Positions 1 to 64,000 of a stretch of 64,000 nucleotides of DNA are shown piece by piece. Below the pieces are notes generated by a model. That model saw only the letters and a program-made list of their open reading frames with translations. It was not told where the DNA came from and did not search any database. The stretch covers positions 1,632,001 through 1,696,000 of the forward strand of contig CBDFLE010000006.1 of the NCBI GenBank assembly GCA_965248925.1. The letters are read 5' to 3'. Source of the DNA: Candidatus Multivoradales bacterium. GTDB lineage: Bacteria; Acidobacteriota; Thermoanaerobaculia; Multivoradales; J023. The position numbers and the translations under genes were made by a program. Every line of letters begins with the position of its first letter. Positions within the stretch are counted from its first letter, which is position 1.

Positions 1-324
1 GAACGTAACCCCGCCCGCAACCCTCTCGACGGTGGCGACCGGCAAGCCAGAAGGCAGCAACCACCAGCGCCACAGACCACCGCCGAGCAGCAACAACAGC
101 ATCGCTGCCAGCGCCAACAAGGCGCCGCGCCGGAAGCGATTGCGCTGCCTATTCGTCGCCACCGTGCGCCGCCACTCGGCATGCGCCGCCGCTTTCACCT
201 GCGCCGCCACCGCGGCCGGCACCGGCGGTCTGGGACCGGCGAGATCCAGCAGTCGAGCGACCGCCCTATCCTCGCCTGGGGGAATATCAGCCAGAGATCT
301 CGGTCCTTTGTATTGCTCGTTCAT
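1..324 (-). CDS. FecR-like anti-sigma factor, N-terminal part (runs off window)
   Basis: ATG at 324 overlaps the sigma factor stop (ATGA). Reads MNEQYKGPRS...RLLDLAGPRPPVP...AEWRR, then a hydrophobic TM segment (ALLALAAMLLLLGGLW). Not in the ORF track. Confidence 0.65.
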   Translation of the reverse strand, partial: MNEQYKGPRSLADIPPGEDRAVARLLDLAGPRPPVPAAVAAQVKAAAHAEWRRTVATNRQRNRFRRGALLALAAMLLLLLGGGLWRWWLLPSGLPVATVERVAGGVTF

Positions 325-947
325 GCTCCACTCCAAGCCGCGCAGCCACCGCCGATGGATGAAAAGGAATGTTGGAAAGCGCGCCGGGCGCGGGTCAGCA
401 GCGATTCAGCAGCCTTCGGGCCAACTTCGAGCCGGCGAGCGATCTCCTTCACCGGCAACCCTTCCAGGTACTTCCATTCGAGAGCCTGGCCGTAGCGCGG
501 CGGCAACTCGTCAAGCACCGCGTGGACGGCGGCGGCCACCTGCTTGCGTTCCAACGACTGCTCAGGGCCGTCGATGCCCGCGGCCAGCCCATCGAGCGCC
601 GCCCGCACCTCCGGCGCTTCTTCGACCAGCTCCACTGCCGTCGGCGACCGGCGCAAACGACGGTAGTGACCGCTGATCTCGTAGCGGCAAATAGTAAACA
701 ACCAGCCCGCCAGCGAAGAGTCGCCACGAAAGCCACGCAAATTGGCGATCGCCTTGCAGATCGCCGTCTGCACCACTTCGCGAGCCAACTCCGGGTCGCT
801 CAGCCTGGCCAAGGCGAAACGGTAGAGACCCGGAAAGTGCCCCTCGAAGAAGTCCTCGAAAGCCGCTTCGTCTCCACCGAGCATGCGCTCGACCAAGGCC
901 CGATCACCTGCCTCGGGCGGGCTCGGAGATTGCCGTGAGAATCGCAT
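321..947 (-). CDS. ECF RNA polymerase sigma factor (sigma-70 family)
   Basis: GDEAAFEDF, AREVVQTAI, region 2 FRGDSSLAGWLFTICR, region 4 LPVKEIARRLEVGPKAAESLLTRAR. Confidence 0.92.
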   Translation of the reverse strand: MRFSRQSPSPPEAGDRALVERMLGGDEAAFEDFFEGHFPGLYRFALARLSDPELAREVVQTAICKAIANLRGFRGDSSLAGWLFTICRYEISGHYRRLRRSPTAVELVEEAPEVRAALDGLAAGIDGPEQSLERKQVAAAVHAVLDELPPRYGQALEWKYLEGLPVKEIARRLEVGPKAAESLLTRARRAFQHSFSSIGGGCAAWSGA

Positions 948-1130
948 GTAGATATGGAGTCCAGCGTTTGGTGAATCCTTCGCCCGACTATTCGATCACT
1001 TTTTCGTCGCCAATGCGAGAAGGATCGCGGCCCAGCTGGACTCATCACAAACGCAGCCAAACCGGCTAATAGCCAGGCGGCGGCATGAGGACTAGAGAGA
1101 CCCTTACCGCGACCCAAGAAAGGAAAAGAG

Positions 1131-2207
1131 ATGAAGAACCTACCGCGAACCCAACAGCTCTGGAGCACTGTCTTGATTCTCGGCCTGCTGCTCCTGGCCC
1201 CGGCTCTACTGGCCCAGGACGACGAGTTCACCGACGAGTTCAACCGCGAGGGATGTACCTTCACCAGCACCGGCAACAACCCCTACTTCCCCCTCACGCC
1301 AGGCTACGTCTTGGACTACGAAGGTCAAGAAGAGGACGACGAGGGTGAGCTGGTGGATATCGCTCTGACCATTACCATCACGGCCGACACCGAGCTTGTT
1401 GATGGCGTCATGACCCGCGTCCTAGAAGAGGTCGAGAGCGAGGATGGTGAGTTGGTCGAGGTATCGCGCAACTTCATCGCCATGTGCCGCGAGACCGGCG
1501 ATCTCTGGTACTTCGGTGAAGATGTCGACGACTATGAAGACGGCGAGATCGTCGGCCACGAGGGGGCCTGGCGAGCAGGCCAGAACGGCGCCGCACCCGG
1601 CATCTTTCTCCTCGGCACACAGATTCTCGGCGCCCGCTACTTCCAAGAGGTGGCCCCCGGCATCGCTCTCGACCTGGCCGAAGTGATCAGCCTCGACGAG
1701 CAGCTCATCGTCCCCGCTGGCACCTTCGAAGACCTGCTTTTCATCGAAGAAGGCTCCGGCCTCGAACCCGATGCCGAAAGTAGTAAGTGGTATGCCCATG
1801 GTATCGGTCTAGTCAAGGACGACGATCTCGACTTGATCGGCATCACCCCACCCCCCTGCCAGCCCGGCGCCACCACCCACTGCCTGGCCGATGGCCGCTT
1901 CAAAGTTGAAGTGGCTTGGCAGCGAGCCAACGGCAACGAGGGCCTGGGCAACGCCCTCCTGGGCAACAATTCGAGTGGCGAATTCTGGTTCTTCGGCAGC
2001 GACAACACCGAGCTGTTGGTCAAAGTGCTCGATGCCTGTGACGGCACCTTCAACAGCTTCTGGGTATTCGCCGCCGGCTTGACCAACGTCGGTGTCACCT
2101 TGACCGTCACCGATACTCAGAGCGGCCAGATTCGCGAGTACGAGAACCTGATCGGCGCCGATTACCAGCCGGTCCTCGATACCCAAGCCTTCCAGACCTG
2201 CCCCTAG
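1131..2207 (+). CDS. Secreted protein with Acidobacteria-type C-terminal domain
   Basis: Signal peptide; C-terminal PCQPGATTHCLADGRFKVEVAW...FWFFGSDNTELLVKVLDAC...FWVFAAGLTNV...DTQAF module; purine-rich RBS. Confidence 0.8.
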   Translation: MKNLPRTQQLWSTVLILGLLLLAPALLAQDDEFTDEFNREGCTFTSTGNNPYFPLTPGYVLDYEGQEEDDEGELVDIALTITITADTELVDGVMTRVLEEVESEDGELVEVSRNFIAMCRETGDLWYFGEDVDDYEDGEIVGHEGAWRAGQNGAAPGIFLLGTQILGARYFQEVAPGIALDLAEVISLDEQLIVPAGTFEDLLFIEEGSGLEPDAESSKWYAHGIGLVKDDDLDLIGITPPPCQPGATTHCLADGRFKVEVAWQRANGNEGLGNALLGNNSSGEFWFFGSDNTELLVKVLDACDGTFNSFWVFAAGLTNVGVTLTVTDTQSGQIREYENLIGADYQPVLDTQAFQTCP

Positions 2208-2230
2208 CCGCCCGCCTGGCCCCCAGGACA

Positions 2231-2268
2231 GGGCGGGTGCGTCTGATCACCGGCGTACCCGCCCCTTT
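2231..2268 (+). terminator. Putative intrinsic terminator between convergent genes
   Basis: GGGCGGGTGCG...CGTACCCGCCC stem followed by a short T run. Confidence 0.4.
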
Positions 2269-2310
2269 CCTTCCACATTGCTACCAGGGCCATGGGGGAT
2301 CCGCAGCCAG

Positions 2311-4011
2311 CTAGGAGCACTCGTCCGGAATGCCGTCAAGGTCGAGATCGAGAGATTTCTTGCGGTAAATATCGGTCCAGTCCGGAATGCGGTTGCCGTT
2401 GCAGTCCTTGGCCGTCGGATCAGGCTCGGTCTTCTCTTGCAGCAAGGTCAGTGGGCCGGTGTTCTTGGCCACCATGAGAATCTCAGTCTGGGCGGTGGGC
2501 AAACGATCATGACCCTCGGAGAAGACCTCCCAATTGTCGGCCAGGAACGTCCCGCGATCGGGAATCCGCAGCGGTGCGATGGTCGTCGCACCGCCAGTGA
2601 CAATGATGTTGCCACAGCGGTCCAGGCGGCAATCCTCGCCGCTAATATCGATCACTTGGGTCCAGAAGCTACCCTCCGGAAGACCCGTTTCGTCGGCCAC
2701 CAAATAGGCACCGTTGTAGAGCATGATGCGGTAGCTCTCGGTGTTGAGGTACGAGAAATCGGTCTTCAAGCGCAGCATCGGCCCCTCCTCGGTCATTTCA
2801 TTGCTGATCCTGAAGAAAGAAAACCGCTGCCCCGGCTGGCCATCGACGATGCCCGTCTGGTAGGTCACCAGTGACGCTCCTGGAGCACTCAAGGAGAAGT
2901 TGGGAGAAACTAGTCGAGTATCCATGTCGAGGGTCTCGGGCACATACTGCAGCAGCCGCATCTGCGAGCCAGTACCATCGATCTTCAGCACCTCTTGACT
3001 ACCGTGCTGCTCCAGAGTAAGCGTAACGTTCCGGCTAGCGGTGTTGAGGAAGCCGTCGAAAGTACAGGCATTGTTGCCGATCACCGCATTGGGCATCGCT
3101 GGCTTCCAGGCCAGATCACATTCGTCCGGTACCCGATTGCTGAGCACGTTGAGCGAAGCGCCGCTGGCGATATCACCATAATCCGGCAGACCATTGCGGT
3201 TGCAGTCTTTGGCGTTAGGCGGCGGGATCGTGGTTTCCTTCAGAATCTGCAGCTCATCCAGGTTACTGGCCACCATCTCGATCGAAGTCTGCACCAGCGG
3301 CTGACGGCTATGACCCGCAGAGAAAATCTCCCAGTTGTCGGCCAAGAACTCGCCCACCCCAGTGATGGTGAAGATCGTCGGGTCCGGCAGATCGCCGGTG
3401 ATGATGATGTTCCCATCGTCGTCAATGTTGCAGTCCTCGCCGCTGATGTCGCCGATCGGAATCGACATATGTCCACGCCGCAGGCCAGCAGCGTCAGCAA
3501 CCAGCGAGTCGCCATTGTAGAGCTTGATGCGATAGGACTTTGCGCCGATGAACGAGTAGTTGGCTTCGAGATCCAAACGGGTGCCCCGATTGTCGACCGA
3601 GAAGGACGAGAAAACCTGGTCCACCAGGCCGTCAACCGTTCCCCGCTGTATGGTCAACAAGCTCGCTCCGCGACGGCTCAAGGAGAAGTTAGGAGTCACC
3701 AGACGGGTATCCATGTCGATCGAATTGGGCACGTACTGAGTAACTCCAAAGGGCGCTTCAGGGTTCATGTTCTTCACCCGCAGCACCTCCGTAAGCTGCC
3801 CTGACGGCGACGGCACAGAAAGCAGTGAAAGCTCACTCCCCCCAGTGCTGACATTGAGGAATCCCGAGAAGGTACATCTCGTGGCATCGAGGCATTTGTT
3901 GGGCAACACGGGTTCGGGCTGAACGGTGATGATGGCTAGGCTAGGATTAGCGAGCACCGCAGATAGTAGAAATCCAAGGATAGTGAGGTTAATCGATCTC
4001 GTTTTCATCAT
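2311..4011 (-). CDS. Secreted protein with two tandem ~270-aa homologous domains, each ending in DCNxNGxPD repeats
   Basis: Signal peptide; internal duplication (CTFSGFLN/CTFDGFLN, MDTRLVxPNFSLS, DISGEDC, FLADNWE, AKDCNxNxxPD). Confidence 0.8.
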   Translation of the reverse strand: MMKTRSINLTILGFLLSAVLANPSLAIITVQPEPVLPNKCLDATRCTFSGFLNVSTGGSELSLLSVPSPSGQLTEVLRVKNMNPEAPFGVTQYVPNSIDMDTRLVTPNFSLSRRGASLLTIQRGTVDGLVDQVFSSFSVDNRGTRLDLEANYSFIGAKSYRIKLYNGDSLVADAAGLRRGHMSIPIGDISGEDCNIDDDGNIIITGDLPDPTIFTITGVGEFLADNWEIFSAGHSRQPLVQTSIEMVASNLDELQILKETTIPPPNAKDCNRNGLPDYGDIASGASLNVLSNRVPDECDLAWKPAMPNAVIGNNACTFDGFLNTASRNVTLTLEQHGSQEVLKIDGTGSQMRLLQYVPETLDMDTRLVSPNFSLSAPGASLVTYQTGIVDGQPGQRFSFFRISNEMTEEGPMLRLKTDFSYLNTESYRIMLYNGAYLVADETGLPEGSFWTQVIDISGEDCRLDRCGNIIVTGGATTIAPLRIPDRGTFLADNWEVFSEGHDRLPTAQTEILMVAKNTGPLTLLQEKTEPDPTAKDCNGNRIPDWTDIYRKKSLDLDLDGIPDECS

Positions 4012-4492
4012 TCATCATCTCCAGAAACTAGAAAGATCGCACATGGCCATTTCACCCTAGGGAATAGGCCGGAGGAACATAGTTCGGAATGGGCCCGCCT
4101 GACGATTGACTGACTTACAGTGCGAACGTCGGCAGGCAGCCGCCAAAGAGATCTCGCTTTGACGGGAGTAAGGGCGGCGCTCTGGCCTGCCGCGGCAACG
4201 CACTCTCGATGAGGCGATGTTGCAAGGAGCCTCCCAAGTCTGAGAACGAATTCTCGAACAAAATTAGTACATTTCGACATGCAACTATACGAAGGTCCGC
4301 CATTCCGGTCAAGAGAAAAAACCTATTAAACCCTGCACCAAGGTGAAAGGTTTAGCAGCAAGATATTGACACCACTGCGCTTAGCCGGTGAGTGGTAAGC
4401 CCTGGGAGTTTGTAGGCACGCATGGCAGGTGTTCGACTTCGACAACCGAGCCAGCAGGCTCACCTGGCGCTCCTACGGGAAGTTCACGCCCC

Positions 4493-4524
4493 TTGACTCT
4501 GCATCTAGGTATAGGGTTTAAACT
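4493..4524 (+). promoter_or_regulatory. MerR-type long-spacer promoter with operator dyad
   Basis: -35 TTGACT (4493), -10 TAAACT (4519), 20-bp spacer containing the imperfect dyad ACTCTGCATCTAGGTATAGGGT; ATG follows 7 nt after the -10 (leaderless-like). Confidence 0.75.
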
Positions 4525-4531
4525 AGGGGTC

Positions 4532-4942
4532 ATGCCTGGATTGACCATCGGCAAGCTAGCGCAGCGGGCTGGGATCGCGGTCCAGACCATCCGCTTCTAT
4601 GAGCGGCGCGGCCTGATCCCGGACCCACCGAGGAAGGCTTCGGGCTATCGTCAGTATCCAGCGGGGACTCTGCGCCGCCTGCGCTTCATCCGCCGCGCCA
4701 AAGAGCTGGGATTCTCCTTGCGCGAAATCGAGGAGCTACTCGCCCTACGGCTGGAGCCGACCACCCCCTGCGCCGCGGTGCAGCGGCAGATCGGCGGCAA
4801 GCTGCAAGACGTGCAGGAACGGATTCGTGATCTGCAGCGCATGGGACGCGCCCTCGAGGAGCTACACACCCTGTGCGAGACCAACGATCCGTTGGGCGAT
4901 TGCCCGATTCTCGATCTGCTGGAGCAGACCGGCAATGAATGA
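4532..4942 (+). CDS. MerR-family heavy-metal-responsive transcriptional regulator
   Basis: LTIGKLAQRAGIAVQTIRFYERRGL, GYRQY, FIRRAKELGFSLREIEELL; three Cys (TPCAAV, LCET, DCPILD). Confidence 0.93.
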   Translation: MPGLTIGKLAQRAGIAVQTIRFYERRGLIPDPPRKASGYRQYPAGTLRRLRFIRRAKELGFSLREIEELLALRLEPTTPCAAVQRQIGGKLQDVQERIRDLQRMGRALEELHTLCETNDPLGDCPILDLLEQTGNE

Positions 4943-4984
4943 CTACAGAAGCACCGCCAGGAACTTGCTGCGAGGAATCCCTGG

Positions 4985-5458
4985 ATGAGCGACGACTGCT
5001 GTAGAGCACCGATGAGCAAGAACGGCAGCGGCCGCTGCCCGATCTCGGGAGGGGTCGGACAGTCGGTCAAGTGGACCACCATGGTGGCCCTCTCGGCGGT
5101 GCCGATTCCCCCCCGTCAGGCCATCTCGCTCTGTCTCGATATGGACTGCGAGGTGGTCTACTTCGGCGAGAGTGGCCTCGAGCTGCGGGGTGCCGACCTG
5201 CACACCGTCCCGGGTTTCAAAGTTGGCGGCGACAATCTGGTTTGCTACTGCTTCCAGCATTCTCGCTCGGCGATCGAGCAAGAGGTGCGGACCCTGGCCA
5301 GCAGCCCGACCTTCGACGAGATCCGCAAACAAGTGAAAGCGAAGAACTGCGCTTGCGAGGTGCGCAACCCGACCGGCAAGTGCTGCCTCAGAGACATCCA
5401 ACGAATTGTCGAGGAAACCTCGATGAAAGGAGCTGCCCCATGCCAGCGATCTGCCTGA
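4985..5458 (+). CDS. Cys-rich copper-chaperone-associated (CopZ N-terminal Zn/BFD-like 2Fe-2S) protein
   Basis: CPISG, CLDMDCEVVYF, VCYCF, CACEVRNPTGKCC motifs. Confidence 0.8.
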   Translation: MSDDCCRAPMSKNGSGRCPISGGVGQSVKWTTMVALSAVPIPPRQAISLCLDMDCEVVYFGESGLELRGADLHTVPGFKVGGDNLVCYCFQHSRSAIEQEVRTLASSPTFDEIRKQVKAKNCACEVRNPTGKCCLRDIQRIVEETSMKGAAPCQRSA

Positions 5459-5541
5459 TCTGCGGCGCCCTGGGTACTGCCTGCGGCGCCTTGTGTACCG
5501 CCTGCTGCGCCGTCGGTGCTGCCTTGTTCATCGCCCCCTAG
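5440..5541 (+). CDS. Small Cys-rich hydrophobic peptide (33 aa, 6 Cys)
   Basis: AAAGGAG RBS just upstream of ATG 5440; MPAICLICGALGTACGALCTACCAVGAALFIAP*; fills the gap in the operon. Confidence 0.6.
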   Translation: MPAICLICGALGTACGALCTACCAVGAALFIAP

Positions 5542-5559
5542 CCACTGCGAGCGTTGCCA

Positions 5560-5931
5560 ATGGCCAACCAACGCAATCTCCGGGCTTGGGGCGCGGCCTC
5601 CACCGGCGCTGGCGCCGCGGTGCTTGCCACCGCGGCGACGGCTTGCTGCGTTCCCATTCTCGCGCCCTTTCTGGTCAGCGTGCTGGGAGTCAGCGGCTCG
5701 ATCTGGGCCGCTGGCCTGAAACCCTACAGCCTGATCATTCTCGCCATCGCCGGCTTACTGCTGGGCTACGGGTTCTGGACCGTCTACCGCCGCCGAGCGC
5801 TGGTCGAGGGTGAGACTTGCGCCGCCAGGCCGCCGTTGATGGTGCGGCCAGTGCTGTGGTTCTCTGCCTTGCTGTGGCTCCTGGCCTTGGTCGCCAACAC
5901 CCTGCAATTACTCGCCTTGAGGAGTGGATAG
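5560..5931 (+). CDS. MerT-like heavy-metal transport membrane protein
   Basis: TM1 with a CC pair (ATACCVPILAP), LKPY motif, three hydrophobic segments, loop Cys (GETCAAR). Confidence 0.8.
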   Translation: MANQRNLRAWGAASTGAGAAVLATAATACCVPILAPFLVSVLGVSGSIWAAGLKPYSLIILAIAGLLLGYGFWTVYRRRALVEGETCAARPPLMVRPVLWFSALLWLLALVANTLQLLALRSG

Positions 5932-6543
5932 ATGGGAATAACACGAGTTCTCAAACTCGAACTGATCATCTTGGCGGTGATCGTCGCTACCCTTGCCCTG
6001 GTAGGTTTGGGCAGAACGCTGGCGTCATCCGCTAGCCAAGAAAGCGAACTGAGCTACGAGATCATCGATGCGGACTTGCAGCCCTTTCGCGAGTCCTTTA
6101 ACGCCGCCTCCGAGCATCTCCGCGCCGTCCTCCTGGTGGGCCCTACGTGAGGGGTCTGTCTTCGGGGGGTCTCCGAAGTCGACAAAGCGTTGGCCGCCGC
6201 CAACATTCCAAATCTCTCCGTTTTTGTCATCTCCTCCAGCCAGCTCGGCGCCAAAGAGAAACACGTCGCCAACGCGATGAAGCTGATGCAAGGTGGCCAC
6301 GTCCGCCACTACTGGGACGCTGACCGCCACGTCGGCACCGCCGTGCAGCCTCTGGTCGCCGGTCTCGACCAACCGGCCTGGGACTTCTGGATGCTCTACA
6401 AACCAGGTCAGACCTGGGGCGAGGAAACCCCCGAGCCAGATTGGTGGGAACACCAACTCGGCGACCTCAGCCGCGAGTTCAAACAGCGCCGGCTCGACGC
6501 TGAGCGATTTGCCGGCAAGGCCAAAGAGCTCGCCGGCCCTTAG
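5932..6543 (+). CDS. Membrane-anchored thioredoxin-like selenoprotein (UxxC; Sec at 6148-6150)
   Basis: Track ORFs 5932-6150 and 6190-6543 are in the same frame across a single TGA. Readthrough gives VLLVGPT-U-GVCLRG, and a hairpin follows the UGA. Confidence 0.8.
6157..6184 (+). promoter_or_regulatory. Bacterial SECIS-like hairpin
   Basis: CTTCGGG(G)-GGT-(C)TCCGAAG stem, extendable by TGTC/GACA; G-rich apical loop about 17 nt after the UGA. Confidence 0.7.
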
Positions 6544-6619
6544 GCCCGGCTCCCTGTGCGATGGGCGCGTCCGATACCACCTACGCACCCATCGATTCAC
6601 CTCTCTAGCGCGATAGGAC

Positions 6620-6653
6620 TTGATGACTATACGGCCAGGCCGTATAGTCATCA
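6620..6653 (+). promoter_or_regulatory. TA promoter embedded in a perfect palindromic operator (16-bp arms)
   Basis: TGATGACTATACGGCC-A-GGCCGTATAGTCATCA; -35 TTGATG and -10 TATAGT with a 17-bp spacer. Confidence 0.75.
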
Positions 6654-6656
6654 TCT

Positions 6657-6935
6657 ATGGAGTTGGAATGGGATGAGCACAAGCGGCATCGCAATCTGGC
6701 CAAGCATGGCGTGGATTTCCGCGACGCTGTACGGGTTTTCCTCGATCCGCATCTGCTTTGGGGATTCGATGATCGACATAGTGACCATGAAGACCGTTGG
6801 TGGAACCTCGGCATCACCGTGGGAGCGGTCCTGTTGGTCGTGACCACCGAGCGAGGCACCGTGCAACGCATCATTTCGGCAAGAAAGGCCACTCAAGATG
6901 AGCGAGCAGCGTATTACGAGAATCTCACTCGCTGA
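6657..6935 (+). CDS. BrnT-family toxin
   Basis: MELEWDEHKRHRNLAKHGVDFRDA...EDRW...RIISARKAT. Confidence 0.9.
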   Translation: MELEWDEHKRHRNLAKHGVDFRDAVRVFLDPHLLWGFDDRHSDHEDRWWNLGITVGAVLLVVTTERGTVQRIISARKATQDERAAYYENLTR

Positions 6936-7275
6936 GCGAGGCGAGACCAAGACTTTGAAGGGCGAGACCGACTGGCATCGGCTGGACGCGATGGACGACC
7001 TGGAAGTTCGCCGAGCTGCCGAGAGCGACCCCGACGCGCAGCCCCTGACCGCTCGCCAGCTCGCCAGGGCTTGCAGAGTTCCAGAAGTCGACGTCCGGGA
7101 GGTCCGGCGACGGCGAAACATGTCCCAGGCAGCCTTTGCCAACAGCTACGGTCTGACGTTGGACGCGGTGCAGGACTGGGAACAAGGGCGGCGTCCTCCA
7201 AATCGGTATGCCAGGATATTGCTCGCGGTAATCGATAGAGAGCCAGAGGCTGTCAAGCGGGCTCTGACGGGTTAA
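6898..7275 (+). CDS. HTH (Cro/C1-type) antitoxin
   Basis: TDWHRLDAMDD...SDPDAQPL; MSQAAFA...VQDWEQGRRPP; overlaps the toxin gene. Confidence 0.85.
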   Translation: MSEQRITRISLAERGETKTLKGETDWHRLDAMDDLEVRRAAESDPDAQPLTARQLARACRVPEVDVREVRRRRNMSQAAFANSYGLTLDAVQDWEQGRRPPNRYARILLAVIDREPEAVKRALTG

Positions 7276-7471
7276 TTGCCTGCGCCGTCGAAACATCGCG
7301 GGAGAAACTCGCCGACCCGAATCTCCAAGCGCGCGGGCAGGCCACTCGACGTCAACCCACGCCGCCGGCCAGAAAGCCGGTGTGCTACGGTTCTAGCTTC
7401 GCAAGATTGAAAGAACTCAATTCTCTGGAACTGGAGATCAAGGCTCGAGCCAGAGCTGAAAGGAATTTAGG

Positions 7472-8449
7472 ATGAGCTTTTTCGCCTTCCTTTTTGGATT
7501 GCTCGTCTATGTCGCCCTGGGCATTGGAGCGCGAGGTTTCTTCACCGTGCGGCCCAATGAACGGGCAGTAAAAACCTCTTTTGGCCGCGCCGAAAGACTT
7601 GAGGGAGCACCTAGCGGGGCTCCTGATCTCAGCGCTGAAGAGCAGGACCGCTACCGCTATCCGCAGCTCCGCGTCATCCCACCGGGCGGTCCCTATTTGA
7701 AGATGCCCTGGCAGCAGGTACATAAAGTGTCGGTGGCCACCCAAGCGGTCGATCTGGTGTGGGATCCGACCAAATCGCAGAACACCATCGAATCGGTGAC
7801 CAAGGACAACCTGACCACCGGCGTCAACGGCCAGCTGCGCTACCGGGTGAGCGAGAGCAACCTCTATCCCTACCTCTTTGGCGTCACCAGCCCGCTGGAA
7901 CATGTCATGGGCTTCTTCGTCTCGGTGCTGCGCGAAAGAATCTCCAATTTCGTCGACCCAAAAGGCGCCAGCCTGATCAGCGACAGCGAACTCGACGGCG
8001 ATGAGCAGCCGGCGGCGGAGCTTTCAGAAGGGGTATCGATCAACGATCTACGCAAGAACCTGCCATTGCTCAATCAGTACATGGAACAGCAATGTCATTC
8101 GACGGCCGGACGCTATGGCATCGAGCTAGACGCCGCCCTGGTGACCGAGATCGATCCGCCGTCTGAGGTCGACCACGCCCTATCGGCGATCAACTCGACC
8201 CGCAATCAGGTGGCGGCGGACATCTCCACTGCCCGCGCCGACGCCGAGCAGCAGATCACCCTGAGTGAGCGCGCCGTCGAGATCGCCCAAAACAACGCCG
8301 AGGCCGAGGTCGCGCCGCTGCGCGAGTTAGCTACCATCTTGTCGAAGATTAAAGATCAGGGGGGCTCGGCAGCGTTGGGAGCCTACCTGCGCAACATGCG
8401 CGTGCCCCTCTTCGAACGTGCCAACCGCGTCGTCATTACCAGCGACTGA
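7472..8449 (+). CDS. SPFH/band-7 domain membrane protein
   Basis: N-terminal TM, GFFTVRPNERAVKTSFG, VTKDNL, C-terminal coiled coil. Confidence 0.85.
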   Translation: MSFFAFLFGLLVYVALGIGARGFFTVRPNERAVKTSFGRAERLEGAPSGAPDLSAEEQDRYRYPQLRVIPPGGPYLKMPWQQVHKVSVATQAVDLVWDPTKSQNTIESVTKDNLTTGVNGQLRYRVSESNLYPYLFGVTSPLEHVMGFFVSVLRERISNFVDPKGASLISDSELDGDEQPAAELSEGVSINDLRKNLPLLNQYMEQQCHSTAGRYGIELDAALVTEIDPPSEVDHALSAINSTRNQVAADISTARADAEQQITLSERAVEIAQNNAEAEVAPLRELATILSKIKDQGGSAALGAYLRNMRVPLFERANRVVITSD

Positions 8450-8462
8450 GGGGACAATAACC

Positions 8463-9359
8463 ATGCCAATCTTCCCCGTAATATCATTCCTTTTCGGCCT
8501 GCTCTTGATCCCCATCCTGCTGCGCTTGGCGCGGCTGTTCGGCCTCTACACCATCGTCGGCGAATGCGAATCACAGGTCTTCACCCTCTTCGGCAAAGTT
8601 CTGGGAGTGCTCGACGAGCCCGGCCTGAGCTTTCCCGTCGCCCGCTTCGGCCCAAAAGCGTTCTTGATCCCCTTCTTCGGCCGCCGCCAAGTGGTATCGA
8701 CCGCGCTGCGCCAGCACTACCTGCGCAGCCAGATGGTCAATTCCGAAGAAGGCACGCCGATGGGCGTCGGCATCTGGTACGAGATGAGCGTCAACGACCC
8801 GACTTCCTATCTGTTCACCAACGCCAACCCAGAAGGATCCCTCCAAGCCAACGTCACCAGCTCGACCATCTCGACCCTGTCCAATCTGCAGATGGAAGAG
8901 ATGCTTGAGAATCGCCACAGTTTGAGCCGCACGGTGCGCGCGGCGGTCTCCCCCTTGAGCGAAAAGTGGGGCTATCAGCTGGGCTCGGTTTACATCCGCA
9001 AAGTCGCCTTCACCGACCGCTCGATGGTCGAGAACATCACCGAAAAAGTAGTCAAACGCCTGGTCCAGGTAACCAGCGCGATGAAACAAGACGGAGACAA
9101 CCGGGTCGGCCTGATCCAGAGTGAAACCGCCAAGAAAGTCTCGCAAAGACTCGCCGAAGCCGCCGCCGCCCGCCCGGCGGTGGTCGGCGCAACCTTGAAC
9201 GAAATCGGCCGCCAGGACACCGAGATTCTCAGCTCAGTGATCGAAGTGATGGAAACCGACAAGCTGCTGGCCTCGGGCGCACGGGTTGATGTTCTACCCA
9301 AAGATGCCACCGTGCTGATGCAGCTGGGAGAAGGGGCACCGCCGCTGATCGGGAGCTAA
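8463..9359 (+). CDS. SPFH/band-7 domain membrane protein (second subunit)
   Basis: N-terminal TM, VFTLFGKVLGVLDEPGL, WGYQLGSVYIRKVAF; RBS upstream of ATG 8463. Confidence 0.85.
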   Translation: MPIFPVISFLFGLLLIPILLRLARLFGLYTIVGECESQVFTLFGKVLGVLDEPGLSFPVARFGPKAFLIPFFGRRQVVSTALRQHYLRSQMVNSEEGTPMGVGIWYEMSVNDPTSYLFTNANPEGSLQANVTSSTISTLSNLQMEEMLENRHSLSRTVRAAVSPLSEKWGYQLGSVYIRKVAFTDRSMVENITEKVVKRLVQVTSAMKQDGDNRVGLIQSETAKKVSQRLAEAAAARPAVVGATLNEIGRQDTEILSSVIEVMETDKLLASGARVDVLPKDATVLMQLGEGAPPLIGS

Positions 9360-9362
9360 ACC

Positions 9363-9391
9363 AAGACGGGCGCCCAGCCGTGCGCCCCTAC
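9363..9391. repeat. GTAG-family REP-like palindrome
   Basis: AAGACGGGCGCCCAGCCGTGCGCCCCTAC; 28/29 identical to 36026-36054. Confidence 0.7.
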
Positions 9392-9764
9392 GCCTCCTCG
9401 GCGACCTCGCTGGGTTCCTCGTTCCGCAGAAATAGTGCGGCATGGATTTCGTGTCAAGAAGACTCGTCCGTTTGCGCGGCCTTGACCCCACCCGGCAGAC
9501 TCCGGCAATGGCTCACCAGGCAGAATCCACCAACGCCGACTTGTTGAAGGTCGATCGGATTGAGTTCGCCGTGGTGCCCTCGCAGGACAGCGGCGACAAT
9601 GTTATTACTGGCGACAGAAGAAGAAAATTAGTTCTTCAGAAAGAGTCTGTCGACGGCGACTAGCAAGGGACAGTCCCTGGCATTCACCAGATCGAGCGGT
9701 CGCGTTCTTGCGCCGCACCCAGTTCTTGGTTGATAGTAAACTTATTTCGTGAGGGTCCGATCCA

Positions 9765-12643
9765 GTGCAATATCGCCCATCCAAGCCACAAGCTCCCCTG
9801 TCCGAATTCGATCGTTACTGCCTGACCTTGCGTCTGGCGGCGCCGATAGTCCTGCCCTTTGAGCATGGCGGCGTGCTGCGTGGCTTGCTGTCGCGGGCGC
9901 TGAGCCAGCACCAACTGCCGGACGGACTGATCCTCTTTGCCGCCGAGTCGGGGCGGGTTCACTTCCGCGCCGGCGATCGCTATCGCTGGGTGGTCACTCT
10001 GGTGGGCGAGGCCCGTGGCCAGGCGGAGACACTGCTGGCGGGTATCGCCGCGGTGGGTGGCCGGGTCGACAAGGGGCCGGCACCGGTCTTGGGTGGTAAT
10101 TTCGTGCTCGAGGCCACCGACTTGCTGCCCGCCGTCGATCTCGACGCCGAGTTGGCCCAGCTCGGCGAGCGAGACGAGATCGTGCTGCTGCTGCGCTCGC
10201 CCCTCTGCCTGCCGCGGCCAAAGACTCCCCAGGGCGCACGAGGCGGCATCTTCGACCAACACTGCTTCCCGGCCGCGGCTTTCTTGGATCGACTTTGGCG
10301 CCGCCGCTTCTTCCTCCAGCACAGCCGCTATCCGCGGCCCGAAGAGCGGTCGACCCGGGCCGCGGTAGGAGAGGGTGCGACGGCCCGACCCCACCACTTG
10401 CTGGCGGTTGATCTGCCGGTTCGGGGCACCGGTGAGCACAAGCCTTCTTACAACCTTGCAGGGGTGCGCGGCCAAGTGGTCTTCGGCGGGCTGAGCGAGG
10501 AAGAGCGCTCAGGCCTGGTCGCCGGGATGTTCCTGCACCTCGGCAAGAGCGTTAACTTTGGCTTTGGCCGCTACACCCTCGAGGGCACCCTCGACCATGG
10601 CGACAAGCATTTTCTACCCAGCACCTCGCTGCTGGCTCACGCCGCCGACTCGGAGGTGCTCGAGGACGCCGTCGCCCATCTGCGCCAGAACCTGAAAACC
10701 AAGCATCAGCTGCCGGGCGATGAGGATGAGCCGATCCCCGGCCGGCTGATCGTCGATCTCTCGCGGCGGCTGCTCGACGGCAGCTACCAGCCCGGCCTGC
10801 TCAGCGGCTTCGTGCTGCCCAAGAAGGACGGCGGCGTGCGCCCTCTGGCGGTCCCCAGCGTGCGCGACCGGGTGGCGCAGCGGGCGGCGATCGAGGTCCT
10901 GGCACCGATCATCGATGGTTTGCTCGAGGATTCCTCCTTCGGCTACCGCCGGGGGTTTTCGCGGCAGGGCGCGGCGCGGGCCATAGAACGGGCCTATGCC
11001 GAGGGCTACCGCTATGTCCTCGACGCGGACATCCACGCCTTCTTCGATCAGGTCGATTGGTCGCTGCTCTTCGCCAAGCTCGAAGCGCTCTTCCCCCAGG
11101 AGCCGCTGGTGGAGCTGCTGCGGCAGTGGATCCAAGCGCCGGTGATCTTCGAGGGTCGGCGCATTCGCCGGCAACGGGGCCTGCCCCAAGGCAGCCCCAT
11201 CTCCCCTCTGCTGGCCAATCTCTATCTTGACCAGCTCGACGAGGCGTTGATCGACCAGGGCTTCAGGCTGGTGCGTTTTGCCGACGATTTCGTCGTCTTG
11301 ACCAAGGATCTCGACCGGGCACGAGCCGCCAAGCTCGCCACCGAGCGGGTGCTGCGAGAGCTGCGCCTGTCGCTCAACCAAGACGAGACCGCCATTCGTG
11401 CCATCGACGACGGCTTCAGCTACCTCGGCTATCTCTTCGTCCGCTCGATGGTGATCGAGAAACGCTCATCGTCGAGTGCCGACGGTTCGGCAGCTGAAGT
11501 GTCCCTCGACGCTGACGACGTGCCGGCTGGATCGTGGCTTGCCGGGGTGTCCCTGCGACGAATCGAGGAGCTGCTCTCCGGGCGTCGCGGGCCCAAGTCG
11601 GTGGCCGGGTTCGAACGAGTTCCTCTGGCCACCGGCGCCGCCCTCGACGCCGGCCGTTGGCCCCTCTATGTGGTGGGGCATGACACCCGCTTGTTCTTGC
11701 GGCGACGAACCGTGGTGCTGAAGCGCCCGGAACAGGAGCCCGCCGAGCTACCCATCGAGGCGCTTTCCCACGTCGTCTTTTGGGGCCGGGTGCGGGCGAC
11801 GGTACCCGTCTTGCGCGGCCTCGCACGGGCCGGTGTGCCGGCCTACTTCTGCCAGGTCGACGGCACCCTCGAAGCGGTCTTTGGTCCCTATGAAGAAAAG
11901 TGGCCGAATTGGCTGGCGCAGGCCCGCGCCGCCGACAACCCGGAGCTCTGCCTGCGTTTTGCCATGGCCACCATCGAAGCGCGGTTGCGCAACTTGCGGT
12001 CATGGCGGTGCGCTTTGGCTGGGGCGGCGGTTCGGCGCTCGCCGCTCAGCTGCGCCAGCTGGCGCGGGAAACTGTCAACAAGCAAAGCCTCGACTCGGTC
12101 CGTGGCCTTGAGGGTCGCGGCATGGCTTTGGTATTTGGAGCATTGGCGGATGCGCTCGACTCCGAGTGGGGTTTCACCGGTCGTCACCGCCGACCGCCGC
12201 CGGATCCGGTCAACGCGATGCTCTCCTTCGGCTACAGCTTGCTTTACAACCACACTGCCACGGCCTTGACCGAGGCTGGCCTCAGTCCGCGGATCGGCTT
12301 GATGCACGAACCCCGCGGCGCCCATCTCGCCTTGGCATCCGATCTGATGGAAGAAGTCCGCCACCTGGTCGAGTCGTTGGTCTGGACATTGATCCGCCGC
12401 CGGCAGGTCAAGCCGACAGATTTTCGCCCGTCGGCAGATGGCTACTACCCGGCGCTGCTGACCCAGGAGGCGCGGCGGATGTTTCTCGACGCCTTCGAGC
12501 GCCGGATGCTGACCCAGCTGACCCCGGAAAAGGGCGAAGAACCGATCAGCTACCGCCAGCTGCTGGTGCGCCAAGCCAGGCAGGTCAGGGAGCTGGTGAG
12601 CGGGCGTCAAGACAGCTATCATCCTCTGGTGATCCGTGGCTAG
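9765..12643 (+). CDS. cas1: Cas6-reverse transcriptase-Cas1 fusion, interrupted by a 1-bp frameshift near 11991-11996
   Basis: Cas6 G-loop HLGKSVNFGFGRY; RT motifs PKKDGGVRPLAVPSVRDRVAQ, DADIHAFFD, GLPQGSPISPLLANLYL, RFADDF; Cas1 motifs split across frames: PIEALSHVVFWG, then RGLEG, FTGRHRRPPPDPVNAMLSFGYSLL, GLMH, LASDLMEE. Confidence 0.92.
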
Positions 12644-12974
12644 GAGGCAGAATCTTGGCTGCCGCGGGCGAGTTGTCAAGGGTAGAGCAAGGCGTCTGGC
12701 TAACGCTACGGTGTTTCCGGGGATCTCGAGGGAGAATCTGCCAAACTGGCACACGTAAGGCTTAAAGCTCTTGAAACAAACAACTTAGATGGGTCGAGGG
12801 GAGAAAGATCAGACCGAGATCCCCTGAGAGACGATAAAATCAATGATATCAATGGGATACAAGACTTCGGAAAACACGAAACCGGCACAATCGAGGGTCC
12901 AGCGCCGCATTTTGACGAGATCCCCTGAGAGCCGCCTGCAAGTCCTTTGCTTTCAAGGGCCTGGAAAGGGTAGA
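12644..12974 (+). promoter_or_regulatory. CRISPR leader region
   Basis: Non-coding, more AT-rich 330 bp between cas1 and the first intact repeat; degenerate repeats lie at the opposite end. Confidence 0.7.
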
Positions 12975-14840
12975 GTGGGAATCGACCTAGCCGCTCAAGG
13001 CATTGCGACCATAAATATTCGGACAGGATACACCAAGACATTTTGTGAGTGTGGGAATCGACCTAGCCGCTCAAGGCATTGCGACTTTCTGCCCCCTCGT
13101 GTCGTTATAGTCGGCGATGCCCACAGTGGGAATCGACCTAGCCGCTCAAGGCATTGCGACTTTCAACGCACGAACCATCTGATCAATGACCCAATCGTGG
13201 GAATCGACCTAGCCGCTCAAGGCATTGCGACTTCGCAAACGTTGTAGAAAAAAGTATGAGCAAGCTCGTGTGGGAATCGACCTAGCCGCTCAAGGCATTG
13301 CGACCTTTCATCCGAAAAGTTCTCAGTGTTCAGTAGGACGTCGCGTGGGAATCGACCTAGCCGCTCAAGGCATTGCGACTTCATTAAAATTTGGGTCAGT
13401 CGCTGTTCTGTACCAGTGGGAATCGACCTAGCCGCTCAAGGCACTGCGACTTTCACCAAGCGTGACGAGCCCGACAACCATGAGAACAAGTGGGAATCGA
13501 CCTAGCCGCTCAAGGCATTGCGACTTTCTAGAATTGGTTGAGAAAACTCTAGTGCAACTCTAAGGTGGGAATCGACCTAGCCGCTCAAGGCATTGCGACA
13601 CACGATACCGTACATTACCAGAAACCACGACAGTTTGTCGGTGGGAATCGACCTAGCCGCTCAAGGCATTGCGACCTTTCTGAGACCTTGCGAAGATTAG
13701 AGAAGAGCAAAGTAGTGGGAATCGACCTAGCCGCTCAAGGCATTGCGACTTTCTGCAATAAATTGACTAATCTCCAGAGCGTCATGCAAGTGGGAATCGA
13801 CCTAGCCGCTCAAGGCATTGCGACTTCGCATCTTCCGAAACTCGCCTGGAAAGTCATGCTGCTTGTGGGAATCGACCTAGCCGCTCAAGGCATTGCGACT
13901 TCAAATATGCTGGATGGACATGTTGCCTCACAAAGAAGCTGTGGGAATCGACCTAGCCGCTCAAGGCATTGCGACTTTGAGAAACGTGGTTTTCCCATTT
14001 TTATGGAGTACGAGTGGGAATCGACCTAGCCGCTCAAGGCATTGCGACTTTGAGAAGTAGTTCAGCAAGGCACAGTAGCCGCTGTGGGAATCGACCTAGC
14101 CGCTCAAGGCATTGCGACCAAACGATAGAAGAAGGTGTGCCCGAGTTCATGAGCAACCGGTGGGAATCGACCTAGCCGCTCAAGGCATTGCGACTTCTCC
14201 ATCCACAAACCTAGCAAAGGGTGTGCGGTCGAAATGTGGGAATCGACCTAGCCGCTCAAGGCATTGCGACTTCGTAGTTGGCGCATACCAGAACCACACT
14301 GCGTTGAAGTGGGAATCGACCTAGCCGCTCAAGGCATTGCGACTTTCCATCAGGGCGTTGTTGTTACTCTGAGTCATAAGTGGGAATCGACCTAGCCGCT
14401 CAAGGCATTGCGACTTTCCGATAGTCATCATCCCGCACCAGTCCAGTTTCATCGTGGGAATCGACCTAGCCGCTCAAGGCATTGCGACTTCTATAGACTT
14501 TGTTCCACCCATGTTCGTTTCTCTCGAGTGGGAATCGACCTAGCCGCTCAAGGCATTGCGACTTTAGCAACGTAGCATCCTTGATCTTGTCGAGCGGCAG
14601 AGTGGGAATCGACCTAGCCGCTCAAGGCATTGCGACCTCAAGGTCTTCGTTGGTGACCCCTGCAATGCTCGACTCTTGTGGGAATCGACCTAGCCGCTCA
14701 AGGCATTGCGACTTCCCCTCCATATCCACGAACGACCTGTTCTTGCCGTAAGTGGGAATCGACCTAGCCGCTCAAGGCATTGCGTCACAGAGTTCGTTGG
14801 CATCGCCGTGTGAGAATCGACCTAGCCGCTCAAGGCATTG
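12975..14840 (+). CRISPR. CRISPR array: 26 repeats (35 bp, GTGGGAATCGACCTAGCCGCTCAAGGCATTGCGAC), 25 spacers; class 1, probably type III-associated
   Basis: Repeats counted at 12975, 13051 ... 14752 and 14810 (last one degenerate and truncated). Spacers 35-41 bp (last 23 bp). Short GCC/GGC stem followed by the 8-nt handle ATTGCGAC. Confidence 0.98.
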
Positions 14841-16163
14841 GATCTTCGTCTCCCTGTGTGGGTAAATAGCGCCGTGGCCGACAAATGGATATGCTTGCTG
14901 GATGCGAGACAAAGACCTGTAGGCGAAGATCTTGGGCGTCGAATCGCCGTGGCGAGTCACAGAAGTAGACCTGGCCTTGGATGAAGGTGAGGTTTTGGTG
15001 CACTTGGTCAACGGCGAGAAGCGCCCACCCTGTCCTGAATGCGGCAAGCCGTGCAGCGACTACGACACCCGTTCTCGTCGCTGGCGGCACCTGGATACCT
15101 GCCAGTACCGGACGGTGCTTTTGGCCCAAGTGCCTCGGATCGAGTGCCCGGATCATGGTGTGCTCCAGGTCCGTGTCCCGTGGAGTGAGCCCGGCTCTCG
15201 CTTTACGGCGCTGTTCGAGGCGCTGGTGATCGATTGGCTCCAGGAAGCAAGCGTCTCGGCCGTCGCTCGGCTGGTGGGCCTGGACTGGGGCGAAGTGGAT
15301 CGAATTATGGCCCGATCCGTGGCCAGGGGTCTGGCTCTGCGAGAGCGCAAGCTCCCTCAGCGTCTCGGTGTGGATGAGACCTCGTTCCAGAAGCGCCACG
15401 AATACGTGACCGTGGTCTGTGACTAGCAGAGAGGTGTCGTTGTGCATGTAGCCGACGGTCGGGGCCGAGACTGCCTCGACGATTTCTACAAGGGATTCGA
15501 AGAGAAAGAAAGGAAAGCTGTCGAGTCTGTGTCTATGGACATGTGGCCAGCGTACATCGGCTCGACCGAGCAGTACATTCCCGGTGCCGAGACGAAGATC
15601 GCCTTCGACAAGTTCCATGTAGCCCAGCACCTGTCCAAAGCCGTGGACAAGATTCGCCGACAGGAGAACAAGATCCTCGTCAGCCAAGGTGATGAGTTCC
15701 TGAAAGGCAGCAAGTACCTCTGGCTCCAGAACCCTGACAACATGAGCGATGAGCGCTGGGCGGGCTTTGAGGAACTGCGGGAAAGTAGCCTCAAGACCGC
15801 CCGCGCATGGGCGATCAAAGAACTCGCCATGAGTCTGTGGTACTACGCATACCGGGGCAGTGCTCGCAAAGCCTGGAACAAGTGGTACTCCTGGGCGATC
15901 CGTTCCCAGCTCGAGCCCATCAAGAAGGTTGCGAGGATGGTCAAACGCCACCTGGAGGGTATCCTCACCGCCATCGTGCGCGGCGTCACCAATGCTCGCT
16001 CCGAAGGCATCAACGCGAAGATCCAATGGGTCAAGTACACAGCCAGGGGATGCCGCAACCGGGAGCGCTTCCGCAACGCGATCTACTTCCATCTTGGTGG
16101 TCTTGATCTTTACCCTGAAAGCATCAGGCGGTGATTGCTACCCACACAAAGTATTGTAGCGCC
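14840..16163 (+). mobile_element. ISL3-family insertion sequence
   Basis: Imperfect 25-bp terminal IRs (GGATCTTCGTCTCCCTGTGTGGGTA / revcomp GGCGCTACAATACTTTGTGTGGGTA); no target duplication seen. Confidence 0.85.
14902..16134 (+). pseudogene. ISL3 transposase with two in-frame TAG stops (14920, 15424)
   Basis: MRDKDL*AKILG; CPECG zinc finger, RRWRHLD, LGVDETSF, VSMDMW, FDKFHV, TNARSEGIN, all in one frame. Confidence 0.88.
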
Positions 16164-16170
16164 GTCTGAT

Positions 16171-16551
16171 TCAATCCGCTGGCAACTGGTCAAGAGGAAC
16201 TCTCTTAGACAAAAGCTCGCCCGCCTCTATGGACCCTTTCTTGGTGAGATTGAGCCAGCAAATATCGCCGAGATCCGGCCCCTTGGGCAAGGCCAGCCAC
16301 TCACTTTCAATCTGCTGAAGGGCTTGGTCAACAGGAATCTTCCAGGCTGTGAATCCTGTCTCTGTAACCATCCCGACATCCATCAAGTCTCGCCCGAGTA
16401 GCTCCCGAAGAACCCGGAGTGAGAGATCACGAACTTCGGCTTCACTCGTTGCACCACCGACCGAGCGTGCTACCCAAGCAACTTCCGTAGCATCGACCCA
16501 ATCGTCCAAACCACGTCGCAGAAGCTCTTCGACAAGATTGTGCAGGCTCAT
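16171..16551 (-). CDS. Putative cognate immunity protein of the RHS toxin
   Basis: 126-aa ORF overlapping the RHS stop (ATGA), same lower-GC composition as the toxin tip. Confidence 0.65.
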   Translation of the reverse strand: MSLHNLVEELLRRGLDDWVDATEVAWVARSVGGATSEAEVRDLSLRVLRELLGRDLMDVGMVTETGFTAWKIPVDQALQQIESEWLALPKGPDLGDICWLNLTKKGSIEAGELLSKRVPLDQLPAD

Positions 16552-19500
16552 TGCTGTACATGCACCTTGCGCCTGGCTCCACTAGGCAGCTTGATGTCGA
16601 TGGTTGGCCCTCCAGACTTCGAGCCAGTGCGCAAGCCTACCGTCGTACCGTCGGGCAGTTTGACTAGCTTACCTGGATACCTTGTGGCGTCGACTGGTGT
16701 GCCGCCGCGGCTTAAGCGACCAAATATGCCCCCTAAATCATCAGCCGACTCGACTACTTTGACGCTAGAACTGCTCCCAGCTCGCAAGCCGGAAAGAGCG
16801 TCGCCAACAGCCTCCGCTCCCCTCCTTGCCTGTGCCGCTTGACGCAGCTTTTTGATTCTCTTCGCTCTCTTGACAGCTTTTGTGAGCTTCACCCCTTTGC
16901 TAACAACCTTGAAAAGCCCCACACCTGTGGCACCTGTCGCCGCCCCAGTGAGAAAAGCTGTGCCTACGCCCGTGGTTAGATCATCGCCCGCTATCGCGTT
17001 AATCGCAACTTGAAAACCGACATCTACGACTCCACCAAGAAACGCGGTTACCAGAAAGGCAAGTCTTCCGTCCGGGTCTACCTGGTTGATTGGACTGTTG
17101 CTGACGTAAGAGAAACGATTCCAACTCTGGGGTGAGGACCGGCTGCCCAGAGATGGATCGACACTCAAGAACCGCCCCACCACCGGATTGCAATGCCGAG
17201 CATGCATGTAGTCCAGCTCGCTCCTCACCCCGGTCCCGGTCTTGTCCCGCTCATGACCGGTAAACTTCAGCAGAATCTCATCTGCCCCCGCGCTGGTCGC
17301 CTCCTGACCAAAGGGGTAGTAGTTGTGCAACGCCACCTGCTGACCGCCACGAGTGATCTGCCGGGGCGTACCCAAATGATCAAGATGCAGATGCGAGGTC
17401 ATCTCGCCGCCGCTACCATCGGGCTCGATGGTGGCCAGCGGCTGGCCACCTCGATGGACGTAATCCCGGCTCCAGCTGAAAGCGCCGCCAGCCGGCTGAT
17501 CGTAGATTCGCAGGACTTCGTTCCCGAGCCCACGCAGGGTCCAGGTGAGACTGGCGGGCTGGGTGGTGCAAGTGCTGGTGGCGCCGGGGCCGAAGCAGTC
17601 GAAGGTGAGGATCCGCTCGTCGCTGGCGTTGTAGATGAAGACCCGCGCTTGATCGGTGTTTGAGCGCAGGTGCTTCATCATGTTGGCGCCATCGAAGGCG
17701 TAGTCGAAGCTCTCGCTGCCGAGGGTGATGTCGGTCAGATTGCCGGCAGCGTCGTACTGAGCGCCTGAGAGGCCGAGGCGGTTGGTGGTGGTGCTGGGGT
17801 TGAGGTTGAGAGCCACGAAACCGGGTGTCGACAACTGCTGGATGTTGCCGAAATTGTCATAAGTCGCCGTCTGGGTGAACCGGGTGGCACCAACGGAGGT
17901 CTGGCCGGAGCGTAATCGGCCGAGGCGGTCATAACGGTAGTCCAGGTTGCCGATGGCGGAGATATTGCCGGCTCCGTCGTAGGCGAAAATGCCGCTGCTC
18001 CAGCCCGCGGAGGTGGTCAGCTGATGCGGCCTGGCGAGGCCGTTGGAGCTGCTGACTTCCTGGGTGTCAACCACGCCATCGCCGTGGGTGAGCTGATGCA
18101 GCATGCCACCGCTCTGGTAGGTGAGGTTGTTGGCGAAGCCGGGCACGGACCTCAGCATACCCTTCTCGTAGTTGAAATTCACCGTGCGCTGCGGATCGTT
18201 GGTGGCGCAGCCGCCGTCGGCGTGTTGGCAGCTGGGGTAGTCGAGTTGCGACAAATTGCCCTGGGTGTCATAGACGAAACCGGTGGTGAAGGCGTAGTTG
18301 CCGGCGAAGAATTGGTAGCGGGTCTGCTTCTCCGACATCAGCCCCTGACGACCGGTGTAGCGGAAGCTCTCGGAGAGCTTGACGTCGAGGAAGCCGGGCT
18401 CGGGGGCCAGGGGATTCTGGATGTCGACCCAGTTGTGGCGCACGGTCTGCACCAGCTTGCCGGCCCGGTGGTCGCTGCCAGAGTTGGCGCGGGCGTAGCG
18501 GAACTGCTTCTGCAGACGCGGGGTGCTCCCCGCGCCATTGCTCGATTCGAGGACTCTGATCAGTCGGCCGGCGGCGTCGAAATCGAAGCTCAGATCGAAG
18601 GCGGTGCTGCCGATCAGATCTTTGGAGGTGGCGTTGCCGCCGGCGTCATAGCGGTAATCGATGCGGCCATTGCCCGAGGGGCCGATCTCGGGATGGGTCT
18701 CGGAGAGTAGGAAGCCGCGACCGTCATAGTCGAACAAGCGGGTCTGGCCGCAGGTCGAGCCGGCGAGGTTCTGGCACACTTTGGTCAGTCTGCCACCATC
18801 GTCATATGAGTAGCGAGTCAGCAGACCGCCACCGCCACAGCTCCCTGACCAGGGGGCGGAACTGCCCTCGCAGACCTCGGCCAGACGGCCCTGGCCGTCC
18901 ATGATCTCGGTGACGTAGGTGTCTTGCTGGCCACTGGTCAGCTGCACTTTGAAGCGCCGGGTCTGCACCCGGTCGCCTTGGTAGGTGAAGAAGGTCGCCG
19001 GCTGTTCTGGCGGCTTGACCCGGCCGGGGCGGCCGAAGCGATCGTAGGCGATGTAGGTCGTGCGCCGGCTCTCGCCGGCCGCGGAGGCGGTGGTCCACAC
19101 CGACTCGTCCGTCTTCCAGTGACGGGGGTTCCAGGTTGTGTAGCGATGCCAGAGCTCGGTCTGGCCAGCGTTGGCGACGGGGATGCGCACGGTCTGTTGC
19201 AGCCGCCGGCCGAGGCCGTCGTAGCGGTGCTCGCGGAAGCTCATCAGATCGGTGCCGCTGCAGGAGGTCTGGAAGGGCTGGCACTGTTGCTCGGTGAGCT
19301 TGGGCGCAAGACTGGGGTTGGCGGTGGTGGGCAGGGTGTAGGTCCACTGGGTCCAGCCCAGCTCGGCCGGGCGCTGGCCGGTCAAGCGGCCCAAGCGATC
19401 GTAAGTGAAGCTGGTGCCCAGGCCCGCCGCGTCGCGGCTGGTGGCCACCAGGCCGGTGTCTGAGTCGATGTCGTAGTCGGCCAGGGTGAGTATCGCGGTG

Positions 19501-21554
19501 CCGGTGCAGTCCACCGCCGTCGACTTGCGCAGGCTGCCGCTGGCGTAGACGTGGTCGGTGCGGTAGGTCGGGCCGGACAAGCCGAGGCTGCACAAGGAGC
19601 CGGTGCCGAGGTTCTGGGTGTCGCCGCCATAAATCCGCTGGCGGGTGACGAAGCCGTTGGTCGAAGTGAGGAGGCTCACCACATCGCGGCTCTGACGGCT
19701 GCTGCCAGCCAGCTGGCGGCGGCGTTCGAGAAAGCCGGTGGTGCTACTGAAGCAGAACTCGGCCTTTTCTGTGGTTCCGCCTTCGCTCACCGACTGCTCG
19801 TCCCAGGTCTCCAGGATCCAGCGTGCGTTGTGGCTTGGCAGCACGAAATCGGTTGCCGGATCGATCGAGCTGTCGTCGGGGTTGGCGATGATGTAGGTGC
19901 CGCTGTTGGCGTTGTAGGTGGTGCTGCTGGTGCGCACGTCGGCGGCGCCGAAGCTGCCGCCGGTGGTCATGGTGCGGAAGTGGCCCAGGCCATCGAAGTC
20001 CGAGAAGGTGACTTCGCGGAACTTGCCGCCGTCGTCGTGGAAGGTCTCCTTGCGGTAGCGCAAGCGGTGGGCCTTCTCGTTGTAGTTGCCGGCGTCGCGG
20101 CCATCGCTGTCGAACTCAACGAAGATCGAGCGGAGCTTGGTTCCGCCAGCGTTGAAGAGTTCTTGGGAAAGGAAGGGGCCGGCTTCTGAGAAGCTGCCAC
20201 TGATGGGATCGCAGTAGGTGTAGGGCAGGCCGTAGGACCAGCGATTGTTGGCGCCGACGGTGGAGAAATAGCTCACCGTTTCGAAGCCCAGCGGATCAGT
20301 CACTTTCATCGAGTGGAAGCAGGGGTGGCCCAGCGGATCGCCGGGGGCTTGCGGGTTTGCGGTGTCGTAGCTGTAGTTCCAGGTGGCGTAGGGGGTGGTG
20401 TCGCCGTCGTCGAGGAAGAGATGTTTGCTCTTGACTCCCCGCGCCACCGTGCCCCAGTCAGGAGCATGGAAGAGGTCGGCCAGCTGGGTTTGGAAGGGGA
20501 AGAGCTGGTAGTCGTAGCCGTAGGCGCCACCGGTGGGCAGGCGCAGTTTCGACAGGCCACCGGAGAGCAGGTTGTCGACGGTCAGGTAGTCCATCTCGTA
20601 GAACGAACCGTCGGGCAACACCACCCGGTCGAGCACCTGGGTGGTGAGGGTGTGCTCGGCTATCGGCACGCAGCCGGGACGGAAGCCGAACTGCCGTTCG
20701 AGGGTCTCGGTGCGGTACTGAAAGAGGAAGGTCGAGTTGCTTTGGCTGCCGAAGGCTTCGAGCCTCACCGTAGCGACTCTGCCACCGACAAAATCCACCG
20801 TGTGAGTGCGCCCTTGGCTGTCGGTCAATGTCCAGTCGCCATCGTTGGCATAGCGCACATTGATCCAATTGCCGAAGCGATCCTCCATCCGCGTCAGGCG
20901 CCAAATGTCCCTTACGGTAGCGTAGTTATGAAATTCATGCAGCTCGCCGCCAGGAAATTCTATGGTGAAGCAGCTCTGATCGACAAACGTACCAGCGGGC
21001 AGCTCGCACACTCCCGGATTGCGTCGGCGGAGGCGCAAATAGGTACTGTCGTTGGTGAACCAGGTGCTGGGCTGCGGGGTCGCTGGAAAGCCACCGGGGT
21101 GTAGCTCGGTGTAAAACCTGTGCTCGCCGCCGCTTGGATCGACGTAAATCTCAGGCGTTGTCGTCGGACTGTTACGCGGCGCGATCAGCTCTCCGAGGCT
21201 GACTCGCCAGCCGAAGCCTGCCCGGGTCTGGAGATCCTGGATCGGCAGACTGTAGGTGCGCAGCATGAACGGTGGGTTGATGTCCTGGCATTGGTGGTTC
21301 TCGTCGTACTCCCAGCCGCCAGAGCTGTACGAGGCGGTCAAGCTGAAGCTCAGGGACGGGCCGACGGGGTAGGTGATTCCGATCGGCAGAGATACGGTAA
21401 GGCTGCCGTTGAAAAGGTTGATTTGATCCAGGTCGCTGATCTGGTAGGCGGTGTCGGCGGTCACTCCGCGCTGGTGGCTCGGGGGGAGTTGCGCGGTCAG
21501 CGGCAGGGCGATGCAGAGGCCGAGAAGGATGAGGGTGAGAGGTCTAATTCGCAT
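16548..21554 (-). CDS. Secreted RHS/YD-repeat polymorphic toxin
   Basis: Signal peptide; many YDxxGRL repeats; RHS core HLDHLGTPR, YYPFG, FTGHERD, GRFLSVDP, PINQVDPDGR; basic C-terminal domain. Confidence 0.92.
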   Translation of the reverse strand: MRIRPLTLILLGLCIALPLTAQLPPSHQRGVTADTAYQISDLDQINLFNGSLTVSLPIGITYPVGPSLSFSLTASYSSGGWEYDENHQCQDINPPFMLRTYSLPIQDLQTRAGFGWRVSLGELIAPRNSPTTTPEIYVDPSGGEHRFYTELHPGGFPATPQPSTWFTNDSTYLRLRRRNPGVCELPAGTFVDQSCFTIEFPGGELHEFHNYATVRDIWRLTRMEDRFGNWINVRYANDGDWTLTDSQGRTHTVDFVGGRVATVRLEAFGSQSNSTFLFQYRTETLERQFGFRPGCVPIAEHTLTTQVLDRVVLPDGSFYEMDYLTVDNLLSGGLSKLRLPTGGAYGYDYQLFPFQTQLADLFHAPDWGTVARGVKSKHLFLDDGDTTPYATWNYSYDTANPQAPGDPLGHPCFHSMKVTDPLGFETVSYFSTVGANNRWSYGLPYTYCDPISGSFSEAGPFLSQELFNAGGTKLRSIFVEFDSDGRDAGNYNEKAHRLRYRKETFHDDGGKFREVTFSDFDGLGHFRTMTTGGSFGAADVRTSSTTYNANSGTYIIANPDDSSIDPATDFVLPSHNARWILETWDEQSVSEGGTTEKAEFCFSSTTGFLERRRQLAGSSRQSRDVVSLLTSTNGFVTRQRIYGGDTQNLGTGSLCSLGLSGPTYRTDHVYASGSLRKSTAVDCTGTAILTLADYDIDSDTGLVATSRDAAGLGTSFTYDRLGRLTGQRPAELGWTQWTYTLPTTANPSLAPKLTEQQCQPFQTSCSGTDLMSFREHRYDGLGRRLQQTVRIPVANAGQTELWHRYTTWNPRHWKTDESVWTTASAAGESRRTTYIAYDRFGRPGRVKPPEQPATFFTYQGDRVQTRRFKVQLTSGQQDTYVTEIMDGQGRLAEVCEGSSAPWSGSCGGGGLLTRYSYDDGGRLTKVCQNLAGSTCGQTRLFDYDGRGFLLSETHPEIGPSGNGRIDYRYDAGGNATSKDLIGSTAFDLSFDFDAAGRLIRVLESSNGAGSTPRLQKQFRYARANSGSDHRAGKLVQTVRHNWVDIQNPLAPEPGFLDVKLSESFRYTGRQGLMSEKQTRYQFFAGNYAFTTGFVYDTQGNLSQLDYPSCQHADGGCATNDPQRTVNFNYEKGMLRSVPGFANNLTYQSGGMLHQLTHGDGVVDTQEVSSSNGLARPHQLTTSAGWSSGIFAYDGAGNISAIGNLDYRYDRLGRLRSGQTSVGATRFTQTATYDNFGNIQQLSTPGFVALNLNPSTTTNRLGLSGAQYDAAGNLTDITLGSESFDYAFDGANMMKHLRSNTDQARVFIYNASDERILTFDCFGPGATSTCTTQPASLTWTLRGLGNEVLRIYDQPAGGAFSWSRDYVHRGGQPLATIEPDGSGGEMTSHLHLDHLGTPRQITRGGQQVALHNYYPFGQEATSAGADEILLKFTGHERDKTGTGVRSELDYMHARHCNPVVGRFLSVDPSLGSRSSPQSWNRFSYVSNSPINQVDPDGRLAFLVTAFLGGVVDVGFQVAINAIAGDDLTTGVGTAFLTGAATGATGVGLFKVVSKGVKLTKAVKRAKRIKKLRQAAQARRGAEAVGDALSGLRAGSSSSVKVVESADDLGGIFGRLSRGGTPVDATRYPGKLVKLPDGTTVGLRTGSKSGGPTIDIKLPSGARRKVHVQQ

Positions 21555-21567
21555 AATTGTTCCTCAC

Positions 21568-21981
21568 TCAGCAGCTAGAGGTGGCACAGGTCTCGGTCCA
21601 ATTCGTGCTATTCCCCGACTCGAAGTTGTCGCTAAAGAGAGATTCGGGCGGCATCACCTGGATGGTGGCGGTGGCAAAATTCTGCGACTCGTCCTCGATC
21701 CGGTAGGTCACCGTACAAGCCGTTCGCACCGCCGGGGTCGGGGTCAGCCGGACGACATCAAACAGCACTTCGAAAGTCAGCGGACAAGTGGTCGAGAGGA
21801 CCGTCAGGCTGAGGGCCTCGCCGTCGGGCTCTTGGTCGTTGGCCAGCACATCGACCAGTACTGGGGTGGCGACGAGCAGCACTTCGTCGTCAACCGCGAT
21901 CGGATGGTTGTCGCATTGGGCCAGAAGCGGGGCCGAAGTCAGGCAGGCCAGGAGCAGGAGTGGTGCGAGTCTTCGGTGCAT
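21568..21981 (-). CDS. Secreted Ig-like (cadherin/Big_9-like) small protein
   Basis: Signal peptide, PIAVDD...VDVLANDQEPDGEAL...TYRIED, C-terminal LFSDNFESGN motif; in operon with the RHS gene. Confidence 0.75.
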   Translation of the reverse strand: MHRRLAPLLLLACLTSAPLLAQCDNHPIAVDDEVLLVATPVLVDVLANDQEPDGEALSLTVLSTTCPLTFEVLFDVVRLTPTPAVRTACTVTYRIEDESQNFATATIQVMPPESLFSDNFESGNSTNWTETCATSSC

Positions 21982-22115
21982 TTCTTCACCCCTAAGTTGG
22001 GTTAGTGGCGTAGTTGCTAAAACTCTCGTGCTTGACGGTCGCTTCCAGGGATCGTCTACGTTGGAGAGCAGCAAACTCTAACATTTGCCAGCAAGCTGTG
22101 CTTGCCGAGGTGGGT

Positions 22116-22165
22116 GGCACGTCTGTTGGGGGCACGTCTGTTGGGGGCACGTCTGTTGGGGGCAC
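22116..22165. repeat. 15-bp tandem repeat GGCACGTCTGTTGGG x3.3
   Basis: Read directly in the intergenic region upstream of the RHS operon. Confidence 0.9.
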
Positions 22166-22579
22166 TGTCATTGGCACGCCGCCAAGCCCCGTTTGGATCT
22201 CACGCGCCGGCAGGCAGCCGTTGCGCGCGGACGCTGCCAACCGGCCTCGTCGCGCTCTTGTTGGCGCTCGGCGAGAAACGGGCCGACCTCCGCTTAAATC
22301 GTTTCGGCTAACAACTCAGGATACGCCACCTGATTTTTCTCCCCATTCACCGGTTTCGACCATAGCTCCCCCGAACAGAGAGTAGGGCTTCTGCTGAGGA
22401 TGGCGCGAGACACCTTTGCGGCCGCCGCCGAAATGATACGCCTAAATGAGAAGTCGAGAGACGATGCAGGCAGCCTGAGGTGGCTGCAGTGAGTTCGAAA
22501 GCGCAGAGTGGAAGGGCAAGGCTTCTGGTAAGGTAGGTCGCGCAGCTGAAGAGTCATCGGAATCCTGGGGAGGAGCAGC

Positions 22580-24283
22580 ATGGGACTTGACCAAGACCAC
22601 GCCTTGCTCGGTGACGCTGCCGAAGCCAGTCTGGAGCAGGTCAGAAAGGATCTGGCGGAGGCCAAAGGCAGGCCCCAGCAGGTGCTGGCGCATCTGCAGG
22701 ACTTTCTCTTCGATCCGGGCTTGGATGTCAAGCAGCTGCGGCGAGTCTGCGGAATCTCGGCCCGGTCGGTGAGCGGTGAGTTTGCCAAGGCAGTGGGTAC
22801 GCCGCTGGCGATCTACGTCCGAGAAAAGCGCCTGGAAACCGCCAAGCGCCTGCTGCGCCACACCGCCTTGCCGGTGTCGAAGATCAGCGATTTGGTGGGT
22901 TACGATCAGCCGCAGAGCTTCTCCCGAGCTTTTACCGAGTGGAACGGCTCCAGCCCCACAGCTTCGCGTCTACTGGTGAAGAAAAGCTCACGGTTGCGCA
23001 GCGTGCCGTCCGACAAGATGCTGGACAAAGAGTTCATGAATCGGGTGATGCTTGGCCAGATCGACAAGCAGGAAGAGGAACAAGTCGGCCATCATCTGCA
23101 AGCGGTCTACCCGAGAACCTTCAGTCCCAACCCGCCAGGGCAGAACAGCGATTCCGAGCCCCGCCTGGAGCGGGTTGACGGGCGCGAGTGGGAGCGCATC
23201 AAGGCCATTGAGCTGTGGCGAGAGATTGCCGAGCAACCGCTGGAGCAGCAGCGCCAGCGAGTGTGCCAGGTAGCGTTCCACACCAAGGCTTTCTCCAGTC
23301 TGCTGCTGCGCAAGAGCCGCGAAGAGGGTCGCAAGGACCGCCAACGTGGGGTTGATATCGCCCTCTTGGCACTCGACAGCCTCGACACCAGCGTTGGCGC
23401 TGGGCTGCTGGGCGACGATCCCCGCATCTTGCGCGCCCAAGCCTGGGCCTGGGTCGGCAACGCCCGTCGCCTGGCCCTCGGCTTCCCCGGCGCCGAACAA
23501 GCCTTCGACCGGGCAGAGATCGAGCTGGGGCAGCGGTTTGGGCGCCACCCGCAATTCGTCAAAGCCGAGATTCTTCTCTGTAGGGGTGCGCTACGTCTAG
23601 ATCAGCGATGTTTCCAAGAAGCGCTCGTTCTGGCCGATCGCGCGGTGCCTATTTTCTGCGAGTCGGACGATCTGCATCGCTACCTGGAAGCGCGGATTTT
23701 CCGGGCTCGCGTCCTTTGCTATACAGGTGACGCCATGGCGATCGAAGAGCTCGGCGAGACTCTACGGGATCTGGCAAAGAAGCCGCAGAGGCGGCTTGAG
23801 CTTACCGCCCTCTTGCTACTGGCAATTTCCCAGGCTCTCGATGACCAGCACCAACTAGCTCGCGCAACTGTGGACAGGGCCAAAGTGCTTGCTGTTGGAT
23901 TCTCCAGCCTGTCTGTCTACGCTCACCTGGATTGGGTGGACGCCCTGGTGGCCGGCGCGGAGGGGGCGTTGGCCGATGCAGAGACTCTGCTGACTTCAGC
24001 CAGGGAAGCCTTCGGCCGCTGTGGCGAGATCGATTCTCGGGTCGGCGTTGCTCTTGACTTGGCAATCCTCCACGATAGGCAGGGTCGCTACTCGGAAGTG
24101 AAAGAATTCGTAGCCGAGGCCCTGCCAGTTCTTGAGGCGTTCAAGTTTGAAGGTGAGGTTTCCAAGGCCCTCGCTCTGCTGAAAAAGGCAGCTGCCCACA
24201 GCCAACCGGCTCTTGAGAGCCTGTTGCTGGCCAGGGCGGCCATTCAAATGGTGCTCCGGCTACCACCTACCATCGGGGAATAA
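22580..24283 (+). CDS. AraC-type HTH plus TPR-like regulator
   Basis: YVREKRLETAKRLLRHTALPVSKISDLVGYDQPQSFSRAF; helical repeats such as RAQAWAWVGNARRL. Confidence 0.82.
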   Translation: MGLDQDHALLGDAAEASLEQVRKDLAEAKGRPQQVLAHLQDFLFDPGLDVKQLRRVCGISARSVSGEFAKAVGTPLAIYVREKRLETAKRLLRHTALPVSKISDLVGYDQPQSFSRAFTEWNGSSPTASRLLVKKSSRLRSVPSDKMLDKEFMNRVMLGQIDKQEEEQVGHHLQAVYPRTFSPNPPGQNSDSEPRLERVDGREWERIKAIELWREIAEQPLEQQRQRVCQVAFHTKAFSSLLLRKSREEGRKDRQRGVDIALLALDSLDTSVGAGLLGDDPRILRAQAWAWVGNARRLALGFPGAEQAFDRAEIELGQRFGRHPQFVKAEILLCRGALRLDQRCFQEALVLADRAVPIFCESDDLHRYLEARIFRARVLCYTGDAMAIEELGETLRDLAKKPQRRLELTALLLLAISQALDDQHQLARATVDRAKVLAVGFSSLSVYAHLDWVDALVAGAEGALADAETLLTSAREAFGRCGEIDSRVGVALDLAILHDRQGRYSEVKEFVAEALPVLEAFKFEGEVSKALALLKKAAAHSQPALESLLLARAAIQMVLRLPPTIGE

Positions 24284-24680
24284 AGTAGTGCCTCTGCCGG
24301 GATCCTCCGAGAGGGTCGAGGCCGGGCCCCCAATCTGCTGGTGACGGTCGGCGGTCACCGTTCGATCTCGAATTCCCCATAGCTAACTCCTTCTCCCGGT
24401 TGGCACAAGCCGACTCTGCATGAGCCTGTTGCCCGACCGGCTTGGGGGAACCCTAGCGACAAAGGCGCCACATTGCGCTGCCGAAATGCGATGAGGTCAG
24501 CCAGATTGCTGTGTCCTACTGCTATGTCGGCTGCCAGAGCCGATTCTGGGGATCTGATCTCTGTAGTGCTGGCGGCCACTTTGTGCAGAGACTTGCTCCT
24601 GACGTTCGCTACGCCCCGGCAGAAGATCTCGACAGCAAGAACGACCGCCACCGCAGCCGGTCGACCCTGTGGAGATCACC

Positions 24681-24932
24681 ATGCAAGACCCCGAACTCAA
24701 CACCACCCCCCAGCCACCGCCCGGCTGGCGCTACTCGTCCAATGGCCGGGCGACTCTCGACAAGGACTACGCCTTCACCCACTGGCGTGAGGCGCTGATC
24801 TTTATCGAGCTGGTGCTTTACCTCGGCGAGCTGGCCGGCCTGCTGCCGGGGATCGTGATCTGCGGCTCGCGGGTGGCGATCGAGCTTGGGGCTGATGAAG
24901 TTCAGTTCGCTCGCCTTCTCGACCCGCCTTGA
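24681..24932 (+). CDS. Pterin-4a-carbinolamine dehydratase-like small protein
   Basis: PPGWRY...LDKDYAFTHWREALIFI pattern; GGAG RBS. Confidence 0.5.
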   Translation: MQDPELNTTPQPPPGWRYSSNGRATLDKDYAFTHWREALIFIELVLYLGELAGLLPGIVICGSRVAIELGADEVQFARLLDPP

Positions 24933-25052
24933 ATGGGTGGTCACCAGACTTTGTGGGTGGGTGCCCGCGTCCCTCCCCCCTCCGGGCCGGAGATTGCTGT
25001 CGCCGGTCAGGAGGTACTTTTCTCTACCTCTCACCTCGAAGGAGGGACGGCG

Positions 25053-25361
25053 ATGAAACCCGAACGCATTCAACTCGGCCTCAAGAGCCTGATCCACTGG
25101 CGCCAGTCTGGCGAGACGGAGCAAGCCATCGTTCGCCATTACCGCTTTGTCGACTCGGCTGCCACCGTCCGCTTCCTGCGCGAAAGCCTGGAGCTGGCGG
25201 AGCACCAGCAGCTGCCGATCGAGTTGCACCTGAAGAACGACGCGCTGAGTGCGCGGCTGCCCGGCGATTCAGCCTCTGAGCTGACTGAAGGGCACTTTTC
25301 TTTGGCCAGAGCGATCGAAAGCCGAGCGCTCGGCGTCACATTGGTGATCCGCGGTGAGTAG
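25053..25361 (+). CDS. Pterin-4a-carbinolamine dehydratase-like protein
   Basis: MKPERIQ...W...IVRHYRFVDSAATVRF...LTEGHFSLARAIE; GGAGG RBS. Confidence 0.6.
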   Translation: MKPERIQLGLKSLIHWRQSGETEQAIVRHYRFVDSAATVRFLRESLELAEHQQLPIELHLKNDALSARLPGDSASELTEGHFSLARAIESRALGVTLVIRGE

Positions 25362-25749
25362 CCAGCGGCAGCACGGCCGCTCGCCTAGCAGCCTGCCGAT
25401 AGGCGATCACGAGCTAAGACAGCTGGTGCATCACTGCACCGACCGGCTGGTCGAGGTTGAGGAGCGTTTGAACGATCCCCGCCTGCACCGGCTCACCGAT
25501 GCCAACATCAGCGGTCCAATCAGCACCGTGGACCTGGCGGCGATCCTGCTGAATGGCCTCTACAAACTCCACATCAAGCCGGTGGCAGCCTTGCTGCAAA
25601 TGATCGACCTGGCGGTGGATCCCGACAGCGAGGGTTGCGAGCCAGCCAAAGAGATGCTGCGCGACTGCCTCTTGCGCCCGCTGCCAGCGGCAGCAGCGGT
25701 GGAAGCGGGGCTGCGGATTCTCGGCGGCAATCGGGAGGAAGATCCATGA
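25354..25749 (+). CDS. Hypothetical protein
   Basis: 131-aa ORF coupled to its neighbours. Confidence 0.5.
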   Translation: MSSQRQHGRSPSSLPIGDHELRQLVHHCTDRLVEVEERLNDPRLHRLTDANISGPISTVDLAAILLNGLYKLHIKPVAALLQMIDLAVDPDSEGCEPAKEMLRDCLLRPLPAAAAVEAGLRILGGNREEDP

Positions 25750-25828
25750 CCGCCGGTGCCTGCAACCCATCCGCCGACGCGCTCGCCGACCACCCTAGCG
25801 CGTGGGTACCGAACAGCGAGGAGATGCT

Positions 25829-26527
25829 GTGAGTGACCCGCAGGACACCAGTTTCTACATGATCAAGTTCATGGAAAACGTCGCGGAGAAGTTCGAGTCG
25901 GACGAATTCGAGAGCTTCCCCGAAGATATACAAAGCAGCCTGCGGGCGCTGCATCACGGCGTGCTCTCGAAAATGTACCAGGCCCAGGTGCAGAATGCCG
26001 AGCTGAGCAGTTTCATCGAGCCTTTTCTGGCGGCGATCGAGACCGCGACCCAGAATCTTGCCGGGCCACAGGATCGTGCCACCGAGGCTGACACTTACGA
26101 GCCGGCACAGCCATTCGATGCCCACCCGGTAAAGGCGATGATGCCTGATGCCCCCCGAGAGGGCGAAGCCTTCCGCCCCTACCTCTACCATCCCTTCCGG
26201 GAATCTTGCTTGGCCGAACTCTCACCCGCCCGCGCGGAGCTGGTGCGCCGCTTCGGCATCCTGATTTGCACCGCGCTGGGCGCGTCTGCCATCTCCGGGC
26301 ACGATCGAGAATGGGAGGTCCGCGGTGGACTGCTCGACATCGAGCACGCCTTGCGAGCGCTCGGTGAGTACCCGGACCCTGGCGAGACACCGCTGAGCCG
26401 GCCACTCAAGGGTTGGTGTAAGCGCCTGTGGGTGATTGCCACCGAAATGCGAGAGGCCTTTGGTCGGCTGCCCAGCGAGCAGCCGGGCGCGGCTGCTGCC
26501 CAAGGAAGGTCACCTATCCACGGCTGA
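25829..26527 (+). CDS. Hypothetical protein
   Basis: GAGGAG RBS before GTG 25829; natural composition. Confidence 0.55.
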   Translation: MSDPQDTSFYMIKFMENVAEKFESDEFESFPEDIQSSLRALHHGVLSKMYQAQVQNAELSSFIEPFLAAIETATQNLAGPQDRATEADTYEPAQPFDAHPVKAMMPDAPREGEAFRPYLYHPFRESCLAELSPARAELVRRFGILICTALGASAISGHDREWEVRGGLLDIEHALRALGEYPDPGETPLSRPLKGWCKRLWVIATEMREAFGRLPSEQPGAAAAQGRSPIHG

Positions 26528-26619
26528 TGATCGACGGCAGGGCAACGCTTCATCACCAACTGATACTCATCGCCGCGCCGCTTCCAGCCGGAGAGCTGCT
26601 CGAACCCTGAGCCGAGTTC

Positions 26620-26910
26620 GCAGTGGTGCCCTTGCAGGATAGCGACGACGATGCCGCCTACAGGCAGCAAGACTCCCGAAGAGCGCCTCAGGGCCTTGGA
26701 ATTGATGCGGAGCGTGGTCTGTGGCTACGGTGAAGATCCCCCCAGACTTCAGAGAGTTCTTACAGTTATTACTCGCCAACGACGTTGAGTACCTGCTGAT
26801 CGGCGGCTATGCCGTGGGCTATCACGGCTACCCCAGGGCAACCCTCGATCTCGATGTCTGGGTCAGCAGATCTGAAGACAACGCCGGACGCCTTGCTAGG
26901 CCGACTGGAC
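26620..26910 (+). pseudogene. Remnants of a small gene/nucleotidyltransferase pair
   Basis: Fragment SKTPEERLRALELMR...PPRLQRVL overlapping DFREFLQLLLANDVEYLLIGGYAVGYHGYPRATLDLDVWV, which breaks off at the convergent PIN gene. Confidence 0.6.
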
Positions 26911-27372
26911 CTAATCGAAAGTCTCTAGGATCTCAGCCGGCGCTTGCTCCGGCGACTCGAAGGGATTCACCACCCGCAGCTGACCGAAGAGCTGGCCGTG
27001 GTTGAGATCCTCGGTCAGCAGCACCTGGCAATCGCAGATCTGGGCGGCCGCGATGATCAGCGCATCCCACCACGAAAGGGAGTGGCGCTCGTACTGAACC
27101 CAAGCTCGTTCCATGACCGCAAGATCGATCGGCAGGGCTCGCCAAGAGGTGAGGTCGCGAATCAACTGCTGGGCCTGCCCGGCATCCATCCCAGGCTTCA
27201 GCTTGTGGGTGAGGGTGACGTAAAGTTCCTGCAACACCTGATAGCTAAGATGCCCCGAACGTTGGCGCCAAAGAAGGCTGAGCCAGTCGGCGGCCCTCGG
27301 CTGCTTGGCAGGCTCGCTGGAATCATGGCGATAGACCAAGACGTTGGTGTCAACGAAGACTGGCACGGTCAT
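26911..27372 (-). CDS. PIN-domain (VapC-like) toxin
   Basis: VFVDTNVLVY, QVLQELY, LSWWDALIIAAA, LLTEDL. Confidence 0.92.
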   Translation of the reverse strand: MTVPVFVDTNVLVYRHDSSEPAKQPRAADWLSLLWRQRSGHLSYQVLQELYVTLTHKLKPGMDAGQAQQLIRDLTSWRALPIDLAVMERAWVQYERHSLSWWDALIIAAAQICDCQVLLTEDLNHGQLFGQLRVVNPFESPEQAPAEILETFD

Positions 27373-27592
27373 GGAGAGACTCCCGAGTCGGGTAGCGAAC
27401 TTCTGGCCGTTTCAACCCGACGGGCTCCGCGGATAGGCAGCGATCCATCGCCAACTGATACTCGTCGCCGCGCCGCATCCAGCCGGAGATTCGCTCACTC
27501 AGCCATCGCGAGACACTGCGATCATCCTCAGCAGCTCGAACTCTGAGCCACAGAGCAACTTCCTCTGGCAATGTGATGGTGACGTTCTTCAT
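27350..27592 (-). CDS. Ribbon-helix-helix antitoxin
   Basis: MKNVTITLPEEVALWLRVRAAEDDRSVSRWL...PTRESLHDR. Confidence 0.85.
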   Translation of the reverse strand: MKNVTITLPEEVALWLRVRAAEDDRSVSRWLSERISGWMRRGDEYQLAMDRCLSAEPVGLKRPEVRYPTRESLHDRASLR

Positions 27593-27718
27593 CACAAAAA
27601 ATTAGTGCAACACGAGTTCCGTGTCAAGATAAGTTACAAAAGAAACTCGCCGACGCCTCCGGCGTCTTGCTGGCTCCGCCAGCAGGGCCGCTCCGCGACC
27701 CCGCGCTCCGCGCCTGGG

Positions 27719-28609
27719 CTACCGCCCTGAGCGCAGACCCTGACCTAGAGCAAGGCGGAAGCCCAAGAAGTCGTAGCGGAGCGACGGGTGCCAGTAGTAG
27801 CGGTAAGCCGCACGCACGTAGCGAGCGTCGTAGTTCCACGCACCCCCGCGGATGACCCGGTTGGCGCCTTCTTCAGGGCCAGTTGGGTTTCTCTGCTCAA
27901 CCGACTCGTAGCCGCCATACCAGTCGTGGCACCATTCCCAGACATTGCCAAGCGTGTCGTAGAGCCCCCAGGGGTTAGCCTCCTTCTCAGCCACCAGCCG
28001 AGTCCCCGCCCGGTGGTGGGGATGTTGCTTCTCCGGCCAGTTTGAAGAATCTTCACCCTCCGTGAGATCAAAGTCGACGCCACTGTTGCCGCCATACCAA
28101 CCGATATCATGGAGTAGCGGAGCATCGTTCGCACCGACGATTTCCAGGTCGCCGGCGTAGGTCGCGGTCTCAGTACCGGCGCGGCAAGCGTGCTCCCACT
28201 CTGCTTCGCTGGGCAAACGAAGCTCTAGTGCCGAGACTCTCCGGTTGAGAACTTGCAAGAACTCCTGGCAATCTTGCCAGCTCACCTGTTCTACCGGCCG
28301 CTGGAGCGATACAAAGCGGCTCGGATTTTCGCCGTCCATGACCGCTAGCCAAAGTGCCTGCGTACAGGGGGTGTCGGCCAGCCAGAATCCCGCGGTCAGG
28401 GTGACTCGATGCCGAATTTCGTCGTCATCGCGGCCTTGTTCCTCCTCTGGCGAGCCCATCCAGAATCTACCGGGCCGAATCCACCGTAGACGTTGCTCCA
28501 CCCCACCTATTTCAAAAACCACAAAAACCCCGTACCGATCCTCGCCCCAGGCTGTGGCCCAGCTAGGCGGGTTCCCAGAAGAGAGTGGGTGGTCCAGGAA
28601 ATCAGCCAT
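27719..28609 (-). CDS. DGR target 1: FGE-sulfatase/C-type-lectin-fold protein with C-terminal variable region
   Basis: PGRFWMGSP, TPCTQALW, PVEQVSW, RLPSEAEWEHACRAG, NPWGLYDTLGNVWEWC, RVIRGGAW...LGFRLAL. Confidence 0.92.
   Translation of the reverse strand: MADFLDHPLSSGNPPSWATAWGEDRYGVFVVFEIGGVEQRLRWIRPGRFWMGSPEEEQGRDDDEIRHRVTLTAGFWLADTPCTQALWLAVMDGENPSRFVSLQRPVEQVSWQDCQEFLQVLNRRVSALELRLPSEAEWEHACRAGTETATYAGDLEIVGANDAPLLHDIGWYGGNSGVDFDLTEGEDSSNWPEKQHPHHRAGTRLVAEKEANPWGLYDTLGNVWEWCHDWYGGYESVEQRNPTGPEEGANRVIRGGAWNYDARYVRAAYRYYWHPSLRYDFLGFRLALGQGLRSGR
27745..27870 (-). repeat. DGR variable region VR1
   Basis: 126-bp copy of TR with 11 mismatches, all at TR adenines. Confidence 0.95.
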
Positions 28610-28771
28610 GGAATTGGGGATCAAGAATCAGCCGCCGGTGAGCTTTCGCGGCTGCTGCTGCTGCCCTACTAACACACCGGCGGCCGTCACCATGTTTGCT
28701 GCCCACATAGCAAGGGTAAGCAGACTGGACGGCGGCCTGGTCAGTGGCGGGCACTGCGGCCCGCGTCTGCG

Positions 28772-28897
28772 CTAGAGCAAGGCGGAAGCCCAAGTTGTCG
28801 TTGCGGTTCGACGGGTGCCTGTAGTTGCGGTAAGCCGCACGCACGTTGCGTGCGTTGTTGTTCCACGCACCCCCGCGGATGACCCGGTTGGCGCCTT
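28772..28897 (-). ncRNA. DGR template repeat (TR)
   Basis: AAC-rich invariant copy (TGG AAC AAC AAC GCA CGC AAC...TCG AAC CGC AAC GAC AAC TTG GGC TTC CGC) just downstream of the RT. Confidence 0.95.
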
Positions 28898-28929
28898 TTT
28901 GGCCGCGCCCGAGTTGGCAATCATATCGC

Positions 28930-29961
28930 CTAGGCATCAATGCTACCTCGCTGGACGAGTTCTTCGCGGCGCCAGGCTCGCGCCTCGGCATGCGCAGTCA
29001 CGGCATAGACAGAGGCATAGCCGGCCTGCAACTGCTGACCGTCGATCAGACCGGCAAGATAAGCGGTCTCGAAACGTCGCCTGGCAGTGGCATAGCGCCG
29101 CCGACGGCGGCGGGATAGCAGCAGCCGGTCGCCGAAGATCCGAAAGCCGAGCAGCGGCAGACCGCGGCAGCTTGGTTGGACCTGCCAGTGTGGCTTGATC
29201 GTCAGGTGCAGAGCCTGATCTGCATGTGCCACGGCCTGCTGAGCCGCCGCCCGCACAACGGCTGGGCTGTTCCCCCAGATCGCCACATCGTCCATGTATC
29301 GCACCATCGCAACACCTTGCCCCTCCAACAGAAGGCGATCGAGGCTTGCCAAGTAGAGGTTGGCGAAGTGCTGCGAAGTCAGCGCGCCGATGGGCAACCC
29401 TCGAAGCCCTTCTCTGGATCCTTGGTCAGTCGCCGGAGATAGATAGCTGGCGATGATCCGGTCGATCAAGTGCAGCGTTGCCGCACCCTTGATACGCCGC
29501 CTGAGCTGGGAGCGCAAGATAGCATGATCGATACTGGCAAAGTAGGCTCGCACGTCGAGCTTGACGAACCAACCATAGCGAGCCGTATGACACTGCGCCC
29601 GCTTTACAGCTGCCAGCGTACCCTTGCCCAGCCGGCAGGCAAATGTATCGTCCACCAGCAGTCGTTCGAGTACCGGGCCTACCCGGGCCATGAGCGCATG
29701 GTGAAGCACTCGCTCGCGAAAACAAGGCGCCTGGATAACTCGCCGCTTGGGATCATGAATGGTGAACGAACGCCTCGATCCGACCCGGACCCGTTGCTCT
29801 AGTATTTCGCGCCCGAGACGTGCCAGCTCTGACAGAAGATTCGCCTCGAAGGCCCGAACCTCCGGCTGCTGGCGCTTGCCCTTGGCGGCACGCCAAAACG
29901 CTGCACCGAGGTGTTCTAGCGAGGCAACATCCTCTAGTTGCACCAGCGCCCGCTTAGTCAT
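28930..29961 (-). CDS. DGR reverse transcriptase
   Basis: HDPKRRVIQAPCFRERVLHHAL, KLDVRAYFASIDH, GLPIGALTSQHFANLYL, RYMDD. Confidence 0.95.
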   Translation of the reverse strand: MTKRALVQLEDVASLEHLGAAFWRAAKGKRQQPEVRAFEANLLSELARLGREILEQRVRVGSRRSFTIHDPKRRVIQAPCFRERVLHHALMARVGPVLERLLVDDTFACRLGKGTLAAVKRAQCHTARYGWFVKLDVRAYFASIDHAILRSQLRRRIKGAATLHLIDRIIASYLSPATDQGSREGLRGLPIGALTSQHFANLYLASLDRLLLEGQGVAMVRYMDDVAIWGNSPAVVRAAAQQAVAHADQALHLTIKPHWQVQPSCRGLPLLGFRIFGDRLLLSRRRRRRYATARRRFETAYLAGLIDGQQLQAGYASVYAVTAHAEARAWRREELVQRGSIDA

Positions 29962-30430
29962 GCCGCCCCTCCTGGTCCGCGGCTGAATTCCAGGCGGCAC
30001 GCAGAGCCTCCACGAACGCGGCACCGTATTTCTCAGCCCGTTTGGCGCCCACTCCTGCCAATGCTTCCAGCTCACTGGGGGTCTGCATTCGCTGGCGCAC
30101 CATGGCAGCCAACTGCGCATTAGTGAAGACAGAATAGGGTGGTACGCCGTCTCGCTGCGCAAGCTCCTTACGGAGCTTTCTCAGCTCGGCAAAGACAGTG
30201 AAATCTGCGCTCGACAACACTTCTCTATAGTCGATCTTCCCTTTTCTGATCGCCGGAATTGCTGCTGAACTCTCCTGATAATTGATGCATAACGCCCAGA
30301 AAGCAGCCCCATCGCCCACTACTAGATGGCGCTTGACCGACAGCACCCGATGGCTGCCGAGAAAGGCATTCAGCTCCGCCTCGGCGGTATCGGGAGCGAG
30401 CGCCGGCACCCCGAAGAATTTCATCTTCAT
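29954..30430 (-). CDS. HRDC-domain DGR accessory protein
   Basis: AELNAFLGSHRVLSV; LRKLRKELAQRDGVPPYSVFTNAQL...GVGAKRAEKYG; sits between target 2 and the RT, where Avd usually lies. Confidence 0.88.
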   Translation of the reverse strand: MKMKFFGVPALAPDTAEAELNAFLGSHRVLSVKRHLVVGDGAAFWALCINYQESSAAIPAIRKGKIDYREVLSSADFTVFAELRKLRKELAQRDGVPPYSVFTNAQLAAMVRQRMQTPSELEALAGVGAKRAEKYGAAFVEALRAAWNSAADQEGRHD

Positions 30431-33081
30431 TTTTCCGCGGCCTCCGGCCGCGAAGGGTCGCGAAACGTACTCGCCCCTGGAATCTCTGCATCCGGAGGGC
30501 GCTCCGCGCCCGCGGGCTCCGCCCGCTCTGCTTGCGGCTCCGCCGCCTTGAGCGCACCCTGACCTAGAGCAAGGCGGAAGCCCAAGTAGCCGCTGCGGAG
30601 CGACGGGAGCCTGAAGCGGCGGTAAGCCGCACGCACGCCGCGTGCGAAGTCGTACCACGCACCCCCGCGGATGACCCGGCCGGCGCCTTCTCGTGGAACT
30701 CCGTAGCTAGCGCTCCAATGATCCTGACACCACTCTTCGACATTCCCTAACATGTCGAACAGTCCCCAGGGATTCGGAGGCTTCTCAGCAACTGGATGGG
30801 TCTCTCCCCCGCTATTGTGGTGGTACCAGGCGACTTTCTCGATTTCTGGTGCTCTACCTTCCTCATCGATTGTCAGCCCACCCTGGTAGGTTGCCGTCTC
30901 GGTGCCCGCGCGACAGGCGTACTCCCACTCGACTTCCAGAGGAAAGCGACATTCGAGGCCGGGATTCTGTTCGTGCAGCGTCTTGAAGAAGCTGTCGCAA
31001 TCTTCCCAGCTGATCTTCTCTACGGGGCGGTCGTCCGCGGGGAAGTTGCTTGGATTGTTGCCCATAACAACTTGCCACAGACGTTGGGTGCAGGGGGTAT
31101 CGGCCAACCAGAACCCGCGCCGGATCACTTCGAGATGGCGGGGCCCCTCATCGTCCCAACGACCGGGCTCATCTTCGGGAGACCCCATCCAATAGCGCCC
31201 TGGCGGAATCCAGCGCAGGCGTTGACTGACTCCCTTGACTTCGAATGAAGCCCACAGACCGAAGCGATCCCGGCCCATGGCACTCGCCCAAGGGGGACGG
31301 GTGACCTGGTGGAGGGTGGCCTCGGTGCGATCGGTGCGGAGGATCACAGCCGGTGCCGAAGGCAGAAGAATCTCAGTGGACTCTGAGAGCAGCACCGGCA
31401 CCGGTACGGCCTCGGGCTCGGCGCCCCCGACCACGCGGTCGACACTGTCAACCGCCGTCAAGAAGCTGCCAGGGGGAACCGTTCTGAGAGCCGGCGCAAA
31501 GCGAATCGACTGACAGTAGTGAAAGACCTGCCAGCGTTGCAGGCGACCCTGAGAATCACTAGGAGGAATCCGATCCGAACCTTCAGAAGTCGAGGCTTCG
31601 GCATCCCCCGTCGCCCTCCAGGCACGCCAGAGGTAGGGACGTAGCGATTCGTTCTGCCACAGGGAACTCGGATGCCGGTCGCGGAGCGCCCGGCCGGCGA
31701 AAGCACCTACCGCGTCGACTACCTCTTCGTCGGTGGCCCCGCCACCGTCGACGGTCTCAGCCACCCGGCGCCACAGCAAGTGGGCAGCACCGATCTCCGC
31801 CTCGCTGAGGGTGCCTGGCGGCAGCTCGGCTTCGCTGTCGAAGGCCAGGACCTCATCGAGCCAAATCTCCTTGGCCTTGCCTGCCCGCCACGCCCGCATA
31901 GTCTGCACCACGGCTGTCTTGAGGCGCGGCGCCAGGCGGCGAAACTTCTGCTGTAGCCGGGTTCTGAGCGGCCGCGCGAGGTCTGCTGAATCGGCCAGCC
32001 CTGGGTAGACTTCAGGATGCATCCACACATCGCCCTCGACTCCGAGGTCGCTGCTGGGTAGAAGCAGTCGCAGTGCCCGCAGCAACCCCGGCTCGATGTT
32101 GGAAGCAAAGGCCAGCAAGGTCAGCAAGTCCTCTGCACGCTGCTCGCGCAGGTCGGGGTTTTCGCTTTCGACCCGCCGCGAAGCAGCGGACGGGCGCGCC
32201 CAATCCACCGGCTGCCAGACCGCCATCGCCTTGAAGTCCCAGCGGCGTGCGGGACAGGGGACCAGGGCGGTACAGCGCACGCCGCGCCGCGCCAGGCGAT
32301 GGCCAATCGCCGCCCACTCGCCACGTTGCCGGGCGCCAGCCAAGCAGCCGAGGTCACCCAGCACCAGGAGTGGCACTCCGGCCAAGGCCGGCGGCCTGGC
32401 ACTGCGTTCTTCACCCCACTGCCAAGGCCGCTGCTCGTCTTCGTAGAAAACAACCTGCTCAATCCGCCGCCGGCCAAGCAGCGCTCGCAGCATCCTCAGC
32501 ACGCGATCCTGATCCTCCCAAAAAGGCAGTAAGCGGAGGCTGCGGTCGACCATCAGCATAACTCTGGGGGACCAGGCGCGCAGAGTGCGGTAAGGCAGGC
32601 GGTCGGGAAGCCCACCCCGGCTGGTGTGCTCGATGTAGGCGTCGACATCCAGCTCGCGACTGACCAGAGTGGTGGCGAGCGCGCGTTGCAAGCGCGGCCA
32701 CAGGCGGGCATCCGAGACGATCGGCGGAGCGGCTGGTGCCTCGCCCTGCCTGCGGCCCAGGCCCTCCCAACCGATCGGCTCTGCCTGCGCGCGGGGCTCG
32801 GCTTCGTCACTCGGATCGAGATCTCGGTAGGCGATCGATTCGAGTCGCCAGAAGGGGATCGCGGCAAGTGGCAGCTTCGCTGTGGACTCGTCAAGCTCTG
32901 GACGTTGCGAAAAATCTTGGCGAGCGGCGGACAGGCGATCCGGCAGATCAGCGTCGGCCGCAAACGTGACCGCGCGCCCGTAGCCAAGTCGCTTTGCCAT
33001 CATACTGAGGGCTTCATCGCCCTGCGCGTGGAAAGCTCTGAGTAGATCAGCCCGGCCGGTCCCGGCCGCCGGTATCGTCAT
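30427..33081 (-). CDS. DGR target 2: degenerate vWA-like N-terminus plus C-terminal FGE/CLec domain with VR
   Basis: ELDVDA...MLMVDRSLRLLPFWEDQ and LLVLGDLGCL (vWA-like); C-terminal FGE motifs PGRYWMGSP, NPWGLFDMLGNVEEWC, RVIRGGAW. Confidence 0.88.
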   Translation of the reverse strand: MTIPAAGTGRADLLRAFHAQGDEALSMMAKRLGYGRAVTFAADADLPDRLSAARQDFSQRPELDESTAKLPLAAIPFWRLESIAYRDLDPSDEAEPRAQAEPIGWEGLGRRQGEAPAAPPIVSDARLWPRLQRALATTLVSRELDVDAYIEHTSRGGLPDRLPYRTLRAWSPRVMLMVDRSLRLLPFWEDQDRVLRMLRALLGRRRIEQVVFYEDEQRPWQWGEERSARPPALAGVPLLVLGDLGCLAGARQRGEWAAIGHRLARRGVRCTALVPCPARRWDFKAMAVWQPVDWARPSAASRRVESENPDLREQRAEDLLTLLAFASNIEPGLLRALRLLLPSSDLGVEGDVWMHPEVYPGLADSADLARPLRTRLQQKFRRLAPRLKTAVVQTMRAWRAGKAKEIWLDEVLAFDSEAELPPGTLSEAEIGAAHLLWRRVAETVDGGGATDEEVVDAVGAFAGRALRDRHPSSLWQNESLRPYLWRAWRATGDAEASTSEGSDRIPPSDSQGRLQRWQVFHYCQSIRFAPALRTVPPGSFLTAVDSVDRVVGGAEPEAVPVPVLLSESTEILLPSAPAVILRTDRTEATLHQVTRPPWASAMGRDRFGLWASFEVKGVSQRLRWIPPGRYWMGSPEDEPGRWDDEGPRHLEVIRRGFWLADTPCTQRLWQVVMGNNPSNFPADDRPVEKISWEDCDSFFKTLHEQNPGLECRFPLEVEWEYACRAGTETATYQGGLTIDEEGRAPEIEKVAWYHHNSGGETHPVAEKPPNPWGLFDMLGNVEEWCQDHWSASYGVPREGAGRVIRGGAWYDFARGVRAAYRRFRLPSLRSGYLGFRLALGQGALKAAEPQAERAEPAGAERPPDAEIPGASTFRDPSRPEAAEK
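30564..30689 (-). repeat. DGR variable region VR2
   Basis: 126-bp copy of TR with 17 mismatches, all at TR adenines. Confidence 0.95.
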
Positions 33082-33112
33082 CGGCGAACCAAGCCGAGGA
33101 CCTCTCCCCGCC

Positions 33113-34081
33113 CTACCACCCGACTTCCTCATCCGGGTGCTTACGCAGGGCAAATGCCCTGATCTTGCCTAATGCCAGCTTCTGTGCCGCTGCGTCTCCC
33201 GCCCACCGGCTGGCGACCACTCGCAAGAGATCCAGATACTCAGCGCCTCCCGGTGGGCAAAGCCCGCGGCCCTCTACTGCCTCGCGGTCGTCAGCCACCA
33301 TCTCCGCAGCGCTCTGCAACACCTCTTCTGCGAGGTCACCAAAATGCGCCCGGCCACGGGCGACAAGACGCTCGATGAGTTCGAACCGCTTCTTGGGCCA
33401 CCTGAGCTGCAGCACCAGGCAGCGGCGGATGAAGGCATCGGGTAGGGTACGCTCCTCGTTGGTGGTGACCACCACCAACGGCGCCAGCGCCTCTACTGGC
33501 CTTGAGACCACCCTGCCATCCGGTAGCCGAAACTGGCCTTGTCCCAGGGCCTCCAGCAGGCCATTGGGCACCGCCGGATCGGCTTTGTCGATCTCGTCGA
33601 CCAACAGCACAGCACCATCGGCCCCCGTCCAACCTTCAGGAGTCCAGGGTTCGAGCCCACCGCCAAGGGTGGCCTGCTCCTTGGCACCCTCCCAGTCGAA
33701 AACCCACCACAAGGGACCTGGGGTGGTGAACCGCTTGGGGTCGAGCTGCGCCCGCGCCTCTTGCACCTCTCCCAGGTGGCTGATGATCTGCGCTTCGGCG
33801 AGCCTGGCCACCGCGTCGACGGAGTAGAGCAGATCGCGAGACTCAGTCCGCGCATCGACGGTGAAAGGGAGGAATGCCCGACCGAGCATTGCCGCGGCGG
33901 CGCGGGCCAGCTGGCTCTTGCCGACTCCCGGCTCGCCGCGCACCAAGAGCGGCCGCTGACAAGCCAAGGCCGCGTTGACAGCCTCGACCTGATCCGCCTC
34001 AAAGACATGCGCGGTCTGCGGCCAAGTATCGTAGGCGGCGATGGTCTCGGTGTGGGGTGGCTCGCATTCGAGATACTTCAC
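33113..34081 (-). CDS. MoxR-family AAA+ ATPase
   Basis: RPLLVRGEPGVGKSQLA, VLLVDEIDKAD, VVVTTNEERTLPDAFIRRC. Confidence 0.93.
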   Translation of the reverse strand: MKYLECEPPHTETIAAYDTWPQTAHVFEADQVEAVNAALACQRPLLVRGEPGVGKSQLARAAAAMLGRAFLPFTVDARTESRDLLYSVDAVARLAEAQIISHLGEVQEARAQLDPKRFTTPGPLWWVFDWEGAKEQATLGGGLEPWTPEGWTGADGAVLLVDEIDKADPAVPNGLLEALGQGQFRLPDGRVVSRPVEALAPLVVVTTNEERTLPDAFIRRCLVLQLRWPKKRFELIERLVARGRAHFGDLAEEVLQSAAEMVADDREAVEGRGLCPPGGAEYLDLLRVVASRWAGDAAAQKLALGKIRAFALRKHPDEEVGW

Positions 34082-35568
34082 TTCTTTTTCTTCCTCGCGT
34101 TGTAAGAGCGGAAGAGAATCGCCTGCAAGGACTCACAGGCGTCTCGTTCGGAGATCCGACTCTTCCCCGTCAGGTGGGTCAAACCAAGACTTGGCAAGCC
34201 AACTTCGACCCTCTTCAGAAATCCACGGCGCTGGTGGGCGAAGTCGTCGGTGAAGAGGAAGTAGCGCCGTGGCAGCTTGTAGCGCCCTACCTCCTTGGCC
34301 AGGCGCTGGTCCACATGTGGCAGAAGCTCCTCGAACCGCTCTGCCCGAGAAAGCTCTTCCAAATCCGCCGTGTCGATTTTCATCCATCGAGCCAACATGA
34401 GAACCCAGCGGAAGAACGCTTCTTGAGATCCGAAATCAAATCCAACCTCGCCCTTCCGCTGCGAGCGGGTGTCACCTTTTTGGAACTTGGCGGTAGGTTC
34501 GGGATAGTCATGCATCCCTACCACTGCTTTGAAGCTGTAAGACCGATTCTCAAGCGCTGCCATGGCGATCTCAGCCAAAGTGCTGGTCTCGACCGGTAGA
34601 CTCACCAGCTGTCCGCCGTCATTGCCAGGAAGAACAGACATCGAAGTTGCCCAATAGACTTCTGGCAAAACCCGCGCCAGGATCTGCTCGATAACCGCCG
34701 CCGCATTCTGCTCTTCCGCGTCACCCTCCATCATCCTCTGGTGGGCTCGATCAAACACTTCAAGAATCTCGCGCCAGGAAGGAGCGTCGCAAAGGGTCGC
34801 GGCGAGCTTGCTGTACCCATCCTCGCCGTTGAGCAGCTGTTGCCAGCTCTCGGGACCTTCCGTGGCGATGGCGCGAGCAGCTAAAGCATCTTGCTCCAAG
34901 AGCTTCCTGAGATCGGTCTCGATATCCCGTCGCCGCGACTGCCTATTCTCTTCAACCGTCCGCTCATAGCCGGCCTTGGACCGAAATTCCTCGTCTTGCC
35001 ACAGCAACGCCAAAGGCACAGCCTTCAGGCGACGCCCATCAAACGCCTCGAGGCCATCGGTAAGGATGCCCACCAGACGGCGATCACAGAACACTGGCGC
35101 CCCCGAAACACCGCTCCAATCGGTCACCTTCTGAGGCGCTGCCTCGATTGAGATCTCGAAACGACGGGTGGTGTCCGTATGCGCCATAGCCTTGCCCCAG
35201 AGGCTGACCATATTGTCAACCACACTCGGGCCGTTAGCTTCCGCAACCTCCGCCCAACCGCGAGTGCGCCACGGCCGATCTTCAGCCAGCCGCCCCGTCG
35301 CCACGATCTGTCGGGCCAACCGCTGCCCGGTCTTGACTTCCAAGATGGCTACGTCGAGATCATCCTCGCCACGCCAAACCACTCTGGCGCTCTGCTTCTG
35401 GACCTCACTAGCCGTCACCCTATCGAAACGAACCTCCACCGCCGCCGCACCATCCACGACATGCCGAGCCGTGATCACCCGATCTCCATGCAGCAAATAG
35501 CCCGTTCCCCCACTATGGGCGCCGGACTTGTCCTGGCAAATGATTTGCACGAAGCGGTGCAGGTCCAT
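34078..35568 (-). CDS. Trypsin-like serine protease domain plus uncharacterised C-terminal domain
   Basis: Catalytic triad motifs ITARHVV, DLDVAIL, WSGVSGAPV. Confidence 0.85.
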   Translation of the reverse strand: MDLHRFVQIICQDKSGAHSGGTGYLLHGDRVITARHVVDGAAAVEVRFDRVTASEVQKQSARVVWRGEDDLDVAILEVKTGQRLARQIVATGRLAEDRPWRTRGWAEVAEANGPSVVDNMVSLWGKAMAHTDTTRRFEISIEAAPQKVTDWSGVSGAPVFCDRRLVGILTDGLEAFDGRRLKAVPLALLWQDEEFRSKAGYERTVEENRQSRRRDIETDLRKLLEQDALAARAIATEGPESWQQLLNGEDGYSKLAATLCDAPSWREILEVFDRAHQRMMEGDAEEQNAAAVIEQILARVLPEVYWATSMSVLPGNDGGQLVSLPVETSTLAEIAMAALENRSYSFKAVVGMHDYPEPTAKFQKGDTRSQRKGEVGFDFGSQEAFFRWVLMLARWMKIDTADLEELSRAERFEELLPHVDQRLAKEVGRYKLPRRYFLFTDDFAHQRRGFLKRVEVGLPSLGLTHLTGKSRISERDACESLQAILFRSYNARKKKK

Positions 35569-35602
35569 CGCAGAACCGGCGTCGCCCTGCTGCACCGGCA
35601 CC

Positions 35603-35896
35603 TTAGAGTTCCCGTCCAAGCAGGGTCTTACCGCCCTGGGCATCGACCGGCCTTAGCTTGAGCACGATCTTCTGTGTCTGGCTATTCGCCGCCGAGCCGG
35701 CAACACCGGCCTCGGCCAACCAGAACTTGATCCCGGTCTTGCCTTCCACCTCCCGACTCACCGTCACTTGAGCCTCCACCGTGACCTCCAATGGCTCGAA
35801 CCGAATCCCCTGGCCACTGCCTTCGACCTTGGCAAAGGAGAGTTCTTCACGAAGTTGCTCGATCATCTCTGCGAGTGCGATTCGCTTTCCAGACAT
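35603..35896 (-). CDS. Trypsin-co-occurring (Trypco2) domain protein
   Basis: IALAEMIEQLREEL...IRFEPLEVTVEAQV...GIKFWLAEAG...TQKIVLKLRP; directly upstream of the trypsin gene. Confidence 0.85.
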   Translation of the reverse strand: MSGKRIALAEMIEQLREELSFAKVEGSGQGIRFEPLEVTVEAQVTVSREVEGKTGIKFWLAEAGVAGSAANSQTQKIVLKLRPVDAQGGKTLLGREL

Positions 35897-36025
35897 ATTC
35901 TAATCTCCCTGAATTTACTCCGCCGGCTACTACCGGACAGAACCGTTGTTGCAAATTCTATTGATCCCTACGGACAGAGAATAGCCTAACCTAGCGCAAG
36001 ACGCTAACCTTCAGTGATGCGATCA

Positions 36026-36054
36026 AAGACGGGCGCACAGCCGTGCGCCCCTAC
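36026..36054. repeat. GTAG-family REP-like palindrome
   Basis: AAGACGGGCGCACAGCCGTGCGCCCCTAC. Confidence 0.7.
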
Positions 36055-36129
36055 ACCGCATCGGTACTACCGAGAGGTGCAATCGCCATCTAGAACATCG
36101 CCGTCTCTTGGAGACAGGACGGTTCTAAC

Positions 36130-36582
36130 TCAGACATCTACGGGATCAATCGCCTTGATGCCAAGATCAGCGAAACGCCGGAAGTCGCTGGTGTTGAAGG
36201 TCAAAATGGTATTAACCTGGTTGCTGAGCATGACCGCGACGAGTCGGGCATCGTGAACCTGTACTCCCGAAACGCCGAAGCGAAGGACGAGATCTCGCCA
36301 GTATTCATAGGTGTCGAGCGTCTCGTGTAGACGGGGGAAGGCAATCTCGAGACGTCGCAGCATCTGGTCCGCGGCGGCAGGTGTTTGCCCAAAGCCATTG
36401 GCTCTTGCCGGTCGTGTCGCTACATTCCAAAACTCGATGAAGTTCTGGCCCGCAGCAAACAAGTCGCTCCCTCGCGAGCCGACTGATTCGATGGCCCGGA
36501 GCGCGGTGCCGTGCAAAGACTCTCGCGGCGCCGCTAGGCGCAACAATACGTTGGTGTCGACGAGGAGAGCCGAAGAGGCCAT
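36130..36582 (-). CDS. PIN-domain (VapC-like) toxin
   Basis: LLVDTNVLLR, QNFIEFWNVATRP, QVHDARLVAVM, ILTFNTSDF. Confidence 0.92.
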   Translation of the reverse strand: MASSALLVDTNVLLRLAAPRESLHGTALRAIESVGSRGSDLFAAGQNFIEFWNVATRPARANGFGQTPAAADQMLRRLEIAFPRLHETLDTYEYWRDLVLRFGVSGVQVHDARLVAVMLSNQVNTILTFNTSDFRRFADLGIKAIDPVDV

Positions 36583-36842
36583 CAAGGATGACTGTTGTAG
36601 ATGCCGTCGCGCGAGACAGCATCGTCAGAGAGGGTAGGCGCGTCTGAGAGGCTGGCAGCCAGCTCGCTGAGAATCGCCCGGCGTGCCTCTGGTGTCGGCT
36701 GAACACACCCCTTCAGTAACCTCTCCACCGTAGGCTCAACAGCCTGAACAAGCACTTGGCGCACCAGTGCTGCGTCATGGCGCAGAGCGCCCTCTTCGAG
36801 GCGGCGTTCCTGTTCGTTTGTGAGTTCGATGGTGAAAGTCAT
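36582..36842 (-). CDS. Putative antitoxin
   Basis: MTFTIELTNEQERRL...LSDDAVSRDGIY, upstream of the PIN gene. Confidence 0.78.
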   Translation of the reverse strand: MTFTIELTNEQERRLEEGALRHDAALVRQVLVQAVEPTVERLLKGCVQPTPEARRAILSELAASLSDAPTLSDDAVSRDGIYNSHP

Positions 36843-36903
36843 GGCGTGATCTCCGGTAGTCGCGCCAGAATACCATACTGACCACCGACCAACACTGCCC
36901 CAC

Positions 36904-38304
36904 CTAAATCTGCGTCGCCCGCCCATCGACCGCCAGCGCTGCCTGCTTGACCACCTCGGCCAAGGTCGGGTGGGCGTGGGCGGAGCGGGCGATGTCTTCG
37001 GCGCTGGCGCCGAACTCGACAGCGATGGCTAACTCGGCGATCAGATCACCGGCGCGGGGGCCGATGATGTGAGCGCCCAAAAGGCGGTCGGTGTCGGCGT
37101 GGGCGAGCAGCTTGACCATGCCACCGGTGTCGGCCAGGGCTCTGGCGCGACCGTTGGCCAGAAAAGGAAAGGTACCTTTGTTGTAGGGCACGCCGGCTGC
37201 TTTGAGTTCTTCTTCGGTCTTGCCCAGGAAGGCGATTTCGGGGTGGGTGTAAACAATGCTGGGGATGGCGTCGTAGTTCAGGTGGCCATGACCGGTGACG
37301 ATTCCTTCGACGCAAGCAACGCCCTCGTCTTCGGCTTTGTGGGCCAACATGGGACCGTGGATCACATCGCCGACGGCGTAGATCCCCTCGACGTTGCTGC
37401 GATAGTGACCGTCGACTTTGACCCGGCCACGCGGGTCGAGTTCGACGCCCGCGGCTTCGAGCCCCAAGCCCTCGGTGTAGGGCCGCCGGCCGATGGCTAG
37501 CAGCACCCGGTCGCAGGCCAGGGGGTCGCGGCCGTCAGCTTCGACGATGCAACCGTCGCCTTCGAGCCGCGCGCTGGTAACCCGGACGCCGAGCTGGAAG
37601 TCCATGCCCTGCTTTTTGAAAACCTTTTGCGCCTGTTTGGCAATCTCGGTATCTACTCCTGGCAAGATGCGGTCGAGATACTCCAACACCGTAACCTTGG
37701 CGCCCAGGCGAGCCCACACAGAGCCCAGTTCGAGACCGATCACGCCGGCTCCGATCACTACCAGGTGTGCTGGCACCTCGGGGTAGGCCAGGGCTTCGGT
37801 GCTGGTGCCGATGCGGTCGCCATCGAGCTCGACACCCGAGAGCGGGGTGACTTCGCTGCCGGTGGCGATCAGGATGTGCTCGGCTTCGAGACGCGCGCTG
37901 TCGGTGCCCTCGACGATCACCACTCCTTTGCCGTCGAGGCGGCCAGCGCCTTGGTAGCGGGTGATGCCGTTCTTTTTCAACAACCCGGCAACACCCTGAG
38001 TGAGGGCCTTCACCGTGCTGTCTTTGTGCCGCAGCATGGCTTTGAGATCGAGTTCGACGCCGCTGACTTTGACCCCGAAGCGCTTGAGATCTTTCTTGGT
38101 GGCGTGGTAACGCTCGCTGGCTTCGAGCAAGGCTTTGGAGGGGATGCAACCGACCCGCAAACAGGTGCCGCCCAACAGGGGTTCCTTTTCGATACAGGCA
38201 ACATCGAGGCCGAGCTGGGCGGCGCGAATGGCCGCCACGTAACCGCCGGGACCAGCGCCGATGACCACCAGGTCGTGGTGGCGACTGTCAACTTTCTCAG
38301 CCAT
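36904..38304 (-). CDS. lpdA: Dihydrolipoyl dehydrogenase (E3)
   Basis: GAGPGGYVAAIRAAQLG, GGTCLRVGCIPSK, HAHPTLAE. Confidence 0.97.
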   Translation of the reverse strand: MAEKVDSRHHDLVVIGAGPGGYVAAIRAAQLGLDVACIEKEPLLGGTCLRVGCIPSKALLEASERYHATKKDLKRFGVKVSGVELDLKAMLRHKDSTVKALTQGVAGLLKKNGITRYQGAGRLDGKGVVIVEGTDSARLEAEHILIATGSEVTPLSGVELDGDRIGTSTEALAYPEVPAHLVVIGAGVIGLELGSVWARLGAKVTVLEYLDRILPGVDTEIAKQAQKVFKKQGMDFQLGVRVTSARLEGDGCIVEADGRDPLACDRVLLAIGRRPYTEGLGLEAAGVELDPRGRVKVDGHYRSNVEGIYAVGDVIHGPMLAHKAEDEGVACVEGIVTGHGHLNYDAIPSIVYTHPEIAFLGKTEEELKAAGVPYNKGTFPFLANGRARALADTGGMVKLLAHADTDRLLGAHIIGPRAGDLIAELAIAVEFGASAEDIARSAHAHPTLAEVVKQAALAVDGRATQI

Positions 38305-38307
38305 GAC

Positions 38308-39534
38308 CTAGACCTCTAGCAGGATACGAGTGGGATCTTCGATGCGCTCTTTGACCCGCACCAAAAAGGTCACCGCCTCACGGCCGTCGACCAGTCGGTG
38401 GTCGTAGGTCAGAGCAAGATACATCATCGGCCGGATCACCACCTCGCCGTTCAAGGCGATCGGTCGATCTTCGATCTTGTGCAAACCCAAGATGCCACTC
38501 TGTGGCGGATTGACGATCGGCGTGGAAAGTAAGGAACCGTAGATGCCGCCGTTGGAGATGGTGAAGGTACCGCCTTGCAGCTCTTCAAGCTTGAGCCGAT
38601 TGGCCCGCGCCCGCTGAGCCAGCTCGCCAATGGTCTGCTCGACCTCGGCAAAGCTCAGCCGCTCGGCGTTGCGGATGATCGGCACCACCAGCCCTTTGCC
38701 ACCACCTACCGCGATGCCGATATCCTGGTAGTTGTGGTAGACGATCTGGTCGCCGCGCAGCTCGGCGTTGACTCCGGGAACCTCTTTCAGGGCCTCGATC
38801 GCCGCTTTGACAAAGAAGGACATGAAGCCTAGCTTGATGCCATATTTCTTGACAAAGGTGTCCTGGTATTGCTTGCGCAATGCCTTGATCGCCGTCATGT
38901 CGACTTCGTTGAAGGTGGTCAGCAGCGCCGCCTGCTGCTGGGCCTCGACCAAGCGACGAGCCACGGTGCGGCGTAGCGGGGTGAGCTTGACCACTTCTTG
39001 CTGGCGCGGGCCGGCGGGGGCCGGCTGAGCGGTGGCGATCGAGGGCGGCGCTGGAGTGGCTGCTGGGGTCGGAGTAGGCGGAGTAGGCGGAGCGCTGGCG
39101 GCGGCTCGCTGTACGTCTTCTTTCAGGATGCGACCGCCTCTGCCGGTACCTTCGACCTGGGAGGCATCGAGTCCAGCGTCGGCCAAGGCGCGTTGCGCCG
39201 CCGGGCTGACCGGCACGGTTTCAGCGGTCTTGGCAGTAGCCGGCGCGGGTGCAGCTTCAGCGGCAGCGGCAGGAGGTTTAGCGCCAGCCGGCGCGGCACC
39301 GGGCTCGAAGAGGCCCACCACGTCACCCACTTCGGCGCTCTCGCCTTCGCCCAGGATGATCTTCTGCACCACGCCAGCTTCGGGGGCCGGTAGGTCCATG
39401 TTGACTTTGTCGGTCTCGATGATCACCACTGGATCGTCCTGCGCCACCCACTGGCCGGGCTGGACGTACCACTCGCCGATCACCACTTCGGTGATCGATT
39501 CGCCAACCGTCGGAATCTTGAGTTCGATCGCCAT
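38308..39534 (-). CDS. sucB: 2-oxoglutarate dehydrogenase E2 succinyltransferase
   Basis: Lipoyl motif [39 protein letters not shown]. Confidence 0.96.
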
Positions 39535-39561
39535 GTCCCTTTCCCCTGTACCTGTCAGGCG

Positions 39562-42801
<3,240 letters not shown>

Positions 42802-42849
42802 CGTCAATTGACTCCTGAGACCTTGGGAACCAGGGCATCATCTCACGAT

Positions 42850-43641
42850 TCAGCCCTCGCAACTCACCTCTCGATAGCGGGCAGGCGGTTCGAGCGTGGC
42901 CACCGCGCCGACCAGAGGCTCGACCACGACTTGTTGCCAACGCAGCTGTTGCTGGCCGCGCCGGTCGGAGAAAACTCCCTGGCCCGGCTCGCCCCGCCAC
43001 CAGACGGCGGGCTCACCTGCCAATTCCAACGACCACCATTCGAGCGCGCCGTCGCCAGCCGGAGCAAAGCCGGCGCTCCACTTTTGGCCCTGGCGATCGC
43101 GGAAACTCAGGTGGTTGGCATTGCGGGCCAACTCACTCGCTGGGGTGGTCGGCAAGCGGCCGAGCAAGAGCATTGGCAGACTGGCTAGCGGCAGCTTGGC
43201 CACCGGCACGATCACCAGTCGGCCGGCTTCACCCGCGTGGCAGAAGGTCTTCTCGCGATGATCCACCCACAGCACCCGATCGCCGGCATCGATATCCAGA
43301 TCCCACAGCTTGCGCCCCAATCCAAAGACCGCTTGCAGGCGATACTGGGTGGGACTGGTCAAGTAGAGGGTCAGCTTGAAATCCAGATTGCCCTCCGGCC
43401 CATCGTAGTTCAGCCGGAAGAGCCGCTGGGTGGGGAAACTCTCGGCCGGCAACTGCCAAGGCTCGACGCCAGCGCCGCTGGGAACTACCACCGGCTTGCT
43501 GGCCGGGCGCAGCGATGAGGCGGTCGAGGCACAGCCGGAGCTGCCGAGCAAGAGCAGGGCCAAAGTCAGTGCAACGCCAAGTAGCGCCGGAAAAGAGGGA
43601 TGGGTCGCCGTTGAGCGACAAGGGGCGATTGGAAGAATCAT
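42850..43641 (-). CDS. Putative lipoprotein
   Basis: Hydrophobic stretch ending LLGSSGC (lipobox-like); beta-rich body. Confidence 0.6.
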   Translation of the reverse strand: MILPIAPCRSTATHPSFPALLGVALTLALLLLGSSGCASTASSLRPASKPVVVPSGAGVEPWQLPAESFPTQRLFRLNYDGPEGNLDFKLTLYLTSPTQYRLQAVFGLGRKLWDLDIDAGDRVLWVDHREKTFCHAGEAGRLVIVPVAKLPLASLPMLLLGRLPTTPASELARNANHLSFRDRQGQKWSAGFAPAGDGALEWWSLELAGEPAVWWRGEPGQGVFSDRRGQQQLRWQQVVVEPLVGAVATLEPPARYREVSCEG

Positions 43642-43711
43642 CGAAAATGCCCGCCGCCAACCCCGGACTCAAAGGCCCCGTGCGGCGTTGGCAGTTTAGC
43701 AGATCGCCGCC

Positions 43712-46024
43712 CTACTGCCGACCAAAGGCGATCGGCGCCGCCAGCGCTTGGTCGGGGATGGCGAAGGCGTCGACCAGGCCCAGGGCGTGGGGGCGGAGCT
43801 CGCCACAGAGCTTGTTGACCTGGGCCCGGATCGCCTTTGCCTTCACCCCTTCGAAATAGCCGGTCTCGAGAAAATAGCCGCGGTCGGCTTCGAGACGTGA
43901 CAGGGCGTAGAGATCGGCCAGGCGTTCGAGCACCGGTCGCAACTCCTCGTCTTCGATCGGCGCGATGGCAGCGGCGAATTGCTCGATGACCAAGCTCTCG
44001 ACATGGGCATGAGCGGTCGCTAGAGCATGGTCTTGGCACTCGATCAGGGCTTGGGAGGTCGCCATACCGGCGTCGATGCGCTTCTTCAGCCGCTTGGCCA
44101 AGCCTTGCAGCAGATGGCGCTCGCGCCAGGTGAAGGCGGCGAGGTGAAACTCGCGGTCGCGCAAGTGCTCTTCCGCGGCGCGCCGCACCACCGCCGGGTT
44201 GAGTTCGGCCAGCTGAGTCATCGCGGCGCTGGCGACATAGCGCACCAGGCCAGCTAGATTCATGTTGTTGAACTGGCGTTTGAAACCACTCAGCAGACTC
44301 TTGACCACCAGCTGCAAGAGCACGGTGTTGTCGCCCTCGAAGGTGGTGAAGATATCGGCATCGGCCTTCAACGCGGCGAAGCGGTTTTCCGCCAGGTAGC
44401 CCTTACCGCCACAGGCCTCGCGGCAAGCCTGAATGGTGTCGGTGGCATGCCGTGTAGCCAGCGCCTTGAGCCCAGCGGCCAGGGTCTCGATCTGACGCCC
44501 GTCCTCGCCGGAGTCGGCGCTGAAGCGAGCAGCGAGATGTTCGAGGGCAAAGTGCAGGGCGTAGCCCTCGGCCAAACGTGGCAGCAAGCGCCGCTGGTGG
44601 CTGAGGTAGTCGAGCAGGCGGATCTCGGGCTCGCCCGGCGGGCCGAACTGGCGCCGCTGGGCGGCGTAACGCAGAGCGATGGTCAGCGCCGACTTGGCGG
44701 CCGACAACCCAGCCTTGGCCACCGAAACGCGGCCAGCGACCAAGGTACCTAACATGGTGAAGAAACGCTTCGAAGGACTTGCAATGGGGCTTGTATAACC
44801 GCCCTTGGCATCGATCTGGGCGAAGCGATCGAGCAAGTTCTGCCGCGGCACTCGGACCTGGTCGAAACTCAGACGACCGTTGTCAACGCCGTTCAAGCCA
44901 AGTTTTTCGCCGCAATCCTCGATTTTGACGCCGGCCGCCGGAGTGCCATCGGGCTCGCGAATCGGCACCAGCACGGCATGCACGCCATAGGATTCGCCGT
45001 CGATCTCGAGTTGAGCGAAAACAGTCGCCAACCGCCCGTGGGCGGCGGCGTTGCCGATGTAGTCTTTGCTCGCCGACCGACTCGGCGTATGCACCACCAA
45101 TTCGCCGCTGGCGTGATCGAAGGTCAGGGTGGTCTCGATATCGTAAACATTCGAACCATGGCCGGTCTCGGTCATGGCGAAGCAGCCCGGCAGTTCGAGC
45201 CGACCGATGGCGCCGAGGTAGCGCCGGTGATGGGTTTCACTACCAAGGTTGAGAATACTGCCGCCGAAAAGGCCGAATTGCACCCCGAACTTGATCAACA
45301 TGCTGAGATCGCCGTGACCCAGGGCCTCGAACACCGCCACGCTGGCGCCGCGATCCGCCTCGCCACCACAGGACACCGGGTAGCTCAATGAACCCAAGCC
45401 GCGGTCAGCGAGTACCTTGCACCAATCGAGCACCTGCTCACGATACTCACGCTTGCCCAGACCGTAGCGATAGGCGAAGGCCGGCTCGGCGAGCACCGCC
45501 CGCACCCGCTGCTTGAGCTGATGGTGGGCACCATCTAGCAGGCGGGTCAGCACAGCTGTTTCGAAAGCCGGCGGCGGCTCGGCGGCGGCCTCGGGTCGCT
45601 GCCAGAAAACCAACTGCCGCGCGGCTTCACCGCTGGCAATGCCCAAGGCTCCGGCGAGTTCGACCAAGGCCTGGCGCTCAGTGGCGGCGATGTCGCGCCC
45701 CTTTGAGCGGGCCAGCGCCAGCCCCAGGCTCGACAGATCGAGGCGCTCCGGCAGCTCCAGGCTGCGCGCCCCACGGCGAATGATGGTCAGCATCCGCCGC
45801 AGGTCGAGGGCGGTGGGCGGCCGGCGGGTATCGAGCCAGCGGCCGAGCGCCGCGTGACAGCCGCCGTCGGGTTCCTCGCCCGAGGTGAACCGTTGGCAGA
45901 TATCGTCGATCTCGGCCTCGTCGAGTTCACCGTCCGCCCAGGCAACATAGAGCATCGGCAAATAGGGCAGTAGCTGGGGATCGTCGAGGGGCAGCTCCAC
46001 GGCCACCTTCTGGTTCTCGGTCAT
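43712..46024 (-). CDS. Acyl-CoA oxidase/dehydrogenase with a TerB-like N-terminal extension
   Basis: GCFAMTETGHGSNV, GLNGVDNGRL, CREACGGKGY, TFEGDNTVL; N-terminal PMLYVAWADGELDEAEI. Confidence 0.88.
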   Translation of the reverse strand: MTENQKVAVELPLDDPQLLPYLPMLYVAWADGELDEAEIDDICQRFTSGEEPDGGCHAALGRWLDTRRPPTALDLRRMLTIIRRGARSLELPERLDLSSLGLALARSKGRDIAATERQALVELAGALGIASGEAARQLVFWQRPEAAAEPPPAFETAVLTRLLDGAHHQLKQRVRAVLAEPAFAYRYGLGKREYREQVLDWCKVLADRGLGSLSYPVSCGGEADRGASVAVFEALGHGDLSMLIKFGVQFGLFGGSILNLGSETHHRRYLGAIGRLELPGCFAMTETGHGSNVYDIETTLTFDHASGELVVHTPSRSASKDYIGNAAAHGRLATVFAQLEIDGESYGVHAVLVPIREPDGTPAAGVKIEDCGEKLGLNGVDNGRLSFDQVRVPRQNLLDRFAQIDAKGGYTSPIASPSKRFFTMLGTLVAGRVSVAKAGLSAAKSALTIALRYAAQRRQFGPPGEPEIRLLDYLSHQRRLLPRLAEGYALHFALEHLAARFSADSGEDGRQIETLAAGLKALATRHATDTIQACREACGGKGYLAENRFAALKADADIFTTFEGDNTVLLQLVVKSLLSGFKRQFNNMNLAGLVRYVASAAMTQLAELNPAVVRRAAEEHLRDREFHLAAFTWRERHLLQGLAKRLKKRIDAGMATSQALIECQDHALATAHAHVESLVIEQFAAAIAPIEDEELRPVLERLADLYALSRLEADRGYFLETGYFEGVKAKAIRAQVNKLCGELRPHALGLVDAFAIPDQALAAPIAFGRQ

Positions 46025-46153
46025 CGGCTCACCTCCGGGGTCAGAGCGACGGAGTTAGAAATTTCAGCAGTAGCTTCTAGACTAGCAAGATCACCAAGGA
46101 TTGCGCTGGGCCGACTTGACAGCCGCCCGGAGCAAGTATAAAACTCTCCCACC

Positions 46154-46327
46154 ATGGTCGCCGACCCCACATCTTCACCCCTGAGTTCCGCCTACCCTGC
46201 GGCAGCCGCTGCGCCGTGCCACCGCGGCCAGCCAGAGAAGCAGATGTGGATGGGTATGTGCAGCTGCGCTTGTATGCGCAGGCAAGATGCCGGACGGTGG
46301 ACTCCTGAGGAGTCGGGCAAGAGTTAA
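46154..46327 (+). CDS. Putative Met/Cys-rich attenuator leader peptide (57 aa; 27 aa if started at 46244)
   Basis: MVADPTSSPLSSAYPAAAAAPCHRGQPEKQMWMGMCSCACMRRQDAGRWTPEESGKS*; TTGACA at 46116 with an AT-rich -10 about 17 bp downstream. Confidence 0.6.
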   Translation: MVADPTSSPLSSAYPAAAAAPCHRGQPEKQMWMGMCSCACMRRQDAGRWTPEESGKS

Positions 46328-48795
<2,468 letters not shown>

Positions 48796-48805
48796 AGAGG
48801 GTGCC

Positions 48806-50206
48806 ATGCAGATTCTCAAATTCGGTGGCAGCTCGCTAGCCAACGCCGAGCGCCAGCTGCGAGCCGCCGAGATCGTCCAGCGGGCCGCCGCCAAGGAGCC
48901 CACCTGGGTGGTGGTCTCGGCCCTGGCCGGGGTCACCGACCAGTTGGTGCGGGCTTTCGAGCGCTCCGCGGTCGGTGATCGCGCAGCCTTGGCGGTGGCT
49001 CCCCAACTCGCCCGCCAACACTTCGCATGCTTGGCGCAGATGCCTCCGGGAGATGCCCGCGACCGCGCCAGACGGAGCTTGGTGGTACAACTCGATCGGC
49101 TGCAAAGCCGCCTGGCCAGTGTTCGCGGGACCGCTGGCCACCGACGGGCCGCCAGCCGCCGAGCCGGGATCCTCGCCACCGGCGAACGGTTGGCGGTAGC
49201 GCTGATGATCGCTCACCTCGCTTCCCTGGGTGTCGACTCCAGAAGCGCCGCAGACGGCAGCCTGATGGCCACCGACAGCAGCTCCGACCACAGCTCCGAT
49301 GATGCCCGCGTTCGCCGGCTTGAGAGCCGAGTCCGGGCGCGCGCCTGGCTCAGCCAGCAGCCACCCCAGGCGGCGACCGTGGTGCCTGGCTTCATTGGCC
49401 GCGATAGGGACAACCGGACCACCAACTTGGGCCGCAACGGCTCGGATCTGACCGCGACCCACCTGGCCGACGCCCTCGACGCACGGCAGGTACAGATCTG
49501 GAGCGATGTCGACGGGGTGCTCAGCGGCGACCCGCGGCGGATCGACAGCCCGCAGACCCTGGAGCACCTGAGCTTCGCCGAAGCCACTCTCCTGGCCCGT
49601 TTCGGTGCGCGCGTGCTGCACCCCCGCGCCCTATCCCCGGTAATGCCATCGCCTGCCCGACCGCGAGGCATTCCAGTGGAGATCCGCAACACGCTGCGAC
49701 CGCAAGGGCCCTACACTCGGATCGACACCGCGCCGCCCACCCGGCCCGGCGACCACCCCTTGGCCCGAGCCATCAGCGGCCACCGCAAAGTCCAGCGACT
49801 GCGCCTTGAGCGACCGGAGGCGGAACTAGAGGCTTGGCTGAAGGGACTCGACCCACCACCCCTGCGATGCTGCCCGGGCCAGGCTCCGAGTCTCGAACTG
49901 TGGCTGACGGCAAGCCAAGCCAGGGAACTCACCAGCATCCAGCCGCGGCTGGCCGGCCAGCTGGACGACGATCTCACCGCCATCGCTCTAGCCGGGGTGG
50001 AGGGTGATCAAGAGCTAACAGAACGCCTCGCCCGACAGACTGCTGAAGCGGTTGGCGGGCGCCCCTTGGCGATCGCTTGCGGACCGATCGCGGGTAGTTT
50101 CTTGCTGCTGGTGGCCGGCGTCGAATTCGCTCCGTTGCTGAGCGCCTTGCATCAACGGTTGGTCGGTTCTCGGCTGGCTACGAACTCAGTGGCGGTAGCT
50201 AGCTGA
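48806..50206 (+). CDS. Aspartate kinase (divergent regulatory domain)
   Basis: ILKFGGSSL, VVVSALAGVTD, LGRNGSDLTA, IWSDVDGVLSGDPR, FGARVLHP. Confidence 0.88.
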   Translation: MQILKFGGSSLANAERQLRAAEIVQRAAAKEPTWVVVSALAGVTDQLVRAFERSAVGDRAALAVAPQLARQHFACLAQMPPGDARDRARRSLVVQLDRLQSRLASVRGTAGHRRAASRRAGILATGERLAVALMIAHLASLGVDSRSAADGSLMATDSSSDHSSDDARVRRLESRVRARAWLSQQPPQAATVVPGFIGRDRDNRTTNLGRNGSDLTATHLADALDARQVQIWSDVDGVLSGDPRRIDSPQTLEHLSFAEATLLARFGARVLHPRALSPVMPSPARPRGIPVEIRNTLRPQGPYTRIDTAPPTRPGDHPLARAISGHRKVQRLRLERPEAELEAWLKGLDPPPLRCCPGQAPSLELWLTASQARELTSIQPRLAGQLDDDLTAIALAGVEGDQELTERLARQTAEAVGGRPLAIACGPIAGSFLLLVAGVEFAPLLSALHQRLVGSRLATNSVAVAS

Positions 50207-50281
50207 GCAGCGGGATTGCCCAGCATCCGCGTCGGCAGCCTGTCACGGGTTCCGCGCTACACTGAACCCGCGGAAGCAAAT

Positions 50282-50512
50282 ATGCGAAATCTCACTCTCA
50301 CCATCGAAGACGACATTCTGCACCAGGCTCGCAAGCTCGCTCGCGATCAGAATACGACCGTCAACCAGCTAGTACGTCGATTCTTGAGCCAGCTGATCGC
50401 CAAAGCAGACAAGAAGCGGCTGGCCCGACAGCGGCTGCGGCGAATGATGAGCGAGAAACCGCTCGTCGTGGGTGAGAAGACCTGGACCCGTGAAGAACTC
50501 TATGAGCGCTGA
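50282..50512 (+). CDS. Ribbon-helix-helix antitoxin (DUF6364-like)
   Basis: MRNLTLTIEDDILHQARKLA...TVNQLVRRFL...WTREELYER. Confidence 0.85.
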   Translation: MRNLTLTIEDDILHQARKLARDQNTTVNQLVRRFLSQLIAKADKKRLARQRLRRMMSEKPLVVGEKTWTREELYER

Positions 50513-50927
50513 GGCCCCGGCCTTCGTCGACACCAATGTGCTGGTCTACGCCTGCGGTGGCGAAGATCCCAAGCAAGCGGTCGGCGCCAAGCTTTTGGCT
50601 CATTTGATCGATACCGATCGGCTGCGGCTCAGCACCCAGGTTTTTCAGGAGTTCTACGTTACGGTGACGCGGAAGATCAAACGTCCGCTGAGCCCCCGCC
50701 AGGCACTAGATATCATGGACGATCTGTCGATCTGGCCAGTCGTCCGCCCCGACTACCCGCTGATTCGCCAAGCCGTATCGACTTCCAACGACAGCCAGAT
50801 ATCCTTCTGGGACGCACTGCTGATCGCCGCCGCGAGTTAGTCAGGCGCAAAGACCCTTTACACCGAAGATCTCAATCATGGTCAGACGATCCTCGGGGTC
50901 AAGATCGTCAATCCGTTTGGCAACTGA
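50502..50927 (+). pseudogene. PIN-domain toxin with an in-frame TAG at 50838
   Basis: FVDTNVLVYA...SFWDALLIAAAS*SGAKTLYTEDLNHGQ...VNPF continues in frame after the stop. Confidence 0.85.
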
Positions 50928-50976
50928 GCTTGTCTTCGATCGTGCGATACAAATCATTGGAAATACGAGCCTTCTT

Positions 50977-51003
50977 GTAGGGGCGCATGCCATGCGCCCC
51001 TAC
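50977..51003. repeat. GTAG-family REP-like palindrome
   Basis: GTAGGGGCGCATGCCATGCGCCCCTAC. Confidence 0.7.
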
Positions 51004-51077
51004 ACAATCCTCGAGGCTACGATTTCGCCAGCGGGACGAGTTCGTCGCGTCAAGCCGCCCGCTGCCGAACACAGCGA

Positions 51078-51227
51078 CTAAAACAGCGTGTAGATGAACG
51101 GCGCGATCGCCGAGCCCTGGGTCAACACCAGCAGCAAGCCGAGCAGCAGCAGCATTCCCACAATCGGTCCGAGCCACCACTTTTTGCGGACTCTGAGAAA
51201 CTGCCAGAACTGTTTTAGGAACTCCAT
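51078..51227 (-). CDS. DUF5989/SxtK-like small membrane protein
   Basis: MEFLKQFWQFLRVRKKWWLGPIV...QGSAIAPFIYTLF; below the ORF-track length cutoff. Confidence 0.88.
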   Translation of the reverse strand: MEFLKQFWQFLRVRKKWWLGPIVGMLLLLGLLLVLTQGSAIAPFIYTLF

Positions 51228-51275
51228 TGCGCCATCTCCAACGGCCGCTTGCAGCGGCCTTCTCGGGGTGAGGGT

Positions 51276-51713
51276 CTAGAAGAACTTTTCAAAGCGCGAG
51301 CGGTCTTTGATCAGGTATTCCTTGTCGATCCAGTAGGTCGCCGCTTGGCGGTTGAGCTTGCGGTGCAGGGCGTCGCGACCGATCAATTTGAAGACCAACC
51401 CCACCGGCGTGATCACCAGGAAGAAGAAGATCGTCAGGATCACCCGAGACATGAAGAAACCCATCACCACCGCGAACCCCATCCACCCCCAGTAGAAGGG
51501 TCGCAGCAGCTTAGGCGCCACCATCGCCAAGACCACCAGCAGGGCGCCTAGCCCCACTAGCAGCGGTTGTAGGTGGATCTCTTCGCCGCGTCGCCATTGC
51601 ATCACCACGATCACCGCGGCGATCGCCAGCAGCACGCCACCGACGGTCCAACCGGTCTTGCGAAAATCGCTGACGGTGGGATTTAGCTCATTGATTTCGG
51701 CTCGGATCGACAT
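51276..51713 (-). CDS. SxtJ-family membrane protein
   Basis: PKLLRPFYWGWM...LTIFFFLVITPVGLVFKLIGRDAL...TYWI. Confidence 0.85.
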   Translation of the reverse strand: MSIRAEINELNPTVSDFRKTGWTVGGVLLAIAAVIVVMQWRRGEEIHLQPLLVGLGALLVVLAMVAPKLLRPFYWGWMGFAVVMGFFMSRVILTIFFFLVITPVGLVFKLIGRDALHRKLNRQAATYWIDKEYLIKDRSRFEKFF

Positions 51714-51734
51714 CTTTGCTTTCTCGCTAGGCGG

Positions 51735-53552
51735 TCAATCGAGCTGGAACTCGTCGCGCCAGTCGCCTTCTTCGTTCCACTCCGGCTGCTCTTGCTTGGC
51801 CAGCAGGTAGGGGCCGACCACCAGGTAGTCCATGTTGGTGCGCATGAAGCAGGTGTAGGCGTCCGCCGGCTGGCAGACGATCGGCTCGCCGCGAACGTTG
51901 AACGAGGTGTTGATGATCACCGGGCAGCCGGTGAGTTTTTTGAAGTGGCGAATCACCTGGTAGTACATCGGGTTGTCGTCGGGATGTACGCTCTGCACCC
52001 GCGCCGAGTAGTCGACGTGGGTGATCGCTGGCACGGTAGAACGCGGCACGTTGAGCTTGTCGATGCCGAAGAGCTGCGACTCTTTGTCATCGGTCAAGGT
52101 GTGGTGCTCTGCCCTCACTTGAGCCACCAACAACATGTAGGGGCTCTCGCGATCAAGGTCGAACCACTCGCCAATATCGTCCACCAAGACGGTCGGGGCG
52201 AAGGGGCGGAACGACTCACGGAACTTGATCTTCAAGTTCATCGTGGTCTGCATCTCGGAGGAGCGCGCGTCGCCGATGATGCTGCGCCCGCCGAGGGCCC
52301 GCGGGCCGAATTCCATGCGTCCTTGGAACCAACCGACCACTTTCTCCGCCGCGATCAGCTCGGCAACTCGCTCGGGGATCGCGTCGAGACCGACTTTCTC
52401 GAAGTGGGCGCCGAAGCGCGAGAGTGTGTGCTCGATATGCTGATCGTCGAAACTTGGTCCAAGGTAAGAACCTCGCTGGCTGCCACGCGGCTGCGCCGTG
52501 CGTGGCTGATCGAGATACTCGTGCCACACCGCCAACGCCGCACCGAGGGCACCCCCCGCGTCGCCGGCCGCCGGCTGAATCCAGATGTCGTCGAACGGTC
52601 CCTCGCGCAGCAGCTTGCCGTTGGCAACACAGTTGAGGGCCACGCCGCCGGCCATCACCAGGTTTTTCTGGCCGGTCTCGCGATGGACATGTCGCCCCAT
52701 GCGCATCACCGCTTCCTCTGTGACTACTTGCACTGAGCGCGCCAGGTCCATTTGCTTCTGGGTCAACTCCGTCTCGGGCTGCCGTGGTGGGCCACCGAAC
52801 AAGTCGTGGAACTTGCCGTTGGTCATCCGCAAGCCGGCGCAGTAGTCGAAGTAGCTTTGATCGAGACGGAACGAGCCGTCTTCCTTGAGGTCCACCACAT
52901 GGTCGAGGATCAGGTCGACGTATTTGGGCTCGCCATAGGGCGCCAACCCCATCACCTTGTACTCGCCGGAGTTGACCCGGAAGCCGGTGTAGTAGGTGAA
53001 GGCCGAGTAGAGCAGGCCCAAGGAGTGGGGGAAGTGCAGCTCCTTCCAGATCTTCAATCGATGATCTTTGCCCACCCCCCAACTGGTGGTGGCCCACTCC
53101 CCAACTCCGTCGATGGTCAAGAAAGCGGCTTGCTGAAAGGGCGACGGATAGAAGGCCGAGGCAGCATGCGACTCGTGATGCTCAGGGAAGAGTAGCTTGC
53201 CGTCAAAACCAGCGAGGGATTTGCGAATCAGGTCGGGAATGAACAGCTTCTTCTTGATCCACAGCGGTATCGCCTTCAGAAACGACGACAAACCCCGCGG
53301 CGCCGAGGCAATGTAGGTCTCGAGGATGCGCTCAAATTTAAGGAAAGGCTTGTCGTAGAAGGTCACGTAGTCGAGGTCGGAGTGGCTTAGACCGGCCTCT
53401 TCGAGGCAGTAGGCGATCGCCCGGCGCGGGAACTCGGAGTCCTGCTTGATGCGCGAGAAACGCTCCTCAGAGGCCGCGGCAACGATCTCGCCATCGCGCA
53501 CTAAACAGGCGGCGGCGTCGTGGTAGTAGCAGGAGATGCCGAGGATATTCAA
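51735..53552 (-). CDS. Carbamoyltransferase (NodU/CmcH/SxtI family)
   Basis: ILGISCYYHDAAA, EERFSRIK, EHHESHAASAF, GGVALNCVAN, EFGPRALGGRS, NTSFNVRGEPIV. Confidence 0.94.
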   Translation of the reverse strand: MNILGISCYYHDAAACLVRDGEIVAAASEERFSRIKQDSEFPRRAIAYCLEEAGLSHSDLDYVTFYDKPFLKFERILETYIASAPRGLSSFLKAIPLWIKKKLFIPDLIRKSLAGFDGKLLFPEHHESHAASAFYPSPFQQAAFLTIDGVGEWATTSWGVGKDHRLKIWKELHFPHSLGLLYSAFTYYTGFRVNSGEYKVMGLAPYGEPKYVDLILDHVVDLKEDGSFRLDQSYFDYCAGLRMTNGKFHDLFGGPPRQPETELTQKQMDLARSVQVVTEEAVMRMGRHVHRETGQKNLVMAGGVALNCVANGKLLREGPFDDIWIQPAAGDAGGALGAALAVWHEYLDQPRTAQPRGSQRGSYLGPSFDDQHIEHTLSRFGAHFEKVGLDAIPERVAELIAAEKVVGWFQGRMEFGPRALGGRSIIGDARSSEMQTTMNLKIKFRESFRPFAPTVLVDDIGEWFDLDRESPYMLLVAQVRAEHHTLTDDKESQLFGIDKLNVPRSTVPAITHVDYSARVQSVHPDDNPMYYQVIRHFKKLTGCPVIINTSFNVRGEPIVCQPADAYTCFMRTNMDYLVVGPYLLAKQEQPEWNEEGDWRDEFQLD

Positions 53553-53717
53553 AAGTCTGGACCTGAGCTGTCGCGGGCCGGCTAGAGAGCTGAACTGTTG
53601 GGGTTCCGACGGATCGATGCCTGCTTGAACATTGGCCTGAAGCCGCCGCAAGTTCTACCACAAGACGCTCAGCGTGTCGATTCTAGCCCAGCCGGCAGAG
53701 GCCGGCAGCCCCGCACT

Positions 53718-53784
53718 GGGTCACAGCGGGTCACAGCGGGTCACAGCGGGTCACAGCGAGGCACAGCGGGTCACAGCGAGGCAC
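53718..53784. repeat. 10-bp tandem repeat GGGTCACAGC/GAGGCACAGC, about 6.7 copies
   Basis: Read directly; lies upstream of the carbamoyltransferase. Confidence 0.9.
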
Positions 53785-53824
53785 GCGAGCCGGACAGCAT
53801 CTGGCTCCCGGCCCCGCTCACCGC

Positions 53825-55006
53825 TCAGGCTTCAGCGGCGGCCTGCTCGCGACCGCGGCGATAGAAGGTCAGGATCTGATCCTCGAATTCGACTTCAACC
53901 ACATCGCCAGTACCGATCTCGCCGGCGGCGAGGAGCCGCGACAAAGGCGCCACCAACTCACGCTCGACGGTGCGGCGCAGCGGTCGGGCGCCGTACCGCG
54001 GATCGGTACCGCGTTCCAGGATCCAACCTTCGGCGGCCGAGCTGATGTCGAGCAGCAAAGGGGTGTCGGCGGCAAGAGCGCGACCGTGGATGTCGCCAAC
54101 GAACTTGGCGAAGATCCCAGCCAGGGCCTCCTCGCTGAGTGTCGAGTAGACCAGCACCTCGTCGAAGCGGTTGAGGAACTCCTGCGGGAAGTTCTTGCGC
54201 GCCGCTGCCAGGGCAGTCTCGTGGAGGGCTTCGGGATCGCTCACTCCGAGCGGTACGTCGACGGCAAAACCCATGTGCTGGGGATCGAGCAAGGAACCCA
54301 TCTCGGCACTGCCAACATTCGATGTCATCAGGATCACCGTGTTGCGGAAATCGGTGGTGGAATTATCACCCAGGGTCAGCTGGCCCTCTTCGAGCACGCC
54401 GAGCAGCGCGTTCCACACCCGCGGGTGGGCTTTTTCGATCTCATCGAAAAGCACCACCGAGATCCGCCGCTCCGGGTCGCCGGCGCAGAGCTTGGCCAGC
54501 AGGGCGGCGGCAGGGGCCTGGTTGCCACTCTCCAGCAAGCGCTCGTGACCGCTGTCCAAATTCGCTTGCGAGAATAGCGGCTCGACCTGGTGGCCGACGT
54601 AGCCCGGCGGCGAACCGAGCAACTTGGCAACTTCGTGACCGTGGCCATACTCCTCACAGTTGATCCGCACCATGGCTTCGTCGTTGCCCAGCAACGCTTC
54701 GCCAATCGCCCGCACGGTCTCGGTCTTGCCCACTCCAGTGGGGCCTAGCAAGAGACCGGTCAAGAGTGGCCGCTGCGGGTCATGCAAGCCCGAAAGCAAA
54801 CGGGTGAAAGCGTCGACCAAAGGCGCCAGGGCTTGACTCTGGCCCATCACTCGGCGCTCAAGATTGTCGATAAGGGAACGCAAATCGACCACCTCGGGGG
54901 TGGTCTCCATACGCTGCCGCTGGGTCGCAGTGGAGGTCTTGAGGGGGGCGGGCTGCCGAGCAGGAGCAGCCGTGACTTCGGGGTGGACCGTCTCTGTTGC
55001 GGTCAT
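53825..55006 (-). CDS. Single-domain ClpA/B D2-type AAA+ ATPase
   Basis: RVMGQ, GPTGVGKTE, LLGSPPGYVG, VVLFDEIEKAHP, EFLNRFDE, YGARPLRR. Confidence 0.9.
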   Translation of the reverse strand: MTATETVHPEVTAAPARQPAPLKTSTATQRQRMETTPEVVDLRSLIDNLERRVMGQSQALAPLVDAFTRLLSGLHDPQRPLLTGLLLGPTGVGKTETVRAIGEALLGNDEAMVRINCEEYGHGHEVAKLLGSPPGYVGHQVEPLFSQANLDSGHERLLESGNQAPAAALLAKLCAGDPERRISVVLFDEIEKAHPRVWNALLGVLEEGQLTLGDNSTTDFRNTVILMTSNVGSAEMGSLLDPQHMGFAVDVPLGVSDPEALHETALAAARKNFPQEFLNRFDEVLVYSTLSEEALAGIFAKFVGDIHGRALAADTPLLLDISSAAEGWILERGTDPRYGARPLRRTVERELVAPLSRLLAAGEIGTGDVVEVEFEDQILTFYRRGREQAAAEA

Positions 55007-55155
55007 GACTGAGGCCTCCTTTCCGTTTCCTAGGGAGGAAACAGTATCCATCCTCAACTCACCGTCAGTCTTCTCCGAGCAAGGTATCCAGCCTTGCCCT
55101 TATCCCCTTCTTACGAGTGCCGGGAGTAAAAGTACTCAACCGACACCAACCAAGT

Positions 55156-55473
55156 TCACCCCGCACCGGCTTCATCGCCAGGCCCCCCTGAGCATCGCCT
55201 GCCGCGTCCAGCTGGCCGGCAAAAGCGCTGTCGCGGTGCGGGTTGCGCTCGATCGCCGCTTCGAGACGCTGCACGGCGCGGAGCAGCAACCGGCGACCCT
55301 CGACCGACGGCGCCCCGGGCCTCATCTTCGAAACCCACCTCCGGCCGCAGGGCCTTGATCGCCACCGGGCGCCGCAAATGCTGGTCGAAACCACGGTAAA
55401 CGGTGCCCATGCCACCTTCGCCTAGAAGGGTCTCGATTCGCAGATGAGCAATCTGCCTGCCAGCCAGGGTCAC
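55156..55473 (-). pseudogene. Truncated Ser/Thr protein kinase remnant
   Basis: LLGEGGMGTVYRGFDQHLRRPVAIKAL, then similarity stops abruptly. Confidence 0.7.
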
Positions 55474-55665
55474 TACGGGCCAAACCTCGGCGCGAGCCTA
55501 GATTTTACCGCTGAATCGTAGCACTGCACCGCCCGCGATCCGCTCCTGCAACCCCGCCGCCGACACTTGATATCCTGTCCTCCGTTTCCCAGGCAACAAA
55601 TCCGACCGCTTTCCGCGCGGCTGGTGGCCTGCCACCCGCAACAAACTACCGTGAAGGATCTCCAG

Positions 55666-56199
55666 ATGACCTCAGACAACTCCGCCGGGCGCCGGTGGGC
55701 ACTGGTCGCCGGCATCGTCGTCATCACCCTGGCATTGTGGCTCTTGCTCGACTCGATGGGAGTGGCAGTGCCATCACTGGGCCGTTTCTGGCCTATCTTC
55801 CCGCTGCTCGGCGGCCTGGCCTCGATCGCCGACTTCTTCGTTGGCAGTCGCCGACCCAGCTCCCTAGGCCGCGGTATTGTCGCCGCCGGCCTAGCTCTGC
55901 TGATGTTCGCCTTCGTCTACCAGGTGCTCGACTGGCGCCGGGTCGGGCAGTGGTGGTCGGCGGTGCCACTGATCGCTGGTATCGCTTTCTTCAGCAGTTG
56001 GCTGGTGGGCGGGCGCAAGAAGCCCCCCTTGCTGGTGCTCGGCGCCAGCGGCATGGGCCTTGGCCTGACCGGCCTGGCACCCCATCTCGCCTGGCTCGAG
56101 CGCCTGCTGCCGCCGGTGGCAGTGTTCTGGGGTATCTTGCTGCTGATGGTGGGAATCTACCTACTCTGGCGCGCGTTTGCTAAGCGCGACGCCAACTGA
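55666..56199 (+). CDS. Multi-pass membrane protein (LiaF/DUF5668-like repeats)
   Basis: Repeated FWPIFPLLGG / WWSAVPLIAG / FWGILLLMVG helices. Confidence 0.65.
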   Translation: MTSDNSAGRRWALVAGIVVITLALWLLLDSMGVAVPSLGRFWPIFPLLGGLASIADFFVGSRRPSSLGRGIVAAGLALLMFAFVYQVLDWRRVGQWWSAVPLIAGIAFFSSWLVGGRKKPPLLVLGASGMGLGLTGLAPHLAWLERLLPPVAVFWGILLLMVGIYLLWRAFAKRDAN

Positions 56200-56277
56200 G
56201 CCCACGGCCTGGCCAGCCAATCTGGCTCAACCAAGCCCCTTGAAGAGCAGCGGCACAAGGGGCAGAATCGACTTCTA

Positions 56278-58488
56278 GTGATCGTCTCCGAGCGGTACCC
56301 CCCAGTGATCCGAAAGCCAAGCAACCGCCGAACCTCCGCTGCTCGCCGACTCACCGCTGCCCGGCTAGCGGTCCTGCTCGCCGCCGCCACGGTGGCCCTA
56401 TTTCTAGCCCAGGTGCCCTGGCGCGCACCGCTGACGCTAGTGTGGGCTGACGAAGGCACTTATTTGGCGATGGCCGAGAGCTTGAGCCAGGATTTCGATC
56501 TCTGGTTCAACGAGGACGACGCAGCTCGCTTGCAAGATGCCGAAAGCGGCCGCTCAACGGTGATCTTGCAACGCACGCCTGCCGGCATCTCGTACTCCAA
56601 ACCGGTCCTGTTCGCGCTGCTGGCGGCACCGTTCTTCGCCCTCGCCGACGCCTGGGGGCTGGTGCTGCTCAATGCGCTGGCACTGGCACTCGCCGTCGCC
56701 CTGGCAGCGGCCTATCTACGGCGGGTGGCCCCTGGCGGGCAGGCGGCGTTGATCCTGGTGACCTTCCTCGGCGCCTCGGTGTTGCTGCCCTACGTCTTCT
56801 GGCGGATGAGCGACATCTTGCAGGCGAGCCTGTCGCTGGCCGGGCTGGTGCTGGTATTCGCCAGCGGGCGAGGCCGCACTCCAGAATTTGCTAACCACCT
56901 CGACCGGTGGCTAGTTTGGCGCGGCGCTCCTTGGCTGGGGGCGGCACTGCTGGGACTGGTCGCTAGCCAGCGGCTGTCGAATGTGCTGCTGGCGATGCTA
57001 CCGGCCGCCGCCGCCCTGCTCGAGCGGCGCTGGCGACGGGCCCTCGGCATGGGCATGGCGGCGCTGGCCCCCTTCTTTGTTGTCGCCGCCCTCGGCCAAG
57101 CGCTGACTGGCACCAGCAACCCCTACCGCGCCGAGCGCACCACCTTCAGCGCCCGCAGCGGCTACCCCTCCGGAGCCGGCGCCAGCGAGGTGGGAAAGCA
57201 GTTCGTCGAGCGCGCCGCCACCCATCGCACCGGGCTCAAACCGCAGCTCGGCGGCCGGCGCACGGCGTTGGCGACGCTCTACTTCTTTGTCGGTCGCCAT
57301 ACCGGGCTGCTGTTCTATTTTCCCGCTGCCCTGGCCCTCGGCTTGGCGGCCTTGCGCGGTACCGATCGCAACGGCCTCTTGCTACTAGCGGGCTTCGCCG
57401 GCAGCACCGCTTTCTATTTGATCTGGATGCCATGGAACTATTTCGGCGGCGAGACTTTCCTCGGCAACCGCTACCTGCTGGCCGCCTACCCGGCCTTGCT
57501 CCTGGCACCGAAGCGACTGCCCGGAGCGCGGTTGTTGGCAGCCAGCTGGCTGCTGGCGCTGCTCGCTCAGAGTTCGGCGCTGACCTCGGTGGTCAGGTAC
57601 CACGAGTTCGACCGTTCGAGCCAAAGCCACGCTCGCAGCGGTGTTTTCCGCCTGCTGCCCTACGAGTCCACCGCGCAAGGACTGTCAGGGCGGCGTGACA
57701 AGTATTGGTCGCAACACTTCGTGCGTTTCGTCGACCCCTTCAGCACGGTGAAGAAAAACCACTTCGAACTCCGGGCCGGCGACCCACCCGCCGAGCTGAT
57801 GACCGCGGATTGGCGTCCACCGGGGAAGATCCGCCTGCTGGTGACCACCGACGCACCCCGGGCAACACTGCGCTTTACCGACTATGGCGGCGGGCAGCTT
57901 TTCGCCCTGGGTATCGCCCGCGGCCCGCGCAGCGTGCGCGTGGACCTCGAGCCCTCGACCTCCTGGCGCCAACATCAGTTCTGGTGGATTGCCGACGTCG
58001 CCTACCACATTCGCAGCTTTCGCTTGCAGCTCTTCACTCCCAACGGCGAGCCGGCCAGCGCCCGCCTACGCTATCTCGGTGACCCGGTCGCCAATGAGGG
58101 TAGCTTCGGCTACCGCCGTCTAGACTTTCGTCTTCATGGAGCCGCCAGAGCGGGTGCAACTTCCACTTTGGAGATCCAGCTGCTCAACACTAGCGAAATG
58201 ATCTGGCAAGCTGGAAATGTGATGCCGGTGCGACTGCGGCTGAGCTTTTTCACCCAGCGCAAAGGGGGTGCCCCAGTTTTCACCAGCGAACCCTTCAAGC
58301 TGCCAAATGACATCTACCCAGGCAAAGAGTTGCGCTTGGAAGTTCCCCTCACCTGGCCCGAGGTGGCCGGCCAATATCGACTCGAGGGCGACCTCGAACT
58401 CTACCGTGTCGGCACCTTTGCCAGCCGCCTGGGACGCCCTCTGGTGAGCCGTTGGCTGACCGTCGAGCCAGCGATAGACGAGCCGTGA
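56278..58488 (+). CDS. Polytopic membrane protein (GT-C glycosyltransferase-like) with a C-terminal Ig-like domain
   Basis: WADEGTYLAMAESL first-loop DE motif, many TM helices, GNRYLL. Confidence 0.65.
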   Translation: MIVSERYPPVIRKPSNRRTSAARRLTAARLAVLLAAATVALFLAQVPWRAPLTLVWADEGTYLAMAESLSQDFDLWFNEDDAARLQDAESGRSTVILQRTPAGISYSKPVLFALLAAPFFALADAWGLVLLNALALALAVALAAAYLRRVAPGGQAALILVTFLGASVLLPYVFWRMSDILQASLSLAGLVLVFASGRGRTPEFANHLDRWLVWRGAPWLGAALLGLVASQRLSNVLLAMLPAAAALLERRWRRALGMGMAALAPFFVVAALGQALTGTSNPYRAERTTFSARSGYPSGAGASEVGKQFVERAATHRTGLKPQLGGRRTALATLYFFVGRHTGLLFYFPAALALGLAALRGTDRNGLLLLAGFAGSTAFYLIWMPWNYFGGETFLGNRYLLAAYPALLLAPKRLPGARLLAASWLLALLAQSSALTSVVRYHEFDRSSQSHARSGVFRLLPYESTAQGLSGRRDKYWSQHFVRFVDPFSTVKKNHFELRAGDPPAELMTADWRPPGKIRLLVTTDAPRATLRFTDYGGGQLFALGIARGPRSVRVDLEPSTSWRQHQFWWIADVAYHIRSFRLQLFTPNGEPASARLRYLGDPVANEGSFGYRRLDFRLHGAARAGATSTLEIQLLNTSEMIWQAGNVMPVRLRLSFFTQRKGGAPVFTSEPFKLPNDIYPGKELRLEVPLTWPEVAGQYRLEGDLELYRVGTFASRLGRPLVSRWLTVEPAIDEP

Positions 58489-58566
58489 TGTTCACCGTCG
58501 ATCTGCCACCTAACCAGGTGCCAGCCGTTTCGCCGTAGCGACGACCAGACGGGGTGGCCCAATTCG

Positions 58567-59067
58567 TCAGGTGTGCTTCTTGAGCGTCGGACAGACCCGA
58601 TGGCTGGGGTCCCACCAAAGGACGCGGAAAGTACCTCTGTCGAGAATGCCAAAGACTCGGGTCCGAGCGTTGACCCGGAGGGATAGCAGCTCTTCCGCCT
58701 CATCTTGGCCGATCACAGCAAGCCGGTCTTTAGCGAGCTTCGAGAAGCTACCGGTCTCGATTGCGTGGTTGTGACTCTTGCCCTGGATGAGGATCTCAGA
58801 CCACTTCATGGTCTCCCACCGACGAACGCGCTCAAGCTACTCTTCGAATTCTCCTGGCTTCAGCTGCTTCCAGCCAAATGGTCCGCTTGTATCCAAGAGA
58901 GCGAAGCTCCAAACTGGCGAAGATCGCAAATAGTCCTCGCCGGCCACTGATCTGGGGTTCTTGCCCGGACGCAAAACGCCACCGGCTTCCCTGGGGATTT
59001 TGCCGGTGGCGAAGGGCATCCGCTTGACAGCTGGGCGCTTCGACTTTCGCCTCTTATTCCGTGCCAC
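58567..59067 (-). pseudogene. Putative toxin downstream of a Panacea antitoxin, split by an in-frame TAG (58837-58839)
   Basis: Track ORFs 58837-59067 and 58567-58809 are in frame: EFEE*LERVRRWETMKWSEI...LLSLRVNARTRVFGI...VLWWDPSH. Confidence 0.72.
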
Positions 59068-59494
59068 TCAGCCCGCCGTAGTACTCGGCCAGTGCCGCGG
59101 GGGAGATCAGGCTGTTACCGCGGGTACTTGCCGGCAGACCGGCGCGGGCGTCCTGCCAAGGCGACTCGCTGTGGGTGAGATCGCTCAACCACTGAGAATT
59201 CCGGTCTCCGTAGTACTTCAGAACGGCATCCACGGTCTCACGCTCGAGCTGCGATAGCTTGCTCGTCTGGCCCCCATGCCACGAGTCCACCTTGAACCGC
59301 CCCCGGTGGCGGTCGTAGAGTTCGGGAATCACCGGGCCGTTGGCCCAAGCTTCAATGGGCTCTTCGAACAATGGCCTTTCATCCCAGACCAGGGACCACG
59401 CCTGGCTGTAGTAGACGAGCTTCTGAAGCTTCATCGTCGTCATCGCCCCAGCCTGCTCCAATATATAAGCCGCTACGTCATGAGCGTTCGCCAT
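59054..59494 (-). CDS. Panacea (DUF4065/SocA-like) antitoxin
   Basis: MKLQKLVYYSQAW, IEAWANGPV, LSDLTHSESPW. Confidence 0.92.
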   Translation of the reverse strand: MANAHDVAAYILEQAGAMTTMKLQKLVYYSQAWSLVWDERPLFEEPIEAWANGPVIPELYDRHRGRFKVDSWHGGQTSKLSQLERETVDAVLKYYGDRNSQWLSDLTHSESPWQDARAGLPASTRGNSLISPAALAEYYGGLSGTE

Positions 59495-59688
59495 TTCAGC
59501 CTCCGCTTTCGACCCTAGTTGCAGTCAAGAATCCTTCGCCTCGCTTGGCTGGGCACCTCTCCTGGCCCCATCCAACACCGCCAGCCGTGACCCGGATCGA
59601 CCAGCTCTTGCACCCTAGCCCTACTTATTCTACGCCCAATCGGGAGCCCCGGCAAAGAACCCAATCTCCGCCTGCTACCATCGCGCCA

Positions 59689-60423
59689 ATGGCCGAGAAA
59701 GAACTGCCCTTGCTCTGCGCCGACCCGGACGATATCGCCAGCCGGGTGCTGGTGGTGGGTGATCCCGACCGCGCCGCCGATGCCGCCCGCTTGTTGCAGC
59801 AGCCGCGCCGGGTGGGGGCCAACCGCGAGTACCTGACATTCACCGGCGAATTCGCCGGCCGGCGGGTGAGCATCGCCTCCCACGGCGTCGGCGCGGCCGG
59901 TGCTGGACTATGTTTCGAGGAGCTGGCACGGGCCGGCGCCACCACCTTGATCCGCGCCGGCACCTGCGGCGCCATCGACGACCGCCTCCAGGACGGCGCC
60001 CTGGTGATCGCCACCGGCGCGGTGCGCGAGGAAGGTCTGACTCCCAAGCTGATCCCCTTGAGCTATCCAGCGATCGCCCACCACGAGCTGATCGCCGCGC
60101 TGCAACAAGCCGCCGAGCGGGCGGCGGTCGAGGTCAGCTGTGGGCTGGTGCTGACTGAAGATCGCTTCTACCCCTCAGCCGCCCTCGGCCAGGATTGGCG
60201 GGTGTGGAAGGCAAGCCAGCTACAGGTGGTCGAGATGGAGACTTCGGCCCTCTTTATCATTGCCCAACTGCACGGCCTGCGGGCTGGCGCCATCTTCACC
60301 GTCGACGGGAATCCGACCCGCGCCGCCGAAGACATGAGCGAGTACGACCCCCACCGCCGGGTGGTCAAAGACGGCAAGCAGCAGATGTTAATCCTGGCCC
60401 TCGACGCCCTGACCCGTGCCTGA
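59689..60423 (+). CDS. Nucleoside (uridine/purine) phosphorylase
   Basis: VVGDPDRA, NREY, SHGVGAAGA, IRAGTCGA, VEMETS. Confidence 0.9.
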   Translation: MAEKELPLLCADPDDIASRVLVVGDPDRAADAARLLQQPRRVGANREYLTFTGEFAGRRVSIASHGVGAAGAGLCFEELARAGATTLIRAGTCGAIDDRLQDGALVIATGAVREEGLTPKLIPLSYPAIAHHELIAALQQAAERAAVEVSCGLVLTEDRFYPSAALGQDWRVWKASQLQVVEMETSALFIIAQLHGLRAGAIFTVDGNPTRAAEDMSEYDPHRRVVKDGKQQMLILALDALTRA

Positions 60424-61774
60424 AAGCAGGCCGCCCAAGATGCAGCCGATCGACACCTTGATCCACGGCGGCCCAGTGCTGAGCATGGATAGCGCCGGCA
60501 GCCAATATCCAGCCGGTGCCATCGCCATCCGCCAAGGCGAAATCATCGCCATCGGCAGCGCCGCCGAGCTGCTGCCGCGCTGGCGCGACCAAGCCTTCGA
60601 GGTTATCAACGCTAGCAGCAAGCTGACCATGCCTGGGCTGATCAACGCCCACACCCACCTGGCAGACGTACTTTTTCGCGGTCTCTATGACGACCTGGCG
60701 TTGGAACCCTGGCTTGAGCGCCTATGGGCTTCAGAGCGAGCCTTCGTGCGTCCCGACACGGTGCGTCTGGGCACTCGGCTAGCGTTGGCGGAGATGATTC
60801 GCAGCGGTACGACCACCGCCCTCGACATGTTCTTCTACCCCGAGGTCTCGACCACTATTGCCGCCGAAGCGGGCTTCCGCCTGCTCGCCGGCCAGCCCCT
60901 GTTCAGCGGCGCGGCCGCCGACAACCTGAGCTGGGAAGAGCGCATCGAGCGCAGCCGACAGCTCTTTGCTTGCTGGCATGGCCACCCCTTGATCGTCCCT
61001 TGGGTGATGCCGCACGCCACTTACACCGTCACCCCCGAGCACCTGGCGCAGGTCCGCGATCTGGTGCAGGAACTCGACGCCCCCTTCACCACCCATCTGT
61101 CGGAAACCGCTTTCGAGGTGTCGAGCGTCCGTACCAGCTGCGGCCACCGGCCACCGGCCCATCTCGAACAGCTCGGCCTGTTGGCGGGGCGCACCGTGCT
61201 GGCCCATCTGATCCACCTCGACGACGGCGAGATCGATCTGTTAGCCCGCAACCGCGCCGCCATCGCCCACTGTCCGATGTCGAATCTCAAGTTGGGTTCA
61301 GGCATCGCCCGCCTCAGCGACTTACAGGCCAGCGGCGTGGCGATCACCCTGGGCACCGACGGGCCGGTGTCCTCGAATGACCTCGACCTGTGGGCCACCC
61401 TGCGCTTGGCGGCGGTGCTGCACAAGGGCGCACGGCAAGATCCTTCCCTGTTCAACGCCCGTCAGGTGGTCGAATGGGTAACCCGCGAGGGCGCCGAGCA
61501 CCTCGGCATCGGTCAACTCTGCGGCAGTCTAGAGGTGGGCAAACGCGCCGATCTGATCCTCCTCGATCTCGACCGCCCGCACCTCACCCCGCGCTTCGAT
61601 CTCCACTCCCTGCTGGTCTACGCCGTCGGCCGCGACGACGTCAGCCACACCATGGTCGACGGCCGCTGGCTGCTGCGCGATCGCCAGCTGACCACCCTCG
61701 ACGAAGCCAGCGCCCGCGACGATGTCGCCACCCTGGCGGCCGACATCGCCGCCCACGCCGCCGCTCGCCGCTAA
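60416..61774 (+). CDS. Amidohydrolase, MTA/SAH deaminase-like
   Basis: PGLINAHTH, PHATYT, THLSET, HCPMSNLKL, LGTDG, GSLEVGKRADL. Confidence 0.88.
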   Translation: MPESRPPKMQPIDTLIHGGPVLSMDSAGSQYPAGAIAIRQGEIIAIGSAAELLPRWRDQAFEVINASSKLTMPGLINAHTHLADVLFRGLYDDLALEPWLERLWASERAFVRPDTVRLGTRLALAEMIRSGTTTALDMFFYPEVSTTIAAEAGFRLLAGQPLFSGAAADNLSWEERIERSRQLFACWHGHPLIVPWVMPHATYTVTPEHLAQVRDLVQELDAPFTTHLSETAFEVSSVRTSCGHRPPAHLEQLGLLAGRTVLAHLIHLDDGEIDLLARNRAAIAHCPMSNLKLGSGIARLSDLQASGVAITLGTDGPVSSNDLDLWATLRLAAVLHKGARQDPSLFNARQVVEWVTREGAEHLGIGQLCGSLEVGKRADLILLDLDRPHLTPRFDLHSLLVYAVGRDDVSHTMVDGRWLLRDRQLTTLDEASARDDVATLAADIAAHAAARR

Positions 61775-61789
61775 CCACCCGAGGCAGGC

Positions 61790-62857
61790 TCAGTCGCCGT
61801 CCCAATCCCAGAAGTAGTCTTTGTTGGTGAGTTCGACCGGGTCGGCGGAGGGGGCCGCGACGCTGGCGGTAGATCCCGCGTCGGCAGCGACGCTCTCGCC
61901 CCGCACCACAGCCAGCTGCTCTTCGAGGTCTTCGGTCTCCTGGCGCCAGTATTCATCGCTGCCGAAATGCGGCCAGGCGGTCTGGAAAGCGGGATCATGC
62001 CAGCGCCGGGCCAGCCAACCAGCGTAGCGCACCATGCGCAGGCCGCGCAGGGGCTCGATCAAGCGCAGAGTGCTGCGATCGAAACCGCGCAACTGCTCGT
62101 AGGCATCGAGAAAGAGTTCCCTCTGGCGCTCGGCCTCGACGTCGCGACCGGGCAGAGCCAGCCACATATCCTGCACCGGTGGACCCTCGACGAAGTCGTC
62201 AAAATCGAGCAGCCGCAGCACCCCGTCGCGCAACAGCACGTTGCCCAGGTGCAAATCGGCATGGATGCGCTGGATGGCGACTCCCGCGAGCAGCCGGTCG
62301 GCGTGCTCGGCAATCTCCACGGCAGCCTCGACATAACGACGCTCGAACGGTTCAGGCAAAGTGTCGTGGGCGGCGAAAAATTGCAGCACGCGGCGGATGT
62401 AGCGTTCCGCATCGAGCCGCGGCCTCAACTCAGCCGAACCGCGCGCACCGACGTTGTGCATTCGCGCCACCAGCATGCCCAGGCGGCGCACATCGGTATC
62501 GCTGAGCTCATCTGGAGCGCGACCACCGCGGCGTTCTGACAGGCTGTAGTAGATGTGGTCGATCTTCTTCAGCGTGCTGCCATCGGGAAAGGGCATCACT
62601 GTGCAAACTTCGATTTCTTCCGCCGCCAGCTCGCCCAGGAAAGCATGCTCGGCGAGGATTTGCTCTTCACTCCAGCGCTCTGGGCGGTAGAACTTGGCCA
62701 CCAACCGGCTGCGATCTTCGAGTTCGACTTCGTAGACTCGGTTCTCGAACGAATTCAGTGGATAGCAGACCGGCCGGCAAGCCAAGCCACCCGCCTCAAC
62801 GGCGGCCAGCACTTTCTCCGGGGTCAGCGACAAAAAAAGGTCAGTGGCGGCGTCCAT
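61790..62857 (-). CDS. srkA: Stress-response Ser/Thr kinase SrkA/RdoA family
   Basis: LNSFENRVY, KFYRPERWS, RIHADLHLGN, LDFDD, RRWHDPAF. Confidence 0.88.
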   Translation of the reverse strand: MDAATDLFLSLTPEKVLAAVEAGGLACRPVCYPLNSFENRVYEVELEDRSRLVAKFYRPERWSEEQILAEHAFLGELAAEEIEVCTVMPFPDGSTLKKIDHIYYSLSERRGGRAPDELSDTDVRRLGMLVARMHNVGARGSAELRPRLDAERYIRRVLQFFAAHDTLPEPFERRYVEAAVEIAEHADRLLAGVAIQRIHADLHLGNVLLRDGVLRLLDFDDFVEGPPVQDMWLALPGRDVEAERQRELFLDAYEQLRGFDRSTLRLIEPLRGLRMVRYAGWLARRWHDPAFQTAWPHFGSDEYWRQETEDLEEQLAVVRGESVAADAGSTASVAAPSADPVELTNKDYFWDWDGD

Positions 62858-63036
62858 CCATCCACTCTACCGCTGCCGATGGCAGCACATCCACCTCAGC
62901 CGCCGCGAATCTGGGCCGACTTCAGATTCACCACCAAGAAAGCAGCACACCGCAGAGACATCCGCCTAGCCGAATGCCTTCTCAGGCTGGCCGCGGATAG
63001 CTATCATGGGAGTTCTTCAGACGCTCGGCAGCACCA

Positions 63037-64000
63037 ATGAACAGTTTGCACTCACAGCGGTGGCCCGCGAGGCCACGGACTCACCATGCCTGCGCCAGGT
63101 TGGCGCGCGGGGTGCTAGGCGCAGCCCTGTTGGCCAGCGTCGCCGGCTGCGCCGCACCGGCCGATCCAGTGCTCCCCCTGCCGCCTGCCGATCACCGCTT
63201 GCGGCTCGATCAACTCGACGGCCGGTTGCTCACCGACCAGCCCCTCTTGGTGCTGCCCAACCGTGCCTGGCGCCGCCACGCCGACCGCGACATCTGGTTT
63301 ATGGCGCGGGCAGCGTCGATGCTCTGCCACCTAGACACACCGCTCGAACAACCTTTGAGCCTGGGCTTCTTGCTCGAAGAGGGAGCCGAGCGCCCCTGCT
63401 TAGAGGTGGCGTGGAATGGCCACGACGCCAGCGACCGCAGTAGCTGGGAAGAGCGCGAACTGCGGATCACCTTCGCGCCGGGTGAGCTGCGGCCCGGCAC
63501 CCACCTGGTGTCGCTACAACAATGCGGCGACCGACCCGCGCAGACGGCGGTGAGCTTCCAGCACATCGGCTACCGCCGCCCCGACTCGGTACATATCTTG
63601 CCGCCCGAGAAGTTCGAAGATTTTCTCTTCCTGGCCGACCTGCTGAGCTTCGGTGTCACTGGTTCTTTCGGTCGCGAGAAACTCGGCGGCATGGTCTTCC
63701 AGGGCCTGCACACGGTGGCCGTGGAGCTGCCCTCGGCTGGCGGCGGCAAGTTTTCCCTGCGCTTGCAGAATGCTTCCTTTGGCGCCGCCTCCTTCCGCGC
63801 CAGCGCTGGCGAGCAGCGAGCGGTGCTAGAGCTTGGCTCCCACCAGCGAGAGACCTTCGAAATCGAGGTGCCAGCCAATTCGGGAGAGCTCATCCTCAGT
63901 GTCGAAGGCGACCCCAATGGCTTCTTCCTCTGGGGTGCGCCAACCTTCGTCCCAGCCGGCGGCAGCGAGTTGCCGTCGCTGGTGCTGATCACCCTCGACA
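63037..64000 (+). CDS. Sulfatase-like lipoprotein, N-terminal part (runs off window)
   Basis: Open frame from ATG 63037 to the window end; lipobox-like LLASVAGC; ends at PSLVLITLD, the usual start of a sulfatase domain. Confidence 0.65.
   Translation, partial: MNSLHSQRWPARPRTHHACARLARGVLGAALLASVAGCAAPADPVLPLPPADHRLRLDQLDGRLLTDQPLLVLPNRAWRRHADRDIWFMARAASMLCHLDTPLEQPLSLGFLLEEGAERPCLEVAWNGHDASDRSSWEERELRITFAPGELRPGTHLVSLQQCGDRPAQTAVSFQHIGYRRPDSVHILPPEKFEDFLFLADLLSFGVTGSFGREKLGGMVFQGLHTVAVELPSAGGGKFSLRLQNASFGAASFRASAGEQRAVLELGSHQRETFEIEVPANSGELILSVEGDPNGFFLWGAPTFVPAGGSELPSLVLITLD

Follow-up and report, generated by a model that had tools for sequence, protein, structure and literature searches.

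A frameshifted Cas6-RT-Cas1 gene with a CRISPR array and no adjacent cas2 in a Candidatus Multivoradales genome

The fusion gene and its frameshift

The stretch of DNA analysed here (the window, 64,000 nucleotides) carries a Cas6-RT-Cas1 gene at 9765-12643, with a read-through length of 959 aa by comparison with homologues. Downstream lie a leader-like spacer and a CRISPR array with a repeat of the family type. The initial annotation had described a three-domain gene of about this length if repaired, a leader and a homogeneous array of 26 repeats, and this was confirmed by Pfam, homologue comparison and a repeat count. The features of the locus are listed below.

9765..11993, + strand: Cas6-RT-Cas1 gene, in-frame N-terminal 743 codons (Pfam, 7kft match, invariant columns)
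about aa 1-290, + strand: Cas6-like domain of the fusion
aa 352-556 (nt 10818-11432), + strand: RT domain of the fusion (RVT_1, FADD motif)
aa 634-743, + strand: N-terminal Cas1 domain of the fusion
11991..11996, + strand: frameshift site within the Cas1 domain (three-frame translation against homologues, sequence itself)
11996..12643, + strand: C-terminal catalytic Cas1 domain in the other frame (Cas_Cas1; collinear with 7kft residues 791-975)
12644..12974, + strand: leader-like spacer of 331 bp without cas2 (sequence inspection)
12975..14844, + strand: CRISPR array, 26 repeats of 35 nt ending ATTGCGAC, 25 spacers
13010..14751, + strand: 24 full-length spacers, 18 of which begin TT

Pfam RVT_1 matched aa 352-556 of the ORF at 9765-12269 (+ strand) with an E value of 9.4e-34 and 117 bits. 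The RT domain is group II intron-like with a YADD-type active site, which reads FADD in the translation. The best solved relative was 7kft, a Cas6-RT-Cas1 protein (E 7.6e-63, query 251-746), with the alignment beginning only at residue 251; the solved structures next after it were group II intron RTs. CRISPR_Cas6 (PF10040) was matched weakly, at 20.1 and 22.9 bits against a cut-off of 25. Among the matches listed, the full-length homologues covered 96-100% of the query and most carry PF10040; the closest proteins among them were P0005 (58%) and P0006 (56%). Residues 5-743 aligned with the paralogues in the same genome at 42%. The G+C content of the gene, 66-69% compared to about 60% in the flanks, is not decisive as the mark of an island.

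Past 11993 the frame is out of register until a stop at 12269, giving a truncated product of 834 aa that retains the Cas6 and RT domains. This ORF matched positions 1-114 of the 283 in the Cas_Cas1 profile (E 5.5e-14). Positions 132-282 were matched by a second frame at 11900-12643 (E 1.6e-48), which is open until a stop at 12641-12643. The Cas1 integrase domain is thus divided over two frames and has no single intact one. The second half of the gene also matched 7kft (E 2.2e-24), and both halves were collinear with it. The C-terminal part contains the stretches GLEGRG and HEPRGAH..ASDLMEE, which we take to be the site of the Cas1 catalytic residues.

Comparison with homologues indicated that the frameshift resembles a one-base deletion, with the part after it read in the -1/+2 frame. 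At 11991-11996, sequence inspection showed neither a homopolymer run nor a slippery heptamer, and none of the homologous loci surveyed was split at this site. Few-contig assemblies commonly have single-base indel errors and the array is not spanned by short-read contigs, so the frameshift, or the joining of gene and array, might be an assembly artefact. However, Logan contigs assembled separately for four runs of a single sample in one study showed neither a differing letter nor a gap over 9765-13003, agreeing from ahead of the gene, across the leader, to within the first repeat. This base-by-base identity of four contig sets and the absence of a homopolymer at the site make an artefact extremely unlikely. 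The misassembly that the initial annotation had allowed for is accordingly not present across 9765-13003. The Logan contigs end within the array, so its downstream junction is supported by the main assembly only. The agreement of the four runs, together with the collinearity of the two parts of a single Cas1 domain, shows that the frameshift is a real feature of the DNA. The break is best read as recent, since, the shift aside, the gene keeps the alignment columns that do not vary among 28 homologues, and both Cas1 halves score well.

The leader, the repeats and the spacers

The leader-like spacer contains a 16-nt direct repeat (12815-12830 and 12916-12931). A simple scan revealed no sigma-70-like promoter in it, which counts against a putative use of the array. 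Comparison with leaders from relatives and paralogues brought out no similarity. Among the 26 repeats, 23 are identical, two have one mismatch and the last has four. The two leader-distal repeats are degenerate, consistent with a leader at the cas side. The 23 identical repeats can equally be read as a young array that died whole. The repeat folds weakly and is unique to this array in the 8.0-Mb genome (25 matches at <=3 mismatches, all within the array); it was also not found in 400 other genomes of the class. Its 3' part, AAGGCATTGCGAC, is common to the arrays of two homologous loci, L038 and L046.

The spacers comprise 24 of 35-41 nt and a shortened last one of 23 nt, lengths that are consistent with a ruler-type Cas1-Cas2 integrase as in the solved complex. 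Full-length spacers have a G+C content of 45%, compared to 62% for the genome. The TT with which 18 of the 24 begin is far in excess of the interior TT frequency of 0.071 (p = 1.7e-16), and TTC or TTTC occurs within the first 5 nt in 17/24. A one-sided TT(T)C start, at the leader-proximal end, is common to the spacers of this array and of related arrays. In the one traceable case, the TTC at the spacer start was templated. The similarity between spacers 8 and 11 was not above chance, with a value of 0.57 that equals the 95th percentile of shuffled maxima. Searches for spacer targets gave nothing past 13-18-nt seeds in the genome itself and none in phage and plasmid collections, the 400 genomes of the class or the fetched homologous loci; the 25-nt cores of four of the 24 spacers had no exact match in IMG/VR.

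cas2 and effector genes at the locus, in the genome and among homologues

The initial annotation had reported no cas2 and no effector gene in the 64 kb, and this was upheld by searches with PF09827, PF09707, a Cas2 model, six-frame translation, RAMP/Cas10 models and jackhmmer. Over the whole genome at E<=1, PF09827 detected four cas2 genes, all outside the window, and PF09707 gave no match. A family-specific Cas2 model of 68 positions, built from trimmed domains, reached a best E value of 1.3 in the window. A six-frame search for a cas2 remnant at 12500-13000, with stops read as X, returned negative scores only. A window candidate at E 8.4e-29, obtained with a model made from stop-to-stop ORFs, was rejected as a 'shadow' frame over the Cas1 C-terminus that is absent with the trimmed-domain model. 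Hence the fusion gene has no cas2 beside it. A Pfam scan of 38 window ORFs gave no match to a cas family outside the two fusion frames, and jackhmmer with ten type III proteins from the same genome found no match in the window. Cas10 and Cas7/Cas5-type RAMP genes are likewise absent from the locus. The initial annotation had offered separation from partners by rearrangement as an explanation, but no positive sign of this (transposase, tRNA or cas2 remnant) was found near the locus. As no remnant of cas2 turned up, its deletion in cis is at most a possibility.

Elsewhere, the genome holds four other cas1 genes as well as the four cas2 genes. RAMP and Cas10 matches are confined to C6:289-296 kb and C6:4126-4133 kb, and Csx7 and Csx10 were also matched. 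Two intact paralogous Cas6-RT-Cas1 and Cas2 modules adjoin a type III-D-like operon 1.33 Mb from the locus, and 2.47 Mb away is a type III-B (Cmr) locus that includes RT, Cas1, Cas2 and Cas6. The last 8 nt of the repeat are ATTGAGAC in the III-D-like array and ATTAAGAC in the III-B array, differing by one base and by two bases (19/24 repeats), respectively, from the ATTGCGAC of the window array. A tag of CCGGCGAC for the III-D paralogous array was discarded as a wrong-strand reading; along its cas genes, the repeat ends ATTGAGAC. The initial annotation had also suggested service to effectors in trans by a single-gene module. The stand-alone position, the III-D-like and III-B operons elsewhere and the close repeat ends agree with trans service, but a working single-gene acquisition module is not supported, Cas1 being frameshifted.

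The neighbourhoods of homologous loci were surveyed in 41 evaluable cases (25 of 26 from genome contigs and 16 of 20 from metagenome contigs, five being cut by contig ends). cas2 was directly downstream in 37, upstream in one (L057) and missing from three (L040, L049 and L054). Judged by gene order, adjacent cas2 is the norm in the Cas6-RT-Cas1 family. The initial annotation had named, as what would speak against its reading, homologues with adjacent cas2 and type III operons and a genome that has them elsewhere, and this is largely what we found. In the three loci without cas2, an intact Cas6-RT-Cas1 gene is followed by an array after 260-360 bp, and all three MAGs have cas2 elsewhere, which would allow an arrangement with Cas2 in trans for the family. 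On a protein tree of 43 rows, from which six loci below 850 model positions were left out (L060, L123, L125, L126, L129 and L132), the Cas2-less state corresponds to five separate changes. It is scattered on the tree and not a lineage trait. Decay is also visible, from sequence, in other homologous loci: the cas2 of L051 is cut down to 30 of the 68 model positions and abuts the array, a stop interrupts L060, L126 is without the Cas1 part, and in L054 a stray remnant of the Cas1 C-terminus lies between two arrays.

These observations bear on whether the window locus could be a working module without its own cas2, either Cas2-independent or using the Cas2 of the III-D or III-B paralogous loci, with the frameshift bypassed, for instance if an ATG at 12002 served to translate the catalytic Cas1 domain on its own. 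The three intact Cas2-less loci, the four cas2 genes of the genome, the homogeneous array and the in-frame position of that ATG just past the break would all fit. On the other hand, the frameshift is in the DNA consensus, there is neither a slippery site nor an evident ribosome-binding site ahead of 12002, the homologues are not split at 11991-11996, and the Cas2-less state is only sporadic on the tree. Furthermore, the solved Thiomicrospira Cas6-RT-Cas1-Cas2 integrase is described as a heterohexamer around a central Cas2 dimer (PDB 7KFT/7KFU; Wang et al. 2021, PMC8102632), and acquisition in Vibrio vulnificus is reported to require both of its Cas2 proteins (Gonzalez-Delgado et al. 2019, PMC6821258). 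We therefore regard a working module as very unlikely. Cas2-independent acquisition, which the initial annotation had entertained, is not supported, in view of the broken Cas1, the predominance of adjacent cas2, the presence of cas2 elsewhere in the scattered Cas2-less cases and the Cas2 dependence of the relatives' published integrase.

Interpretation and comparison with known systems

A broken Cas1, a missing cas2 and complete type III systems elsewhere point to a decaying orphan rather than a new one-gene immune system. Our preferred explanation, which we consider reasonably probable on the basis of the sequence, is that the locus is an orphaned and recently disabled Cas6-RT-Cas1 adaptation-and-processing module with the array it built, whose intact Cas6 part may feed crRNAs to type III effectors in trans. 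The spacers would have been acquired earlier by the usual Cas6-RT-Cas1/Cas2 integrase, with a Cas2 that either came from a cis-encoded gene since deleted or was supplied by a paralogous locus. The module would no longer acquire spacers. Through a putative Cas6 activity, the 834-aa product could remain able to process the array transcript, cleaving it 8 nt ahead of every spacer and yielding AUUGCGAC-tagged crRNAs. These could in turn be loaded by the III-B (Cmr) or III-D-like complexes for a putative transcription-dependent interference.

A wholly dead relic, with an array that is neither processed nor used and a locus heading to deletion, would also account for the frameshifted cas1, the lack of cas2, the leader without a promoter-like site in a simple scan, the degenerate terminal repeats and shortened last spacer, and the decay of related loci. 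However, there is one visible lesion in a 2.9-kb gene with the upstream Cas6 and RT parts open, 23 of the 26 repeats are identical, and the genome has type III effectors with near-identical tags. We consider this reading unlikely, though deserving of some weight. Two linked ideas are more speculative, and we hold them to be quite unlikely. Firstly, Cas6-RT-Cas1 before an array without cas2, as at the window locus, L040, L049 and L054, may be a recurrent working arrangement that borrows the Cas2 of a co-resident locus, the window copy having been active in this way until a very recent frameshift. Secondly, spacers of the clade start, on one side only, with TT(T)C or (T)TCT, and this motif may be templated and mark, in the manner of a PAM, how an RT-linked type III module chooses and orients its prespacers. 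RT-linked type III adaptation systems are held to have no PAM; the motif, if templated, would give such a system a PAM-like rule all the same.

As first posed, the locus would have offered one-gene, Cas2-free spacer capture, of use for RNA recording. The findings are instead indicative of an ordinary fate in multi-CRISPR genomes, in which an adaptation module loses cas2 and then cas1, and the array and Cas6 may persist on shared effectors. L040, L049 and L054, with an intact fusion gene and no cas2 of their own, would be better natural test cases for the sharing of Cas2 in trans.

Among the known systems, the Cas6 domain of the Marinomonas mediterranea protein reportedly had a role in crRNA processing in earlier work, and the Vibrio vulnificus RT-Cas1 fusion is said to be without a Cas6 domain. 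The Thiomicrospira integrase (7KFT), which gave the top match among solved structures for each half of the window gene, has the same three-domain order and, as described in PMC8102632, an array adjoining the gene. In contrast to that integrase, the window locus has no adjacent cas2 and its Cas1 domain is frameshifted. The type III-B Cas6-RT-Cas1/Cas2 of Marinomonas (Mohr et al. 2024, PMC11014452) is likewise an RT-linked type III adaptation module; section 6 of that paper includes a mutant written Cas6-RTdelta-Cas1. Its spacers are reported in either orientation with non-coded, mostly A bases at the junctions, whereas those of the window show a one-sided bias, to TT(T)C at the leader-proximal end. 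The type III-D-linked RT-Cas1 of V. vulnificus, with Cas2A and Cas2B, resembles the window array in having sequence biases at spacer ends, and prefers the antisense orientation. Unlike the window motif, its AT-rich bias is described as symmetric at both ends, with no PAM seen (PMC6821258).

In Table 1 of Toro et al. 2017, the effector complex is partial or unknown for 41 of 110 RT records. Silas et al. 2017 (PMC5513706, section 6) already proposed that autonomous RT adaptation modules without effectors work in trans with type III systems of the same genome, so this trans-acting reading is already in print. A loss of cas2, as at the window locus, is not mentioned there; the term 'cas2' does not occur in the main text of PMC5513706. 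Like these modules, the window locus combines an RT-cas1 gene and an array with no effector genes nearby and type III effectors elsewhere in the genome.

The fusion gene and its array

The source genome (8.0 Mb, 62% G+C, 6 contigs) carries the following features around the window's Cas6-RT-Cas1 fusion gene:

9765-12269, + strand: first frame of the fusion ORF, with three Pfam matches (Cas6, RVT_1 and Cas1)
11900-12643, + strand: second frame of the fusion, matching Cas1 profile positions 132-282 (E 1.6e-48)
14830-21554, - strand: 420-aa ORF without a family match, then a 1668-aa RHS-repeat protein, downstream of the array
27719-35643, - strand: gene row with a stand-alone RT, 14 kb from the array

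The first frame was examined using Pfam. It shows a weak Cas6 match (PF10040, 20.1 bits against a cut-off of 25), its RT is a strong, group II intron-type match with an FADD motif (RVT_1 E 9.4e-34, aa 352-556), and it covers Cas1 profile positions 1-114 of 283. Three-frame translation against homologues located the frame switch at ~11991-11996, where the in-frame text up to ...IEARLRN is followed by one broken codon and then by AVMAVRFGW.... Read-through of the break gives 959 aa, in agreement with the length that the initial annotation had proposed for the repaired gene. Both halves matched the solved Cas6-RT-Cas1 structure PDB 7kft and were collinear on it, with query residues 251-746 aligned to chain residues 284-772 and second-frame residues 51-239 aligned to chain residues 791-975.

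A misassembly, which the initial annotation had considered, would place the break in the assembly rather than in the cell. The stretch from the gene through the leader into the first repeat (9765-13003) was identical in contig sets assembled separately from four public sequencing runs (Logan), with 0 differing letters and 0 gaps; word depth ranged from 4.5 to 23.8. Since the four runs are of one sample and one study, which may be the source of the main assembly, this agreement is independent of the assembler and not of the sample. Inspection of the site revealed neither a homopolymer nor a slippery heptamer at 11991-11996, and every homologous gene surveyed is unbroken at this position. We take the frameshift to be a true mutation resembling a one-base deletion. 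It is probably recent, because the remainder of the gene looks intact. The shifted gene would encode a product of 834 aa that keeps the Cas6 and RT domains.

Between the fusion gene and the array lies a leader-like stretch of 331 bp. The array itself has the 26 repeats first annotated; each is 35 nt long, 23 are identical, and together they span 12975-14844. At the end distal to the gene, two repeats are degenerate and the final spacer is truncated to 23 nt; the full-length spacers are tightly distributed at 35-41 nt. Read along the cas gene direction, the repeat ends in ATTGCGAC, and the 8-nt tag is AUUGCGAC. The leader holds the 16-nt direct repeat CGAGATCCCCTGAGAG twice, at 12815-12830 and 12916-12931, 101 nt apart. 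Upstream, the fusion gene is neighboured by two SPFH/Band_7 genes, and downstream the 420-aa ORF overlaps the last degenerate repeat by ~15 nt. The gene row at 27719-35643 consists of an FGE-sulfatase-domain protein (301 aa), the RT (28930-30162, 410 aa; PADLOC 'RT' E 5.6e-40, also UG17-like), a 908-aa FGE-sulfatase-domain protein, a MoxR-type AAA_5 ATPase and a trypsin-like protease, and may be a defence-type RT system.

cas2 and effector genes in the window, the genome and the family

The absence of cas2, noted initially on either side of the gene, was borne out for the whole 64 kb by the following searches. A six-frame search of the whole genome with PF09827 (E<=1) gave four matches, none inside the window, and PF09707 gave no match in the genome. 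A Cas2 model of 68 positions, for which the genome's own Cas2 proteins were combined with cas2 genes from related loci, reached a best E of 1.3 in the window. A six-frame remnant search with stops read as X returned negative scores at 12500-13000, and no cas2 remnant was found there. The claim that the window holds no interference genes was likewise upheld: RAMP and Cas10 models matched at two distant loci only, Pfam detected no cas gene among 38 window ORFs besides the fusion's own two frames, and jackhmmer with ten type III proteins of the source genome as seeds found nothing in the window.

The whole-genome search that the initial annotation had called for revealed, besides the window's gene, four other cas1, four cas2 and several other arrays, with type III effectors at two distant loci (C5 and C6 are contigs; C6 carries the window, at 1632001-1696000):

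C5:1.99-2.01 Mb: cas1 and cas2 with three arrays, in which the seed word occurs 94, 14 and 14 times, repeat ends GTGGATTGAAAC; putatively type I-C-like
C6:284-312 kb: III-D-like locus with two Cas6-RT-Cas1 genes, each followed by cas2 and an array
C6:4.118-4.134 Mb: III-B (Cmr-type) operon with Cmr2 (135.8 bits combined), RAMPs and, at 4.133 Mb, a stand-alone Cas6 (66 bits)

The two paralogues of the III-D-like locus share 99.6% identity with one another and 42-44% with the window's gene. They flank an operon of Csx7 (153 bits, above cut-off), Csx10-like and other RAMP genes, and a weak Cas10 match. Between the two duplicated modules (C6:296.5-299.6 kb, L020:1557-4613) we also observed a CBASS-like nucleotidyltransferase (cyclase; 109 bits, under cut-off) and a SAVED-domain protein with a HetF/CHAT-like part. 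The III-B locus additionally has a separate RT, Cas1, Cas2 and a 25-repeat array. Along the cas gene direction, the repeats end in ATTGAGAC in the III-D-like arrays and in ATTAAGAC in 19/24 repeats of the III-B array. Their 8-nt tags differ from that of the window array by only one base and two bases, respectively, and therefore effectors that might accept crRNAs of the window array exist in the genome, 1.33 Mb (III-D-like) and 2.47 Mb (III-B) away.

The family of ~950-aa Cas6-RT-Cas1 proteins is large: at least 547 of the 8000 candidates scored belong to it at E<=1e-30. Its nearest members share only 58% and 56% identity with the window's protein and lie on short contigs. We fetched 26 full-length-type loci from genome_contigs (L035-L060 of 80 kept) and 20 from metagenome_contigs (L115-L134 of 80 kept). 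In five of these (L053, L120, L123, L129, L132) the contig breaks off at the gene or within it, and 41 were evaluable for cas2, 40 of them distinct as L133 duplicates L059. The cas2-less state is not the family norm, since cas2 lies directly downstream of the fusion gene in 37 of the 41. At L057 it lies upstream, behind a separate cas1-like gene. The remaining three loci, L040, L049 and L054, all from MAGs, have an intact gene with an array after ~260-360 bp, as in the window, and cas2 nowhere in the locus; their genomes have cas2 on other contigs or far away. On a tree of 43 rows, the five Cas2-less rows (window included) need five changes, and the starred branches force all five. Thus the loss of cas2 is sporadic and no lineage trait. 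The sister of L049, L044, has cas2, and the window's gene is placed, with weak support (86), beside a clade of L040, the genome's own paralogue and L042/L025. Other loci are damaged in other ways: cas2 is truncated to 30/68 positions and abuts the array at L051, the gene has an internal stop at L060 and lacks its Cas1 part at L126, and a stray Cas1 remnant lies between two arrays at L054. Jackhmmer with the own-genome seeds detected type III effector genes in 14 of the 19 loci whose flank reaches 8 kb or more on one side; none were found with these seeds, which may miss distant forms, at L036, L052, L053, L054 and L058.

The start of the spacers

In the window array, 18/24 spacers open with TT, whereas TT has a frequency of 0.071 in spacer interiors (p = 1.7e-16; 13010-14751), and 17/24 have TTC or TTTC among their five opening bases. 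At the far end, A is only mildly enriched, making up 46% of last bases compared to 27% in the interior. A further 21 arrays in correct orientation show the bias, all from relatives except for one III-D-like array of the source genome. Pooled, these have TC within the first four bases in 149/324 spacers against 23% expected (p = 1.2e-19); 9/31 arrays parsed from the fetched loci and 3/4 other parsed arrays of the genome were left out of the pool because the parsed repeat did not end at the canonical GAC/AAC or was shorter than 24 nt. The bias was strongest in L037, L042 and L047. A one-sided TT(T)C or (T)TCT start was observed in the window, L036, L037, L042, L047, L125 and the source genome's array at C6:310.4-311.8 kb.

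Marinomonas RT-Cas1 adds short purine tails to 3' ends (Mohr 2024, PMC11014452), and by analogy the motif could be the complement of such tails. It could also be a templated, PAM-like selection mark. Spacer 10 of III-D-like array c (C6:310381-311838) bears on this choice. Of its 37 bases, 35 match a 1.5-kb element of which the genome has three copies, with targets at C6:82685-82719 and C6:2525918-2525952 and a third element copy at C6:79963-81422 (~89% identity). The target contains the spacer's leading TTC and differs from the spacer at positions 16 and 36, so that the final AA of the spacer faces GA. This one spacer of a paralogous array favours the templated reading, as a hint and not as proof. 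Codon-position G+C places the target gene on the same strand as the spacer, and the crRNA would therefore be sense and harmless.

The locus among known RT-cas modules

The Cas6-RT-Cas1-Cas2 integrase is a heterohexamer around a Cas2 dimer, whose core is critical for the spacer-length ruler and full-site integration (Wang et al. 2021, PMC8102632), and acquisition in Vibrio vulnificus needed both Cas2 proteins (Gonzalez-Delgado et al. 2019, PMC6821258). The 35-41-nt spacers of the window array fit a ruler-type integrase. We propose that spacers entered the array through the usual Cas6-RT-Cas1/Cas2 route and that the module then lost cas2, or had always borrowed one. The cas1 frameshift would have come later, more recently, and spacer acquisition by the module would now be impossible. 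The 834-aa product may still mature crRNAs used by the III-B or III-D-like complexes; we infer this processing and use in trans.

According to Silas et al. 2017 (PMC5513706), about half of RT-cas loci are without effector genes, often with an array, and RT adaptation modules form an autonomous unit, able to work in trans with type III systems. In Table 1 of Toro et al. 2017, the effector complex is partial or unknown in 41/110 RT records. The stand-alone, in-trans reading is therefore already known. As to the initial interpretation, the module does stand alone and its use in trans is plausible; it is very unlikely to be a working Cas2-independent single-gene system. A Cas2-free integrase would be new, and the data give it no support at this locus. 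Together, these results identify the locus as a damaged further example of the known Cas6-RT-Cas1 family.

Follow-up and report, generated by a model that had tools for sequence, protein, structure and literature searches.

A one-sided T(1-3)C start of CRISPR spacers beside one clade of Cas6-RT-Cas1 genes, a candidate mark of spacer acquisition

Spacers in CRISPR arrays beside one clade of Cas6-RT-Cas1 genes commonly open with a short T run (one to three residues) and then a C, and we put at roughly 55% the probability that this start is an acquisition mark of the clade's Cas6-RT-Cas1/Cas2 integrase, made mostly from a templated GA(1-3) end. It heads 139 of the 257 spacers pooled across the clade (54%), against 7.6% at internal positions (P = 8e-85), and looks like a polar, clade-specific and acquisition-linked mark that is mostly templated, with occasional tailing by a single base. 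One of the arrays lies in a 64,000-nucleotide stretch of the genome of a Candidatus Multivoradales bacterium, referred to here as the window, and is organized as follows.

12975-14844, + strand: CRISPR array with 26 copies of a 35-nt repeat that ends in ATTGCGAC
13010-14809, + strand: 25 spacers of 35-41 nt, the last of 23 nt
14752-14786 and 14810-14844, + strand: degenerate last two repeats

The direct repeats are regularly spaced and the spacers unique, as in a genuine array, and the final 23-nt spacer sits between the two degenerate repeats. The repeat has a 3' end of the ATTGxxAC kind, ATTGCGAC, which we take to be the 8-nt 5' tag of the crRNA; because of this ending, the degenerate repeats at the 3' end, and an RT-Cas1 gene upstream on the + strand, the + strand is assigned as crRNA sense. 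This is the sole array with its repeat in the 8.0-Mb genome, and the same repeat was found in no array of 299 other genomes of the same order. Reparsing returned exactly the counts of the earlier note on this DNA: 18 of the 25 spacers begin with TT (10 TTT and 8 TTC), two begin with CTTTC, 17 have TTC inside their first 5 nt, and five (spacers 1, 9, 16, 23, and 25) begin with CA, AC or CTC. Sorted by start, there are 15 T(2-3)C, three TTTG or TTTA, two CTTTC, and five others. Relative to internal frequencies in the same spacers, the TT start is strongly enriched (P[≥18/25] = 1.8e-16 against 6.6%), as is the T(2-3)C start (15/25, P = 1.6e-20 against 1.8%).

The genes around the array include a broken Cas6-RT-Cas1 gene, and the principal features on both sides are these.

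9765-12002, + strand: first frame of the broken Cas6-RT-Cas1 gene, with a Cas6-like N-terminal domain, the RT, and the N-terminal part of Cas1
11966-12643, + strand: C-terminal Cas1 portion, in a different frame (profile positions 132-282 of Pfam Cas_Cas1, E 1.6e-48)
12644-12974, + strand: leader, without cas2, with a 15-nt direct repeat at 12816-12830 and 12917-12931
14932-16134, + strand: ISL3-family transposase in two ORFs (Pfam Zn_ribbon_ISL3, HTH_Tnp_ISL3, and DDE_Tnp_ISL3), directly 3' of the array

Pfam matches in the first frame are RVT_1 at residues 352-556 (E 9e-34) and Cas_Cas1 at residues 634-746 (E 5.5e-14); this frame is 42% identical to an intact RT-Cas1 at L020:9519-12392; tblastn places its homologous stretch at 9777-12002, and the ORF continues out of register to 12269. 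The C-terminal Cas1 piece is 44% identical (BLASTP) to residues 741-954 of the intact homologue. The frameshift, which may be a sequencing error, thus falls between 11966 and 12002, so that the RT and Cas1 domains are not in one polypeptide, and two intact Cas6-RT-Cas1 genes, coding for 957 and 980 aa and 42-44% identical to the window gene, are present elsewhere in the genome. The RT domain of the window gene is group II intron-like, and a FADD motif marks the RT active site. The Cas6-like N-terminal region (about the first 300 residues) has no Pfam or NCBIfam match; a stand-alone homologue of this domain adjoins a type III-D module in G031, a genome of a sister genus in the same family, and phmmer aligns a paralogue of the window protein to the Thiomicrospira Cas6-RT-Cas1 structure 7kft from residue 213 onward (E 1e-93, residues 213-912).

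At the RT-Cas1 genes of L020, L021, L025, and L027, cas2 follows the gene at the position that the leader occupies here. No Cas2-like ORF was found between 12643 and the window array, and a 74-aa stop-to-stop frame at 12704-12928 has no Pfam match. Because the window RT-Cas1 is frameshifted and without cas2, the window spacers were made earlier or by proteins acting in trans, and the state of this locus counts against an acquisition reading. Type III-D effector genes (Csx10 and Csx7-type RAMP) were not found beside the window array, whose neighbours are SPFH, MerR, split ISL3, and RHS genes; Csx10 and Csx7 genes adjoin a paralogous RT-Cas1 at C6:289-296k and also the related array in G031.

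Besides the window array, the genome carries three CRISPR systems.

Type I-C: Cas3, Cas8c, Cas7, Cas4, and Cas1c, with three arrays and 147 spacers
Type III-B (Cmr): Cas1 beside a separate RT gene, with one array (X4) and 19 distinct spacers
Type III-D (Csx10, Csx7): two nearly identical Cas6-RT-Cas1-Cas2 modules, with three arrays (RT2) and 33 spacers

The earlier note had proposed a comparison with other arrays of this repeat; a comparison across different repeats separates these systems. The RT2 repeat, read on the minus strand, ends ...ATTGAGAC, and 13 of the 33 RT2 spacers have the T(1-3)C start in the same orientation; the mark recurs in the relatives described below, but is absent as a bias from the I-C arrays (19/147), from X4 in either orientation (2/19), and from distant RT-Cas1 loci. 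X4 lacks it even though it is RT-linked and shares the cell, the RNA pool, and the RNases, so the cause does not lie in some property of RNA ends common to the whole host.

Another source within the same cell would be the type I-C adaptation module, supplying spacers in trans with a TTC PAM left untrimmed, which is the narrow form of an option raised in the earlier note. The PAM of type I-C systems is TTC, a complete I-C system with Cas4 and Cas1c is at hand in this genome, and the Cas1 domains of the RT-Cas1 proteins score best with I-C, I-D, and I-G Cas1 models. The last C of I-C repeats is itself described as PAM-derived (PMC8482600). We nevertheless regard this source as very improbable: the I-C arrays' own spacers are 32-36 nt long and seldom begin with T(1-3)C, the RT-Cas1 repeats are unlike the I-C repeat, the mark recurs in MAGs of other phyla and in metagenome contigs, always beside RT-Cas1, and the core in relatives of other phyla is TCT rather than TTC.

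The clade pool draws on this genome, four MAGs, and six metagenome contigs; its 12 array sets lie beside Cas6-RT-Cas1 genes sharing 34-50% identity. A one-genome-per-species scan gave four full-length relatives (42-50% identity) and a more distant fifth (34%); the four are MAGs labelled Acidobacteria, Pyrinomonadaceae, Eisenbacteria, and Acidobacteriota, and in the MAG relatives arrays flank the gene on both sides and on the same strand. Their repeats are of the kind ...GAAAGGCC...ATTG(A/C)(G/A)AC, and their spacers begin with TCT, TTCT, TTTCT or CTTTCT. Six further loci with the mark came from a metagenome scan (L058, a duplicate of L027, was dropped). By set, the T(1-3)C start is found in 15/24 spacers of the window array (W), 13/33 of RT2, 12/17 of L024, 17/38 of L025, 11/22 of L026, 38/57 of L027, 2/4 of L053, 5/12 of L054, 3/6 of L059, 5/11 of L060, 13/26 of L061, and 5/7 of L070. 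The controls reach 42/308, made up of I-C (19/147), III-B (2/19), and distant RT-Cas1 loci (21/142), a pool that omits three small arrays (L069, 2/5; L074, 0/4; L077, 0/6). The distant locus L028 has 5/24, and several distant RT-Cas1 loci in the metagenome scan are without the mark (8/35, 4/19, 0/9, 3/24, 0/6, 1/24, 0/7, 0/4, and 2/5). Across the class of G303, a search of 160 other genomes for further clade members yielded just two RT-Cas1, both distant.

G031 bears on the suggestion in the earlier note that the same bias in arrays lacking an RT would speak against an RT-dependent origin. A related repeat lies there beside type III-D effector genes, TTCT or TTTCT starts 4 of its 6 spacers, and Cas1 was not found in this 94%-complete genome. 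The match of the adjoining ORF to RT-Cas1 is confined to the first ~400-480 residues, and this ORF looks like a truncated Cas6-RT remnant, so the RT link is not refuted by this array. A biased array in a genome where Cas1 was not found counts, as such, against the acquisition reading.

The mark has a defined structure and polarity. Where a spacer opens with a T run, C is the first non-T base in 106 of 132 cases, and in the relatives L024-L027 that C is followed by T in 66 of 78. Position 1 across the clade is T in 68%, C in 18%, A in 8%, and G in 6% of spacers. Read on the opposite strand, this gives the order A > G > T, C, which matches that of the noncoded nucleotides described for Marinomonas (PMC11014452). 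The opposite 3' end, on the top strand, carries G-A(1-3) in 43 of 257 spacers (background 7.0%, P = 1e-7), and at both ends the terminal base, read on the 3'-OH-bearing strand, tends to be a purine. The excess of G-A(1-3) at this other end as well points to a property of 3' ends, yet the two ends are far from equal: 54% of spacers have the mark at the 5' end and 17% its counterpart at the 3' end.

The start behaves as part of the spacer, not of the repeat. A newer spacer begins with T in 110 of 150 cases after an older neighbour that does so and in 46 of 68 otherwise (P = 0.42), the motif is present in newer spacers in 73/122 cases after an older neighbour with it and in 56/96 after one without, prefix sharing is no greater in adjacent than in distant pairs, and spacers with and without the motif are equal in length (P = 0.75). 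Because the start is independent of the older neighbour and adds no length, the mark is not a variable repeat end, and the earlier statement that TT lies outside the repeat holds. The corresponding alternative, in which the spacer-side cut slips into the older spacer and its first bases are copied to the new one, draws on shared prefixes in the window array (8 nt in spacer pair 14/15, 5 nt in pair 19/20), on consensus sequences of some arrays that run 1-2 T past the tag, and on the trailers after the last repeat, which begin with TTCG or TTTCG in 3/4 arrays of the genome. Slippage found no support when neighbour dependence was tested, and the mark returns directly after unmarked spacers (window pairs 8/9, 15/16, 22/23, and 24/25); we consider it the least probable of the explanations discussed here.

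Whether the T run is copied or added can be read from spacers with identifiable sources, and the mapping to phage and plasmid data proposed in the earlier note gave no matches: neither the window spacers nor those of the largest RT2 array and of L027 array 1 matched public phage or plasmid records. Searches of 24 genomes of the family with the window array found only a related array, and 61 genomes of the family of L027, searched with its array at low sensitivity (4 candidates per genome scored), likewise gave only related arrays. Four sequencing runs of one sample shared 17-18% of the words, with no RNA run among those listed; their contigs spanned the host's leader only as far as the first repeat, or lone repeat-spacer units, and none carried a target. 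No spacer-spacer overlap was informative on untemplated ends. Sources were instead found in the spacers' own genomes, where five of about 225 clade spacers mapped. Two of these five begin with T.

The RT2 spacer starting with TTCGG matches at 35 of 37 positions, with the TTC present in the genome; it is sense to a gene for a 489-aa secreted protein. That the only fully templated TTC spacer is sense to a gene, with a 35/37 match, counts against the acquisition reading. The second T-start spacer, from L027, starts with TTTGG and matches at 38 of 39 positions; its inner TT is templated and its outer T is not (the target has G). It is antisense to a lipoprotein-like ORF, so that the spacer read in the mRNA sense finishes with ...GCCGCCAA and an additional A. 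The remaining three are an RT2 spacer without the mark (31/36, sense orientation), the first spacer of L025 array 3 (GTTG..., 44/44 in an intergenic hairpin, both ends templated), and the first spacer of an array in G355 (39/40), whose top strand finishes with a templated ...CAGA and then one untemplated A. Noncoded nucleotides thus number at most one per mapped spacer, and the untemplated outer T in L027 together with the terminal A in G355 indicates that a single extra A at 3' ends does occur. In the mapped spacers the mark lies inside the match, not in the flank as a type I PAM would. The division into templated and untemplated bases rests on very few cases, namely the two T-start spacers.

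These matches bear directly on tailing as the whole explanation, the first option of the earlier note, in which RNA fragments ending in G would receive one to three untemplated dA from the terminal transferase activity of the RT and the T run would be their complement. Marinomonas RT-Cas1 is described as adding short, mostly dA tails, and three RT-Cas1 systems as having spacers with at least two noncoded nucleotides at the junction (PMC11014452). The varying length of the T run (1 to 3), the untemplated outer T and terminal A, and the rare extra base before the run, usually C and thus equivalent to G in a tail, are all in keeping with it. As a complete account we judge it unlikely, since the inner two T are in the target of both mapped T-start spacers (a coincidence of ~1 in 250 with A at ~0.25), the C after the run and the T after that C are left unexplained, and the mark is missing from the III-B module (2/19), although that module has an RT of its own within this cell. 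Moreover, the mark is one-sided, whereas Marinomonas spacers are described as integrating in either orientation. What stands of the tailing proposal is the single untemplated A at 3' ends; the T run, templated in full or in its inner TT, and the C that follows it do not fit. The broader view of the start as an acquisition footprint gains from its restriction to the clade (139/257 against 42/308), its independence from neighbours, and its position outside the repeat, although not in the form of 3'-dA tails alone.

The leader-proximal spacer is marked in only 4 of 20 arrays, three of which begin near a contig end, compared with 135 of 238 spacers elsewhere (P = 0.002); the frequency is 20% at position 1, 65% at position 2, and flat thereafter. 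This depletion counts against the acquisition reading in that a pure acquisition mark does not predict it. First spacers do not differ significantly from others in length (+1.0 nt, P = 0.16) or in the reverse motif (3/20 against 40/237), and two unmarked ones are perfect or near-perfect self matches. Spacers newly taken from the cell's own genome may arrive by a separate route and soon disappear, or selection may favour marked spacers. A further possibility is that integration is faster beside a spacer starting with TTCT, the same sequence behind the repeat speeding the next event, so that arrays mostly rest on an unmarked first spacer.

Selection after acquisition could in principle account for the whole pattern, if capture were nearly unbiased and guides starting with UUC or UCU were kept because they function better in the type III-D complex. 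The depleted newest spacers and the two leader-proximal self matches, which lack the forward mark, are as such a process would leave them, and the antisense bias described below is consistent with selection in both spacer classes. Gradual purging would nonetheless not produce so abrupt a rise, from 20% to 65% between positions 1 and 2 with no change thereafter; the motif also varies in register, and the same G-A(n) preference appears at the opposite 3' end, the one where the guide itself terminates. The first bases of the guide have no function in type III targeting that we know of, and we hold selection to be an improbable explanation of the mark.

A codon-usage classifier with an accuracy of 72-78% on test genes (two doubtful test sets aside) assigns coding to the strand opposite the spacer in 164 of 257 clade spacers and in 77 of 147 I-C spacers; antisense calls reach 42/57 in L027 and 17/24 in the window array. 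Most clade guides are therefore probably antisense to genes. The bias is alike with the motif (89/139) and without it (75/118), and the mark therefore does not single out a transcript-derived subclass, nor is the bias attributable to it. Equal bias in the two classes is a further observation counting against the acquisition reading. The codon phase of the G is 35:20:34, with no clear preference.

As an acquisition mark, the start could arise as follows. A prespacer strand with a 3' end of G plus one to three A, often AGA(n), would be chosen by the integrase or by a partner nuclease. The joining chemistry would presumably follow the established geometry of Cas1 integration, the chosen strand being linked through its 3'-OH to the bottom strand of the repeat, at the end next to the spacer. 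The PAM-side ends of type I systems are joined with the same geometry, at the spacer side of the repeat. After fill-in, the guide's 5' end, immediately past the repeat, would read T(1-3)C, extended to T(1-3)CT in the relatives. The A run would mostly be copied from the source, with one untemplated A sometimes added, as by the terminal transferase of the Marinomonas RT, and of the two ends the better G-A(n)-3'OH end would be sent to the spacer side, as the values of 54% and 17% suggest. The captured strand may be RNA or DNA, with templated GAA(A) ends in either case, corresponding to the second and third options of the earlier note. A more specific version, which we offer tentatively and with some doubt, is that the clade reads (A)G-A(1-3)-3'OH on one strand and always sends it to the spacer side, the mark being a retained PAM-like signal that fixes spacer polarity in a type III system and makes the guide antisense to a captured transcript.

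How RNA-targeting type III systems orient new spacers usefully is an open question, and a strong one-sided end mark points to an integrase that tells the ends of a prespacer apart. The first four bases of new spacers would be a simple read-out of such discrimination in an intact operon of this genome (Cas6-RT-Cas1 and cas2 at C6:285-288k), and directional, end-marked capture would help RNA-recording tools based on RT-Cas1. In the accessible accounts of the RT-Cas1 systems studied so far, spacers are acquired in both orientations or with a slight antisense bias only. Literature searches and the text examined, PMC5513706 included and supplements apart, turned up no account of natural arrays with a one-sided T(1-3)C(T) start.

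Among solved structures, the intact homologue has its best relative in the Thiomicrospira Cas6-RT-Cas1 (PDB 7kft/7kfu), a comparison made at the level of sequence. The type III-B Cas6-RT-Cas1/Cas2 system of Marinomonas mediterranea MMB-1, for which noncoded 3' tails of mostly A are described (Mohr et al. 2024, PMC11014452), resembles the clade in the Cas6-RT-Cas1 fusion and in the extra A at the repeat-joined 3' end, here single and seen in 2 of the 5 mapped spacers. Most Marinomonas spacers have at least two noncoded nucleotides and enter in either orientation with no sequence requirement, whereas here the mark is one-sided (54% versus 17%), a fixed G precedes the A run, and the two cases that could be read are largely templated. 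The Vibrio vulnificus RT-Cas1-Cas2A/Cas2B system (PMC6821258) shares the III-D subtype and has AT-rich spacer ends, a G/C flank, and an antisense bias; type VI RT-Cas1 systems also have AT-rich spacer ends with G/C in the flank (PMC11662929). The bias described in both reports amounts to a symmetric AT-richness over 2-5 nt, and neither a T(1-3)C(T) motif nor a polarity is given in their accessible text.

Type I-E and I-C systems, like the scheme proposed here, attach the PAM-side 3' end to the repeat at its spacer side and retain some of the motif within the array. The G at the end of type I-E repeats derives from the PAM AAG. The C at the end of type I-C repeats is likewise described as PAM-derived (PMC8482600). 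Those systems keep one fixed base and trim the rest, with Cas4 in I-C, and cas4 was absent from the RT-Cas1 loci examined; here, by contrast, 2-5 bases in a variable register are found inside the spacer, and the effector is of type III, which needs no PAM.

The mark T(1-3)C, which is common at spacer 5' ends in arrays beside one Cas6-RT-Cas1 clade, is carried by the leader-proximal spacer in 4 of 20 clade arrays versus 135 of 238 other positions (Fisher P = 0.002), with three of the arrays counted starting close to a contig end. The count covers the window array, the arrays of the host's two intact Cas6-RT-Cas1 paralogue loci (L020 and L021), those of relatives' loci in MAGs (L024-L027), and those of metagenome loci (L053-L070). 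Two leader-proximal spacers match the genomes of their own MAGs: the relative's spacer at L025:7076-7119 (44/44) matches within an intergenic hairpin, and that at L133:642-681, from another MAG (39/40), has its match within an open reading frame and is antisense to it. Both look like recent self-derived acquisitions.

Some spacers share their first nucleotides. Neighboring window spacers 14 and 15 (13976-14083) have the first 8 nt (TTTGAGAA) in common and differ thereafter, and for spacers 19 and 20 the common start is 5 nt long. Across all arrays, adjacent pairs share prefixes no more than distant pairs do, and so these common starts may be due to chance. Longer shared starts occur between arrays: window spacer 17 (14195-14235) and spacer 6 of L027 array 1, from different phyla, have about 17 nt in common (TTCTCCATCCA...CAAACC), and one L024 spacer and one L025 spacer share a 12-nt start (TTCTTCCTCCTC). 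Several spacer starts also resemble the complement of a ribosome-binding site.

The Cas6-RT-Cas1 gene of the window contains a frameshift inside the Cas1 domain (11966-12002), and no cas2 was found behind the gene (12644-12974); the array still has 24 perfect repeats. The window module may be dead, with the two intact paralogues serving the array in trans, or the frameshift may instead stem from an assembly error. The leader ends in ...GGGTAGA, as does that of a related array in a sister-genus genome (G031). Two further features lie in this region.

12816-12830 and 12917-12931: 15-nt direct repeat in the leader
16548-21554, minus strand: RHS-repeat protein of 1668 aa, downstream of the array and an ISL3 remnant

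Elsewhere in the host genome, the second Cas6-RT-Cas1 module is adjoined by a CBASS-like nucleotide cyclase and by a SAVED-domain protein whose N-terminal part is HetF/CHAT-like (G000:C6:296001-304000; L021:138-3613). The genome has a further CRISPR locus.

G000:C6:4119001-4137000 (L023): Cmr locus (type III-B) in which RT (319 aa) and Cas1 (329 aa) are encoded by separate neighboring genes

In its array a five-spacer block is duplicated, and another two spacers are present twice each. Among the type I-C spacers, one has a 33/33 match in the host chromosome (G000:C5:1725512-1725544), and the three bases preceding this match are AGG, not TTC.

Follow-up and report, generated by a model that had tools for sequence, protein, structure and literature searches.

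GGA-loop hairpin arrays 3' of the variable repeats of an HRDC-type DGR: a candidate target-site mark

On its minus strand, the window (the whole 64,000-nt stretch of Candidatus Multivoradales bacterium DNA analyzed here) carries a DGR cassette, DGR-A, with two target genes. Target gene 2 (30427..33153; 908 aa by longest ORF) has a C-terminal FGE-sulfatase/C-type-lectin-like domain (Pfam FGE-sulfatase, E=2.8e-36, residues 648-862) that bears VR2 (30564..30689, 5' limit approximate). Homology of VR2 to TR stops at CTAG, with its last base at 30564, and 19/19 mismatches in the VR2–TR alignment fall at TR adenines. The HRDC accessory gene (29954..30430; 158 aa; Pfam HRDC, E=4.4e-20) lies immediately upstream of the reverse transcriptase (RT) gene and overlaps the RT start. 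Its product combines an N-terminal part of about 70 aa, of unknown family, with a RecQ-type HRDC domain, whose top match in a profile comparison against the PDB is the RecQ HRDC domain 1wud (E=3e-15). The RT (28930..29961; 343 aa; Pfam RVT_1, E=4.4e-17) has 2601 homologs at E<=1e-20 among 8000 candidates scored. TR (28772..28897) continues into CGCAGACG..., and target gene 1 (27719..28624; 301 aa) encodes an FGE-sulfatase domain (Pfam E=1.1e-42) with VR1 (27745..27870, 5' limit approximate). There, homology to TR again stops at CTAG (last base 27745), and 12/13 mismatches are at TR adenines; the TR and VR assignments of a preliminary description of this DNA are thus confirmed. Because an RVT_1 RT lies beside TR, the VRs are adenine-biased and an HRDC gene is part of the cassette, DGR-A is an HRDC-type DGR, architecture C of Wu et al. 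2018.

Eight hairpins with a C-GGA-G apex had been described on the minus strand downstream of the two VRs, and all eight were found again. The four that follow VR2 are all coding, being part of the tail of the 908-aa target: GCGGC-GGA-GCCGC (30534..30546, 5 bp), whose loop is at +23 when counted from where homology stops; GCGGGC-GGA-GCCCGC (30512..30526, 6 bp); GGGCGC-GGA-GCGCCC (30497..30511, 6 bp); and a hairpin with the core CGCGGCC-GGA-GGCCGCG (30434..30454, 9 bp including one G-T pair), which ends 4 nt upstream of the HRDC start codon. The four that follow VR1 are all located after the stop codon: GCGC-GGA-GCGC (27703..27713, 4 bp); a hairpin with the core GTCGC-GGA-GCGGC (27682..27704, up to 10 bp including two G-T pairs); TGCTGGC-GGA-GCCAGCA (27668..27684, 7 bp); and GACGCC-GGA-GGCGTC (27652..27666, 6 bp), which has a T-rich run behind it and coincides with a terminator-like call at 27664..27648. 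Perfect stems measure 4, 5, 6, 6, 6, 7 and 7 bp, and two hairpins reach 9-10 bp only through G-T pairs. When the flanks are folded as ssDNA, all four VR1 hairpins appear in the MFE structure and all four VR2 hairpins in the centroid, although nearest-neighbour folding does not model mini-hairpin stability. In the TR flank no GGA-loop hairpin was found, in line with the preliminary description, and its ssDNA fold is no better than that of shuffled sequences (z=-0.49).

The motif had also been proposed as a means of finding remote targets. Used in this way, it led to VR3, 185 kb distant and served by the DGR-A TR, from which it differs with 18/19 mismatches at TR adenines. Downstream of each of the three VRs of this TR, the sense strand carries 3-5 G+C-rich stems with a GGA cap, mostly with a GCGGAGC core. 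Every DGR-A hairpin has the 3-nt loop GGA; GCGGAGC occurs in 3/4 VR1 hairpins, 3/4 VR2 hairpins and three VR3 hairpins, while the remainder read CCGGAGG or CGGGACG. Measured from where homology stops, the first loop lies at +36 (VR1), +23 (VR2) and +20 (VR3), and later hairpins extend to +85 to +119. A further contrast drawn in the preliminary description, between CTAGGTCAGGGT after the VRs and CTAGCGCAGACG after TR, holds for VR1 and VR2 but not for VR3, which shares CTAGGTC only.

The tails of VR2 and VR3 can be aligned, both encoding AEP-like repeats. Between them, two stem pairs have both bases exchanged with pairing kept (G-C to C-G and G-C to A-T), one pair has gone from C-G to T-G, and no change disrupts a stem, in agreement with the earlier view of a fixed loop on differing stems. 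Because the differences between these tails are compensatory and none is disruptive, the constraint on the hairpins appears to be structural rather than sequence-level.

Genome-wide counts set these arrays apart. Counting perfect stems of 4 bp or longer, both strands of the 8-Mb genome together hold only 312 C-GGA-G hairpins, an abundance that ranks 109th of 256 loop/closing-pair types. When grouped within 150 nt, they resolve into 301 singletons, two pairs, one triple (at VR1) and one quadruple (at VR2). Only four loci thus have at least two such hairpins per 150 nt; three lie immediately 3' of a VR and the fourth is an unrelated pair. Since about 0.003 hairpins per 150 nt are expected by chance (arithmetic from the genome-wide counts), the clustering at VRs is far above chance, and the motif is not equally common throughout the genome, an outcome that would have spoken against the original proposal. 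Similarly, CGGAG occurs 4 times in the 170 nt examined at each of the three DGR-A targets, versus 0, 0, 1, 0, 0 and 0 times at six other FGE-sulfatase paralogs. A REP/MITE-like dispersed repeat was considered and rejected: the 312 hairpins are unrelated, 301 of them isolated, with clusters only at VRs and at the one unrelated pair.

The dnaA gene and the GC-skew switch are at about 2.70 Mb on C6, whereas the DGR-A targets, all three on the minus strand, lie at 1.66-1.85 Mb; they are consequently co-directional with replication, which makes their sense strand the lagging-strand template, although effectively only two independent loci underlie this orientation argument. Across the genome's three DGRs, 2/7 VRs are head-on to replication. 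One VR of DGR-B is without any hairpin, and in the Avd-type DGR-C one VR is followed by a C-GGA-G hairpin of 8 bp.

Relatives of DGR-A carry the same heptamer. Across 61 related loci of HRDC-type DGRs, drawn from many phyla (118 VR flanks and 60 TR flanks), GCGGAGC is present in 103/118 VR flanks versus 1/60 TR flanks. It is strand-specific in the VR flanks (166 copies versus 1 reverse complement) and occurs at 8.79 per kb, compared with 0.37 per kb across the loci. A separate metagenome set gave 29/39 VR flanks and 0/26 TR flanks. With 94 copies coding (frames 54/25/15) and 71 post-stop (21/26/24), the motif is tied neither to a reading frame nor to the stop codon and is not a peptide feature. 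A stem of 4 bp or more forms around CGGAG at 66/267 sites in flanks versus 58/2567 elsewhere, the 66 having 37 distinct arms, and GGA accounts for 78/217 triloop hairpins, compared with 1 for GAA, 6 for GCA and 2 for GTA. In MFE ssDNA folds, GGA sits in a hairpin loop for 79/166 GCGGAGC motifs versus 42/354 random positions. The heptamer is absent, however, from 15/118 VR flanks, and in 63/118 no GGA hairpin reaches a perfect stem of 4 bp. Because so many motifs and flanks of the relatives lack a hairpin, and some flanks the heptamer itself, the element may in part be a sequence motif and not a structure. Copy number varies from 0 to 5 per flank, and since arrays of at least three strict hairpins occur in only 5/118 flanks, multiplicity is not a requirement of the clade.

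An HRDC homolog accompanies the RT in 78/80 related clade loci, in contrast to 0/80 viral out-clade loci, whose VR flanks contain GCGGAGC in 0/62 cases. These distant non-HRDC viral DGRs instead have single G..A tetraloops; 28/49 tetraloops are GRNA, so that our pipeline reproduces the published rule, and two viral subclades use the loops GACA/GCCA and GATA/GGTA. As every scan returned this clade only, HRDC presence and RT clade are inseparable in these data.

The arrangement resembles the target hairpin of BPP-1 and related phage DGRs. Guo et al. (2011, PMC3240598) describe for BPP-1 a hairpin whose stem sequence is free and whose loop is sequence-dependent, and which TR lacks; their phage set shows an inverted repeat 4-34 bp 3' of VR with a G+C-rich stem of 7-10 bp and a 4-nt GRNA loop. 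Efficient homing depends on this phage element, which extrudes when the DNA is supercoiled. The DGR-A hairpins share the position just 3' of VR on the sense strand, the absence after TR, the G+C-rich stem of free sequence and a constrained loop of the form G...A. They depart from it in having a 3-nt GGA loop instead of 4-nt GRNA, stems of mostly 4-7 bp instead of 7-10, 3-5 hairpins per VR over about 20-120 nt instead of one at 4-34 bp, and HRDC instead of Avd as the accessory protein. The arrays are best read as a version of this hairpin peculiar to their lineage, one that the MyDGR search rule (PMC6602519) would miss. Closer in loop type are the DGRs of Nanoarchaeota (DUSEL4), for which Paul et al. 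(2015, PMC4372165) describe GRA triloop hairpins within target genes. Here the likeness, as far as the published description goes, lies in the highly constrained G-R-A triloop and the location in target coding sequence, whereas those hairpins are archaeal, one per target, and ours belong to a bacterial HRDC-type clade with fixed GGA, a GCGGAGC core and often several copies. Group IIC introns offer a looser parallel: these retroelements likewise recognize a G+C-rich ssDNA stem-loop by structure over sequence (PMC3240598), but loop sequence matters little there and the intron inserts, whereas a DGR replaces the sequence of a homologous repeat. Wu et al. 2018 report high-confidence inverted repeats in 127/372 DGRs only, and hairpins may therefore be dispensable in many DGR systems.

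The loop itself is familiar from mini-hairpin DNA. According to a review (PMC13037366), GCGNAGC / GCGNNAGC forms two G-C pairs and a sheared G-A pair with a Tm of 73 C, is nuclease-resistant and binds SSB poorly, with Tm decreasing in the order A > G > C > T for N; GCGNAGC is presented there as a DNA-specific signature. GCGGAGC is the N=G member, so that the formula applies here by sequence and the stability values are those of the review, which in the part available treats replication and transcription origins and makes no mention of DGR targets. Linking the arrays to the VR-flank hairpin and to the stability of GNA loops, as first suggested, is sound (PMC3240598, PMC13037366). The same review describes the N4 virion RNA polymerase promoter, an ssDNA hairpin with a 5-bp stem, GGA loop and GCGGAGC, bound with a KD of 2 nM through contact to the central G. 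It is the same GGA hairpin, read by a protein, but the N4 elements are promoters of a phage RNA polymerase and serve as a precedent for loop reading only, with no indication of a phage N4-type polymerase or promoter function here.

In sum, we consider it probable (roughly 70%) that the hairpin arrays are a cis-acting target-site mark of the HRDC-type DGR, a lineage version of the VR hairpin/cruciform that enhances homing. When the sense strand becomes single-stranded, the arrays would fold into very stable, nuclease-resistant and SSB-poor mini-hairpins of the GCGNAGC type; negative supercoiling would be an alternative route to hairpin extrusion. Once folded, they could hold the adjacent VR/IMH open or pause synthesis, allowing adenine-mutagenized cDNA to anneal and to be incorporated, and they would also designate VR as recipient and TR as donor. 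Published proposals run along similar lines: a replication-pausing or unwinding role has been put forward for the DGR hairpin (PMC5703328), and editing is described as best at co-directional targets, the stem-loop being proposed to lengthen the time the DNA stays open (PMC12875486). Several short hairpins probably replace here the single longer hairpin of other lineages. That GGA is so strongly preferred, although GAA is more stable, points to some factor that also reads the loop.

Could the arrays, as the preliminary description had it, form a multi-hairpin code possibly read by the HRDC protein? As an address code, this would mean that the GGA loops are bound by that protein and that the target is set by how many hairpins there are and how they are spaced. 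HRDC and the motif do occur together in the clade and are jointly missing outside it, the GGA preference exceeds what stability predicts, the N4 polymerase shows that a protein can read this very ssDNA hairpin, and the domain is RecQ-like, HRDC domains being nucleic acid-binding according to Wu et al. 2018. The idea of a code nevertheless fares poorly, since the same GCGGAGC tag recurs across genomes and many phyla among the 61 loci, in 0 to 5 copies per flank and at offsets that differ among VRs of one TR, and so holds no address. Because it is invariant across phyla while copy number and offsets vary, GCGGAGC is better seen as a generic tag, with TR/VR homology supplying the address. HRDC as the loop reader is likewise weakened, because HRDC is fully confounded with the RT clade and the Avd-type DGR-C of the same genome also has its C-GGA-G hairpin; overall, we regard an address code as unlikely.

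RNA-level elements unrelated to homing, such as terminators, 3'-end stabilizers or translational coupling devices, would be compatible with the fact that the hairpins are transcribed, with the terminator-like last VR1 hairpin and its T-rich run and with the position of the last VR2 hairpin just short of the HRDC start codon; DNA-level and RNA-level function cannot be separated from sequence alone. However, a T-run as expected of intrinsic terminators follows only 1/8 hairpins, the VR2 hairpins lie inside an ORF that runs on into the HRDC and RT genes, and the motif is missing from TR flanks and non-target paralogs. Rfam returned no family match, terminators follow the IMH in only a minority of DGRs (Wu et al. 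2018), and the GCGNAGC signature is specific to DNA (PMC13037366), all of which makes this explanation improbable. Less credible still is a functionless by-product of shared paralog tails, of a low-complexity Ala-Glu-Pro coding repeat or of a REP/MITE-like repeat. The alignable VR2 and VR3 tails with their AEP-like repeats would fit it, as would the bias of coding copies toward frame 0 (GCG GAG = Ala-Glu, 54/94). Yet the VR1 array is wholly post-stop and in mixed frames if read through, 71/166 clade copies are non-coding and spread evenly over frames, stem changes between VR2 and VR3 are compensatory, and phyla that share the motif present it on 37 different arms. Tandem Repeats Finder reported one weak 7-nt row only, and the hairpin type is rare and unclustered genome-wide; genome counts, frames and arm diversity largely refute this reading.

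Beyond the target-site mark that we favor, a more specific and rather speculative version would make the GGA mini-hairpins a protein-read ssDNA landing pad, in which the HRDC protein or the RT reads the central G by analogy with the N4 polymerase. The cDNA-RNA complex would dock on SSB-free hairpins of the lagging-strand template beside VR, several copies would provide avidity, and loop identity would co-evolve with the DGR lineage. If such a landing pad exists, homology and the flank tag would jointly determine which loci anywhere in a genome can become targets.

DGR-A, the HRDC-type diversity-generating retroelement on the minus strand of the window, is complete and reads 908-aa target, HRDC accessory gene (158 aa), reverse transcriptase (RT, 343 aa), template repeat (TR) and 301-aa target. 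The 908-aa target carries a C-terminal FGE-sulfatase (C-type-lectin-like) domain with VR2, and the 301-aa FGE-sulfatase target carries VR1. TR and VR align over ~125 nt with a common end at CTAG, and the mismatches fall at TR adenines in 12/13 cases for VR1 and 19/19 for VR2. The N-terminal ~70 residues of the HRDC protein have no Pfam match and no PDB sequence match. The public data comprise four runs from one sample, as contigs only; contigs break at TR/VR repeats and list no variant letters, so they bear neither for nor against ongoing diversification. We note, elsewhere in the window (10752-11432, plus strand), an RT-domain match within an 838-codon open frame (29% identity to the DGR RT, E = 1.2e-15), which by similarity is not of the DGR type; matches of this kind recur on the same contig (C6).

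All eight C-GGA-G hairpins (a GGA triloop closed by C-G) reported in the preliminary description were found where it had placed them, at 27652-27713 after VR1 and 30436-30546 after VR2. In the VR2 flank the four hairpins lie within the coding tail and have stem lengths of 5, 6, 6 and 9 bp, the longest including one G-T pair; this final hairpin ends 4 nt before the HRDC start codon. The four stems of the VR1 flank (4, 10, 7 and 6 bp, the second with two G-T pairs) all lie past the stop codon; directly downstream of this array are two overlapping minus-strand ORFs (26911-27595), one ribbon-helix-helix-like (weak, E = 0.003) and one with a PIN domain (E = 1.4e-12), which are likely a toxin-antitoxin pair. 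Folding as single-stranded DNA recovers all four hairpins in the minimum free energy (MFE) structure of the VR1 flank (z = -2.65 against shuffles) and all four in the centroid of the VR2 flank. The TR flank holds no C-GGA-G hairpin, which bears out the claimed absence of arrays after TR, and its fold does not improve on those of shuffled sequences. A different hairpin, GCGGGC-CGCAGT-GCCCGC (6-bp stem, 6-nt loop), lies 7 nt after TR (28744-28766, minus strand). Its stem arms are identical to those of the second VR2 hairpin, and it may be part of the DGR RNA spacer structure or a coincidence.

Analysis of the whole genome (8.0 Mb, 62% G+C), in which all triloop hairpins on both strands were scanned, reveals how unusual these arrays are. 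Counting perfect stems of at least 4 bp, C-GGA-G has 312 occurrences, which puts it in 109th place among 256 loop/closing-pair types, and therefore is not a favoured hairpin in this genome. When grouped within 150 nt on one strand, 301 of these hairpins stand alone and the rest form two pairs, one triple and one quadruple, the triple being the VR1 flank and the quadruple the VR2 flank. Since genome counts predict ~0.003 per 150 nt, clusters of three or four are not due to composition.

Of the two pairs, one sits 185 kb beyond the window (C6:~1847000, minus strand), directly 3' of a sequence with the same 20-nt VR end. Used as a probe, these 20 nt match the genome at just four places: VR1, VR2, TR and this site. 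The site is a third VR (VR3), in which 18 of 19 mismatches fall at TR adenines. It occupies the 3' end of an 807-codon minus-strand frame (C6:1846962-1849385; 1462-3885 of extracted locus L161) whose product joins an Mrr-like nuclease (Mrr_cat), a protein kinase (Pkinase) and an FGE-sulfatase domain. The proposal that the motif could serve as a finder of remote targets thus works in practice, as it was the motif that led to VR3. The VR3 flank contains three 6-bp C-GGA-G hairpins (one with a G-T pair) and a weak fourth of 3 bp, together with a G-GGA-C hairpin of 6 bp. The tails of VR2 and VR3 can be aligned and have three hairpins in common, which differ by a change of G-C to C-G in the first, G-C to A-T in the second and C-G to T-G in the third; no stem change among the three is disruptive.

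The shared sequence at the VR 3' end (IMH) described previously holds for VR1 and VR2, but VR3 has only CTAGGTC in common with them. Each of the three DGR-A targets has four CGGAG sites, while the other six of the nine FGE-sulfatase paralogs whose C-terminus was aligned have 0, 0, 1, 0, 0 and 0. A single CCCGC-GGA-GCGGG hairpin also lies on another contig (C5:~1917730, minus strand), ~110 nt past the C-terminal end of a paralog without a TR match; chance may account for it, or it may be the relic of a former target.

The element extends well beyond this genome. Among 8000 candidates scored, 2601 RT homologs were found at E <= 1e-20, the closest with 65% identity, and an alignment of 35 homologs was searched against one-genome-per-species contigs to give 243 confirmed loci, of which we analysed the best 80. 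These 80 include Acidobacteriota, Planctomycetota, Myxococcota, Gemmatimonadota and many Pseudomonadota, and 78 of them have an HRDC accessory homolog directly upstream of the RT. TR/VR pairs, defined as ungapped self-matches of 50-300 nt with at least 4 mismatches, at least 80% of them at one base, were present in 61/80 loci; 19/80 genome loci and 18/80 loci of the viral contrast set described below have no pair by these criteria, which counted same-strand, A-type pairs only and left out inverted VRs. Excluding 3 of 121 VR ends with less than 100 nt of flank leaves 118 flanks.

In the 160 nt after these 118 VR ends, C-GGA-G is by far the top triloop hairpin (65, followed by G-GAG-C with 14 and G-GGA-C with 12), and none follows the 58 TRs of the relatives. 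Its core heptamer, GCGGAGC, is present in 103/118 VR flanks (about 87%) and in 1/60 TR flanks (about 2%), with 166 copies in the VR flanks against a single reverse complement. It is the commonest 7-mer of the VR flanks, 24.8-fold enriched, at a density of 8.79 per kb compared with 0.37 in whole loci and 0.05 just upstream of the VR, and homology ends a median of 43 nt before the first copy. An independent second set of 80 metagenome loci, retrieved with an HRDC alignment (42-55% identity), reproduces this pattern: in the 28 loci with TR/VR pairs, out of 37 of at least 2.5 kb, the heptamer occurs in 29/39 VR flanks and 0/26 TR flanks, and it lies within 200 nt before the HRDC start in 49/66 loci of the set. 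Separately, GTGAGC appears in the first 30 nt past VR homology in 41/118 VR flanks and 0/60 TR flanks of the 80 relatives, and is a candidate for an IMH-like sequence that sets VRs apart in this clade; in its place, the VRs of the window carry GTCAGGGT or GTCCTGCG.

In the loci of the first set, stems of 4 bp or more enclose CGGAG at 66/267 flank sites and at 58/2567 sites elsewhere, and the 66 flank hairpins use 37 different stem arms. Outside the flanks there are seven hairpins whose stems reach 6 bp or more, from six sites (one is a palindrome read on both strands), and at least two of these sites (L001 and L017) follow VR-like ends missed by the finder. G-GGA-C is likewise enriched, with 12 of the 36 copies in 954 kb lying in the 118 flanks. 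Because it occurs in loci without the heptamer, the constant element is a GGA loop on a G+C stem.

Other origins of the motif were considered and rejected. A peptide repeat is rejected by frame and stop position: the 94 coding copies of GCGGAGC are spread over the frames (54/25/15), 71 copies lie after the stop (21/26/24), and the heptamer is found solely after the stop in 48 VRs and solely before it in 51; it is therefore a feature of the nucleic acid. That the motif is the conserved VR 3' end (GGCTTCCGCC) in inverted complement is rejected on the 118 flanks, in which GCGGAAGCC occurs once, against 49 occurrences of GCGGAGCC and 92 of GCGGAGCG. Tandem duplication as the origin of the arrays finds only one weak 7-nt row in the TRF output. 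As for a known RNA family, the sole match in 27000-33500 is at chance level and inside the RT gene (E = 0.46). Pairing with a complementary motif in the RNA after TR is also rejected, as GCTCCGC is absent from the 60 TR flanks and CTCCG is at background.

The reading of the tag as a structure has its limits. MFE folds of the 118 flanks as ssDNA place GGA in a hairpin loop for 79/166 heptamers (56 as exact triloops), compared with 42/354 random triplets, and therefore about half of the heptamers are not predicted as loops, by nearest-neighbour parameters that omit the special stability of GCGNAGC. Many of the non-loop copies have just the two core G-C pairs or cap hairpins that are long but imperfect, for example in Magnetococcales, Competibacteraceae and Azospirillum. 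Strict GGA hairpins number none in 63 flanks, one in 40, two in 10 and three or more in 5, with the arrays of the window's genome at the upper end of the clade's range. The multi-hairpin code suggested by the preliminary description is not borne out by such variable numbers; its broader reading of the arrays as a DGR targeting element was right in kind.

The viral contrast set comprises 80 loci with RTs 29-42% identical, 62 of which have TR/VR pairs. None of the 80 has an HRDC homolog, and in 62 VR flanks GCGGAGC is absent and CGGAG present in 5. Where the stem has 5 bp or more, the viral hairpins are for the most part single tetraloops (28/49 are GRNA, including 17 GACA and 5 GATA), which reproduces the published GRNA rule and so validates the pipeline. 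We also observed CTG triplets, three or more at 7-9 nt spacing, in the first 60 nt after the VR in 29/62 viral VR flanks (L081-L121 and others), in 0/62 viral TR flanks and in 0/118 HRDC-clade flanks. By eye, the VRs with such triplets mostly have no hairpin, and the triplets may be a different VR-specific flank mark.

An RT tree (FastTree, 115 RTs, local supports only, midpoint root) was built from 114 of the 123 loci with pairs, whose RT match covers >220 residues, and the window. It separates an HRDC clade (61 rows) from a viral clade (54 rows) with 100% local support. The HRDC clade contains 34 GGA rows, 23 without a strict hairpin and 4 with other loops; the viral clade contains no GGA row, with GACA/GCCA in a 22-row subclade and GATA/GGTA in other branches. 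Related sequences share loop labels, so the tree is only descriptive. Scans with the HRDC alignment returned the same clade only (80 metagenome and 2 viral loci), and HRDC and RT lineage consequently stay confounded. This clade appears to be the one tied by Dore et al. 2024 to conflict systems of multicellular bacteria, because Chromatiaceae and Thiohalocapsa MAG loci fall inside it.

The same genome holds two more complete DGRs, each with its TR-RT between one same-strand and one inverted FGE-sulfatase target, with RTs 34% and 36% identical to that of the window. DGR-B (C6:4813501-4818500, ~4.816 Mb; locus L244) has an HTH_17-like accessory, and DGR-C (C5:144001-148500, ~0.146 Mb; locus L245) has HTH_17 and a bAvd-like protein (score 41.9 bits, cut-off 40), both HTH domains being excisionase-type. 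Adenine mismatches account for 11/11 and 16/16 in the two VRs of DGR-B and 13/14 and 11/12 in those of DGR-C. In both elements a flank has one hairpin at most: DGR-B has a C-GCA-G hairpin (6 bp) after one VR and none after the other; DGR-C has C-AGA-G (10 bp) and C-GGA-G (8 bp). A single long GGA triloop thus also occurs with an Avd-type system, and the proposed link between HRDC and the hairpins is weakened. DGR-A and its clade are distinguished by their core, GCGGAGC, which is often present in several copies on short stems.

In sum, the arrays are real, highly non-random and more general than first described: the DGR-A flank element is strand-specific, VR-specific, absent from TR, variable in stem, fixed in loop and conserved in a cross-phylum clade. 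In BPP-1, a 24-bp sequence after the VR was shown to form a hairpin/cruciform, missing from the TR, whose stem is free in sequence while its loop is sequence-dependent (Guo et al. 2011, PMC3240598). Paul et al. 2015 (PMC4372165) described GRA triloops within Nanoarchaeota target genes, and Naorem et al. 2017 (PMC5703328) proposed that the stem-loop unwinds DNA or pauses replication. A 2026 PLoS Genetics study (PMC12875486) reports that stem-loop deletion impairs editing severely but not completely. It also reports a preference for targets that run with the replication fork, because the cDNA then has its complementary strand as the lagging-strand template. By analogy with the BPP-1 work, the DGR-A element would raise homing efficiency and help tell recipient from donor.

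A 2026 review of mini-hairpins (PMC13037366) defines GCGNAGC/GCGNNAGC structures as such, and describes them as nuclease-resistant, poorly bound by SSB and melting in the order A 76 > G 73 > C 71 > T 70 C. Given this chemistry and the replication result, the hairpins probably form on the sense strand while it is single-stranded. In the window's genome, dnaA at C6:2699640 (E = 3.7e-68) coincides with a GC-skew switch at ~2.65-2.70 Mb; forks therefore run toward lower coordinates through 1.66-1.85 Mb, and the three minus-strand targets are co-directional. The sense strand, with GGA and not TCC loops, is then the lagging-strand template where cDNA would anneal. The orientation is weakly consistent with this lagging-strand model, since there are two independent loci and 2/7 of the genome's VRs are head-on. 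The preference for GGA over the more stable GAA, 78 to 1, argues for selection beyond stability and that something reads the loop. A precedent in the same review is the N4 virion RNA polymerase, which binds a GCGGAGC hairpin (3-nt loop, 5-bp stem) with a KD of 2 nM via the central G. Candidate readers here are the HRDC protein, the RT and a host factor.

Among the papers searched, none describes a GCGGAGC tag or hairpin arrays at DGR targets, and the main text of Dore 2024 contains neither "hairpin" nor "stem-loop"; published hairpin tables (Wu 2018, Dore 2024) may be relevant to how new the tag is. The MyDGR search rule (7-10-bp stems, GRNA loop, 4-34 bp from the VR; PMC6602519) would miss the GGA triloops of the DGR-A clade. 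Such triloops may thus help explain why, under published hairpin rules, no more than about a third of DGRs yield repeats, as in Wu et al. 2018, where high-confidence inverted repeats were found in 127/372 DGRs and just 14 DGRs were HRDC-type. The GCGGAGC tag is a practical detector of remote or degenerate DGR targets, as with VR3. The strong bias for GGA over GAA also makes the question of loop reading directly testable, as GCGGAGC compared with GCGAAGC, or with the reverse orientation, is a sharply defined substrate for distinguishing protein reading from stability alone. How DGR cDNA finds and replaces the VR is described as still unresolved in PMC12875486, and the element, known in kind but new as a variant, provides a clean experimental handle on this integration step.

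Follow-up and report, generated by a model that had tools for sequence, protein, structure and literature searches.

A three-target DGR embedded in a Trypco2-trypsin-MoxR operon resembles published DGR-conflict loci

DGRs sitting among genes of biological conflict have already been described computationally. Doré et al. 2024 (PNAS, PMC10907252) report loci with a MoxR gene upstream of a target bearing an unannotated N-terminal extension, targets in a short and a long version, and neighbouring genes for Trypco1/2 and peptidases; their clade 5A includes DGR 8 of Thiohalocapsa PB-PSB1 and an example from Thiorhodococcus drewsii. The idea that a signal passes from sensor to MoxR to peptidase is already proposed in that paper, and we found no experimental test of it in the literature. 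Kaur, Burroughs, Iyer and Aravind 2020 (eLife, PMC7159879) connected Trypco with trypsin, and MoxR systems with DGR-FGS domains, the DGR link being mainly in cyanobacterial and gammaproteobacterial systems. They used the word 'effectors' for the FGS domains, which in their view contact the invader directly. A 2025 preprint by Evans et al. (10.1101/2025.11.14.688446) describes Pepco (= Trypco1/2) as a pore toxin activated by an adjacent trypsin-like protease, lists FGE among the sensors, and reports a Pepco C-terminal tail cleavable after a conserved Ile, with the residue defined for SsPepco. The locus analysed here, where a retroelement mutates the binding tips of three receptors, is a clean new example of this published, computationally proposed bacterial "antigen sensor" type.

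Seven intact, tightly packed genes and a template repeat (TR), all co-oriented, occupy the minus strand from 35896 to 27719 of the window, that is, the whole stretch of 64,000 nt analysed. Their order is Trypco2, trypsin-like protease, MoxR-type AAA+ ATPase, long FGE/C-type-lectin target (with VR2), HRDC, DGR RT, TR and short FGE target (with VR1), and neighbouring genes overlap or are separated by at most about 40 nt. The start of the MoxR gene overlaps the stop of the protease gene by 4 nt, the stop of the long target is directly followed by the ATG of the HRDC gene, and terminator-like sites flank the operon at 36050-36031 and 27664-27648. Gene content and intactness are direct observations, and the gene order, strand, coordinates and intact ORFs of the initial annotation hold for all seven genes. 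No phage-related gene was found within the operon; its neighbourhood contains RT-Cas1, a CRISPR array, an RHS protein and, on both sides, PIN genes.

The DGR RT (28930..29961, about 343 aa from MTKRAL) lies in an ORF of 30162-28930 with a likely start at 29961, and matches RVT_1 at E 6.5e-17. Its best PDB match was 8ub7_A, at E 7.8e-39, whereas the best group II intron RT reached 2.5e-12, and the alignment retains PIGxLTSQxFAN and YMDD; we take 8ub7 to be the Bordetella phage DGR RT, the tool entry being named just 'Reverse transcriptase'. The accessory protein, which in DGRs may be Avd, HRDC, MSL or CH1, is here an HRDC protein of about 158 aa from MKMKFF (29954..30430, in an ORF of 30658-29954 with a likely start at 30430; HRDC PF00570, E 9.5e-20). 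Avd families had no match among the seven operon proteins, nor did PF05635 (Avd) in the 96.9%-complete genome, in agreement with the claim of a complete, avd-less DGR of the HRDC type embedded in a Trypco2-trypsin-MoxR operon. The same genome contains two further DGRs on conflict proteins, one in a TIR-MoxR-target arrangement and the other with a TIR-NACHT-FGE target.

Three 134-nt repeat copies emerged from a search made without prior knowledge of the element. By repeat comparison, the TR (28772..28897, 126 nt) contains 28 adenines and nine AAC codons, and a stop can be reached by mutation only from a boundary AAA codon. Over this 126-nt core, VR1 (27745..27870, in the short target) and VR2 (30564..30689, in the long target) differ from the TR at 11 and 17 positions, respectively, and, as previously claimed, all 11/11 and 17/17 are TR adenines (P about 1e-8 and about 5e-14 if placement were random). 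The choice of core affects these counts, which become 12 (VR1) and 18 (VR2) with a 128-nt core; at the extra position the three VRs share one G, so this is probably a boundary rather than a product of mutagenesis. The DGR had been described as having two targets, but a genome search for remote VRs found a third, VR3, about 185 kb away inside an Mrr-nuclease/Ser-Thr-kinase/FGE protein, with 15/15 core differences at TR adenines. All VRs are identical to the TR at 98/98 non-A positions, whereas the 300 nt upstream are just 56-62% identical between targets. These comparisons show that the TR has been copied adenine-specifically into the VRs of all three targets.

Each of the three VRs is followed by three GGA-loop hairpins, and none was found after the TR; with fold z-scores of just -2.4, -0.4 and -1.3, these hairpins are candidate recognition elements. 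In DGRs such elements comprise a GC-rich IMH and a hairpin 3' of the VR and are missing from the TR. The tandem, GC-rich set 3' of VR2 (30497..30546, minus strand) has stems of 5, 6 and 6 bp, and that 3' of VR1, past the stop codon (27648..27713, minus strand), has stems of 4, 7 and 6 bp, each set with three GCGGAGC cores. The last hairpin 3' of VR1 doubles as the terminator-like site at 27664-27648.

We consider it very unlikely that the element is an evolutionary relic, a DGR once active and now silent. Such loci can decay, since at the related, syntenic locus L027 a TR-like copy differs from its VRs also at non-A positions, and the source-sample contigs contain one allele per VR, without variants, contig breaks being explained by shared 31-mers. 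However, contigs cannot show rare or minority alleles, all ORFs are intact with the RT motifs kept, identity at the 98 non-A positions is 100% in three VRs, and the hairpins are kept at every one of them.

An FGE-sulfatase domain is present in all three targets, with the VR at the C-terminus of a C-type-lectin/FGE fold. The short target (27719..28624, minus strand, 301 aa) is lectin-only (E 1.1e-42), and the long one (30427..33153, minus strand) is a 908-aa ORF, whose called start at 33081 gives 884 aa, with the domain at residues 648-862 (E 2.8e-36). The target lectin fold was best matched in PDB by 2y3c (E 1.6e-15), variable protein 1 of Treponema denticola, which a profile-versus-PDB search of the long target also returned at E 1.5e-47. 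The AF2 model of the long target has a pLDDT of 84.9. In its conserved, unnamed N-terminal extension of 600 aa, residues 136-295 or so form an alpha/beta domain, about 305-490 a helical one and about 515-632 an all-beta one; the TvpA-type FGE/C-type-lectin domain comes next. The extension defines a family of 95 proteins, 93/95 with an FGE domain, and is homologous to a protein of Thiorhodococcus drewsii AZ1 (P0060, E 1e-44).

Two labels given to the targets by the initial annotation did not withstand analysis. The long target had been termed vWA-like, a description that sequence and profile tests do not support: no vWA family of Pfam, NCBIfam or PADLOC matched it even at E <= 10, none appeared among 36 profile matches to PDB, and hhalign against 17 VWA_2 domains from the same genome gave a probability of 0.45%. 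Likewise, a fold search of the predicted structure was not significant: 0/500 Foldseek matches of the N-terminal extension reached E <= 0.001, and weak matches to NorD-vWA (E 0.015, TM <= 0.31) were no better than those to phosphoribosyltransferases. By these searches the extension contains no recognisable adaptor domain of another kind either. The PxWAxAxGxDRxG stretch had been proposed as a second or swappable sensor head. We rejected this proposal, as the stretch belongs to the lectin domain, both in the three targets and in the consensus of the family, and forms the beta extension at the N-terminus of this TvpA-type domain.

Directly upstream of the long target lies the MoxR-type AAA+ ATPase (33113..34081, minus strand, 322 aa; AAA_5, E 2.4e-12), with Walker A GEPGVGKS and Walker B LLVDEID. 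It scored 22.1 bits against bpMoxR, below the cut-off of 27, and its best PDB matches were midasin AAA modules. In 8/9 genome loci that encode a homologue of the long target's N-terminal extension, a MoxR gene occurs directly upstream of that homologue, the ninth being a 2.1-kb contig; these loci come from Methylococcaceae, Polyangiaceae, Lysobacterales, Isosphaeraceae and others, in several phyla. This conserved synteny indicates that the coupling of the DGR target to conflict genes, as originally suggested, is not an accident. The slot upstream of MoxR varies and holds exchangeable effector genes, encoding a trypsin with the same C-terminal domain as the operon's protease (L021, E 1.2e-55), that domain alone (L022 and L039), a TIR (L024), a metallophosphoesterase (L025) or an unknown protein. 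Because the Trypco2-trypsin pair occurs in only 1/8 related genome loci (L021), the system does not depend on one constant effector arm.

That single shared occurrence, and the PIN genes on both sides, which hint at a mosaic region, would suit a chance adjacency, in which a DGR cassette, targets included, inserted beside an unrelated Trypco2-trypsin-MoxR module. We regard this as extremely improbable, given that the MoxR-target adjacency is kept in 8/9 loci across several phyla and that genes of the operon overlap or abut, both at the MoxR start and at the HRDC ATG. Additionally, the two best relatives of the protease C-terminal domain and two relatives of the long target lie, in both cases, on contigs of 43,303 and 12,690, presumably the same contigs.

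Trypco2 (= Pepco; 35603..35896, minus strand, 97 aa) matches PF19631 at E 6.6e-24 over profile positions 1-78/78, the single match and hence the only Trypco2 gene in the genome. In six aligned homologues the final strand, QxVxLKLxP, is kept and followed by a variable tail of 12-30 aa, which comprises 14 aa in the operon's protein. The adjoining protease gene (34078..35643, minus strand) probably starts at Met26, at 35568. The trypsin-like part of its product comprises the N-terminal ~195 aa (Trypsin_2, residues 46-193, E 2.4e-9), with H61, D97 and S180 nearly invariant in 50 homologues, and is joined to a C-terminal domain of ~320 aa, conserved and without a name, that retrieved 68 clusters at E <= 0.001. 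Among 50 proteins with this domain, 43 carry Trypsin_2, two TIR_2 and one Mrr_cat. Neither VMAP nor any other Pfam family matched the domain at E <= 10, and none was found in the 50 family members (0/50). PF19631 and the three catalytic residues define the arrangement of a Pepco/Trypco adjoining a catalytic-triad serine protease. Although the protease had initially been taken for the effector, the 2025 preprint on Pepco modules (10.1101/2025.11.14.688446) points to Trypco2/Pepco as the likely final, pore-forming effector in place of the protease; by the same analogy, the protease more probably acts as a transducer, licensing Trypco2/Pepco.

Information could also flow in the opposite direction, as in the original VMAP model stated by Kaur et al. 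2020 (PMC7159879) and summarised by Doré et al. 2024 (PMC10907252): the protease protein would sense, MoxR would activate, and the long target would be cut, releasing a hypervariable lectin that binds or neutralises invader molecules. The wording of Kaur et al. 2020, in which FGS domains are 'effectors' acting directly on the invader, agrees with this, as does a protease C-terminal domain that behaves as a conserved module with exchangeable N-terminal heads. However, the Trypco2 partner is a demonstrated protease-activated pore toxin in a homologous module (10.1101/2025.11.14.688446), so that the protease has a substrate besides the long target; moreover, the operon's only hypervariable ligand-binding surface is on the targets, and no VMAP domain was found in the protease or its 50 family members. 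We therefore consider the reversed flow unlikely.

The reading that we favour, and hold to be reasonably probable, is that a chromosomal DGR (RT, HRDC and TR, without Avd) diversifies lectin sensors that trigger a defence running from MoxR through the protease to Trypco2/Pepco. The DGR rewrites the surface with which three proteins of C-type-lectin/FGE fold bind ligands at their C-termini, and the diversified lectin of the long target would bind an invader-derived or otherwise non-self ligand. The N-terminal extension would then relay binding to the MoxR ATPase, which may remodel or release the trypsin-like protease, whose C-terminal domain would keep it tethered. Finally, the protease would clip the C-terminal tail of Trypco2/Pepco, leading to a membrane pore and to cell death or arrest, as an abortive defence. 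The lectin ligands, the direction of signalling and the physical contacts between the parts are what we infer in this scheme, whereas the MoxR-target synteny and the variable effector slot are observed.

The lectins might instead not be immune sensors but tunable receptors for kin/self or environmental ligands that feed regulatory pathways through a kinase or protease, a DGR 'regulatory pathway tuning'. The Ser/Thr kinase borne by the third target and the operon's lack of a phage-related gene are compatible with such a role, and Doré et al. 2024 (PMC10907252) mention an earlier proposal that DGRs of cyanobacteria serve signal transduction. We nevertheless find it rather unlikely, as all associated modules are of conflict-system pedigree (Trypco2/Pepco, trypsin and Mrr nuclease here, TIR and NACHT at the genome's two further DGRs) and the RT-Cas1, CRISPR array, RHS protein and PIN genes noted above lie in the neighbourhood. 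Of the initial interpretation, the DGR in a conflict operon and its coupling remain, whereas the vWA-like part, the two-target count, the swappable head and the protease as effector do not.

By gene layout, compared with the text of Doré et al. 2024 (PMC10907252), the operon matches clade 5A DGR-conflict loci. As described there, MoxR is immediately upstream of a target with a long extension lacking predicted domains, one target is short and lectin-only and one long, and Trypco and trypsin-like peptidase genes are adjacent; the extension is also homologous to the T. drewsii AZ1 protein. The operon differs from the published description in that the same TR serves an extra, remote Mrr-kinase-lectin target, that an accessory HRDC is present, which the main text of PMC10907252 does not mention, and that the host is Acidobacteriota-like, judging by relatives of its ribosomal protein S2, the string 'Acidobacteri' being absent from that main text.

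With the VMAP ternary MoxR-vWA systems, as presented by Kaur et al. 2020 (PMC7159879), the operon shares a MoxR-class AAA+ ATPase, a trypsin paired with Trypco2, variable effector heads and a DGR-linked FGS domain with a TvpA-like all-beta N-terminal extension, but neither a vWA protein nor a VMAP domain was detected here. As in the Pepco-protease modules of Evans et al. 2025 (10.1101/2025.11.14.688446), a small Trypco2/Pepco gene lies directly upstream of a trypsin-like protease gene; in the system tested there the protease is fused to an Avs4 STAND sensor, whereas here the protease, the ATPase and a DGR-diversified sensor are encoded as three distinct proteins. An HRDC accessory gene and remote targets, more than 100 kb away, are shared with the TvpA DGR of T. 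denticola (Architecture C; Wu et al. 2018, PMC5758913). The lectin fold of this system (2y3c) is also the best structural match of our targets. TvpA is a surface lipoprotein, whereas the targets described here are cytoplasmic-looking, multidomain signalling proteins in a MoxR/protease operon.

A repeat search made blind returned three copies of a 134-nt unit in the window. Coding-strand alignment defined a template repeat (TR) with a 126-nt core (28897-28772) containing 28 adenines, from which the variable repeat of the short target, VR1 (27870-27745), departs at 11 positions and that of the long target, VR2 (30689-30564), at 17, in all cases at TR adenines (11/11 and 17/17; random-placement P ~1e-8 and ~5e-14, respectively), exactly as the initial annotation had claimed. 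It had also described a two-target DGR. Searching the whole 7.98-Mb assembly with the TR yielded four significant matches, namely the TR, VR1, VR2 and one new copy, VR3 (G000:C6:1847039-1847164, minus strand), located beyond the window and ~185 kb from the DGR. VR3 shows 15 differences over the 126-nt core, 15/15 at TR adenines, which raises the number of targets of the element from two to three. The new copy lies at the end of an 803-aa ORF (7963-10374 of genome locus L020) with Mrr_cat, Ser/Thr protein-kinase and FGE-sulfatase domains, surrounded by housekeeping genes (ribosomal S2/S9, FolD and an alanine-racemase-like gene). Other non-phage DGRs with remote targets, at distances above 100 kb, have been described (Wu et al. 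2018, PMC5758913).

No copy shows a difference at any of the 98 non-adenine positions, although the 300 nt upstream of the repeats are just 56-62% identical between targets, indicating that copying of the TR into each target is recent on an evolutionary scale. At the 5' edge, all VRs have G where the TR has one more adenine, a position that is probably the repeat boundary. The TR contains nine AAC codons, its variable codons permit about 10^14-10^15 peptides, and adenine substitution can generate a stop codon only at the boundary AAA codon. The DGR, which is intact, has transferred TR information to three lectin genes.

ORF and Pfam analysis confirmed the claimed gene order, with seven intact ORFs in one direction on the minus strand of 27719-35896, whose genes abut or overlap. 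These encode Trypco2 (35896-35603; PF19631, E 6.6e-24); a 521-aa trypsin-like protein (35643-34078; trypsin-like domain at residues 46-193); an AAA_5/MoxR-type ATPase (34081-33113); the long target, a 908-aa ORF (33153-30427; 884 aa from the gene start called in the protein collection, 33081) with an FGE-sulfatase domain at 648-862 as its sole recognised domain; an HRDC protein (likely start 30430); a reverse transcriptase (RT; likely start 29961, stop 28930); and the short, FGE-only target of 301 aa (28624-27719). Terminator-like hairpins occur on both sides of the operon, at 36050-36031 and 27664-27648. The catalytic motifs are kept in the protease (H61/D97/S180), in MoxR (Walker A and Walker B) and in the RT (YMDD); the intact ORFs and the RT motifs argue against the element being a relic. 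On the side of a relic, the stretch was present in four runs of one sample, where the assembled contigs X1 and X4 agree with the window and carry no variant in the VRs, these being contigs only and no measure of activity. Contig breaks at 27766/27841, 28868/28889 and 30557/30585 fall on stretches of at least 31 nt common to the TR and the VRs, and a second sample gave short pieces only (X5 and X6), which are 85-97% alike and stem from relatives or from different organisms.

PIN-domain genes are found on either side of the operon (36130-36585 and 26911-27372, both minus strand). Immediately upstream of the first, a 114-aa ORF (36582-36926) gave no family match and may be its antitoxin partner. 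Elsewhere in the window we observed a 1668-aa RHS-repeat protein (16548-21554, minus strand) and a 2-oxoglutarate dehydrogenase E1 gene (39562-42807, minus strand), followed by E2 and E3, whose product has a cyclic-nucleotide-binding domain inserted at 125-205.

The best solved relative of the RT is 8ub7_A (E 7.8e-39, versus 2.5e-12 for group II intron RTs), which we take to be the Bordetella phage DGR RT, and the alignment of both proteins includes YMDD and PIGxLTSQxFAN. The absence of avd, already stated for the operon, was upheld both there and in the 96.9%-complete genome. With HRDC present and Avd absent, the cassette is of the HRDC-type, Avd-less class, a minority architecture comprising 14/372 DGRs in Wu et al. 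2018 (PMC5758913). The window also contains an 834-aa RT-Cas1 fusion (9765-12269, plus strand; RVT_1 352-556, Cas1 634-746); after it comes a CRISPR-like array at 13490-14715 with a repeat of ~37 nt and a period of 71-75 nt.

Short GC-rich hairpins with a GGA loop and the core GCGGAGC occur three times after each VR and not after the TR, whose following 151 nt have an undistinctive RNA fold (z -1.07). Those 3' of VR1 (27648-27713) lie beyond the stop codon of the short target, and those 3' of VR2 (30497-30546) and VR3 (L020, about 7950-8030) are within the coding tail, translated as AEPxGAERPP repeats. GCGGAGC is not enriched window-wide (26 observed versus 31.6 expected) and is notable only for its clustering after the VRs. 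By analogy with other DGRs, these may be target-recognition hairpins.

The initial annotation had labelled the long target vWA-like. Its first 640 residues gave no Pfam match even at E <= 10, and none in NCBIfam or PADLOC. This N-terminal extension (NTE) defines a family of 95 proteins at E <= 0.001, 93 of which carry a C-terminal FGE domain, with named members from Competibacter, Thiorhodococcus drewsii AZ1, Candidatus Venteria, Acidobacteriota, Pirellulaceae and Nannocystaceae; a cluster look-up retrieved FGE-labelled or unnamed clusters only (best 0.91). The AlphaFold model of the long target, built from 65 NTE-family sequences (pLDDT 84.9; 88.2 for the N-terminal part alone), predicts an alpha/beta domain (about 136-295), with invariant D..DQ and GDLG motifs in the family, a helical domain (about 305-490) and an all-beta domain (about 515-632). 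The NTE thus emerges as a well-folded module of three domains that is conserved in several phyla. Four tests gave no support to the vWA-like label: family scans were negative; the family profile matched FGE-type proteins only when compared with all PDB sequences; hhalign of the alpha/beta domain with an alignment of 17 VWA_2 domains of this genome yielded a probability of 0.45%, on a par with the helical-domain control (0.18%); and Foldseek returned 0/500 matches at E <= 0.001 for the NTE model. Among the weak Foldseek matches were NorD vWA chains of NorQ-NorD complexes (E 0.015, probability up to 0.92, TM <= 0.31), ranking level with phosphoribosyltransferases and clamp loaders, and we treat a remote, MIDAS-less relationship of the alpha/beta domain to vWA domains solely as a lead. 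The absence of a vWA signal agrees with the description of clade 5A target N-termini as "without predicted domains" in Doré et al. 2024 (PMC10907252).

The lectin domain of the long target has Treponema denticola variable protein 1 (2y3c) as its top PDB match (E 1.6e-15; profile E 1.5e-47). The PxWAxAxGxDRxG segment preceding it, previously interpreted as suggesting a swappable sensor head, is common to all three targets and to the NTE-family consensus, and in the AlphaFold model it forms beta strands running directly into the lectin fold, placing it in the lectin domain. The initial annotation stands in its observations, extended by the third target, and is partly supported in its interpretation, though not as regards the vWA and the swappable head.

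We retrieved 80 genome loci with family alignment A2, using search patterns that lay in the FGE domain, and nine of them contained the NTE. In eight of these nine, a MoxR homologue (41-51% identity) is directly upstream of the target, the ninth being a 2.1-kb contig. The gene before MoxR varies: it encodes a trypsin with the C-terminal domain of the operon's protease, accompanied by Trypco2, in L021; this C-terminal domain with no named head in L022 and L039; a TIR protein in L024; a metallophosphoesterase in L025; and proteins without an assigned family in L027, L028 and L033. The MoxR-target pair is thus fixed, in conserved synteny, and the effector slot modular and exchangeable, an arrangement typical of conflict systems. 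Two rival explanations are chance adjacency of the genes, which the recurrence of the pair argues against and the restriction of Trypco2 with trypsin to L021 argues for, and signalling outside immunity, which the conflict-system pedigree of every associated module argues against.

The C-terminal 320 residues of the protease constitute a family of their own, with 68 clusters at E <= 0.001 and no usable match in the cluster look-up. Their N-terminal heads are Trypsin_2 (43/50), TIR_2 (2/50) and Mrr_cat (1/50), and a VMAP family was found in 0/50 members; the alignment examined (A3) comprises 48/68 family matches plus 2 others, with 20 short or partial rows left out, so that non-trypsin heads may be under-counted. 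Among the related loci, only L027, L073 and L098 contain RT matches. L027, from an endosymbiont of the tubeworm Lamellibrachia barhami, has the order MoxR, long target, HRDC, RT and short target (10562-12891) and three repeat copies, but its TR-like copy and the VRs are unlike at several non-adenine positions too, a sign that this DGR may be decaying or may have diverged.

Two further DGRs, both acting on conflict proteins, were observed in the source genome. In L119 (G000:C6:4806000-4825999), positions 2468-11141 encode an 830-aa TIR protein, a MoxR-type AAA_5 ATPase and a 946-aa FGE target, followed by TR and RT, with 11/11 TR/VR differences at TR adenines; this is the layout of the window with a TIR head replacing the protease. 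L118 (G000:C5:138000-157999) contains, at 3846-9555, a 1109-aa TIR-NACHT-FGE target, a TR and an RT, with 13/14 differences at TR adenines, and its DGR region is flanked by two repeats, 300-nt and 190-nt, ~10.6 kb apart. The NTE profile, which includes lectin-extension columns, did not match either DGR target, its single match being the kinase target through those columns; judging from these comparisons, the N-termini of both targets may be unrelated to the NTE.

The Trypco2 gene is the sole copy in the genome, and its family is rare in the phylum (9/301 genomes, the present one included). The last part of its product is a conserved strand and, beyond it, a tail of 14 residues. In Evans 2025 (10.1101/2025.11.14.688446), where Trypco1/2 are termed Pepco, an adjacent trypsin-like protease cuts off the Pepco C-terminal tail to produce a pore toxin, and FGE domains are listed as sensors of Pepco-protease modules. 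By analogy with this activation, we read the protease as the putative transducer and Trypco2 as the putative terminal effector. The variable lectin would bind a ligand, MoxR-dependent remodelling would activate the protease, Trypco2 would be cleaved, and membrane pores would cause abortive cell death, whereas the short and kinase-nuclease targets would draw on the same repertoire generator for other outputs. The rival to this order is a reversal of the flow in the sense of Kaur et al. 2020 (PMC7159879), who defined Trypco1/2 as trypsin partners; the protease would then be the sensor and would cleave the long target. Activation of Pepco by its neighbour speaks against this rival, as it gives the protease a different substrate.

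We consider it rather unlikely that the fullest version holds, in which a single TR generates the repertoire of three receptors that are wired in different ways within one cell (to a MoxR/protease/Pepco-pore pathway, as a free lectin and as a kinase-nuclease) and the NTE alpha/beta domain is a cryptic, MIDAS-less vWA-like MoxR docking module. If it did, the 'domain-less' clade 5A loci and the classical MoxR-vWA ternary systems would become one group, and the locus would offer a minimal, fully separable sensor/ATPase/protease/pore cascade for reconstitution. Among bacterial systems, DGR-diversified "antigen sensors" wired to cell-death effectors come closest to an anticipatory receptor repertoire. 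The locus is a compact candidate for testing, with seven intact genes in 8.2 kb and the sensor, ATPase, protease and Pepco pore effector on separate polypeptides, and another target of this TR, with its different wiring, would allow a comparison within the system.

In literature searches on DGRs together with trypsin, Trypco2, MoxR or vWA, we found no DGR-linked system that had been tested experimentally. DGR-diversified FGS domains were tied to MoxR-vWA "VMAP ternary" systems by Kaur et al. 2020 (PMC7159879), and Doré et al. 2024 (PMC10907252) proposed that antigen sensed by the target signals through MoxR to a peptidase; the sensor-MoxR-protease inference of the initial annotation, plausible as it is, therefore corresponds to a published hypothesis. 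The value of the locus is that of a compact, complete test case extending the architecture to an Acidobacteriota-like genome, and not of a new principle. Ribosomal protein S2 of this genome has its nearest named relatives in Acidobacteriota and Thermoanaerobaculia. In RT clade 5A, as described by Doré et al. 2024 (PMC10907252), MoxR immediately precedes a target whose NTE is unannotated, the long target stands beside a short lectin-only one, and Trypco1/2 with trypsin, TIR or caspase genes often adjoin, a layout that is exactly that of the present operon.
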